DNA of 56,111 nt, the filler included, from Jimgerdemannia flammicorona (lineage: Eukaryota), in the NCBI GenBank assembly GCA_003990765.1. It is 3 parts of 3 records of this genome, joined end to end, with 100 filler letters (N's around TTAATTAATTAA, not from the genome) between each part and the next. Parts side by side here need not be neighbours in the genome. Positions count along the whole stretch, not along the records: positions 1 to 18,642 come from RBNJ01002152.1; 2 more parts are not named here. One strand, written 5' to 3'. The position numbers were made by a program, and so were the translations under genes. The notes beneath the pieces are model-generated. The model had not been told where the DNA came from. It did no database searches and worked only from the letters and a program-made list of their open reading frames with translations. Below, piece by piece: positions 1 to 56,111 of the stretch (positions within the stretch are counted from its first letter, which is position 1; each line of letters begins with the position of its first letter).

Positions 1-115
1 TTGGGCAGGGGGAGGTTGAGGGAGGGGGGTTGGGCCCCCGGGGCATTGGTTGAATGGGTGGGTGACTTATATTGTAAACACTATAGATTCAGTAATAAAG
101 GGCAGTCCAAGAGAC

Positions 116-150
<35 letters not shown>
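1..150 (+). repeat. 3' end of a retroposed (LINE-like) element with poly(A) tail
   Basis: G-rich tract, AATAAA at ~94, then an A-run at 119-150. Confidence 0.4.
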
Positions 151-152
<2 letters not shown>

Positions 153-1390
153 TGAGGTTCTCTCCTAAGAGCTCTTTAGATAATCTATTATCAATAATTA
201 GACTAAGGAGTAGTAAGTAGATACAATATAGAGGACAATGAAGCCTGGCAGCTTTCTCTGATAATATTTAGATTACACAACCCTTTGGCAATACTTATAA
301 TATAGTTCTTGAAGAAAAGCTACTAGTATTATGGTGACTGATGAGTGTTCTGAGATATGTACTGGATAGAGTGGCCCTGGTACATTTGACTAGCAATATG
401 TGAGAAGAAGCTCTGGCCTAGAGGGAAGCATGAGGGACTTGCTGGCAGGTGGATGTAGTAGGAGAGAGAGCAGTACTGGTGGACAGAGAACTGAGAGAGT
501 AAGCTTTATGGACAAGATGAAGGGAGATTGGTAAGGAGCTGGACTAGAAAGTTAGCTAAGAAGGGATAAGGAGATACCAAAGTCTATAGAGCAATAGCCT
601 CAAGAGAGAGTCCTTCTAGGGGACCGAGGTAGTAGAGCTGATGATATAGTAGCTGAGGAGGTGACTGCTGATGGGAGTATGATGGATAATCAGAAAAAAA
701 ATCTAGATAGAACTACTGATGGTAGACTGAGTAGTGAGAAAGCTAGTGACCTGGCTAATGATGTAATGGGACTGGTAGTGACACCATTACTCAAGAAGTT
801 GATCTCAGAATTTATAGTTACTCTGTACTTTAGGAGCTTAGTAGTGATGGCAAAAATGGTCCTAGGGCTAATTGTAAAGTAAATGGAAGGTATGATATCT
901 ATTAAGTTCCTGAAGAGTCTAGAAGGAGTAGAGGTGGGCCTTGAGAAGGCAGGACCACTGGAGGAGGTACTGAAGGCTGGGTTGATGGTTGAGAAGATGT
1001 ATGTCCCAATGGTACAGTGCTTGAGATAGAATTCCAGAGTAATACAGCTTCTGGTAAAAGGAGTGCCTATAGTGACTACTGTAGAGATGAGGAGAAGAGT
1101 TGAGAAGATCATGGCTGAGTACAGAGAAGTAGTCAATATAGGGTTTAGGGTCTGAGAAGGGACCACCTTCTGGATAGAAGATGTTGATGTCTGGATTTGA
1201 CTAGTAGAGAGAGAGACTATTGGCAGGTTGTGCTGGTATGACTCTGCATCTAAGTCACCAGGAGGATGAGTATCTCAAGTTTTGGAGACTACAAGTATAG
1301 GCTCCAAGAAGTGCTAATAGATGTATCTCATCCCTTAGGTATAGGAGTCCCACCTGGTCTTTTCAGTATAACCATAGCTTCTAGTATTAG
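151..1390 (+). pseudogene. Degraded non-LTR (L1/Tx1-like) ORF1 remnant
   Basis: Plus frame ~890-1260 reads ...VIQLLVKGVPIVTTVEMRRRVEKIMAEYREVVNIGFRV*EGTTFWIEDVDVWI*, an RRM-like pattern typical of LINE ORF1, with point stops. CpG is nearly absent. Confidence 0.35.
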
Positions 1391-1419
1391 TAAGTTATAA
1401 GAATTTCAAGAATTTTGAG

Positions 1420-2350
1420 GCAAGAAGGGCAAAACAAGCAAGATGGACAATATGGGCAATATGGGCAATATGGGTAAGATAGGTAAGATGGGTAAGATAG
1501 TAAGATAGGCAATATGAGCAAGATGGACAAAACAGGCAAAATGATATAGACAAGATGGACAAGATGGATAAGATAGGCAAGATGAACAAGATGGATAAGA
1601 TGGGCAAGACAGGCAAGACAGGCAAGACAGATAAGATGGGTAACATGAGCAAGATGGGTAAGATAGACAAGACAGTAAGACAGTAAGATAGCAAGATAGG
1701 CAACATAGGTAAGATGGGCAAAATGGGCAAAATGATATAGGCAAGACAGGCAAGATAGGCAAGATAGATAAGATGGGTAAGACAAGTAATATAGGTGAGA
1801 CAGACAAGATAGGCAAGATGGCAAGATGAGCAATATAAGCAAGATAGGTAAGATGGATAAGATGGACAAGACAGATAATATGAGTGAGATAGATGAGACA
1901 GGTAAGATAGGTAAGATAGCAAGATGGGCAATATGGGTAAGATGGGTAAGATGGGTAAGATGGACAAGATGGGCAAGATGGCAAGATAGACAATATGGGT
2001 AATATGGGCAAAATGGGTAAAACAATATGGGCAAGACAGGTAAGATAGGCAAGATGGGTAACATAGGTAAGACAGATAAGATGGCAAGATGGGTGATATA
2101 GGCAAGATGGGTAAAATGGGCAAAATGAGCAAGATGGACAAGATGGGCAATATGGGTAATATGGACAATACAGATAAGACAGCAAGACAGCAAGATGGGT
2201 AATATGTATGGGTAAGATAGGTAAAACAGGCAAAATGATATAGGCAAGATGGACAAGACAGGTAAGACAGACAAGATAGGCAAGACAGGCAAGATAGGTA
2301 AGACAGACAAGATAGTAAGATAGCAAGATAAAAAAGATGAGCAAGATGGG
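1420..2350. repeat. Degenerate 9-bp minisatellite (consensus ~GGCAAGATG)
   Basis: About 100 units varying mostly by transitions (ggcaagatg/ggtaagatg/ggcaagaca/gacaagatg). It explains the three overlapping low-complexity minus-strand ORFs. Confidence 0.9.
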
Positions 2351-3619
2351 GAGGCACTAATAGGAATAGGTTAGGTGTATTAGATGCCAAGTACTTGAGG
2401 TGGTTGGGGCTCACAACTCATACTCACTCTTGGGTGTGGTAGGTCAGATAGGAGGATCTAGTTACTTGGGTAGTAAGATTATAACTCATACTCTAAAGAT
2501 GCTAAGATTGTTATTAGTTTGGAAATTATAGTATGGGAATAGGATATAGTAGAGGTGGAATGCAGTATGAGGCTACTGGTGTGGTATGAGGATATATTGT
2601 ATGTTTTAGATAGTTAATTAATAGGACTCTAGCCTATAGAGAAAAAAAAAAAAAAAAAAAAAAAGTGACTACTAATAAGGTATATGATTGGCCTTTGGTA
2701 ATAATGTAGGGAGCCTTTGTGTGCAAGATAACAAGGGTAAAGGAGAGTAATAAGGAGGAAGAGGACCTGTTGGAGGTACTAGAGGAGCTGAGTGGTATAG
2801 TAGAGGGCAAAGGTCTGGAAGATATATGTAGAGTTAACATACTTAGAGATTATTGATAGAAGGTGAGTTCATATTGACAAGAGGCTGTGGGAGAGATCTC
2901 AAGGTTACAAGAGGCAGAGAAAGTTGCTGGCAAGTCTGGAGGTGAAGAAGACAAGAGTTGCTAATAGCAGTAAGGATACTGGGGGGGCTATAGTGAGTGT
3001 CTGGACTGGTGGATAAGGGGAGAATGCAGAGGTAGATCTGGAGGAGGCCAGGGAGATGCTGAGTAAGAATCTATATAAGAATGATATGTTTGAAGTCTGA
3101 GAGCAGTCTTCTACTCCTACCCCTCTTATTAGATAGAGACCAGCTGTAAGGGGCTGAGCAGCAGAGGATATACCCATATATGGTATCCAGCAAGTATACT
3201 TTGGGATTCCTGAGATGGTGAAAGGAGGAGAAGTGGTGGTAGTTGGCAAGGAGAAACTGGTAGATGTCCAGAGGAGAGGTATAATGAGGCTATAAGTATG
3301 AGAGAGGATATCTCAATACTGAGTAAAGAGTGATCTATAACTCCTGGGAGGAAGAAAGTAGAGAATCTACTATAGATGTGCTGGATGATGAATAACATTA
3401 CAGCTGAGAAACTAGGAGAAGTGGACCTGAGAATGATGAGTGATAAGCATTGGAGAAGGATCCTGTATGGTAATGAAGTAGTGAAGACATTAAGGGCAGA
3501 GGTATTAGCAGTTTTCCTAGAGGAGGAAGAGTATGTGCTAAATACTTTAGATAAAATAAAAAAATAAAAGCAATACTGTAATTATTGTAAGCTAAATTAT
3601 ATATATATATAGTGCTCCA

Positions 3620-3815
3620 AATAGATAGAGTTGATCTAGATGAGATTTGATTCAGATTCATCATGTGATAGATTTGAATTAATTCAGATTGGTCTCATGA
3701 TCTGATCCAGATTGATCTAGATTAATCTAGATTGATCTGAATTAATCCATCCAGATTGATCCATCCAGATTGATCTATCTGGATTGATCTATCTGGATTG
3801 ATCTATCCAGATTAA
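3620..3815. repeat. 14-bp GATC-rich tandem repeat (ATCCAGATTGATCC-like), possibly DNA-transposon subterminal repeats
   Basis: atccagattgatcc/atctggattgatct units at ~3700-3815, downstream of a (TA)n tract and tagtgctccaaa at ~3610. Confidence 0.6.
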
Positions 3816-4660
3816 AATCTTTGGTGACATCACCCTTTCTTTTGTTTATTTTCACTCTGTTTTTTTTTTTCTGCCACACTTTGGTGACATCACCCTTTCT
3901 TTTGTTCCCTCTCTTCTTTTGTTCTTTTTTTGTTCTTTTTCTTTATTCTTTTTCTTTCCTGCCACATCACAAGCAAACAAAATAGCAGTCCTTAATTATA
4001 CATTAGTCCAGTTTACTTATTTTTTTACTCTATAATAATTGTTAAAAGAGGGAGTATTTGAGGTGAAAATGCACTCTCTACTGATAATATTAGATTCTTT
4101 CTCATATAGGTAGCACACAAGCTGCTCATCAAGAGCCAAAGGGGTAATGACAGTAGCAATGTGGTAATAGCAGAGATGAGAGAGAATTCCAGTAACAACT
4201 CACAATAGTCCTTTGGACCTCAGAATTCACAGATCTCATAGCTATATATATAGCAGCCTTTTTGGAGCAGCCAATAGTAGATGTAGGTTGCTTATTTTGC
4301 TGCCACTTATTTACTTATATTTACTTTTTTAATTTCCCCCAGCATGACCCAATTTACCTCATACTTTTCTTAGGGTCTACAGCTCTATAACAAGATCTGC
4401 CAACTTTATTCACAATATCTGGTCAAGATGAAGAAAGGCTAGTAGACATTGTGGGGCATACCTTTGGTGGCTGAGCTATTGAGTCAATGTATCATATAGT
4501 GGAGGTCTCAAAAGGAACAGAAGTAAGCCTTTATGAGCAATCTTATATAACTCATATAACTCATTGGCATGCAACTCACTCACTCACATTCTTTTTCTAA
4601 AATACCCATCTTTATATTTTATTTAACTTTATTTTTATGTAGTCTCCTCTAAAAAAATAT

Positions 4661-4965
4661 CTACACAACACTTGCATGCAACCTGTCTGCATGCAATCTG
4701 TCCACATATAACTTGTCTATATATAATCTATTTACATACAACTCATTCATATGCAATCTATCTATATGTAATCCATCTATATGCAACTCATCTGTATGCA
4801 ACCTATCTACACACAACCCATCTACATATAACCCATCTGCATATAATCTATCTATATATAACCTGTCTACATACAACCCATCTACATACAACCCATCTAC
4901 ATACAACCTATCTACATACAACCTATCTACACAAAACCCACCTATATGCAACCTGCCCACATACT
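4661..4965. repeat. 15-bp minisatellite (ATCTACATACAACCC/T)
   Basis: About 20 tandem units; the source of the YNPST/DRLYV repeat ORFs. Confidence 0.9.
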
Positions 4966-6449
4966 TATCTCAGCCCCTCAGATCAGGGCTCAGTTCTATT
5001 GGAAAGGAGAGTTCAAAGTTACCCAAGTTCAACCATATCTGGTATCTGATCAAATAGAGAAATTTGAGAGCAAGATGTTTAGTATGAGCAGTATCAGCAT
5101 TATCATCAAGGCTTGGGGGTCTATATTTGAATCAGAGTCAATTATTCTCAACTAAGAGATCTATTGGTCAGCAGGAGTAACCAATGATGAAAAGAACTAT
5201 ATCATTATTAATGATTATAGAGAGGTGGTTGTGATGGTGGTAAGAAATCTCTATGGTAATGAGCTTTACTACCACATCAATGAGGTTTGCAAGGATTGTA
5301 TCAAATACTGGGTAGTAGGAAAGAGGGAGTGAAAAAAGCAAAGAGGGGGGGTTTGGATGGGAATTGAGTATACTACAACACTGGTGAAAGGTGGGTTCTA
5401 GAGTTTTGAAATCCCCCACACTCATCTCTCTTTTTTTTTTTCCTCTCTAGATAATCACTCACTCTGCTGATATACTCTTTTTAAATTCCAGGAATGTACA
5501 AGATTCTATACCTCTACCAGAACTTTAGAAGTACCATTAAAGAGTAAACTGCATGCAAGTATAATATGGCCTGTACAGTAATAGTAGCTATAATCTGGGG
5601 TTCTTTGAGCAGATTAGTAGAGCATACATATGGTAGGCCAGCTTGGTAGTGATCTTGGCACAGCTGTATATACATTCTTGGTATAATTTAGCATACCACA
5701 TAAGGTAAGGAGCTCCACTTTTTTAGTACTACAGCCCAGGGGGTTTCTGCCCCCCTGCACATAAAAAGAACTGACTGGATGCTATTCATTTTAGCAGATT
5801 TCCAAGCTGGGGCTCCTGGGGCTAGACCAAGGACAGGCATTCACCAGTTCAGTCTGACAGTATGAGGTCCTGGGCCAAGGGTTCACCCAATTATATACTT
5901 ATATCATATCAAGATATGTTGGGTACAATATTTCTCTGCCCACATATACAGACAATAACATCACTCTGATAATGTTTTATATTCTGGAAAGGAAGGGCCC
6001 AACTTGAGAGGATAGTAGCAGAATCTGGTATAACCTTACCTATGGTTTTGGGGTCCTGTTTGCAGCCAACATGACTGTCTTATTCCAAACATATAACTAC
6101 CACAGCACCATTGCCTTTGAGGAGAGCTCAGATATAATAGTTATCATACTTAAAATTGATGATAGACTCATCAAGGCCTGAGACTGGTGGGTGGAGTAGT
6201 TTTTGTAAAGATCAGATAATCTTTTATAAGGGTTTGGCAGTCATTTTATATAAGTTAGATAGTCTTTTATAGGGGATTGGGCTAGCAGCCAGGTGTCTCT
6301 TCTGTAGCACTAGTTTAGCTATTATGCTGGGCCCTACTAGTCTCTTGGCCCTACTCTATAGTTCTGCCAGTACAGTACTATAACACAGGGCCAGAGTACT
6401 CATGAGATCTGAACTAGTGATGGGGCCTGAATCTGTAGTGGACTTCAAT

Positions 6450-6542
6450 AACCAGAAGTATCCTCTGACTGCCAGAAATGCTCTCTGATCACCAGAAGTA
6501 CCTTCTGACCACCAGAAGTACCCTCTGACCACCAGAAGCACT
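6450..6542. repeat. 21-bp tandem repeat (ACCAGAAGTACCCTCTGACC-like)
   Basis: Four to five tandem units beginning accagaag. Confidence 0.8.
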
Positions 6543-6570
6543 CTCCAACCTGGACTCAAACTCTTTGGTG

Positions 6571-7100
6571 GCTTGGGGTTGCCTCTATACTACTAGCAAA
6601 GGGCTGCAAATTTTGCATGCTCCCTTCACCAACTCTGTTGACCTCTGGCCCAGGTATAGACTACTTGGGGGTGCCCCTTACAGCTGATAGAGGGCTGCAA
6701 ATTTTGCATGCTCCCTTCATCAACTCTCTCATCTCAGATACTTACAGCTTGGGGCTGCTCCTTGCTGCAAGTAGAGGGTTGCAAATTTTATATACTCTCT
6801 CTGCCAACTCTGTACCCACTGACCCAGATACTGATAGCTTGGGGCTACCCCTTTACTACTGGTGGAGGGTCACAAATTTTGCACACTCCCTCTACCTATC
6901 CTGCCCCCTCTGTCTACCCCTCTGTCCCAGACACTTATAGCTTGGGGCTGCCCCTTGCTGCTAGTAAAAGGCCACAAATTTTGCATATTCTCTCTGCTGA
7001 CTCTATGTCCACCAACCCTACCCATCAATCCAGACACTAATAGCTTGGTGCTGCCCTTACTGCTAGTAGAGGACTATAAATTTTATATGCTCCCTCTACT
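6571..7100. repeat. Six ~84-103-bp tandem units with a palindromic core
   Basis: Units start at ~6571, 6663, 6747, 6837, 6940 and 7043. Core is GCTTGGGGCTGCCCCTT...GAGGG..GCAAATTTTGC...CTCCCTC. Confidence 0.8.
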
Positions 7101-7239
7101 GCTACCAATCCTATCAACCACTGCCCCACTTGGGCTGCAAACTCTGAGCCAAGCCTAAGTTGTTTTATCCTTTTTATTTTTGAAATATTAAATAATCCAC
7201 AAGACCAATTAACTTATTCATGAACCCCAGAGCCCACTA

Positions 7240-9660
7240 AATTTTAGTGGCCTGAGCCCCACCAAGATTTCAGACATATATATGCTCAGATTATCTCAGT
7301 ATTCAGTATACACCTCTTAGGGGCAATGAGATCTACCCTATCTGAGAACACCTGCTTGATAGGAGTGCTGGAAGCAAGAATCACTAAGTAGTCCTAAGCT
7401 ATACCACATAGGCTGGAGAAGTCTATTTGATGCAGCTGTATGCCCTGGTGAATAGAGTGGTGGTTAGAATAGTAGATTAAATTGGCCCAATGTAATTAAC
7501 CATCTGCCTGACAACCTACCTTCTATCAGTTGAGTACTTCTACACCCTCTAGTAGGATCACACAGTCACTGGTGAGATAAATGGTAAGTTTATCTATTAA
7601 TAGCAGCTCTTCTACTAATGGCTCTCTCTTCTTCTTTCTGCTGAAGTAAATGTGAGACAGAAGAGATCTCTCAGTATATTCATCCAGACTTCAGTCAGAA
7701 TCTTGTAGTAGTATGTAGTTTTTCTAATATATTTCAATTATGCCCTACTTAGTTCTCTCAATAAAGTACTACTCCTAGCTCTGATCTTTATGGTATTATA
7801 GCTTTAAGCATGAGTCCAGTACTGTTTGAAGAAAAAGAGTGAGTTTTTGCAGAGGTTTCTCTATTTTTGGAAGAGGCAATGGCCACATACTGACATATCT
7901 GTACTAATTGAGTATATAGTGATATCTGTTTTAAAGTAATATTTTCTGAGCTTGCTTAGAGCAATCTCTACAGTATCTCTCTGATCTGGGCTCAACCATA
8001 AATCACTGCAACCCTCTAGCCTATCCTTGAGCTTGTCCTCTAGCTGATCAATTAGAAGATTATATGCTGATATTGCAGAGTTTATTATTGGGGTTATTTG
8101 TTTGACTATATCCTTCATACAATCATTGAAACACTAGCAGTTATGTGTAGTAAGATATTATATTGTATGGAGATAGACAAAATGAGTGTGGGGTCAGAGT
8201 AATCACCACTTACTTCCAAAACTCTGATAATATTCCTAAGTACATCTCACTTGCTTTCACCTAGAGCCTCATTTTGCATTTCCTTATTGATAGCTACTGT
8301 TGAATCTATTGACTTTTTTTGTTTTGTTTTTTGTTTTTTGTTTTTTTTTAAAAAAAAAAACTTCAATTATCCAAAACAAGTTACTTCAGCCAACTGAAGA
8401 AAAAAGAATACATACTATAATAAACTCTAGTGTATGCTGGATCATTGCAATTATTGAGTTCCAATACATACAGACATTCAATATAAGCTCTTTTAAGACT
8501 AAACTGATTGTCTTATACTATACAGCAAATTTGTCTCATCATTGTGAAGATGATTAGACTGACACAACCAGTTTGTACAGCTTGGAAACTATACTCAGGG
8601 CCTCTCTTCTCTCAGATGTTTTGTCTATATATATAAGATAGTCTGGAACAGTAAGGTTTAGTATATAGATCTGATATTGTATATGATAGCTTTTTATACT
8701 AAAGACCACATTTTCTTATTTGAGACTAACTGCTAAAACTTGAAAAAATGTTGAGTTATTTGTGGTATTGTCCATTATAATGGCTAAAATCTGTACTTGA
8801 AATATTTAGTTAGCAAATTTATATGAAAATAAATAACTAATAAAATCTGTTTTATTTTAAAATCTTCTTCAAAATACTGATCTGATGGCAAGTCCTCCTT
8901 TTTACCTTAGTTGTGATCCCAAGCTTCCAGATACAACTAATAAAAGTATTTGTGATATTGTCTCCAGAATGAGGACCAGCAAGTTTGATAAAGTCAAGAG
9001 TGAGAGATTTAAGCTACTAATTGAGATCAATCCAATAACTGATAATACCCAGAAATGAAATTGCATTGAGGGATGTCTATGTATCAATCATAAATGAAAT
9101 TTTGTCTGCTGAATTCTGCTTATTGAATATGAGATTAAATTGGTGAGCTTTTTATAAATATATATATATAATTCAGCTTACAAAGATTATGGTACTGCTC
9201 TTATTTATTTATTTTACCTAAAGTATCTGGTAGAGATTGTCATGCTCCTTCCTATAGGTCTCCAGGACATCTTTGTAAATAGTGTCAGCACTTGGCAAAT
9301 ATAAATCATACTTGAGGAGGTTAAAGATGCTATACAATTAATCACTCTTGATAGTTGTGAATAGCTGGTCTATGTATACAATCTAGCAAATAAGCCAATT
9401 TTGAAATTCTACTAAAGAGTATAGCTAAATATTTTTGATTAAATAGAGTTATTGGTATAGAAATGGTCAGATAATCAGATAAATATACCCACTACAGCTT
9501 GGATATCAATTTTATTTATCTCTGTATTCTTTTTGATTTTATCAGAGTACTTGCCTTTTATATATCAATATATGTTCAAAGTCAAACTACTAAGTATTTT
9601 AAACTTCTGGCTATACAGTTTATGGGGGTAGATGAAACAGTATCATGTATGTGTCAAATA
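7240..9660 (-). mobile_element. hAT-family transposase pseudogene
   Basis: Minus strand: degraded BED-finger-like region (~9540-9630), ISFMIDT*TSLNAISFLG (first catalytic D, ~9050-9100), ...SKLRKYYFKTD...VLDSCLKL (LDPR motif), and the hAT dimerization domain IA*DYLVILASSTPIKQVFS...CLKSWW (7255-7440). Confidence 0.9.
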
Positions 9661-9905
9661 AAAGTATCAGTTATATCTTAGGTGCATTTTTTTTTTTTTT
9701 TTTTTTTTTAATTTTTTACCTATAATAGTCACAAATAATATCATCTCCCATCTTAGTACAATATTGCCAGATTTCAAAGTGAGGATTATATGGAAGGTGT
9801 GGAACTATTGGAGATGTTTAACTTGAAGTATCATCAGTACTGTGAACTATTAAAGACTGATCTGTCAACATGTATTTGTATATATATACATATATGTTTA
9901 CATAG

Positions 9906-12354
9906 TGTGACATATACAATTGACAATGGAGTACCAGTGACTGCTAAGATCAGACGACATAATGGCATGACAATCAAACAGACAGTCTGACCCATTAGGT
10001 GATCATCCCAAAGAAGACAAGATGATCTGAGCCAAAATGAAGACCACGTTATTTAAGGAACCATACTCCGCCTCAGGGATCGGCACCAAAGAACCAAGTA
10101 CTCACTATACAATGCCTCCCACTCGCTGAACCAACCAGACCTCCTGCCACTCTACCCCTCTGCCTGGCCCAAAGACCCTGATATTTGAAGCTATCAAGAA
10201 GGCCATTTGGCGCCCAGATACTTCCGAATACTTAAACTTCTACACTGAGGACCTTGGACACTTTATCAACTACCAGTATATAATGACCCAACAGCTCAAA
10301 GACACTACCGAATGAATGACCCTCTGGCATGACTATGAAATCGGACACCGCCTTCGTAATGAGACTCAAGAAGACAACCGGGAAGGCCTCATTACCAAAT
10401 TGATAACCACTAGCCGGCTATGTAATCAAGAGAGCCCTCCATGTCCACCAAATCTTCCGCCATATTCCCTGGGCCATAGCACACTTGCAAGGAGTAATGA
10501 CTGGTAGCCTTTCCTGCCTTTCAACTAAAGATGCTGACTAGATAGAATCTGAAGTAGCCAACTCTACTGTCAGCAACTGCGTCGCTGTAGGAAGTCAACA
10601 AACTAAACCTACTCAACCAGGTTTCCACACCACCCCACTCCAAGACAACCATCAAGGTCACCTAATGAGCCTTATGGAGATGTTTGAAGGACCACCCATT
10701 ACTATAGAAGCACCCATTGGAGCTACCCCTACCACCCACTACCCTGTCAACCACAATTCACATCTCATCATTTGGGAACCGAATCAAGAAGAAGCCCAAG
10801 AGGTCCCTGTCTTTAAGGAGGAAGCCCAAGAACTCCAAGACCCTGCCCCTGAAGAAACCCCCTCTGACACTGAAACTAACGAGCCTTCAGAAGAAGAAGA
10901 GGAGCAACAGAGAGTCTACTAGTCCTCTGTCTGCATTCAAGCTGTTCAAGGGTTGGAGAATGTTGTTGAAGATGACTGGCCACTTTTCTACCCCCTCACC
11001 TCTTGGCCAGTGCTTCCCCCTTTTGAGGAGAGGTATGATGAAGAAGAAATCTTGACCCAGCAAGATTTGCCTGCCATGGACGAAGGGTACTATTTCCTCT
11101 AGAACTACCACCTGTCAGCCGCGAGAATTGTACAGCCTTCATGTCAGCAAGTCCGAATCCAGCATTGCTACCCAGCACAACCGTTTCCAGCATCACTATC
11201 CAGTGCCACCATTTTCAGCATTTTGTCAGCAAGTCCGAATCCAGCATTACCACCCACAATATCCATATCTAGCACTAGCACTCATCTTATCCCTATTCGG
11301 CGCAAACAATTGTCACACCCGTTTTCAGCATTGCTATCCCCTACAACCCAATCTGTAGTAAACAATAGCCTGCACCTCGCATCGTGCAAGCCAATAGCAT
11401 AGTGAAGTTCACCACAATGTAGTATACCTTAGCTATGCCCATAGCTAGCAAACTTGTATAAATAACCCATATTCTTAGAGTGAATAAACCTCAGTCAACT
11501 GGTTTTGAGAAATAACCACTGCCTCCAAGAGACCGGATAAATTCTGAGAACAAGATAACAACCTAGAGCAACGGATTGCTCGGAAGTTTGAGTTAAAGAA
11601 TTTTCTCTTGCCATGGAAAGAAAATGTTACCCGACCGCTGCCATTCGAGACCCAAGACCTAGCCAAGGATTAAAGAACCCAAGGAACCCAAGTTACCTAG
11701 CTAAGGATTCAAGACCCAGAAACCCAAGGATACCCAGCCCAAAGGATACTAGACTGCCAAGGATTCAAGACACGACCACCGCGCATTCGGACCTCCGCGC
11801 ATTCAGACCGCCATTCGACTGCCGCCATTCGAGACCACTATTCGAGATTCAAGACCCGGAAAACCAAGGAACCCAAGGACACCCAGCCAAACAAGACCGC
11901 AGCCTAAGACCCACCGAGGTACTCGAACGACCGCCAAGGACCCCCGTAAACCCGCCCTCAAGTTAACAAGTTAGACAGATGAGCGAGCTATCAACCTCCG
12001 TTTTCCCGACCTACTGCGCCACGAACCGTTTAAAGTCAAGACTGTCACTGCATAAATTCAAGTTTGCCACTAGGAAACTTGGCCAGCATAATCGCCGCCC
12101 TTATCTACTAAACAATTGAGCCACCATTACCGTTGAACAACCGAACGACCTCATCATCAAACAATTGAGCCATTGACATCCTGAGCCATCGTCAAACGAT
12201 CTCCCGCTATTATTATCGCACGTTTCGAACAACCCATCATGTGACCATCGACCCATAACCATCATGAATGCATTCAGTTATACATCACGTACTTCACCAA
12301 GTGGCACACATTGAGCCGTGCAGTCGAAGTTCAATATACATAACTAATGCCACA
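9906..12354 (+). repeat. 5' LTR of family A (~2.45 kb)
   Basis: Imperfect inverted termini TGTGACAT (9906)/ATGCCACA (12347-12354), followed 3 nt later by the PBS. TATAAATA at ~11457. No second LTR in the contig to confirm the boundary. Confidence 0.75.
10037..11102 (+). pseudogene. Accessory ORF inside the family A LTR (unknown function)
   Basis: About 340 codons with few point stops and one frameshift (~10410): ...LIFEAIKKAIW...WHDYEIGHRL...RALHVHQIFRHIPWAIAHLQGV...acidic...EDDWPLFYPLT. Confidence 0.7.
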
Positions 12355-12357
12355 TTT

Positions 12358-12374
12358 TGGGGGCTCAACTGGGA
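12358..12374 (+). promoter_or_regulatory. Primer binding site, tRNA-Pro-like
   Basis: TGGGGGCTCAACTGGGA, close to the tRNA-Pro PBS of gammaretroviruses (TGGGGGCTCGTCCGGGA). Confidence 0.75.
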
Positions 12375-13259
12375 AAGTTTTTTCAAAAGACTTGACCATT
12401 TGGCTTAAGAACCCAGTGATCTACAGTGGAGAACTTAGCAGGACCAAGTCAGCAACCAAACCAGGGGCAGCAACAGCTCTCCTCAGCAGAAAAGAAAGCC
12501 CACACCCTTGTCAGAACAGTAGCCAGGACCCTACTCAATACCAGTAGCCAGAAAACCGAATTAGAAGAAAGAAGTGACCCAGATTATGGTTTGACTTCAA
12601 GAGAAAGGAGACAACTCAGAGGGCAACCAGAACTGCCCCTTCAGATCCAAGACTTAGGCTAAGAAGAAGAAGAAAAGGATATCTCTGAGGAGTATCAGAC
12701 TCTTATCCATAGGAAGAACTCAGACAGAAGTGACTACATAACTACTGTTGTTAATTGAGTCACTCCACTAGACCGGGTATACTTTGAAACATTAGAAGAA
12801 GAAGAGGACTACCATCCATATCAACCAGAGCAAGATGACAATTAGGGATCAGACCATCAAAGGAATGAATTCAACCTATACTATTATCCAGACAGTGACA
12901 CTGACCCACAGCAGCAACCAGATGAACAAGACCTCACTACTTTACAATAGCAAGGGGCAGACGAACTCACTATCAGTTATATCAGTCCACTCCCACCATC
13001 AGTTGCCCAAACTTCAGTACCCTGGTCGCTCACACCTCGCCACTATCACCAATCAATCAGAAGATCTCCACCACTATCCAGGACTTCAACCCCAGCATTA
13101 ATTAGAAGAGCCAGATTACTCTCACCCTCACCAAGACACCACCCTCTGCCAGCACCACTAGTTCATCAAGTACAACCACCACCACCTTTCCCATCACCCC
13201 AAGGATCTGCTAGATCCCCTACCCCTGAACAATACTCAGATAGTGAAGACGAGTCAGAC

Positions 13260-14330
13260 ATGAGCTACCTCCAGAAGTTCCATGGTGCAGACAATGAAGA
13301 TATCAAGGAATTCTTTGGAGAAATTGAAGTTCAAGCAGCCGCCAAACAATGGGATACTGCAAGAAAACTCAGAATTGTGGAGTCACTCCTGAGAGGACTG
13401 GCCCTACAGAGGTATAATCAAGCCAAGTAAGCTGGAGGAGGAATCTATATAGAGGAACTGAATGATGGCCTTCAACCTGATAGGAACCATATAGCAAGGT
13501 ACATGATTCACAAAGCCTGGCTCCATGCCCAGTTCAATGGATTCGAGTGCCAACAAGAAGCACAGGAGGCTTTGACCTATATGAGCCAAGCTGCCAATGA
13601 AACTCCCAAGAGTTTCTACCATCAGATTCAAGCTCAAATGATCAAGGCAAACCTTCAACCAGCAGTCCAACTGGCCCTAGCCTCAACTACCTTCCTCAAT
13701 GGCTTATACCCAGAACTTTGAAGGCAAGTTATCAGAATGGGATATCGAAACATTGAACAGCAAGTTGCTGGAGCACAAGGATGTTGGGAAGCAGATTATA
13801 GACCAGTACAACAAGTACAAGGCTATCCTGAGCCAATCTGAGCCGAAACCTCAAGGACCCGAGGGACAACTATGGAGCAAGAGAATGCCTTCCTCAGAGC
13901 CCAGATAGCCAACTATGAGAACAGACCAGCACCCACAAATCCGACTCCATTCAGGCAACCACAGCAGCAGCCACCATCAAGAGTTCAAGAAGACCCCATG
14001 ACAACGCTCACCAAGCAAATGAAGGACCTGGCCATCACAGTTGCTCAGCTGAACAACTAAGGTAGAAGACAACAAGACTACCGTCATGATAACAGACCAG
14101 ACTACTGGCAACAAGACAACAGAGGTCCTGCTCCAGCACTACCAGCTGCAACTACAGCCTCATCAGCGACTGGTTCCTATGGTCCCACCTGCTTCAGCTG
14201 TGGAAATCAAGGCCACATCCAGAGGAATTGTCCAAGGAACCAATCCACCCAGTCCAATGACAGAAATGTCAACCTCTTTCAGGTAGATGAAGAGACTCAG
14301 GAGATGGAAGAAGAAGCAGCCTAACTCCAT
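13260..14330 (+). pseudogene. gag: Family A gag (capsid plus CCHC knuckle)
   Basis: MSYLQKFHGADNEDIKEFF...FLNGLYPEL*...CFSCGNQGHIQRNC (14189-14230). An acidic/Pro-rich leader precedes it from ~12400. Confidence 0.85.
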
Positions 14331-14899
14331 GGTCAAGAAGATGACACCTACCCGTACTTCGAGGCCTTTCCATCCAAGGTGACATGGGAAGCTGCCCCAG
14401 CAGAGACCAGAGGATGAGGAAGACCACGAAGGAATCCCCCACCTCAACTACCAGTAACAATATCCACAGGCAAGCATCCGTGATATGGCCATTCTTCTTC
14501 AGATACTCCACAAGAACAGGAGAAGCAAGTGAGAAGAGATACCCCTGAATCAGAAGCCGGACCATCTAGGACAACCCCCAGCTCTACTCTGCCAGACCTT
14601 GAAGAAGATGAGCATATGAGCATAGAATCTTCAGCTGACAAAATGCCTATCAGGAATGAGAGACTACACCCCAAGGGACCAAGACACCGAAGAAGCAGCA
14701 AGCCCCATGCAGCAGCCTCACTTTGGAAACATATCCGCCTACAGAATGCTGGCCTTACAGTTGAGCAAGTCCTCAAGAATATACCAGAGGTCAGGTGAAA
14801 AATCCTGAAAGAAGTCAAGGAAGATACCAAGAGACTTCCAGTCTAAGGACCACACACTCAAGAACCTAGCACTATCCACACAGTCCATGAGGGCCAGCG

Positions 14900-17800
14900 A
14901 CATGAACATCAATCTACAAGACTCGCTGATGGAAAAGTGCATGGTGAAAATGCCAGAATTCTCGTCAATACTGGAGCAGTAGTATGCATCATCACCCAAA
15001 GGATGTTGGAGCGAATCGGATGGGGAATAGATGAAGGAACCAAAGCAAGAGTTATCATGGCCGACAGATCAGCTTCCACACCCCTTGGACTTGTCAGAGA
15101 TATCCCCATTCAAGTTGGAAAGGCCCACCTCAATGTACCCAAAGCCATTGTGACCCCCGTGACCTCCTATGATCTGATCCTAGGAACTGACTGGTTAAGC
15201 CGAGTTGGAGCCAATGTAGATATCAAGAAACAACTCCTGGTCTTCTCCACTCATGGACAGAAGCACAAGATACCCATTGACTCGAAAGGATTATCAAAAA
15301 AGATGAATCAAGCCTCAGAAACAGAATGGCAAGGACATGGCGACACCCCCACTATTACTGAGGAAGAAAGCGAGGCCAATTTCCTGCAAGAACTAGGAAG
15401 TGACTTTGATGCCCCAAGGGACCAAGAAAGCGAACAAGAAGACTCTTTCATTGGAGTTATTGGTGTCGAAGGCCTGGAAGAAAGCATTGATAGAGCCATT
15501 AATGCAAGGGCAGCACTCGAGTTTGCAGGACCTTCTGCTCAACCACCACCACCACTGGTAGAAAATCAGATCATGCGAGCCTTTTGTTGAGGCATATGCG
15601 AACACTTCATCAGCTTCCACTCACCAAGAGATGATTGCAGCAATTGCCGAATCCTGGATCTCAAGAAGGTTCCAATGCTAGAAATTGATGACAAGGACGA
15701 ATTGAAGCAAGCACCACCCCACAGTTGAGTACAACCTCCAACCCCGAAGACCTTCAAGAAGACCTATAAGGAAGGACAGAAGATCCTCGCCCGCCAAACA
15801 TTTGAGTCCCTTACCATCGAAGGAGAAAGCAATAGCTCTTACACTATCACCCAGGCTCTCCAGATCACACAGCCCACCTATGACAAGTATCGGAAGAGAT
15901 TTCCTACCAGTAGGGAGGTCAAACAGTGAAATGAAGACTTTGTCAAGAAGGGACATTGTGATTGTGGAAAAACCTTTACTTGCTACTGGTGCGAACATCG
16001 AGATGTTCACCTTAGCAAAGATGTCTACAAGAGCCGAGTCAAGAGAAAGGATCCCACTCTGCAAGAACCTCGAATTCGCTGGGCCTGTCAGAAGTGCAAA
16101 GAAATCAACCATGAAGGAGACTGCAAGTTCAAGAGCAAGACCTCTATCTGGGACCTACCATTGGAAGTTCTTGCCATCATTTGCTGGTACTGCCACCCTC
16201 ATCAAGGAAAAGAAGGTATAAATCTTGCCTTCATCCTTATGGAAGCTCTGGACCCTCTAGGAAAGACTGGATTCAATTATACAAGAAACTCAAAGACTGG
16301 AGCTCACTGGCCTTTCTTCAAACCGGAGCGCATGGACTTCTCACCTACAATGGCAACAGCTGAAGCACCATTTCTCAAAGCTCAACCAGTCATCCAGGTC
16401 AAGCTGCTTTCACCCTGGGCACAGCCACCTATTACACAAACAGAAGGATCAGTTGGTTATGACCTCTGCCTCCCCTACCAAGCAAGAATCTGACCCAGAA
16501 GTACCAGGACTTTTGACCTACAGATTGCACTCGCTATACCACCTGGGCATTATGGACAATTGGTCTCAAGATCCTCATGGGCAACCAAAGGAGTCACAGT
16601 AGAAGGAGGAGTCATCAATCAGGACTACCGAGGTCCCTTGAAGGCCATTATCTGCAATTCCAGCAGAACTAGCCAATTCTTCAGCCCTATGGAAGCCATC
16701 TGCCAAATCCTGTTTATCAAGACATCACAGCTGGCCATTCAAGAGGTAGACCAACTAGAAAATACCAACAGAGGACAAGGAGACTTTGGAAGCACCAATA
16801 GAAATCTACAGACACCACCTATCGAGGTTCATTTGGCAACAGTTGCTCAATTCCGACAAATGAGACCCCACATCTGCCGCCCAATCTGAGCAAGAGAAGA
16901 CATCCTCCTGCAGCCCTATCAGCAAAAAGGCCTAGATGTGCACCTACTAGTAGAAGCAAACAACTTGATATTTGCACCATCACTGGAGCTTCAAAAAGAA
17001 CACCACATCCTCCTGGCTGAAGAACGAATTCATGACCAGATGTCACCAATTCACATCCCTATCAGAAACTTGGGCTTTGAAGTGATAACTATCCCCAAGG
17101 GAACAACACTGGGATATTTCGAACCACTGATAGACACCTACAAGGAAGAAGTCTTCGAATTCTTGGGAAATGGCAAGCCCTCTCCAGTGAGACTGACGGT
17201 ACCAGGAAGGAAGACTCAGCAAATTCCGCAATCAAAGCCGTCGACATCGAGACAACTCTAACCAAGGATCAGCAACAACGGATACAGGAGTTGATAGAGG
17301 AGTACAAAGATATATTTACTACCATATATGATAACTTTCCACCATATCAATATGGAGAACACCCTATACATACCGGAGATGTAAGACCAATCTGACAACG
17401 ACCCTACTGAACACCACATCATCTGATTGAATTTGAACAATAACATATAGATGAAATGCTACGAAATGGAGTCATCAGACCATCATCAAGCCCCTGGGCT
17501 TCACCAGCAATCATAGTACCAAAGAAAGGAGGATGGAGATTATTCGTGGATTTCAGAAAACTCAACAAAGTCACCACAGAAGATGCCTACCCACTGCCAA
17601 GGATTGATGACCTCATCAATGCCCTCGGAAAAGCCAAATACATGACCACTACTGACCAGTTCCAAGGATTCCAAGTAATACCTATTGCCAAGGAAGATAT
17701 CTGCAAGACGGTCTTCATCACCAGACGAGGACAGTACGAATACCTATGAATGCCCTTTGGACTCTGCAATGCACCCGCCTCATTCCAACAAATGATGAAC

Positions 17801-18642
17801 CATATCTACCAGGACCTCATTGGAAGAAATGTACTGGTGTACATAGATGATATAATCATCTACTCTGAAACATTCAAGCAGCATTTGCAAGACCTCCGCG
17901 AAGTATTCAATACCATTCGAAACTCAGGACTCAGACTCAATGCCAAGAAGTGCTTCTTCGGAAAACATCAAGTCGAATATCTGGGATATATTGTCTCAGC
18001 TCAAGGAACACATGTCGACCCCCGCAAGGTGGAGAAAGTCAAGAACTACCCAACCCCGACCTCAGCAAAGGAGACCCTATCCTTCCTTATGCTGGCATCC
18101 TACTATCGGCGATTCATCCCAAGGTTTTCAGATAAGGCAGCACCTCTCCGAGATATCTCCAAGAAGGACCAACCATTCTACTGGAAAGAAGAACAACAAA
18201 AGTCATTCGACCTACTCAAGAAGGCCCTTACTGAAGCCCCTGTCCTGGTGCGACCAGACTTTGGCAAACTATTCATCCTGGCAACTGATGCCTCAGCCTT
18301 AGAACTTGGATCAATTCTGTCTCAGCAAGATGACCAGAAGAGAGAGCATATTATCAAATATGCTAGCAAGGCCATGAATGAAATGCAAGCGAACTATGGA
18401 GCCACTAAGTTGGAATGCCTAGCAGTAGTTTGGGCTGTGGACCACTTCCGACACTATCTCTTGGGAAAGAGATTCACCCTCATCACTGACCATCAAGCTC
18501 TACAATGGTTGTTCCACAAGCTGGAGCCCTCAGGAATCTTCGCTAGATAGATCATGTCTCTGCAAGAATATCAGTTCACTATTGTCTACAAGAAAGGTGC
18601 TAAGAATTCCAATGTCGATACCCTGTCACGAATCCCACGAAA
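14900..18642 (+). pseudogene. pol: Family A pol: PR - ZnF - Cys-rich/F-box-like - dUTPase - RT - RNase H
   Basis: LVNTGA (probably D>N by G>A) protease; GYDL/SRSS/GGVINQDYRG/RGQGDFGST dUTPase (16395-16800); SPWASP, DFRKLN, MPFGL and YIDD for RT; TDAS, ECLAVVW and TDHQAL for RNase H. Confidence 0.95.
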
Positions 18643-18742
18643 NNNNNNNNNNNNNNNNNNNNNNNNNNNNNNNNNNNNNNNNNNNNTTAATTAATTAANN
18701 NNNNNNNNNNNNNNNNNNNNNNNNNNNNNNNNNNNNNNNNNN
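18643..18742. other. Artificial contig join (N44-TTAATTAATTAA-N44)
   Basis: Six-frame stop linker at 18687-18698 inside an N-run. Confidence 0.97.
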
Positions 18743-18823
<81 letters not shown>

Positions 18824-19905
18824 GCTCTTACAGGCATGGGTACTATTACAATGGTATGAGGTTCGCGAGAATTGAGTCCGTTTGGATCTGGCCAACGGAA
18901 GAAGGGGGTCAAGATATCAGCTAGACACGAACGCTTGGATCCAACAGGGTGTCATACATTACTTCGGGTAGATTTCTCTATTATATCAGACTGTTTTCGA
19001 GATGCCCTACCCAACCTTCATTTCACTTTTGCTCTGAATACTTCCACCTCCACTGTATTTTTCTTTTTCTTTTTTTCTTTTTACTCTATTACCTCTTAGC
19101 GGAAATTATTGTTTTCGATCATTTCTGTCCATATCAAAACAAATCTACACGAAAATACAGGTCATATTGCGCGTAATTGCTTCCCAGAGACGCCATGAGA
19201 AATCCAGCTCTCGCAACCCCAAAAGCTGGTCCAAATGAATATACGGTGTGTGTCGCAAAGACGTCCAACGATGTCTGAGACATACCTGTCTCTCCCACGT
19301 GAAAATGGCGATGCGCGCCAGGTTGTCTGCCTACCACAATCACGGCATCCAAAGTCAGGCCACTCTGTCCGACGGCGCTTCGCCGATACCAGGTCATTGC
19401 GTAGCCCATTAGGCTGCATTTATTTTTGACGTCTGTCGGTTTCAAGATTCAGCACACAAATTTCCCGTCCGCAATCGTCATTGCTATCTTGATGCCGGTG
19501 CGACAAGTTTGCGTCTCCTTTGCGTCGCACCCGTGGTGATTCCTAGCATGCCCTTTCGCTCCAATTCCAGAAACAAGGTAAATTGGGGGTTTTATGTTCG
19601 CCAATGATATGGGTTTCGTACACATAGGATGAGCGTTTGCGGTTCCCTTCTCACTTTGTTTGTTTTCCGGCCCGTTATCTGGTTTAACTCTTGAAGTTGG
19701 GGTTTTACGCCCTTGTGCTATTTTGGGAACTTTGAAAAAATAAGGCTGATTTCTGACGATAGATATGTTGTGGACTGGTTTCGGCATGTGCAAGGTGAAC
19801 GGAAGCCATGTCGACATGTGAAGCCTTGGATGTAGCATCACGTGCGTATATACAAGTCACAAAATTTTCGTCACGAGACTCGAACCTCGCAATCCATCCA
19901 CCACC

Positions 19906-21326
19906 ATGCCCTACATCGACGTCCACGCCCATTTGAACCCGACCACCTTCCCCGCCACCCACCCAACCCACTCCCTCGACCTTGTCATCTCCCGCGCTCG
20001 CGCCGCCAACGTCTCCTCCATTGTTTCCGTCTCCGAGAACCTCGCCGAGGCACGCGACATCCTCGTCCTTGCAGGACAGCACCCGGGGTTCGTCTGGCCG
20101 TCCGCCGGCGTCCATCCGGTGCAGGTCATGCCGCAGGGTGAGAGGAGTGTGGTGGAAAAGGATGTCGAGGAAATGGTCGGATTTTTGAGGGAGGTGGGGG
20201 GGAGGATTGTGGGAGTCGGGGAAGGTGGGTAGATGAGGTCTGATCTTGAAAGCGTAGCGGCATTGATAGATACGCAAAGAGCAATGATTATTAGGTAACT
20301 CAACCCGCGATGAACTTTCAGTTGGTCTCGACTTCTCGCCGCACATCATCCGGCAGAACCCATTAAACTTGTCTGATCTTTCCGAGGACGATCTGAAGAA
20401 GATTCAGAGGGATGTCTTCGCGCGGCAGGTGCGGATCGCGATGAGCCTGGGTCTCCCTGTGAACGTCCATTCGCGGTGAATATCTGAAAATATTTATCCA
20501 TTGCAAGGGTGGTGTGCTTGATAGTTTAATCCTGTTCATTGCTGGTAATGTCATCTTGTTCATAATAAACATCAACATTTATTAAACAAGATCGGCGGGC
20601 CATCATGCGCTTGATGTCTTGAAGGAATGCGGCGCGCGAGACGTGGTGATGCACGCGTTTGACGGAAAGTATGGTTTGTTTAGAGATGTTATTTTTGGTT
20701 TTTATTTTTGGATAATCACGTTGAAATAGACGTTGAAAATAGACTCATTACACTTCCTCTCTCCTAGGGCCACATACGCTAAGCGGGGTGTTGAAATGGG
20801 GTGCGGATCCGTTTACTTGGTTGTGATACTCTTGAAAACCCATCCTATCAGAGCTCCCGCGTACTTTCCATTTACCGCCTACCCCTACCCCACCACTTCC
20901 ACAACCCGTTGCCCACACCCACCAGCTATTACTTCTCCATCCCACCCTCGATCCAGCGTTCACCCCAGAAACAATCTCTCGTCGCCGCTCTGCCGCTTTC
21001 GCACCTTCTGCTCGAGACGGACTCGCCGGCGCTGGGACCTGAAAAGGGAGTGGACAACGAACCGGCCAATATTGTCGTCAGTGCGCGCGAAATCGCTAGG
21101 ATCAAGGGCGTTGAATTCGAGGAGGTGGTGAGTTGTGGTTGGGGTTTGGCGGGGAGCGCTGAGGATATGTGACTTTTGGGTGGACGTACGATAAAGAAAT
21201 GAATGCTCATCGTCCACGTCGTTTGTTTGTGTTTCGGTACTCGGTTTTGACGGGATTACGATCGGGTAGGTGCGACAAACGACGGAGAACGCCCGGAAAT
21301 TGTTCAAGCGTATGGTTTCGTCATAG
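19906..21326 (+). CDS. TatD-family metal-dependent DNase (TATDN3-like), 6 exons
   Basis: Exons 19906-20224, 20322-20475, 20591-20668, 20768-20800, 20926-21127 and 21270-21326 with GT-AG introns. Motifs: DVHAH, GVHP, VGEVGLD, NVHSR, MHAF, LLETDSP, NEP, NARKLF. Confidence 0.93.
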
Positions 21327-22406
21327 TGAGCGCCATGTCAGATCCGTTTATTCTAGTATGCCTAATGATGTCAATAAAAGAAGAATCAAAATAGCAAATA
21401 GCACGCCCGCTTTCTAATATAGAATGAATAGGGGCCTTTGAAGAACGCGTATTCGGTGGATCAAGAAGATGGCGGCCGCCGGGAATTCGAACTGCGCCCA
21501 CCACAATGGCGAAGTGATTGCTCTGCTATTGTGGAGTCCGTGGGGGGGATGTCGAAGTATCGTAGTTGAGGAAGTCGGCAACGGGTTTGGAGAAGGAGGA
21601 TCCAGCAACAATCTTGGGGTGGGAGGCGGGAGTAGGCGATAGAGAGGAGTAGGCTGTGATTTACCAACAGGCATGGGATCAAAAATGTAATTGGGCAGTC
21701 GGTGGCGGGGCCTGCGAAGCATCGCATCGTAGTGGATGTCCCGCGTCAGGCGTCAGTAACAGAAGAGACCCATTTGAATTCTTAAAAGATCCGCACGGTT
21801 ACCGCCTCATGAGTGCTTTGGCTTTCCTGCGTTTCGTGTCGATATTAGATGTAGTCACCGGATTCCTTTCATCTCAACATTGTGACTAAATGCAATGAAG
21901 AGTTTGGCTTTTCCCCACCTCCCAAAGCAAAAAACTACTATATGTTCCATGAATCCGACTAGCCCCGCCCTTGCCATCTTGCGCATCACGATTCCATCTT
22001 TTGCACGATTTTGTGAACATTGGATATTGGGCCTGAGGACCCCGCTTCAGCACTTACCCCTACACAAGGATTCGGTAAGAAGCAAGACGTACGACACTGT
22101 TTCTACCCCTCATTCTGCAAACGTTCCATTTTGAATAGTTCGTAGATGACACACGTCGACTCGACCTTCATACTCCTGCCATGCGATCCCGTCTCTCTAC
22201 CTCACCTTCACTTCGGCCACTTCAGCAGTTTTCAGTTGAAAAGTTTGAATTCAAAATATTATTATTGATGTAATGAGCGATGAGCGTAAACGAAATATTA
22301 CATGAAATAGAAAGAAATGACTACATGGGGGGGGAATGGAGACAAGGTTGAGGGAACTGGAATTAGACTCGGTTGGCTTTTTTTTTTCGGTGTCAAGGGT
22401 CAGAAT

Positions 22407-22986
22407 CTACAAGCTCTCGACGAGCTTGAGGGCGGTCTTGACGTGGCCATTGATATCGAGCAGGGAGCTGAAGTGTTCCACGACGACACCCTCACGGTTG
22501 ATGATAAAGGTCGAGCGGCCAGGGAGGAGGCCGAGGGCGGTCTTGGGAACCTGGTGGGGTAAGAAAACGACGATGGCAGTGTGAGCTGGTGGGTTCAATA
22601 ATGTTGGAAAAGAAACGTTGACTGTGAAAGGCGTTGCATCATATGGTTCTAGCTTGCAAACTGACCTTGTAGGCTTCCTTGACCTCATCTTTCTCATCAG
22701 ACAGGATGTGGAACTGCAGGCTGTGGCTCGATGCGAAGGTGGCGTGAGACTCGACGGAGTCGCGAGAGATACCAATGACCTGAACGTCTTTCTTGGTGAA
22801 GGCTTGGTACTGGTCACGGAAGGCGCAGACTTCCTCCGTGCACTTGGAGGTGCCATCTTGGGGGTAGAAGAAGAGGACCACAGGCGACTGACCGACCAAG
22901 TCGGCGAGGTTGATGGGCTCGTTGTTCTGGTTCTGCAACGTGAAGTTGGAGGGGGCCATCTGACCGATGAGCGGGTGGGGTGCCAT
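22407..22986 (-). CDS. BCP/PrxQ (Dot5-like) peroxiredoxin, 154 aa, 2 exons
   Basis: Exons 22986-22666 and 22550-22407. FFYPQDGTSKCTEEVC (PxxxTxxC plus resolving Cys), GISRD, LSD and RSTFII motifs. Confidence 0.93.
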
Positions 22987-24883
22987 GGTTGAGTATTTGC
23001 TGCAGTGCTTTGGGGGGGCGAGGGGAAAGAGTTGGTTTGAGAAGAGTGGGAGATGGCGCGCCAAGGGATTTTATATCGGTTGGGCAAAAATTCAATGCCG
23101 TGACTGCTCGGAATGTATCCCGTGTTTGGAGTAGACTTTTTAGGCTGTGCTCCAAGTCTCAAAGATGCGTCATATAAATTACACACTAATTACATTCTTG
23201 TATTTCCTACGAGTCACTCTTGCAAACAAAGTCCCCCTCCGGAAATCCGCCGATCATTTTTTTGATTTCAAAGCAACCCCCAAAAGTGCCAAAAGTATAT
23301 ACACGTGGATGATCCCCCATATCTTGCTGGGAACAAGGGATTGTCGATTTCTAAGGCAAGAAAATAAGAGTTAACCGAGAACATTCTCAAAGACTCGGAA
23401 CCTTCTGTGTTCTTGGCACCTTGTGAAGGTATTTTTTACTATTATATTCAGTAACGTCATTTTCTATCCGGTTTCGCCCCACGACCTCCCGACCTTCTTT
23501 AGGATATTCGCTGACAATGACGAGACGAAATTCGTCACCGCTATTTATCATCGTGCCTGCCATACGGGTTCCCAAAAAGAGGGAAAAAAGAAAAAAGAAA
23601 TGCGATCGGCCGAATTTGAAAAATGTACCACTTTCTCTCCATCGCGTGTACACCGTAATACATGATATCATATTCCGAGAAGCTTCGCTGCGGAATGTGG
23701 ATGGCCATAGAGGGTTATGAATAGCATCCCCCCCCTTTTCCTCTCATTGGGGTCTCTAACAATGGCAATGTGAGGTCGATCGCTCTCTTACAAATACTGT
23801 CGACTCCATTTATATTTGTGGACATAAGGCCCAGAATGGACAATGATCTTTTCTCGGATGATCGGGAAACCCGTCGATCACGCCAACTAGTTTGTATATA
23901 CACAGGTATGTAGCGCAGGCGGGACAGATACAGTTCACGAAAATCCCTACAAATAAATAGAATCGGCAACTGAAAGTGTATGTCCCACTATCACCAATCT
24001 GCATTTCTTTGTACTAATTTCATGAATCTGACTTATTTGCACTGTGCATCATCAATCAGTTGATTAATAAAGTCAATCACCCTTGGAGGATGATGCCACT
24101 ACATCTGACCAAGATGATTGACAGCCTTACTCGGGTTCAATCAATGGGTGTATCGTACATACATATTTTAATATTTTAATTAAGACTATTTATTATACAT
24201 ATTCCTTAATTTGTAGTGCAAGCAAATTTGCATTATTTATAAAGTTAATTATAAAAATATTTGAATATATATATAAAGAAATCTATAAAAATTGAATTTT
24301 TGTAAGTAATATATAGAAAAATTATGAATATATATATATTGCATATAAATTTATATATTATGTTGATGGCCAGAAAGTTGTTGTTTTCAATAGGAATATG
24401 TAATGCTGTTAAATTGTAGACCAAGAACTGAAACCATTTTCACAATTGAGAAGCATTGAAAGATTCAATAGATTGAGACTTTGAGCCAGCTGATGAACCA
24501 CGGATAAGCTATGCTTCAAACATGCAAGCAACTGTTTATACACCATCTTTCACTTTGCGCAGGTGTTGTGTTAAGATCAGCCAATTCGAATTTCAATTAA
24601 ATGTATATGAATGCCTGAGACCCGTTAACGGCAACTGAAAAGTTTCTAAGCAGATTTGACACCACGTTACTTTTGCAGACGAATAAATATTCTCTCCCCC
24701 CTCCCCCCCCAAAAAAAAAAAACACAAAAAACACAAAAAACACAAAAAATACAAAAAATGTAAAACGAAAAGCGAAAAGCGAAAAGCGAAAGATAAAAAC
24801 ACAACAACGATAATCAAAGAACAACAACAACAATTATAAACCAGCACACTATAATAAAAAAACACTTGGACTCCACATCCGGA

Positions 24884-27130
24884 TCAAAGAAACATGTGAC
24901 ACCCAGTTAATTCACGTAGGACTTTTCCGATAGTATCATTTAACAGATGAAGATTCTCCGCAGATCGCAGGTCGACATTGAGTATAAGATCGGTTCGGCG
25001 GTCGAGTTCCACCAGGTCGTAGAGCGGAAACTTCCCAGTCGCTTTTGGTATGTTGAAATAGATCCGTAGTAGTCCTTTGAGGACGCCATCCATCTCAAGC
25101 TTCTGGACTAGTTCATAACGGCCACGCAGGAAATGATGTTGTGCTTGCTGCTCTGGGGAAATTCGTAAGGCCTACCGTTGGATTTCGTATAGAACATCGC
25201 CACATCCGTCGTCTTGATATTCTTTTCGCATTTCTTGTCTCTGATGTCATGCTTCATGCTGAGCGCTGATGCGAAGATCACGAAGACACCTTCGGTAGAG
25301 GTGGCAATATCCCGTCTGGGCCCGCCATCGCCGCTGGAAGGAGAGCTACATTATTATTTTTACCAGAGAGGAAGGCCTCGAGTGTGTCATCCGTGGCTGA
25401 TACCGTAGAATCGTCGCGTATTTTATCAAATGATAGGACTTCTAGCGATTCGTCCAGCCACTCCGAAAATATTTTGTCAGAGAGACTTGCCAGTCCAATT
25501 TTCATTGATCTTGGTCATGGCGATCCATTCGAGGAGACTACCACGGGCAGCGGGCGTCAGAGCAGGGGTGGACATGAATTCTGTGAGGTACCTCATGTAG
25601 ATCGATTCTTTTGTTAAATGTGTACGGAAGAACATCAGAGCATGGCGAACCCAGGGTTCCGCCAGCATGTACGAAAGGTTCGGGCAAGCTCCAACAGTAA
25701 CGTCGGGCTCAAAGAGTGTACTAGTGTTTGACCGAGTATCATCGTCGTAAATGTTGTCGGGATTCGGCAACCATTCCCAATCACGGAATGGCAATTCTTC
25801 GAGCTCCACGACAGGGTCTTGTTACGTGGTCCAACCATGGTGTTTCACTTCGTGTGCCGAACGAACTTCATCGTGTCTGAGGAATGGTACGGCAGTATTT
25901 GACCTCGCGAGAACATGGATGCCACCAGCTAAAACAGTAAACAAAAATGATATTCAACATTTTCCACAATTATTACGATTAGCTTAGTCAGGATGCGATA
26001 GTACAATGCCTTGTAACAACGTCAGAACATCAATGGCTTGTTTGGACTTAACGATATTACTGGGGCTGAAACTGGGTCTAGAAGATATGGATAGCATATG
26101 TTGCAGTTGGCCGCGCTAATATTTGCTCACACCAACAAGTTCCGTCAACTCCGTGCTATACGTAATCTTGGGGCCGGTAATAAGACTGCCGATGTGTTTT
26201 TGCAATCCGATAGGGCTCTGCGACGTCCTTGTGTGCCTTCTTGAGCAATTTCAAGGCTTTAAGTTTCACTATTTCTTCGGGTATTTTCATGTTGGCGACA
26301 TATTCAAAAAAAAGCCCATCGTAAAACGAATACGCCCTATTGTATGCAATCGGATTAGCGGAAGTTGAACCAGCGGAAAGAAGTTTGTATCTCCATTGCC
26401 GAAACATATATTTACCTTCCATGTCAACGGCGATTTCTTTGATGGCAGTCGACGCCACGCCTGTTCGGTTCACTGGCGTAAAGGTGTAATTTCTCTAACT
26501 TCAACTAATTCCCTGTACTTGGCCACCATGGAATCCAATTCCACTAAAGTTACTCAACTCCAAGTATCATCAACGTCACGGCACCTATGGCTTTGAATCC
26601 TTCTACCACGAGAAGGAAAACTAATCGATATGACCAGGTTGTGTGGGATTGTGTTGGAGGTTTCGTGTCCGAGGTATAAAAGGGGTTGTAAACGCTGTGA
26701 TGTCCTACGAAAGAGTGGCCCTCCTCAGGGTGCCATTGTCATCCAAGAATCCTGTGCTACGAGGTAAAAACGTTTTTATGGTGATATCGAGTCAAACAGT
26801 GGCACTTCGTTACTTTTAGGAAATCTTGATGCGCCGTGATTTCACAACGTCCGAGCTCATCGCTTCCCAATTTATAGTCCATCAGGTAGTAGCAAATGTC
26901 TCCATTTCTTGACAGTACAGCCATGTGAGGGGAGTAAGGTCGAAATGTCGGTGAAGGAGGGACCACGAAATACGACGAGCCACGAGCAGAGTCTTAATGA
27001 AATGGATGACTTTCTCCGCAAGACTTTGCAGTTCCTGCAAGGCGTCGATGGCAATCTCCTGTGATGAAAAAGTACTGTGATCAAAGTGTTTCTGCTTCAT
27101 AATTTTGCGGATTTTGTTGAGCATTACCCT
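24884..27130 (-). pseudogene. Frameshifted Crinkler-related (NTPase plus restriction-endonuclease-like) gene remnant
   Basis: Chained minus-strand fragments: LAEPWVRHALMFF ... RGSLLEWIAM ... ALLPAAMAGPDGI ... KNIKTTDVAMFY ... GLLRIYFNIP. This resembles the EP / GxxxE / PxxxxGPD motif order I associate with fungal CRN-type REase proteins. The 5' end abuts AT-rich repeat. Confidence 0.45.
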
Positions 27131-27149
27131 TGTGTCATGGCTGTTTGTA

Positions 27150-28482
27150 TCATTATCTTTGTAATTCTTGCAAAGAATGTGATAAGGCTTTGCTCAATAG
27201 TTACAATACCAGAGGTTGGACAGAAATTGTTGGCTATAGTGGTCTAGTTATATAAGGTGCAGAAAGTCTCATTTGGTAAGTTGATGCCAGGGTTTAATAC
27301 TGGTTACTAGAAAGAGAGTGGTATTTTATCTATAGACTCTTAAAATCTTCAACTAGTTTGATTTTTGGAATTGATTACTCTTAGATTTGTGAGTTACATA
27401 GCTAAACTCAGTTTTGAAATATTGAGTATAGTAGTTATTATTTTATAGTTTTGCTATATATATCTTATATAATAGATATTAGATATCAGTATAGTATATA
27501 TTTTATTTAATAATAGATAGTTAAATATAATAATAAATTGAACAGATTCTAATCTTTTTGGCTAATTGGTCTAAGGTGAGTTTTTTTTTTAACTAAGAGT
27601 GATTAGAGATTTAAATCTAACTAATAATATAGAAAAAATTTTAATATTACTATTATCTTATTATTTATATTAAGTAAGAGATATATTTATTTTTAAATAA
27701 GCAGACTTTAATAGCTTATAGAGTAAGTATATTTTTATTATTTATATAGTATAAAATAAGTCTCTCTTAATATTTAAAATAATAATATAAGAGGTCTTTT
27801 ATAGTTTATTTATCTTTTTAGCTAAGATGATATATATTATAATATATATAAAAGTAATAATAGTAGAAATTTCAAAACTATAAAAACTTAAAAATCATCT
27901 TTTAGTTAAAGATTATTTATTAGTATATTATAAAAACTAATTATTTTTTATTTAAAATATAAAAGTTTTTATAATTATAACTAAAATTTAAATTTTTCTT
28001 ATAATTATTTAAAATAAAGTTTAATATATAAATAATTTTAAGTTAAACTTTATTTTAAAAATAACTTTTTTGAATTTAATTAGAAATATTATTGTATCTT
28101 ATTAAAAATAATAAATATAGTAATTAGAGTTATTTAAATATATTTTATTTAGTAAAATAATAAAACTTAATATAATTATAATTTTTTTTTTTAATAATCT
28201 TAATTTGATATAAGTAATTAATATAATTTTATAAATAATATAAAGTTTTTCTCACTTAGATTCTAACTTAGTACTTTAATTTTCTTTAATATATAAAGAC
28301 TTTAATTTAATAATTATATTATATTTATACTTTATTAATATTATATATCTTTTATTCTATAGTCACATATAGGTAAATTTATATAATATTATTATCAGAT
28401 ATAGTTAATTCAGAATACAAATATATAAATATAGTAATAATACTTTATATACTTTAAGATCTACTCCTATACTCTAAAATAC
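27150..28482. repeat. Extremely AT-rich, heavily mutated repeat remnant (unassignable)
   Basis: CpG-free and TpA-rich with no readable ORF; resumes at 31392-31594 after the Harbinger insertion. Confidence 0.5.
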
Positions 28483-28589
28483 TTAGGGCTTATTTAGTTC
28501 AAAATAACATTATTTTGGGTTATATGGCATGAGAATTATTTCTAGATCAAAATAATTCTAATGCTCAAAAGATCATATTGTTACTGAAT

Positions 28590-30002
28590 ACTAATAATAA
28601 AATTATAGTATTATTTTGAGTCAGCTACAACCTTGCTACCATGTCTTCTCCAAATGTGCTACCATATCTTCTATAGCAATTCACTGCTGTCCTTCATAAC
28701 ATCCAGCCTGGTCTTCATAAACTCATTTGTTTATCACATTTCTTCATACTTCTTGTCTACATTGCTGCTGAGTATATACTACTACTATATGGAAAGCAGT
28801 CATATAATATGTCTTCTCTATCAGATGCTCTTTATTTTTTAAGTTGCTATTTTTAATAAGAAAACTTACCAATTAACACACCACCATCAGATACTCACTA
28901 TATGGAGGAGTTATTGATAGGAAACATATGATACATATATTGATAGTATTTTACAGATACTCCTTACTACATTTCAGTATCTATGTTATCTTCTGGAGAC
29001 CTATGGACTCCTTAAGGAGCATTAGATCATGAGTATTGCCAAACAGGTTGTGATCTTCTTTTGGATTGTCAGACACAATACATCCAACAGATAGATGATA
29101 GAGTGCTTCCAGCATAGTGGAGATATAATTAGTACAATCTTTTACTTAGTTCTCAAGATATTGGTATACCTTGCTCCTGACTTTGTATGTCTGCCACATT
29201 CAAACAGCTGGCCTCCTAAAGTGAGAGAAAACTCAAAGTTTTTTTCTTACTTCAAGGACTATATTAGTATACTCAATAGTTTCCACATTCCTACTTTAGT
29301 GTCTACTAACTTAGTTACTGCATATAGGAACGGAAAGAGATTCACTTTGTAGAATATACTGATAGTCTGTAATTTCAACATAATATTTTCTTACATTCTA
29401 AGTGGCTGGGAGAGTTCTATGTATGATGGGTGAGTCCTTAAAGATATGCTCAGCAAAGACCTTTTTATTCCAGAAGGCAGGTTCTATCTGGGAGATGCTG
29501 GCTATAGACTGTTATATCAAGTCCTTACTCTCTACTAATGTATTCAATATTACCTTCGTGAACAGGAAAGTACTTGCATCAAGGGAGAGCAGAGGATAGA
29601 CTGTCAGAAGTTTAATTTTATTTTTATTTTTTTATTTTTTACTAGACAACTACTAATTTGTGGCTATAAATAAAAGAGAAGCTCTTCAACCTCAGATATA
29701 TAAGTCTGAGAAATATGGTGGAGCAGATCTTTGGAGTGCTAAAACACTGCTTTCTGATCTTGAACACACAGATTATATATTTGCTAGAAATGCAAGCAGA
29801 CCTCCTATATACATTAGCTTGTCTGCATAACTTTATCATATAACAAAATAGCCAGGATAATATGTTCTTCAGGAAGAATTTTCATGAGACTTAGAGGAGT
29901 ATGAAAATAGGAAAGGATATTGGGTTGAAGAGAATGATGGTGTGAGTAAATGGTAAGATGAAATTACCTATCAAATGTGGGAAAATTATTGGCAACACTG
30001 AT
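28590..30002 (+). pseudogene. Harbinger DDE transposase (HARBI1-like)
   Basis: YLGDAGY (29485-29505), EKLFNLRYISLRNMVEQIFGVLKHCF and LACLHNFI motifs. Boundaries approximate. Confidence 0.88.
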
Positions 30003-30056
30003 AATAATAGATATATCACATTGATTATACTTTTTTATTGAATCACATGTATAACT

Positions 30057-31143
30057 ATTATAATTGTCCCAAAGTGTCTTTATTTATATTGTTAATCTCC
30101 TCTTTCAACCAAATATCATGTACCTCTCCAGCAGACATTGTACAGAATATTGTTGCATTTACTTCAGACTTCATAACACTATAAGCTTTAGCCATATCTG
30201 TACTGTTTAATATATTACTATACTCTTTATGGAGAGCAAGGATGGTATCTCAATAGATACTGGGGCTTGTTAGCAGTGGTGCCTTTATAATATCAGCCAG
30301 CTGGTCAATGGCAGAGGTAATTGTCAAGCCAGGGTTGGTTCACTTATGTTTTTTGAAAGTAGTATTGCAGGAGGGAGTAGTGTTGTGGGAGGAAGTAATG
30401 GTAGAGAAAGTGGTGGTAGAGGAAGGTTTGTTAGTGTTGGAGATGTTTTGAGAGATATCTTGAAACTCATCTTCATCTTCAGAGAGTATCTTATTTTAAA
30501 TTTGATGCTTATTGATATTGGAAGAGATTTGAGAGGAAATTGATGATTGGTGCTCATCTTCATCTTTGGAGGGTATCTTGGTCTGAGTGTGACACTGTAT
30601 AGCCTGATCTTGTATAGTGATGTAATGGCCAGTTACCCCTATTGTCCCAAACAGCTCATTAAAGTCATTATACTGAGAAAAGGCCCTATTCCAGAACTTT
30701 TTTGCCTAGAGGTACTCTTGTAAATATAGAACAAATTAGAAAAGATAATATTTAGCTTATAGAAAGTCTGAATAATGAGTATTTGCACCTTTAAGTAATC
30801 ATCTCACACTTTTGAAGGAGCCTCTACTATTTGTGTCTCCTCATTCCAACCAAACCCACTCCTATTCTTCAGGTGGTTAAATATATCATAGTTTGACTTA
30901 AATAACTGGTGAAACTTTGACTTGATCTGGCTGATGTTGATTGGCTAATCAAAGTGTTCTAAACATTGTTTAGCTATTGAGACCCATGTCTCTGGCTTGA
31001 AACCATTTTTAGTTTTTTTTTTACATTAAACTATATCAAGCAGCTAGGAGATTAGGTAGTTTTCTATTGTCAAGTCTCATTGGAGATATGGTGCCTTCTT
31101 CTTTTCTTTGGAGTTTTCTTTGGCAGAGATAGTAGGGTTCATA
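30057..31143 (-). pseudogene. Harbinger Myb/SANT-like DNA-binding protein
   Basis: GFKPETW...QIKSKF...RSGFGWNEETQIVEAP...KKFWNRAFSQYNDFNELF. Confidence 0.85.
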
Positions 31144-31594
31144 GAGATAATGGATTTGTGGAGATAAAGATAAATATAATAGGAGATAGTAGAGGTAGTG
31201 GAAATAACAGTCAAAATACAGGTTCGGACCTGTATTTCAAAATAAGGAGTTATATGTGATTTTGTATGATATTGTATTCTAATGGTGATATTGTACTGAA
31301 TATATCATAATTTTTCCATAATATTCAAAAATAATATTATTTCAAAATGCAGGCATTATTTTCTAAACTAATGCAACCAAATAGGCCCTTAAAGATCTCT
31401 TTAAAAGTATAATCTAAAGTATGATTTTGCCTCTAATTATAGTTTTAATAGTACTGTAGCTTCTTGTTAGCTATTTTGTAGATTATAATTTGACCATTTT
31501 GTCTCTATATATAGTTTTATAAGTAAAATCTCTTTTGATATTTACTATATATAGTTTAATAGTTATTGCTTAAATATTATAAATATAGAGAATA

Positions 31595-33654
31595 TGTAAG
31601 CACACAACCTCTAAGTCACTGAAATTACATGTCACCCTCTGAACAAGCCACTGAAATTACACACAACCTCTGAATAAATCTGGAAATCATCTGCTTGATC
31701 ATGAAGCTAAGTCAAACCAAAGTCACAGCATACAAAGCTAAGTCAATATGAAGTCACAGAACACAAGATTCACATAAATGGAATCTTACCAATCAGGACC
31801 AAATACATATATACCAAGCACCAAGATACATCGAAACAGAGAACCAAAACAAATAACAACTATAACTTCTAACACACAAATATGACCACCGAGATCTACA
31901 ACCATATCCACACTGACATTTGGAATACCATTGTCAACTGAGTCACACCTCCTCTACCCCTCATGAATATCCATAGCCTAGCACCCCTTTACTTCATGGA
32001 AGCCCGATGGAATACCCTAAACATACTTAATGAGGCCTACCAGATTGGACAAATCTCAAGCTACTACCAGATCGGCCACCTCCTAGAAGATATGGTTGAA
32101 CATCATCACGATACAGACATTATCCAGATGTCTCAACACCAGAAGCTCATCGCTCACAAACACCGAGAACTCTTCTATGAGTACAGTACCTTTATTCCCC
32201 AACTCCAAGTTACTACCAGCGAAATGGTTGCTACCCTGTCCTATAGCCAAATCAATGACATGATATAAGAAATCAACCACAAGTACCTCGAGTATGTTGA
32301 AACTACAGACAGAACCTTTCTGCACCCCAATGACCACATCCTGCAAATGTCCCAAGTCAGATACGCTATGAAGGATATTTACGATATAATCTGGTTCAAT
32401 GAAGATGAAGTAGAAGACAATAATCCCTTCAACATTGACATGACCCCAAGCCAAGGATCCCTGCCAACACTAATTATACCACCAACCTTGCCAATGAACT
32501 TACAACAGTTCATAACCACATATGAGACCTATTGGAACAATGACCACTAGTATGAATACCAACCCGCGTTCACCTCCAATTATCTCAACTACAATGAAGA
32601 GACCGGAGAATACAACCTATATCTCCAGACAACCCTCAAGATTGAACAAACCACTCCACTACCTGAGTATGAGTGATATGAACCACAGTTACCAGCTTAC
32701 TACAATCCCATGACTCATAGTGCTGTAACCTACAAAAGGTATGCAGACAGCGAATCTGATGAAAGCGAAGATGATGCACCTCTCCTCTACCCACTAACAC
32801 CTTATCCAGCATATGAGACAGATGATGCTATCTTGTAGAACAGTGATGAAGTCCCTATCTCAGCCAATAAGGAGAAGTAATCCACAAACTACTCTTCCTG
32901 GATGACTACTTCATCAGAGATGATATCATCAATGGTGATGTCATCGAAGACTACCCAGACAGTGTCTAAACCTATAAATAGCTTAGCAGTCATAGTATAG
33001 TTAGATTAGCCTTATACAATATGACTGTGAACTGACTCAGCAGTCAGACAATCTCTTGATATGTCAGATCACTCTTATATTACATGACTGTATTCTGACT
33101 CAGCAAGACACTTAGTGCTACATCCATATTCAGCATAGTCTAGATAGCCCCTCACTAGTATAAATACCCTCTCCCCTAGACCTCAGAATCTTGACTTGAA
33201 AGACTTAAACAATCCAAATACAACTCCTGAGCACTTCCCCACAACATTCCTTTATACAACTACTCCTAGTATAGCAATATCATGAATAGTAAATAAACCT
33301 ATTTAATAATCCACAAACCACTCTTAAGTAAATCCACTCCCCATTAGGTCCCACTCTAACTCTGTTATGAAATTTCCTAATTGGGTATTGTCTGCAGCGA
33401 TATACCAATTCAACTAAGCTGGTCTTAGTTTCTTGAACTTCCTGAAATACAGAAAATCCTAAACATCTAGAACTAGTCTGAAAAAGGACTTTGGTTGAGA
33501 CGTTAACCCAAACTTGAAATCAATAAGTATAGAGGATGTACTCCATATAAAATTAATCTTGACCATAAGAAAACAGTCTCCTAGAATATCCAGAACTTCC
33601 AGAAAACTCTTCCAGAACTACGTAATAGTTACCCTAAAAAGTAACCCTCTTACA
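31595..33654 (+). repeat. 5' LTR of family B (~2.06 kb)
   Basis: Inverted termini TGTAAG/CTTACA. Both termini and the 3' ~730 bp recur at 53271-54756 with different flanks. Confidence 0.8.
31882..32880 (+). pseudogene. Accessory ORF inside the family B LTR (unknown function)
   Basis: A single frame of 333 codons with five point stops and no frameshift: MTTEIYNHIHTDIWNTIV...SSYYQIGHLL...AHKHRELFYEYSTFIPQLQ...EDDAPLLYPLT. Confidence 0.75.
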
Positions 33655-33657
33655 ACT

Positions 33658-33669
33658 TGGTAGTAGTGG
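33658..33669 (+). promoter_or_regulatory. Primer binding site, probably tRNA-iMet
   Basis: TGGTAGTAGTGG here and TGATAGCAGCAG at 54760 give a consensus TGGTAGCAGCGG, 3 nt after the LTR CA. Confidence 0.65.
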
Positions 33670-36577
33670 TTTACAATCCAATTCTGCTTCAAGACACTTC
33701 CTCACCCTGCTACAAACCCCTCTGCAAATTCCTACAAGTTAGTATAAAGTCCAACCTCTAAACTGAAATTTATCCTGAACTATCTGACAATCTGAAGAGA
33801 ATTGAACCTGACATACAAGGACAATTTGACCTCCACACCTATAACAAGTAGGACAAACTTCATTCAAAAAAAGAAGTACTCTGATTAAACCAACAAATAG
33901 GTGAAATCCTATTTACCAAACTCCTTGCACTACACTCAGCAAGTCAAGATGAAGAAGGTCTTATTGAAGTTTTCTTTACTCTTCTCAACAAGAGTTTTGT
34001 CAGCTCTATAAATCTGAGTGACTTAGGACAACTAGCAGCAGTCTTTCTAGCCTTAGTCCCTCATGAAGCCCAAGCCTCTATAGCCAAGTGGCCCAACTCT
34101 ACCAACTTTCACCGCACCAGGACCAAGACTGCATTATACTACCGATTCCAGAATAGTAAGGCCCACCATATTCTTAAAGAAGAAGCAAGAGAAACCCTTC
34201 ATCAACTATCTGACCCCGAACCTGAAGCAGGCCCTGCTACAGTCCCACCTGAATCTGAAACTAATACCGAACCTGAACTTGACTTTGAATTAAGTCCATC
34301 GGAAATCAGATATATAACTGATTCTATCTACTTTGACACTGAGCAAACCCAATTATACAGGGACCAAACCAAAGAAGAGGAGGAGTATTTCAGTGAATTC
34401 GATCCTGGATATACTACTGAAGGAGAAGTACCTCCATCAGGACAGAATACACCTACACAGTAACAAATAGTTATCTATTAAGCCCTCACTCCAGACCCAC
34501 AACTACTACTCCAGCAACTTACACAGATCCAAAGAACCCCATCACACTCTGCACCAGTATCTCAAGTAGTACCAGTAACACCACTACCAGCAGTCCAACC
34601 ACCTCCAGTAAACAATATAGTGAACCAATAGATTCTAGACCTCACAGCCCAGGTAGCCATAATGGCAGCAACCATTACTGCCTTAGCTGAACAGACCTGA
34701 CCTACCAAAAATCTGAGTCTACCTACCTTCAATGGTACTGCACAAGAAGTCCAAAGCTTCATTAGTATAGTTGATACCAACTTTGAAGCCAATTAATGGA
34801 CCAATGAGTGAGTTGCTGACCACATTCTAACAAATAATCAAGACTATACTCTGAAACAACTCTTTGCTACCACTACAGCCTATGTCTGCTGAGTTGTTAC
34901 ATTCTTCTGAGGACCTGCTGAAGAATAGTGGTAAACCCTTCCTGAAAAACCCCTCACATAAGATACCCGACCTACAGTAGTTGCTTAGAATGCAGCAAAC
35001 AATACTCTAGGATATGGAGTCCATCCTGCAGCCCCTGGACTCAAATAACTCATAATTGCTCAATACTACAGTGAAACCATAATTGCTGAATCTCGAGTAA
35101 AACTCTGTAACCTCAAATTTAATATACATAGCAAAGAAGAATTTGAAACCTTCTGTACAAAACTTGAGTCACTCCTGAACACTGTTGGCCTAGGATACAT
35201 TGCCAATGAAGAAGCACAAAATAGTACAAGAGCAGACTATTTATTCAATGCACTGCCTGAATGGCTTACTAGAAAAATCTGAGAACAAGGCCACCCAGTT
35301 GATTGTGATCACCAACAATGGTATCTAGCAAGAATCAAGACTATGGTCAAGCAAATCCTAATAGCTGGACCAATTCTGCCCCAAAGATAATTCAACAATA
35401 AGGAAAAGACTTAGACTAAAAAAGAAGAACCCAAGCATGAAGCATCTCGAGCTCCCTCTACATCTACCTCTTGGACACCCAGAAATCATGAACCCACCCA
35501 GCCAAGTACCTTCAAGAAACTTACTGAAGGCGAAAGGAATGAACTTCAAAGAAGCGGAGCATGCTTCTATTGCCGAAAGACAGGACATATGGCCAGTGCC
35601 TGTCCTAACTGAAAACCCTGAACAGCAACATGAGCAACTGTTACCACTCTGCACCACCTTAACAACCTGACCACCAGAACACTAGACTTTGTCAAGTTAA
35701 GACAAACTGCCAAGGCTCCAACTAAAGGAAGTCAAAAAGCAGCTGGATATGACCTGTATGCAGCCAAAGAAGCTACAGTTTCCAACTGAGAAGTCAAGTA
35801 AGTCTACACAGGAATCAGTATCCAAATTCCTGAAGGATATATTGGAAGAATATACTGTTGCAGCAGCCTAGCATTGAAAGGACTCTCAGTAGAAGGAGGA
35901 GTCATTGATGAAGATTACACAGGCGAAATTATTATCCTCATCTGAAACCACAGTTGAACACTCTTCAAGATCCCTATTGATTTCTGTATTGCCCAGATTC
36001 TATTTGAAAAAATTGAATCAACTCTGACAGTCAAAGAAGTCTCTGAACTACTACCTACCATCTGAGGATCCAAAGGATTTGGCTCATCAAATAAGGCCCC
36101 AGCCCAACCTACTATGAGCAAAGAAGAATAATTCTACAAGAAGATCGAAGATGGATATGTACCAAGTGGCTGATGCCCTCATGGCATTGGAATGTACTCT
36201 TTCCAAATAATTGATGATTGCTTCTCTTGTATCAATGAACTGGTACAAAGAAGAACCAATAGAAGGAAAGCCCCTATAACCGAAATCACCACTATTGGAT
36301 CAGACAAACTGCTTACACTTAAAGCTTTTGTCAACTGAGCACCTGTCAAGATTATGATAGACAGTGGTGCCTCAGATAACTTCATCAATAAAGAGACAGC
36401 CAACAGACTCAAGGTCTTCACCTCTCCAGTACAATAAACTCAAGCAGTTGCTATAGCTGATGGAACCTCACATATTATTAGCAAAGAAGTCTGCAATCTA
36501 CCCTTCGAATTGACAACCACCAAGTACATGTTATCCTCCAAATCATATTACTTCCTGATAATGAAATCATCCTTGAC

Positions 36578-37378
36578 TGGCGTGGAAATGAGGGGGAGGA
36601 GGTATGGGGTCCTGATATGTGGCGATGGGACTGCCTGCTTCTAGGGGGAGTACCACTAGCTGAGTTTGACATTGGAGATGGAGTGGAGTGTCAGTGGCGG
36701 ATTGGCCAGGATCTTTGGCCGAGTAGCTGGCAGGCAGTGAGGATTGGTGAAGGGTGGGATTGGACAAGGATCTGGTCTTGGAGTGCAGAGGTCCGGCGGT
36801 GGCTTCCTCCCAAGTTCTGGGTAGTGTGGTGGCGGATATTGCGGAGGAATATTATGTTGAACTTCCGTGCTGGGCATCTGGTGGTTGGAGGTCAGCTGGA
36901 TTGTGAGGAGTGTTATAATGTTGGGCAGGTTGGGGGTTTTGTGCAAACGCCTGAACATTGGCTGGGGGAGTGTGAGGTTCTGGGTGACTTTTGGATTGCT
37001 GTAGGGGACTGCCTTGGGGTTGAGAGGAGACCAGATGGGGAGAGAGGTCGTTGGGAAGATCTGGAATCTAGACTTGTGGGAGGGGTTGGCAATCAGTGGC
37101 TTACTGTAGGTTGGATTGTGGCAGTGTGGGTGGGGTTGGCTGGACATTGGCTCTTTGTTTTTGAGGAGGGGCGACAGATAGGGATCCGGGAAAAGTTATC
37201 AAGATGGGAGGAGTTGGTGGCAGATTTGCTGACAGGGTGGTGGGCTGGGTGGGGATGGCAAGGTGGGCATCGTCGCCGTCTGGTGGAGGGGATATGTGCG
37301 CAGAGTGGTGGGCGGGTGGCGATGGTGTTGGATAAAGTGGTTTTTCGGCGAGAAGGGGTTGGGGGGGGGGGTGGAGGG
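36578..37378 (+). mobile_element. L1/Tx1-type LINE ORF2 C-terminus (zf-RVT), 5'-truncated insertion
   Basis: Open frame WDWTRIW...LPPKFWVVWWRIL...CEEC...QTPEHWLGECEVLGDFW matches the zf-RVT pattern. It begins abruptly inside the family B protease region. Confidence 0.85.
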
Positions 37379-37478
37379 NNNNNNNNNNNNNNNNNNNNNN
37401 NNNNNNNNNNNNNNNNNNNNNNTTAATTAATTAANNNNNNNNNNNNNNNNNNNNNNNNNNNNNNNNNNNNNNNNNNNN
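37379..37478. other. Artificial contig join (N44-TTAATTAATTAA-N44)
   Basis: Linker at 37423-37434 inside an N-run. Confidence 0.97.
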
Positions 37479-37597
37479 CCCCTTTATTAATTTACATTTT
37501 GCGACACTTGTTTCTCCTCCCCATCCCCCCTACCTTCGTCACTTACAACGCTGACCTTCCCATCACCAACCTTTGAATTTCGTGTCTGCTTTTGCAG

Positions 37598-40049
<2,452 letters not shown>

Positions 40050-42070
40050 TGGCTATGGAAGATTCGTAGGCGGTGCGCGGGTGTGGTGGTTATGTGGATG
40101 GCGGTTGAGTGAACGTCTAAAAAAACATTGCAAAGTGACCTTTTGGATTATTTTTCTTTTTGCCCTGTGTTTTATATCACTGCAGTTTTATGTAGCCAGT
40201 TTGTACTTTTCAAAATAAAAAAGATACATAAAAAATTTAAAATCAATTAAAAGAATTGTTCTCGAACCTTTTGTTTGTACCACGACATATTTTCATGACG
40301 GTGTTCAATGGATCATGCGGTCAATAAAGATACAACTCAAAAAAAAAATAAAAATAAAAATAAAATAAAGATATATCTTGTACTAGTTAAAAGATATGTT
40401 AATAAATGTGATTATGATTTTTAGGGAATTTTTTCTATGTAATAAAGACCATTTATGAGAATTTATCAGAGCATAATTTTTTTTTTTTTTTTTTTGGCAC
40501 GCATCGTGACGTCACACTGCGACATATATAACACGATGAAAAATTAAACCGATACACATCCATCCATTTATCCATCCATTTACCCATTACCCATCCATTT
40601 ACCCATCCATCCACCCATCCTCCCCTATTACGTCCACGCAATCATCCATCCATTTTTAGCCCTGTGCACCACCCTATGACACCTTGTGATTCGTCCCTCT
40701 GTCGTTGAGGCGGGAGACCTAGGTCTCCTGGACCTTCCAGCATGCCGGCAAATGCGTGGCGTGTGCGGCAAATGTGATACGTAAATGCGTGTCGCGTGCC
40801 GTCGGAACTTCAACTTTTGCAAGGTGTCTGGGGCTACTTCAGGCCTCTTTTGTGCTCCAAAGGAAAACCTCATATAAGGTGAGTATTGGCCGGCCACAAA
40901 CAACCCTTTCTACCGTCAATTGTTTACGAAACCCCGGTCTGGGTAGCCTTCGCAAGCCCACTGATGAGGCCCCTTGGCAGGGGCCGAAACCGAAAGAACT
41001 GCTTCTCTCATTTCCAACGTTATCTACCATTTATGTTTCTTGAGCATTCATACTCGCGTGCAATTTACTCTCTTAGGCCAGTTATTCGTGCCTGAGGAAG
41101 GTGTCCACTTACGTGAAAATTATATATCTTTTTTGAGCTTAAAGCTTTTATATTAAAAGCTTATTGTAGATTGTATTTATTTACTGAATTTTTTTTATAA
41201 ATAATAATATTAAATATAAAATTAATACTTTAATTTTTGTTATTGAGGTATATCAATTTGATTGTAAAAAAAAAAAATTGAAGTTTATATAAGTATCTTA
41301 AGATATAGAGTTTATTATAATTAATTAAATTTAGATTAAGAGCTTTAATCTTCTTGATAATTATATTTTCTGTAGCTTATATATATATATTTGTATAATT
41401 GAGTTTTTTATATAATGTTATTTTTTTTTTTTACTTTGTTTATTTTATTTACTTTTAATACTCTTATATTTATATTAACTGTTATTAGTATTAGATAGTA
41501 CAATTATATTTTTACTGTTATCTCCTTATTTAGTCAAGTTATTGTTTATTTATTTTTATTATTTGAAGTTATTATTGATCTATTTTTGTTATTTTAAGCT
41601 ATTGTTAGCTATTTTTTTATTTTTATCTATTCAAGTTATTATCACTTCATTCTTATCTATCTAAGTTACTACTAGCTTCTCTTGTAGATAAATATAATAT
41701 TCCTATTGATATCCTTCTTAATTGTCTATATATAAGTATTTTGAAAAGTTTTCTTAAATAAATAAATAGTAAATTATTTAAAAAAGCAAAACTGTTCAAA
41801 AATATAAAAAAAGATAAAATACAGAAGTAGTTGTATAAGTTTCTTGAGTTTGGAAATAGTAGTTTAGTAATAAACATTCAAGATTCTATCACTGTTTACA
41901 AAGATCTGAAGTTTTCAAAAATCAATCATAAATATAATAAAGTATTTAGATATATATGTATATAAACTAAACTATATCTGAGAAGTCTTTTAAGAATTGT
42001 ATATAATAATTACTGCTATAAGGTCTGAAGACCTTTCAGAAATACTCTTTTATAAGTAGGTATATTTACA

Positions 42071-43238
42071 CTCCTTTCTCTGCTATCTTACTAGTTATAA
42101 TGGTTTAATAGATAACCTTCCAAGTCCACTTTCCATAATTATTACCCTCTCTACCTTGGATTGGTTTGCTGTATTTATTGCAGAGCAGTGGAAGGAAGGC
42201 AATAGTGATGAGTTGTCTCTTTATTGATATTAGATTGGTATCTTCTCTACTTTTTCATGATTTCTGGTGCCTTTGGCTATATCTAGAGTATATTTATTTT
42301 GGTGCAGCACCTTCTTCCTTTTGCTATCACCAATAAGATATTATATATCTTGATATATCATGGACTATATAGAGAGTCAGCTGACCTTAGACATCAAGTG
42401 CTCAATATAGGTTACCTATAGGTCCTCAGTATCTATAGTAGGGCTCTCTGGCTTTGATGAGCTTCCTGACAAGTATAGTTCTGGCATAGGTAACTGCTTT
42501 TCAGATGTTATTGGGATGGAAGAGAAGATGGCCATCACAGATAGGAGAAAGGGCAATAATAGTGAACCAGTAGAGTATCAGACTGGAGACAGTTATCAGA
42601 GCTGAGGTGGATGCTGCTTCAGTAGAGTCTTTTGATTGATATAGAGCAGTTAGATAGTAGTGTCACTCTCAGCTTCTTTTGGTAATTCAGCAGATTGAAT
42701 CCTGGTCATTGAGGAGGGTCAGGGGGCCTGAGGCTATCCATTTCAGATATCTTAGCTACACTTAACTAAAACTGGAAGCTGATATAGCACTATGATCAAG
42801 ACCCACAGGCTTGAGTAGTAGGGTATTGGGGGTCTCCTTTTATCTCACATATAAGTCCTTTACTTACCTCAACTGAGAGAACCAGGTCCTATCCATTGTG
42901 ATGTACTTTGATAAGAGTTTTTCTTTATCTATTATTCTCTTTGGAGTGGTAGAGACTATTCTATTCAGCTTAAGTATAGCCTTATACATATATTGGAGTC
43001 TTGGGTATGTACTTTCAGTCATTGGTATATAGCTGAGTTCTCTCTGGTAGTAGGGAGAGCATGGTATGTAGAATAAGATATAGGTCAACATAGGCTCTGC
43101 TGCACCTAATATGGTCAAGCTGCTGGACAATAGCTAGCCTAGGTTAATGAGAGGGCAGTGCTTGATGGGTGGTGGGGGAGGGTTTTGGCCTATATAGTCT
43201 AGGTTCTCTTCTAATAAAAATCTGTGGGACATTGAGTC

Positions 43239-43283
<45 letters not shown>
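42071..43283 (+). mobile_element. Poly(A)-tailed retroposed repeat (~1.17 kb), copy 1
   Basis: Aligns end to end with 54939-56111. A-tail at 43243-43283 and a degenerate 15-bp TSD, gtaggtatatttaca (42056) / gtagatatacttaaa (43284). Confidence 0.8.
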
Positions 43284-43286
<3 letters not shown>

Positions 43287-43722
43287 GATATACTTAAATC
43301 TATCAAAACAGCTAACTTATCATTAATAGTAATATAGATTACCTTAAGTATACTCACTTTTACTATTATTTTTTAAGTGAAGAATATTGTGGAGACTGTT
43401 TATCAATAGAAAGATAAACTAATTAAATAGCTTACAGATCCATACTACAATATAACTAATTGATATATTTTAGTAGAAAAAAATGTTAAATTGTACCAAT
43501 TTCTCAAATTCTTTATATTATTTTTAAATTATAGTACTTGTATAAAGAATATATTAATCATCAAAATAATATAGATCAATTTGTTGTTGTATATTCAGAT
43601 ACTGATACAGATAGATAAAGAATTATATAAAGTATTAAAAAGATGATAGATAAATTAGAAGAATATAACAGTTATAATAAGTGAGTATAATTGAGTGAGA
43701 ATTAAATAAATATATAATATAT

Positions 43723-44193
43723 TATAATATAGTGAATACTTAATCTTAGAAGTACATTAGATTTCTGTATCTTGAAAACTTGATCTCCTTTGACTCTACA
43801 GAGTCCTCAGAATATAGAAGTGGGTAAGTTTGAAGTATATCTGTCCATAGACTTACTAGTTTCTTTACTTTTCTTTTACTTTGAACTATTTTGATCTGAG
43901 GTTTATTTACTCTAAGATATTGAGTTATTTATACAAGTTTGCTAGCTATAAGATGGCTAAATTATGACTAAGATATAAGTCACTTTTTATAAGTGTTAAT
44001 CCTTGACATCTGTTAAATCTTTAACATCTGTGAATTCTTAATATTTGTGAAAAGTTTAACATTTGTAAAAACTTAACATTTGTGAAATGACTACTATTTA
44101 TAAGGCTATACTATATTAGAAATTGGGTTCAGATACTGTGATTAAGTATCTAATTCCCCTGATTCTTATTCCTAATTCAGATCAACTATTATA
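43723..44193 (-). repeat. 3' LTR of family C (471 bp)
   Basis: Colinear with 50432-50901. Confidence 0.92.
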
Positions 44194-44234
44194 ACTTCCT
44201 TCTGAATAGATGATTTGTCTCTAAAATATCCTAT

Positions 44235-44678
44235 TTACTCAAACTCCCAGGCTTCTATAATTTGTATCTTCTTGTACTGTGTAATTTATATTATTACATT
44301 CTCCCAATAGTATCTCTTAATATATCTAAAATCTCTTGAAACTATTCCTCAGAAATGGGGTAGGGCAGCCTCATCCTCTTTGAACAACTTATTGACTTAT
44401 TTAGCAATTGTGATCTAAAAGTGAGAGAGCTGATACTCTCTGATCCAATCTTCTTTTCTCATTTCTAGCTATGAATTCAGTAGCTGTCCTAACTTAAAGT
44501 ATTCTTGAAACTCTGTCCAATTCTGATAGACCTTGAAGTATGAGATTTATGATAGATATATCTGTACTATACTTTGGATACTATCATAGAATTTCTCTAT
44601 CATAAATAGCTCAGTAGTATACTATTGTCTTTTTATGGCTCATTATATAGCACTGGTAATCTTGAGAGCTATGGTCAT
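44235..44678 (-). pseudogene. Extra ORF between integrase and PPT of family C (env position)
   Basis: A single frame with point stops only: MTIALKITSAI**AIKRQ...QEYFKLGQLLNS...IAK*VNKLFKEDEAALPHF*GIVSRDF. Confidence 0.65.
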
Positions 44679-47390
44679 GCTTTTTTGACTAGTCATAATA
44701 CTTCCTGAGTCAGTTTTGGTGAGTGGTAGTAGAGATGATTGTGCCTGAGAGTTTTTATAGCCAAAAGGTAGTCTCTTTTATTCTTGCACCAGGTAAGGTC
44801 TCTCCTACTTAGGCTCTAGTTTTTATGACCATAAAGCTTCTACCATATTCTGATATACTAGGACTTTGTTTCCTATCTTGATAATCTCTAGAAGCTTGTG
44901 AACTTTTTTTGCATTATTCTATTATAGTGTCTGTATCTTGGTTATGTAATCTTCAGCCTTTTTCCTGATTTGGTATAGTCTCCATATCTCTCTATCTATA
45001 TATTTCCATATAGTATCTCTATTGGATGATAGGGTTTCTTGAGAACTTTTTCTCTGAACAGTATTTCCTAAGAGATGAAATGGGTGCTTTGCAATTGAAT
45101 ATCCTAGAGAGTAAATAATACTATTAGCAAATAGTGATCCCAGTTTTCATAGTTATCACAGATCTTGGTAATAACATTTTTGAGAGTCTTGTTGGTCCTT
45201 TCTGTCTGTCTATTTTCTTAGAGATAGTATGCTATAATCTGAATATGCTGAATCTTGTACTTCTTGTAGAGAACCTTAAAGAACTGATTTATGAATTCTG
45301 TTTCTCTATCTATAGTTACTTATATTGAGGTCTTGAACTGACAGATAATCTCTCTGTAAAAGAAATCAGTAATTGACTATACATTGGCTTCCTTGAGGGG
45401 TCCTATCTCTATCCATTTTGTAGAAAGGTCTATGATGATGATGATATATTGGTTGCCAGTCAAAGTCAAAGGTAGAAGACCAATTACATCTATTGCAATG
45501 TGGGCAGATAGTATTAGTTCTATGTATACTGATCCTGGGGCTTGGTTTTGTTGGTCTTATTTCTGCTTCTGGCATTTGTTACAGATCTTGATAAATCATC
45601 TGATATCTGATATCTTCCTCCATTCCTGGCCACTATATTGTTTTTCTTACTTTATCATATGTGTTTGTTTCTTCTAGATGACCAAGTTTATATACTGATT
45701 TCATTGCTTAGTTCTTCTTGTGTTCTGGTATAACTAGTAGTTTTCCTTTCTTCAATATTTCTCTATTGGTTTCAAATTATTTCCATATTCTATTAATAAT
45801 CATTTGTATCTATTCTTTCAGATGTTGAGGCATCTTTTACTATCCTAGATAGGTAATTATTCCATAGTAAAGCTCCTTATTCATGATTGGTTTATTGGTT
45901 AGGGGTTCTTCAGGGTGTCTATAAGAGGATATCTGCATTAGCATTGGTTCTTTCTGGGTAGTGCATGATGGTTATATTATATGCTTGCAACTTCATGATC
46001 TATCTGACATAGATTCCTTTGGGTTGTCCAGTGGTCAGTAGTCAGATGAGGGCTGAGTGATCTGTCTGAATAGTGAAGTATCTTTCTGCAAGATAATAGT
46101 GGAACTTTTCTATAGCCTAGATGACTACTAGATATTACAACTTATAGGATTTATATTCTTTTTTAGCTCCTCAGGTTCCTTGACTTAGATATGTAATGAT
46201 ATACTCCACTTTGTCTTTCTTTTGAGCTAGAACTGCTCCTAGTCTTTGGGTACTTGTATTTGTCTGCAGAATAAATTCTTGAATTCAATTAAGTCTTCTG
46301 AGGATGGATGCCTGGGTCAGTCTGACCTTGAGTTCTTCAAATGCTTTCTGTTGCCTACCAGTATATTAGAACTTAGTATTCTTCTTATTGAGTTCATAGA
46401 TTGGGTCTGTGATGTTAGAAAATCCTCTGATGAATTGATAGTAGTATGAGGTAAGTCCCATGAAGACTTGAGCTTTAGTGACTGTAGTAGACCTTGGGTA
46501 TGCTCTTACTGCTTAAATCTTGAGAGAGTCTGTATATGTTCCATCTTAATTAATAATATGACTAAGATAAATAATCTCAATTTCTATAAATTTGTACTTC
46601 TTGGGCTTGATGTAAAGGCCATACTGTCTCAACTTTTCTATCATCTGCTGGATATACTATAGATATTCTTCAGCTATCTTGCTATAGATGATAACATCAT
46701 CCATGTAAACCATCATCTATCTACCTATATCATAGTAAAAGATTTTGTTCATCATTTACTAGAAGCTTGCAGGGACATTGCATATTCTGAATAGCATTCA
46801 CAGATAGATATAGGTTCTATCTGAAGTGATGAAGGCTGATTTCTCACTTGCTATTTCTGTGAGTCTGATTTGGTGGAATTCTGAGTATAAATCCAAGGTG
46901 CTGTAGTACTGTGCTTCATCTTCTAGAGTTATAAGAATATCATTGATGAGGGGCAGTGGTTAGCAATCCTTCTTGATGACTATGTTGAGCTTTCTGTAAT
47001 CAATATAGAGTCTTGGTGTGAATTCTCCAGGCTTACTTTCTTTTTTTGGAGCTAGTATAACCAGTGAAGACCAGGGGCTGCTGGCTTTCTTGATGATACT
47101 GGCTTCTTCTATCTGCTTGATTTCTTCTCTAAACTATTCTTGGTAGACTAGTAGGACAGGTCTTGTCTTCTGGTAAATTGATTTGGTATCTCCAGTATTT
47201 ATATCATAATAGTAGTATGAAGTCTTTTCTTTGATATTCTTGAAGTCTGTAGTAAGAATATCCTCAAATTCATAGAGTATTTTCTTAAGTTCTGTCTTGA
47301 GTGAGAATTTATCTCTAATAGTATAGCTGTACTTATTTATAGTTTTCTCCTTCTTATGCTATAGCTTGGTAATCTTTATACTGATGAATA

Positions 47391-47949
47391 TGGTGCCCCA
47401 TGCCTATAGTTATTTTTTCTTTTAAAAACTTTATTCCTGGATAATTGATATAATAATAATAAAAGAAAAATCATAATCTAATAGTAAACTTTCTTGAATT
47501 TACTTCTATAGAGAGTTTTTTATAATTATTCTCTTATATATATATTAAAATGGTCAAGTATAATATCTCATACCTATTTTTTAAAAACTTTATTCCTGAA
47601 TAATTAATATAATAATAATAAAAGAAAAATCATAATCTAATAATAAACTTTCTTAAATTTATTTCTATAGAGAGATTTTTTTATTATTCTCTCTTATATT
47701 TGTAATAATTAATTTTTTTATAAAAATATTGCTCAAATTTACTAAATTTGTGGCTTAAATTATATTATATAACTACAATTTCTATACCTATACTCAACTA
47801 TTTTAATATATGAGAGAGAATAATAATAAAAAAAACTCTCTATAGAAGTAAATTTAAGAAAGTTTGCTATTAGTTTATGATTTTTATTTTATTATTATTA
47901 TATTAATTATCTAGAAATAAGAAAAAATAACTATAGATATGGTGTACTA
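47391..47949. mobile_element. MITE (Tc1/mariner-type, TA TSD) inserted in family C pol
   Basis: TIRs TGGTGCCCCATGCCTATAGTTATTTTTTCT / AGAAAAAATAACTATAGATATGGTGTACTA, flanked by TA. Internal ~160-bp direct repeat plus one inverted copy. Confidence 0.8.
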
Positions 47950-50431
47950 TACTCTTCTTTCTGTTTTCTCTAACTTCTTGACTTCTATGATCCTTGGCTG
48001 AAAGACTGGAAAGATCAATATCTATACCAATTGATCCTTCTTCTTAATTAGAAATAGAATCATAGTATTGTAGTTCCTAGCAATAAGTAGTATTTCTCCA
48101 ATATAATCAGAATTGATGACTCCTTCTTTAATTGTGATTTCACTCTTAGCAAGGCTACTTCTTGTCTTGAGGATTCTGATATGATCTTTTGAAATAGTCA
48201 TCTCTAGGCTGGTTGCAAGTAGGGTGGTTGTCTGGGGTTTCAGTACAGTTTCTTCTACTGTGGCAATATCCATTCCAGCTGTATTTTCTAACTTATATTC
48301 TGATAAGAATGAATCTTCTGAATCTTGATCTTGATTTCTTCTTCATCATCACTGTCTTTAAGGAGAGCTAGTGGTTTATCATCCTTTTTCTCCTCTTCTT
48401 TCATTCTCTTTTCTTCTCTTGCCTATTTCTTAAGGGCTTTCTCTCTTCTTTAGTGGTAGATCTCCTTGATTTTGCCAGTGTACTGGTAATACTCATTAAT
48501 ATGCTCTATATAGTACATTCAGATACTATGGGGGCAGACTCCTTGTGGTGCATATCTTTCCATAATCTTCTTGCATCAGTTCTCTTCACTTATCCATCTA
48601 ATCTTCTTCTTTTTCTAGGTTATCACTATATAGACCTCCTCTTGCTCACTCTCTTCTTCCTCCATCTCAGACAGAACTCCTTTGTTGACATTGATCAGAA
48701 TTTACATCTTCTGTCTATAATAGATGATCTGTATCTTCTGAGTATTTAGATCAATTATTGCCTTGGCTTTGTGAAGCTATTGATTGCTAATAAGGATATC
48801 ATAGTTGGTTATATTGATCACAATTATATCTACTGGAATGGTTGCTCCTCCAAACTTGATAGGAATATCTCAGATCTTTTCCAGAGGTGTGACTCTTGTG
48901 CCATCTGCTATGACAAATACTAATTTGGTTGCTTCTTCAACTTCCCAACCTAGGCAGTCTGCTGCTTTCTTACTGAGGAGGCACTCTCTTGCTCCTATAT
49001 TGATAATAGCCTCAAACACTCTATTCTCAATTTGACAGATTGCATAGGCAGAGGTCTTGTGGTTGTCTTTGCTTTCTTTTTCTGAGTCTTCTTGAACATT
49101 GTTGGCCTCAGTTATCTTCCAACCTTGCTTCTTAGTTATCTCAGTAAGTTCATATCTCATTTTCTGTCTAAATGTGGGTATTTCTGCCAACTGGCCAAAG
49201 GTGACATTGACCTTTTGTTGACTGAGATCTTTGAAGATATCATACTTGAAGGTCTTGGTTTTGTGAAGCTTCTTCTTTTCTCCTTCACTAGCTAGAGTGG
49301 TTCTTTGGATAATATCTTGAATAGCCTATTCTAAACTTTCTGTAGTGGTCTCCATTTGCTTTTTCACAGAGTTTTTCTTGGGTCTCTCTGGTGGTCTGTA
49401 CAGGATAGACCTTCCATTTTTCTTCATCTGATTCTCCAATTTCTTCAAAGGTGATGATGTTAGCCTATTTCTTATTTTGAGTTATATTACTTGGCTGAGT
49501 CTTATGCTTGGTTTTGCTCATGTATTCATATGAGTAGTGGTCTTCTTCTCCACAGGTATAGCAGATATCTCTCTTCTTGTCTAAGGTAGTAGCAAATTTC
49601 TAAACTAGCCAGTAGTCTCTTTCTTTAATTTTTTTTATCACATCTCCTAGGTAGGCTGTCATTTTGGTGAACCTCTTAGCAAGTTCCTCCATGGGGTCAC
49701 TATTTCTCTGTTGTTTGGTAGCTCTTGATTGAGGTGTGTTTCGATTAATTACTATAGTAGAGATCATATTAGTTGCCTTGAGTACTTCAATTCTGACTCC
49801 AGTGACTCTCTCCATTATATAGTCTTGTAGGTATCTGACTATTTAGTATTACTGAGCATAGATGACCTTCTGTACCAGATCCAGGACTATTAGTAATGAG
49901 CAGATGGCCAGGACTATCTCTGGGTAAATTCCTTTTATAAAGGTTACTTTGGCTACTTGATCTTTAATGGTGGTAGTATAATATATAAGAATTATCTAAT
50001 ATCAGATTTTAGTGTAGAATGTGTTTGGATCCTCACTCATTTCTTGGTATGTTGTGTTGAACTGATCCTTCAGTATCTGCTTAATCTCATCTGTATAGTA
50101 TATAGCTCAGAACCACTGCTAGCATAGTATCATCATCATTTCCTACATGGGTTGCAGCTGTAAATACTGCTCTTACTAGTCCTCATAGACTGAAGAGTAT
50201 GAGAGTTACTTGCTGTCTTGCTATCAGACCTCTTATAATAGCATATTGCTCAAAATAATTAATGAAGATAATGATTAATTTATCTGAAGTATAACTATAG
50301 AATACTAGTAATCTCATATCCATCTTATCTAGATGTCTTATTTGTATAGTTGTTTGGATAGTGGTGGTTATTCATTATTCAGCTTAAAAGTGAGAGATTT
50401 ATCTTGAATTATCAGCCAATAGGCACCAAGT

Positions 50432-50901
50432 TGTAATGTAGCAGATACTTAACCTTAGAAGTATATTGGATTTCTGTATCTTGAAAACTTGATCTTCTTT
50501 GACTCTATAGAGTTCTCAGGATACAGGGGTGGATAAGTTCAAAGTGTATCTATCTACAGGCTTACTAGTTCTTTTACTTTTCTTTTGCTTTAAACTATTT
50601 TGATCTGAGATTTATTTACTCTAAGATACTGGGTTATTTATACAAGTTTGTTAGCTATAAGGCAGTTAAGTTATAACTAAGTTATGATCACTTTTTACAA
50701 GTATTAATCCTTGACATCTGTTAAATATTCAACATCTATGAATTCTTGACATTTGTAAAGAGTTTAACATCTGTGAAAACTTAACATTTGTGAAATGACT
50801 GCTATTTGTAAGGCTATACTATATTGGGAATTGGGTTCAGATACTACAATCAAGTGTCTAATTCTCCTAATTCTTATTCCTAATTCAAATCAACTATCAC
50901 A
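50432..50901 (-). repeat. 5' LTR of family C (470 bp)
   Basis: TGTAAT...ATCACA termini on the plus strand; PBS adjacent on the minus strand. Confidence 0.92.
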
Positions 50902-52830
50902 ATATATATATAGATATATATTACTCTTATGTATCAATATAATTTCAATTTTATCTTATAATAGATGAGGATAAATACTATAATTAATATAGCTATTAAT
51001 ATATGGATTTAATAAGATGAGATCAAAAATTATACAGATATACTTAGTATTTTAGCTAAAGAAGAAGTCATTGATAATTCTGAAATAATTCAAATTAAAT
51101 TTTTTTTAGCTCTTATTGATATTACTCAAGGTAATCTTGATGATGATAATTATGAAGAACTCTTTATAATAAATTATATCTCTCTTATACAAAAGCAAGA
51201 GATTTATAATATTAGTATAGTTATAGTGAAAAACTATAATCAGTAAGTAATTATTTCTAATATATATATATATTGATATATATATATATCAGACTTCTTA
51301 TTTATTATTATTATTATATATTTTAAAATCATTAAAGTCTATACTATTTTTCATCAAGAATGTGATCCTAAGTTTGATCTTACCTTTTTGATAGAAGATA
51401 CTCTAGACTATATTTATATATATATTTATAAAAAATGTGATTTTGAGGATTAAAAGAATACTGATAGAAAGGTTGTTAGATATAAAGGCAAATCTATAAG
51501 TATTTAAATATATATAATTTATTGATATATTTAATAATAAAAAATACTGATATTTTCTTTATATATATATAGTATTCTCTTATTATAGTAATTTGATTAG
51601 TAATCAGTAAATATTACTATAATTTATATAACTATAGTAACTAATAATAGAATTTTAGCTATGAAGAGAAGAAATAAATAGATAATATATCATTATTTAC
51701 CAAAGTCAGCAAATATATATAGAGTCTATACAAATATAAGATACAAGTAGATGATAGTACTGAGTCTGTTTAAGTATTGATAAGTAATGATATTAAAGCT
51801 CTTTATATACTTTGTTAAACAAAAGGTACAATTAGAGCTAGACAATATGTAAATATTTTTATTTATTTTTTTAATATCAGTCAAATATATATATTATTAT
51901 TAATATATCATAGTATATTTATTTATTTGCATTTATTTATCTTTTACATAAAGATGAAGCTTTGCAGATATAATAGAGATATGTTGAATATATACTAGAT
52001 AGAATATAAATTATCTTAATATTAGATTTTTACAAAACCTATTAAATTAGTGGTAAGTTTTACTTAATAACTTTAATTTTAAAACTCTATTTCATTTGAA
52101 CTAATAATCTCTATTACCTAAAGAAATATAATTATTTTATTTATATATATCATAATAATTATATGAAGTATATATATCTAGTTTATACTAAAAGTCTACT
52201 GTAGTAATTTATCAGGTATACTTTTTACTAAAGTTGATAAGTATGATTATATTTATATATATATAATTCTTTGATTTATCTGATATTCAAGAGACAGTTT
52301 GAGAGTGATTTATACATATAATGCAGATTATACAAAGTAGTACCTTTATAGTATTCACTCTTTTTAAAAAGGTGGATATCAGTATTGGTATTATTATATA
52401 AGTCTGAAATGAGATATTTGATAGTTGTATATTTGAGATAGATAGAGTATTGAGTTTGATAGTTTAACTATTATATAATATATAGTCAGTACAAATGATA
52501 TCTATTATACTTCTAGAGATCTTTATATGAAGTCTTACAAACTACTTACTAATAGTATTAAAGAATCTCCTTTTTAAATAAATATATTCATAGATTATAT
52601 TAGTAAGTAATTTAAATTTAAATTTGATAGAAATTAGCTAAATATACTAATAAATGACAAATTTAAGCTAAAGAATAACTTATTTTTACTAATTTCTAAT
52701 ATATTATATTTATTTTGAAGAATGCAATATAAAATCACTATTTAGAAATATATATTTATATTTATATAAATTACAATATTATCATTTATATTTCTCATCA
52801 AGTTTTTAGAGAATTTAATTATTTATATAT

Positions 52831-52869
<39 letters not shown>

Positions 52870-53270
52870 TTTGAAATTCAGAGAGAATCTAATTACTCAT
52901 ATACTATTATTTATATTTTTTTTTTTTCAGCAGAGGAAATCTAATTATTTATATAAAATTCATTTTGATAGATATAATGTATAAATATACTTATGATCTT
53001 TTTCACTTACATAGACCCAATACTTCTCTATCTCTGAACTTCTCTTGTATTTTGATTGTAGCAGCCCAGATTATATTCAATTACTAATACATTTTCTGTA
53101 AGCTGACTTTATTGATTATTGTGAGAATATTCTCATATTAAATCTTCTAAATTAATTCTTTAAACTTTGACCTTATGATAGTAACATATATCTAAAATAA
53201 ATAAAGTATAATTAGATTCTACAATCTATAAGTAAAAAATGTTAACATTATATAAACTTACTATAGTAAT

Positions 53271-54935
53271 TGTAAGTGTACAACCTCCAAGTCACCAAAA
53301 TCACATATCATCCTCAGAACTAATTTGAAAACCACATGCGAGACTACAAAACAAGTTACTGAAGAGATCATCTGATTACATGAAATATGCTAGTAAGTAT
53401 GAGAACCTACCACCAAGATACAAGAATACTAGAAGAAGTACTATAACTATAAAACTGACTCTGAACTGCTATAACTAGTTTGGTGTACCATACTATTACA
53501 AAAAGAAACCAAAAGTACCAAAATCGAACCAAGATAAGAAGAACCCTATCTTATCCATCAAAAGGTTTACAAACTGTACTTATCAACTCAAGACTAGAAT
53601 ACACTACAACTATACAAGACCTCATTACTTAGTAGAAGCAAAATGCATTTGATCACTCTATCTGTATCACCTCCATTAGAGAGTGATAGATGCTTCATCT
53701 GAACTCAAGAAAGCTGACATCGTCAAAACCAATCTCAAGCCATCTATGTGACAGATATTACTACTAGAAATTGCCTTGAATTACAGAAAATATCATTTCT
53801 GAGAGATTCAAATTCCCAGCCATGACATTGGGAGCTCTTGCCCTAGACAAGGATGGCCAGTCCTCGCAAATGTACCAGAAGACCAAAAAAAAAGAGAACC
53901 AAGACCTGTTATCCTTATACAACTACTACCACCAAGGACAGTCTTAATCTTGCAAGAGATAGAAGTGATAACATCTTGAAAACTGATGATGTCAGAAGTC
54001 AGAAACTACTCAGACTTTACTAGCAATAATGTCATCAATAGTGATACATATCATCAAAGACTAACTAGACAGCACCTAAATCTATAAATAGCTTAGCAGC
54101 CATAGTATAGTTAGATTAGTCTTATATAACATGACTGTGAACTGACTCAGCAGTCAGACAATCTCTTGACATATCAGATCACACTTGTACTATGTGACTA
54201 CATTCCAACTCAGCAAGGCACTTAGTACTATATCCATATTTAGCATAGTCCAGATAGCCCCTCACTAGTATAAATATCCCCTCTCCCAGATCTCAGAATC
54301 TCAGACCTGAACAATTCAAATACAACTCTTAAGTATTTTCTACAATATCTCTTCATACAACTACTTCTAGTATAGCAATATCATGAATAGCAAATAAACC
54401 TATTTAATAACTCATAAACCACTCTTAAGTAAATCTGCTTCCTATTAGGTCCCACTCCTAACTCTGTCACGAAATTTCCTAATTGGGTATTGTCTGCAGC
54501 AATATACCAATTCAACTAAGCTGGTCTTAGTTTCTTGAACTTCCTGAAATATAGAAAATTCTGAATATCTAGAACTAGTCTGAAAAAGAACTTTGGTTGA
54601 GATGTCAACCTAATCTTGAAATCAATAAGCATAGAGAATGTACTCTATATGAAATTGATCTTGACTATAAGAAAATGGTCTTCCAGAATATCCAGAACTT
54701 CTAGAAAACCCTTCCAGAACTATGTAACAGTTATCCTAAAAAGCAACCCTCTTACAACTTGATAGCAGCAGTTTACAATCCAATTCTGCTTCAAGATACT
54801 TCCTTACTCAGCTATAAAACCCTTCTGCGAATTCCTACAAATTGGTGTAAAGCCCAACCTCTGAACTAGAATTTATCTTGAACCATCTGATAATCTGGAG
54901 AGAATTGAACCTGACATACAAGAACAATTTGACCC
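53271..54935 (+). mobile_element. Family B-type LTR (53271-54756, 1.49 kb) plus PBS and leader, interrupted by a retroposed repeat
   Basis: Start TGTAAGTGTACAACCTCC matches 31595. 54027-54933 is colinear with 32920-33831, while the middle of U3 differs. Confidence 0.85.
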
Positions 54936-54938
54936 CAG

Positions 54939-56111
54939 CCCCTTTCTCTGCTACCTTACTGGTCACAAGGTTTGGTAGGTGACCTTTCAAGTCTCCTTTC
55001 CCCTAATATTACCCCCTCTACCTCAGGTTGGTTTGCTGTGCCTGTAGGGGCATAGTAGGAGGAGGGCAATGGTGATGAGTTGCCCCTTTATTAGTGTCAG
55101 ATCAGTGCTTCCTCTACTTTTTCATGGGTTCTAGTGCCTTTAGCTACATCTGGGGTATATCCGTTTTGGTGTGGCACCTTCTTCCTTTTGCTATTGCCAA
55201 TGAGGAGTTGTCTCAGTATATCTTAGGCTATATAGGGAGTCAGCCGACCTTGAGTGTCAAGTGCTCAGTATAGGTTACCTGCAGATCTTTGGTGTCTGTG
55301 GTGGGGCCCTCTGGCTTTGGCAAGCTTCTTGGCGAGCATAGTTCTGGCATAGGTGACTGTTTTTTGGGTATTGTCGAGATGGGAGAGGAGATGGCCATCA
55401 CAGATAGGAGGAAGGGCAATAACGGTGAACCAGTGGGGTGCCAGGCTGGGGGCAGTTATCAGGGCTGGGGCAGATGCTGCTTTGGTGGGGCCTTTTGATT
55501 GGTGCAGTACAGTTAGGTGGTAGGTGTCACTCTTGGCTTCTTTTGGCAGTCAGCGGGGTTGGGCCCCAGTCATCAGGGGGGGTTGGGGGCCCAAGGCTAC
55601 CCATTTCAGATATCTTGGCTATACTCAACTAGAACCGGGAGCTGATATGGCAATGTGATCAAGGCCTACAGGCTTGAGTAGTGGGGTATTGGGGGCTTCC
55701 TCCTGCCTCATGTATAAGTCCTTTACTCACCTCAACTGGGAGAACCAGGCCCTATCCACTATGTTATACTTTGATGAGAGTTTTTCTTTATCTGTCATTC
55801 TCTTTGGGGTGGCAAGGGCTATTCTATTCGGCTCGGATGTGGCCTTGTACATATGTTGGGTTCTCAGGCATGCGCTTTCAGTCATTGACATGTGGTTGGG
55901 TTTCCCCTAGTAGTAGGGAGAGCATGGTATACAGAATGAGGTGTGGGCCAACATAGGCCCTACTGCGCCTAGCATGGTTGAGCTGCTGGACAATAGCTAG
56001 CCTAGGTTAATAGGGGGGCAGTGCTTGGTGGGTGGTGGGGGAGGGTTTTGGCCTATATAGTCTAGGTTCCCTTCCAATAAAATTCCATGGGACATGAGTC
56101 CATTAAAACAA
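54939..56111 (+). mobile_element. Poly(A)-tailed retroposed repeat, copy 2 (less mutated)
   Basis: Colinear with 42071-43242 and richer in G/C; the contig ends where the A-tail should begin. Confidence 0.8.

Follow-up and report, generated by a model that had tools for sequence, protein, structure and literature searches.

We know of almost no extra ORF of LTR retrotransposons with a function, and of few that are common to several element families. The sag gene of MMTV is a superantigen gene in U3 of the retroviral LTR, and its product, Sag, belongs to the type II membrane glycoproteins. The Tas (Bel1) protein of the foamy viruses is a transactivator with an internal promoter. For fungal Gypsy elements, an "add. 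ORF" of unknown function has been drawn, and dUTPase-bearing Ty3/Gypsy elements have been described from Postia placenta (PosPlaTy3), Phanerochaete and Tuber (Tmt1) (PMC2864245). Additional ORFs are shared by diverse bdelloid retroelements (PMC5408684), and the Boty-like elements of Botrytis carry an antisense gene, brtn (PMC8365987).

The DNA analyzed here (the window) is a stretch of 56,111 nucleotides from Jimgerdemannia flammicorona, in which an earlier note had described three pseudo-ORFs sharing three colinear blocks. These frames and the quoted blocks were found, and the boundaries of all three copies (c1, c2 and c3) were corrected. They belong to a real, previously unnamed family of small proteins carried near the end of some Gypsy-type retrotransposons; the accessory protein is described nowhere in the open-access literature searched (ORF inside an LTR; ORF3 of fungal Gypsy elements).

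The host elements E1, E2 and E3

The features of the three elements that carry the copies are as follows.

9906..12078, plus strand: possible long 5' LTR of E1, containing c1 and the promoter core; putative start TGTGACA at 9906, end uncertain
11420..11498, plus strand: LTR promoter core of E1, GTATAAATAACCC ... AATAAACCTCAG, common to E3
12900..18642, plus strand: E1 body, with gag (CCHC), PR, dUTPase, RT and RNase H, ending at the N run
31595..33654, plus strand: 5' LTR of E2 (2.06 kb), with the TGTAAG terminus, the c2 cassette, the promoter core and CTTACA
33658, plus strand: PBS of E2, TGGTAGTAGTGG, after the CTTACA of the 5' LTR
33655..36550, plus strand: E2 body, with gag (CCHC), dUTPase and PR; a truncated element
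53271..54756, plus strand: second E2-family LTR, with terminus, core, PBS and leader as in E2 and a different 700-nt middle
43722..44193, minus strand: 3' LTR of E3, 86.5% identical to 50431-50897
44203-44195, minus strand: polypurine tract of E3, AGAAGGAAG, preceding the 3' LTR
44697..50430, minus strand: E3 body, with PR, dUTPase, RT, RNase H and integrase, heavily degraded
50431..50901, minus strand: 5' LTR of E3, TGTGATAG ... ATTACA, followed by the PBS TGGTGCC

Searches against Pfam identified zf-CCHC, gag-asp_proteas, dUTPase (6e-26), RVT_1 (3e-35) and RT_RNaseH_2 (4e-34) in the E1 body; zf-CCHC, dUTPase (8e-31) and aspartyl protease families in the E2 body; and RVP_2, dUTPase (5e-14), RVT_1 (2e-18), RT_RNaseH_2 (6e-21), Integrase_H2C2 and rve in the E3 body. 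The promoter core of E1 was 84% identical over 81 nt to positions 43970-43891 in E3, and its local alignment scored 94, the best shuffle reaching 28.

At the left edge of E1, near 9900, the GC content climbs from 0.30 to 0.48. The contigs of sequencing run X1 add up to a depth of 21.3 in the bin that precedes 9902 and of 84.6 to 239.8 in the six bins that follow; position 9936 is covered by 10 of these contigs, with an end lying 28 nt from it. An alternative start of the E1 LTR lies 3' of the ORF, near 11127, where a purine run is followed by TGTACAG (GCGAGAA-T-TGTACAG). No terminal inverted repeat was found for E1; the candidate TGTCACA at 11311 was given no weight because the window has 6 matches to it, where 6.5 would be expected. 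In E2, the terminus at 31595, TGTAAG, is found again at 53271 with a match of about 50 nt, TGTAAG and CTTACA (33649-33654) form a 6-nt inverted repeat that ends just before the PBS, and positions 32920-33831 are 86% identical to 54026-54934. By the shared terminus and the inverted repeat the E2 cassette would lie inside an LTR, in a window that lacks the 3' LTR of E2. The claim that the copies in E1 and E2 are LTR-borne was borne out for c2 and is ambiguous for c1.

The middle of the second E2-family LTR contained no ORF recognizable by HMMs or tblastn, and an integrase remnant read by eye upstream of this LTR (about 53400) was unsupported by tblastn or Pfam. A duplicated U3 upstream of the ORF was rejected for both E1 and E2, the scores being reached by 218 and 254 of 300 shuffles, respectively. 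An alignment collapsed to purines and pyrimidines was badly calibrated and was disregarded.

E1, E2 and E3 all have a dUTPase, the LTR promoter core and, around the PBS, the context ACTTGG. They are therefore not unrelated families but one dUTPase-bearing group with a common promoter core, contrary to the earlier description of divergent families with unlike LTRs, and common descent in one clade explains the sharing of the ORF. A difference among the hosts in the order of pol domains was confirmed for E2 only, with CCHC-dUTPase-PR, as against PR-dUTPase-RT in both E1 and E3. Between E1 and E3, RT and RNase H are only about 38 to 40% identical. In neither E1 nor E2 did the region upstream of the ORF resemble the region downstream of it, and the window contained no tRNA genes.

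Inactivated copies and intact relatives

The copies of the accessory ORF in the window are the following.

10112..11102, plus strand: c1, pseudogene of the long form, with 4 internal stops and one frameshift near 10415
31882..32968, plus strand: c2, pseudogene of the long form, with 5 internal stops and one frameshift near 32856
44235..44696, minus strand: c3, pseudogene of the short form, comprising the helical domain only, with 9 internal stops

For each of these pseudo-ORFs there are intact relatives, 121 to 342 aa long, encoded on short assembly contigs from JGI or ENA. Among the intact relatives are P0001, P0004 and P0008 (324 to 331 aa). P0001 is 72% identical to c1 and matched it by tblastn in two segments, residues 1-106 at 10112-10429 (81%) and residues 69-314 at 10329-11042 (66%). 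Homology with the intact relatives places the start of c1 at the ATG at 10112 (MPPTR) rather than at 10037, and because of the frameshift near 10415 block 3 of c1 lies in a different frame. P0009 is 58% identical to c2, matching 32224-32856 at 57% and 32856-32966 at 54% (tblastn), and c2 extends beyond 32880 through the frameshift to a stop at 32966-32968. For c3, the start is the ATG at 44696, aligned to the first residue of P0026, and P0024, P0025 and P0026 are 54 to 68% identical to it.

All copies in the window are inactivated by stops at sites that Q, R or W occupy in intact relatives; frameshifts contribute in two of the copies. At the four stops of c1, P0001 has R, R, W and Q, and overall every internal stop that could be aligned to a relative (17/17) fell on a Q, R or W of that relative, in agreement with the codon types predicted in the earlier note; at one of these 17 sites P0026 has K and P0024 has Q. 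The RIP indices of E2 and E3 were mixed (TpA/ApT, 0.97 to 0.99; [CpA+TpG]/[ApC+GpT], 1.22 to 1.27), and classical RIP is for this reason not claimed.

When P0001 was used as a phmmer query against 1.84 billion representatives, 10 matches were obtained, 9 of which were small ORFs of the accessory family. The only long match was P0018 (1810 aa), in which the acidic part alone was aligned, and no longer cellular protein with the accessory domain was found in this search. Subfamilies only 31 to 35% identical to P0001 retain open frames of 205 to 342 aa, and the helical domain is retained among subfamilies that are about 15 to 35% identical. The intactness of the relatives is partly an ascertainment effect, since the protein database consists of called ORFs only. 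P0006 is encoded on a 19.4-kb ENA contig. Searches of metagenome contigs with P0001, and of viral contigs with P0001 and P0011, gave no match; the search of metagenome contigs with P0011 gave a single match, the 1535-nt contig L001. In the ESM Atlas, the P0011 query yielded no usable lead (best score, 0.88). Sequencing runs gave small shares only (0.05 to 0.16), mostly from soil metagenome contigs, and no RNA run was among those listed. The contigs aligned to the window were short, none of them spanning integrase and ORF or ORF and LTR.

Homology and the predicted product

The three pseudo-ORFs are homologous, although this is evident through profiles only. The earlier note had proposed alignment against shuffled controls, and in pairwise form this gave weak results. 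Smith-Waterman scores were 61 for c1-c2 (shuffled, 41.1 +/- 5.9; 1/300 shuffles reached 61), 37 for c1-c3 (29.6 +/- 4.5; 24/300) and 48 for c2-c3 (32.3 +/- 6.0; 7/300). BLASTP and tblastn among the pseudo-ORFs found nothing but a PLxYPLT stretch of 11 to 15 residues (E 0.017 to 0.3).

The profile tests were positive and upheld the claim of one common family. Three alignments were used, A1 (8 intact relatives), A2 (14 relatives) and A3 (the c3 family). An HMM of A1, scanned against 564 six-frame chunks of the window, had c2 as its top non-self match (E 7e-4, HMM positions 20-148) and did not match c3 significantly (E 3.8). With the A2 HMM, c2 was found in the window at an E value of 0.0067, and when c2 was added to it c3 became the top non-self match (E 0.08). 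Comparison of A3 with A1 by hhalign gave a score of 34.1 (P 2e-4) over 79 colinear columns with a probability of 47%, a score reached by none of 200 column shuffles (mean, 12.9; SD, 2.5; maximum, 23.9). The N-terminal domain of c2 scored 26.3 against A1 and 22.2 against A3, and in each case none of 100 shuffles was as high. The acidic tail and the P-L-hydrophobic motif form one column block across all full-length members and c2; the exact YPLT is missing in P0009, the closest intact relative of c2.

A helical domain of about 140 aa is conserved in the accessory protein. The AF2 model of P0026 was all helical, with a pLDDT of 84.5 and a pTM of 0.77; that of full-length P0001 was poor and was kept out of the fold search because its mean pLDDT was 45. 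Pfam gave no match, Chromo included, among the 14 members scanned, and no match was found among PDB sequences. Foldseek against PDB and BFVD returned nothing at an E value of 0.001 or better. A wide VIA-align search gave a best Z of 3.7 and none of 5 or more, and within it the resemblance to the helix-turn-helix of ParB, SopB and KorB (Z 2.8 to 3.7) was at noise level. In the long forms the domain is followed by a variable linker and then by a strongly acidic tail ending in DD-x-P-[LMW]-hydrophobic, the last 100 residues containing 19 to 27 D+E against 1 to 7 K+R. The short form lacks this tail, which is therefore not essential in every member. Judging from its hydropathy the protein is predicted to be soluble, as had been proposed: the maximum 19-residue Kyte-Doolittle mean was 0.39 to 1.07 in 8 members, with no transmembrane segment, and neither the signal peptide nor the TM anchor of a retroviral or errantiviral Env was detected in them.

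Gene position, rival readings and known systems

The accessory gene occupies a fixed place outside gag-pol, with integrase on one side and the LTR promoter core on the other. Both c1 and c2 are directly upstream of the common core. In E3 the order is integrase, ORF, AGAAGGAAG, LTR, and in L001 it is ORF stop, GGAGGGAGGA, T, TGTAAT, with the polypurine-tract-like run directly 3' of the ORF; in these two cases the ORF is outside the LTR, 5' of the polypurine tract. The start of the ORF is conserved as MPPxR or MPALR in three subfamilies. TATA-like boxes were seen, by eye only, 60 to 75 nt 5' of the ATG. A similarity between the upstream regions of L001 and E1, likewise seen by eye, was discarded, its score being reached by 158 of 300 shuffles.

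The best explanation, to which we assign a probability of about 0.45, is that the window holds three dead copies of a stand-alone accessory third ORF belonging to one dUTPase-bearing Ty3/Gypsy clade. The gene is internal in the E3 and L001 lineages, where the polypurine tract is 3' of it, and in the E2 lineage, possibly also in E1, the LTR would start upstream of it. The whole cassette would then be within U3 (putatively so in E1) and present twice, once in each LTR. A different origin, as a C-terminal extension of integrase or pol at the place of the chromodomain, appears unlikely. Such an extension would be released by the protease or remain fused, in which form it could, for example, tether integration, and the database ORFs would be gene-caller artefacts. 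The position of the ORF is indeed that of integrase C-terminal targeting modules, and a pol fusion is possible in E3 because c3 shares its reading frame with the integrase C terminus directly upstream and the sole nearby stop is inside the integrase tail, with none between integrase and the ATG. L001 speaks against it, having an in-frame stop 17 codons 5' of the conserved ATG and about 220 nt between the stop at 152, which closes the frame entering from the contig's 5' edge, and the ATG at 376, as do the start motif common to three subfamilies, the lack of a pol remnant upstream of c1 and c2 in Pfam searches, the all-helical model and the lack of a Chromo match. Passive carriage of a captured host-gene fragment with no function for the element seems very improbable to us. 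LTR elements do take up host sequences, the dUTPase occupies different places in pol within the E1/E2/E3 group, and independent acquisition of dUTPase has been suggested for other fungal elements (PMC2864245); against this, phmmer turned up no longer protein of cellular origin carrying the domain, and the domain is kept across highly diverged subfamilies and at the same place despite an RT identity of about 40%. Chance likeness of AT-shifted pseudo-frames that share no family is largely refuted and barely credible. It would agree with the lack of BLAST matches past an 11-residue stretch, the insignificant A1 score of c3 and the hhalign probability, but not with hhalign scores that no shuffle reached, the rank of c2 and c3 in the window-wide HMM scans, alignments colinear across 79 to 128 columns and the equal place of the three ORFs relative to the LTR core.

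As to what the stand-alone protein might do, we tentatively suggest a Tas-like regulatory or adaptor protein of the element, a role that is possible though doubtful. It may be expressed from the gene's own promoter upstream of the ATG; its helical domain may serve to bind LTR DNA or, alternatively, a host factor, and the acidic-hydrophobic tail may recruit host machinery, as in foamy virus Tas. Somewhat doubtful, too, and on the unlikely side, is another role for a stand-alone protein, as a suppressor of RNA silencing or DNA methylation or as an adaptor in particle assembly or trafficking, the tail of the adaptor being a short linear motif (a YPxL-type late domain or a SUMO-interaction motif) instead of an activation domain. 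The tails FYPLTSW, in c1 and its close relatives, and LYPLTPY, in c2, are presumably similar to YPxnL motifs, and further members have acidic runs followed by L-I/V-L-N-F that look SIM-like by eye. The YP is, however, conserved in two subfamilies only, and the short form has no tail at all. The Tas-like reading can be extended, quite speculatively and with little likelihood, to a self-contained U3 gene. An mRNA of about 1.2 to 1.5 kb would be driven by a promoter in the 5' part of U3, at its end, and would run to the LTR poly(A) site, and the factor, made from every LTR, solo LTRs included, would activate the shared core by positive feedback, the novel helical domain binding the core and the acidic tail activating it. 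The shifting LTR boundary, with the gene internal in E3 and L001 and inside the LTR in E2, would then record the route of the gene into U3.

The family offers a clean case, with intact relatives, a confidently predicted helical domain of no known fold or family and a conserved short C-terminal motif, and its position varies by lineage, 5' of the polypurine tract in some and, in at least one, within the LTR. Should the LTR drive its expression, even a solo LTR could be a protein-coding unit, and the annotation and masking of such fungal repeats would change. It also provides a concrete protein with which to study self-regulation or the handling of host defence in dUTPase-bearing elements; if the feedback reading is true, a fungal retrotransposon would encode its own positive-feedback transactivator.

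Like PosPlaTy3, the Phanerochaete elements and Tmt1, E1, E2 and E3 have a dUTPase at varying places in pol; the accessory ORF is absent from the descriptions of those elements in the available part of the source (PMC2864245). As with the published additional ORFs, the excerpts of which describe an extra frame besides gag and pol in several element families, the accessory gene is such a frame; unlike them, the family has no Pfam model, has its own ATG and is inside the LTR in one lineage, a comparison that for the fungal "add. ORF" (PMC2864245) is by description only. Like brtn, as far as the available text on it goes, it is an extra gene of a fungal Gypsy element, but the accessory ORF is on the sense strand. 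The E2 lineage would resemble MMTV sag in having a complete frame of about 320 codons in the U3 of a long LTR, and hence in both LTRs, a location that E3 and L001 do not fit. The accessory protein differs from Sag in its lack of a TM segment and in a host that is not a vertebrate, and no sequence or fold likeness to Sag was found (Pfam; PDB and BFVD at E 0.001; VIA-align, Z 3.7). Tas/Bel1 likewise gave no sequence or fold match (BFVD, PDB) and differs from the short form, which lacks the tail; the accessory protein is nonetheless like Tas/Bel1 in its length of about 300 aa, its coding position at the 3' end adjoining or overlapping U3, the acidic composition of its C-terminal region and, possibly, a separate candidate promoter upstream of the ORF, to which the TATA-like boxes may belong.

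Accessory gene family in the window

The earlier note had quoted three colinear blocks from three pseudo-ORFs. All three blocks were present, and the anatomy of the copies was corrected as follows.

Pseudo-ORFs of the accessory ORF
10112..11102 (+): c1, associated with Gypsy element E1; frameshift near 10415, start by homology at the ATG at 10112
31882..32968 (+): c2, associated with E2; reads on through a frameshift to the stop at 32966-32968
44235..44696 (-): c3, associated with E3; start at the ATG at 44696

Pairwise similarity among the copies is statistically weak. In Smith-Waterman comparisons, the observed score was reached by 1 of 300 shuffles for c1-c2, 7 of 300 for c2-c3 and 24 of 300 for c1-c3, and BLAST among the pseudo-ORFs found nothing beyond the PLxYPLT stretch. 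The decisive step in showing that the family is real was the finding of intact relatives. For c1, the frame-0 portion matched P0001 (325 aa, 72% identity), whose 90% cluster includes the intact proteins P0004 and P0008 (324 and 331 aa); c2 matched P0009 (247 aa, 58% identity), and c3 matched P0024, P0025 and P0026 (107-139 aa, 54-68% identity). A phmmer search of 1.84 billion representatives with P0001 returned 10 matches, nine of which were small ORFs of the family and the tenth of which, P0018, matched in the acidic part alone. The divergent members P0010, P0011, P0012 and P0016 were 31-35% identical to P0001, and P0017 reached 46% identity in a short segment. The recorded sources of the relatives were all JGI/IMG or ENA assemblies, with short contigs except for that of P0006.

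An HMM of eight intact relatives (alignment A1) was run against 564 six-frame chunks of the window; c2 was the top non-self match (E 7e-4), spanning the whole N-terminal domain, and c3 had an E value of 3.8. An HMM of 14 relatives gave c2 at a weaker E of 0.0067, and upon addition of c2 to it, c3 became the top non-self match (E 0.08). When the c3-family alignment (A3) was compared with A1 by hhalign, the score was 34.1 (P 2e-4, probability 47%, 79 colinear columns), which none of 200 column shuffles reached (maximum 23.9). The c2 N-domain scored 26.3 against A1 and 22.2 against A3, with neither score reached in 100 shuffles. In a joint MAFFT alignment, the three blocks were in register across all 17 sequences. 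The proposal of a single protein family was therefore upheld by profiles linking c1, c2 and c3, the shuffle-controlled pairwise tests being weak. The expectation that stops would revert to Q, R or W codons was also borne out, as all 17 internal stops aligned to a relative fell at that relative's Q, R or W; one of these positions is K in P0026 and Q in P0024. The accessory-gene family is real and is present in the window only as three dead copies.

The protein product

Pfam scans of 14 members gave no notable match (0 families for P0001), and a profile search of PDB sequences returned nothing save an acidic stretch of pICln (E 0.09). The AF2 model of full-length P0001 was poor (mean pLDDT 45); that of P0026, a natural short form, built on a 17-row alignment, comprised seven helices with a pLDDT of 84.5 and a pTM of 0.77. 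Foldseek against PDB and BFVD found nothing at E 0.001 or better, and VIA-align against 48,161 chains found no Z of 5 or more (best, 3.7). The resemblance of residues 61-139 to the DNA-binding domains of ParB, SopB, KorB and VirB (VIA-align Z of 2.8-3.7, at noise level) would be a lead only. As reported before, there was no TM-like segment in any member (maximum KD19 of 1.07). In the long forms, the C-terminal 100 residues contained 19-27 D+E versus 1-7 K+R. The YPLT tail described earlier occurred only in the subfamilies of c1 and c2, P0009 lacking it; the motif aligned more widely at the terminus is DD-x-P-[LMW]-hydrophobic.

The host elements and their surroundings

Pfam scans of X-read frames identified three Ty3/Gypsy elements in the window, all with a dUTPase domain.

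Ty3/Gypsy elements
E1 (+): gag-CCHC, PR, dUTPase (16430-16800), RT, RNase H; broken off at the N run (18643)
E2 (+): CCHC, dUTPase (35712-36090), PR; truncated near 36550
E3 (-): PR, dUTPase (about 47950-48300), RT, RNase H, integrase; LTRs 50901-50431 and 44193-43722, 86.5% identical

The dUTPase precedes PR in E2 and follows it in E1 and E3; variable placement in fungal Gypsy elements is already published in the text of PMC2864245. The dUTPase domains share only 27-47% identity between elements, and the families are old, since E1 and E3 are only about 38-40% identical in RT/RNase H. An 81-nt LTR promoter core is common to E1 and E3 at 84% identity (local alignment score of 94 versus a shuffle maximum of 28), the GTATAAATA...CTCAGA core was also seen by eye in E2, and the primer-binding sites, differing in sequence, have an ACTTGG context in all three. 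Despite their age, the elements, earlier regarded as three divergent families, are on these shared features and the common dUTPase one group. The core at 11440-11494 had a very high summed contig depth (253.8 in its bin, run X4) and was flanked on both sides by loose contig ends in several runs, which suggests that this short core is common to many LTR families of soil organisms. E3 also contains a tandem duplication of ~120 nt (47420-47541 and 47579-47699, 92% identical) between the dUTPase and RT regions.

The window has a eukaryotic, fungus-like appearance. GC falls to 13-25% in AT-rich blocks, and a GCN5-type histone acetyltransferase host gene with a bromodomain (Pfam, 7.9e-09) and introns lies at 38074-40046 (+), its nearest Atlas cluster being "Histone acetyltransferase family" (score, 0.93). 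The N runs are paired at 18643-18742 and 37379-37478, with 12 bases splitting each pair, and sequences joined across them may not be truly adjacent. E1 ends at the first pair, after which the read-through has a G-codon run, and E2 breaks off ~830 nt before the second. A dense array of a 9-nt unit (~38 or more CAAGATGGG-like copies) occupies 1384-2420, where three overlapping minus-strand frames of 316-340 aa are open. Upstream of E2, the AT-rich block contains a weak DDE_Tnp_4 (PIF/Harbinger-type) transposase remnant divided between two frames (29278-29832, +; E 0.0019-0.0046).

Position and origin of the gene

Two of the copies had been described as LTR-borne. For c2 this was supported. About 50 nt from TGTAAG at 31595 were repeated at 53271, and 750 nt downstream of that repeat the E2 LTR core, PBS and leader occur a second time (32920-33831 versus 54026-54934, 86% identical). 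TGTAAG and the CTTACA that lies right before the PBS (33649-33654) form a 6-nt inverted repeat. The shared terminus, the inverted repeat and the lack of any pol remnant found upstream of c2 indicate an E2 LTR of 2.06 kb with the whole c2 cassette inside. The second LTR copy differs in its 700-nt middle, where no recognisable ORF was found. At the right-hand edge of the window, this copy is immediately followed by one unit of repeat B (42073-43249 and 54941-56111, 79% identical), which occupies the place of gag and may there represent a non-autonomous element using the same LTR. For c1 the evidence was mixed. A long E1 LTR starting at 9906, which would make c1 LTR-borne, is favoured by a step in GC content, by a step in the depth of soil-metagenome contigs, some of which end near 9908, and by the lack of a pol remnant found upstream. 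Two points speak against this reading: a search gave no terminal inverted repeat, and the ORF is closely followed by a short purine run and then TGTACAG. The E3 copy is internal, not LTR-borne, with 32 nt between the ORF end and the polypurine tract AGAAGGAAG and LTR start.

In E3 the ORF lies after the integrase C-terminus and shares its frame, which makes fusion to pol possible in this lineage. Elsewhere, in the 1535-nt contig L001, which carries a member of the P0010/P0019 subfamily, the intact ORF is preceded in frame by a stop 17 codons ahead of its ATG, and the frame open at the contig's 5' end terminates ~220 nt short of this ATG. The in-frame stop in L001, the conservation of the start and the copies that lack pol argue that the gene is most likely stand-alone, as judged from sequence. 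Immediately after the L001 stop codon, GGAGGGAGGA-T-TGTAAT reads as a putative PPT and LTR start. A 28-nt direct repeat (GTCAGGCGGAAC...TCAGAACA.AAG; 170-197 and 1481-1508, 1311 nt apart; score reached by 0 of 300 shuffles) flanks this ORF. That E1, E2 and E3 share the gene is most readily accounted for by common descent in a single clade of dUTPase-bearing elements in which the gene has evolved faster than RT, without any need to invoke separate acquisitions by unrelated families.

The earlier note had proposed a transactivator or silencing suppressor. The 3' or U3 position, the folded helical domain, the acidic-hydrophobic C-terminal motif and TATA-like boxes seen by eye 60-75 nt upstream of the ATG point, tentatively, to a regulatory or adaptor protein, a role we favour at low confidence.

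Extra ORFs without a known function are mentioned for fungal Gypsy elements in PMC2864245, and PMC8365987 describes brtn, an antisense gene in Boty elements. No description of this protein was found in the open-access full-text literature searched, and the family is without a match in Pfam, PDB or the papers searched. An extra ORF in an LTR retrotransposon is of a known kind, and the most unusual feature is the LTR-internal arrangement in one lineage. We take foamy-virus Tas to be the closest working analogy for the protein and MMTV sag to be the closest positional analogy for the gene.
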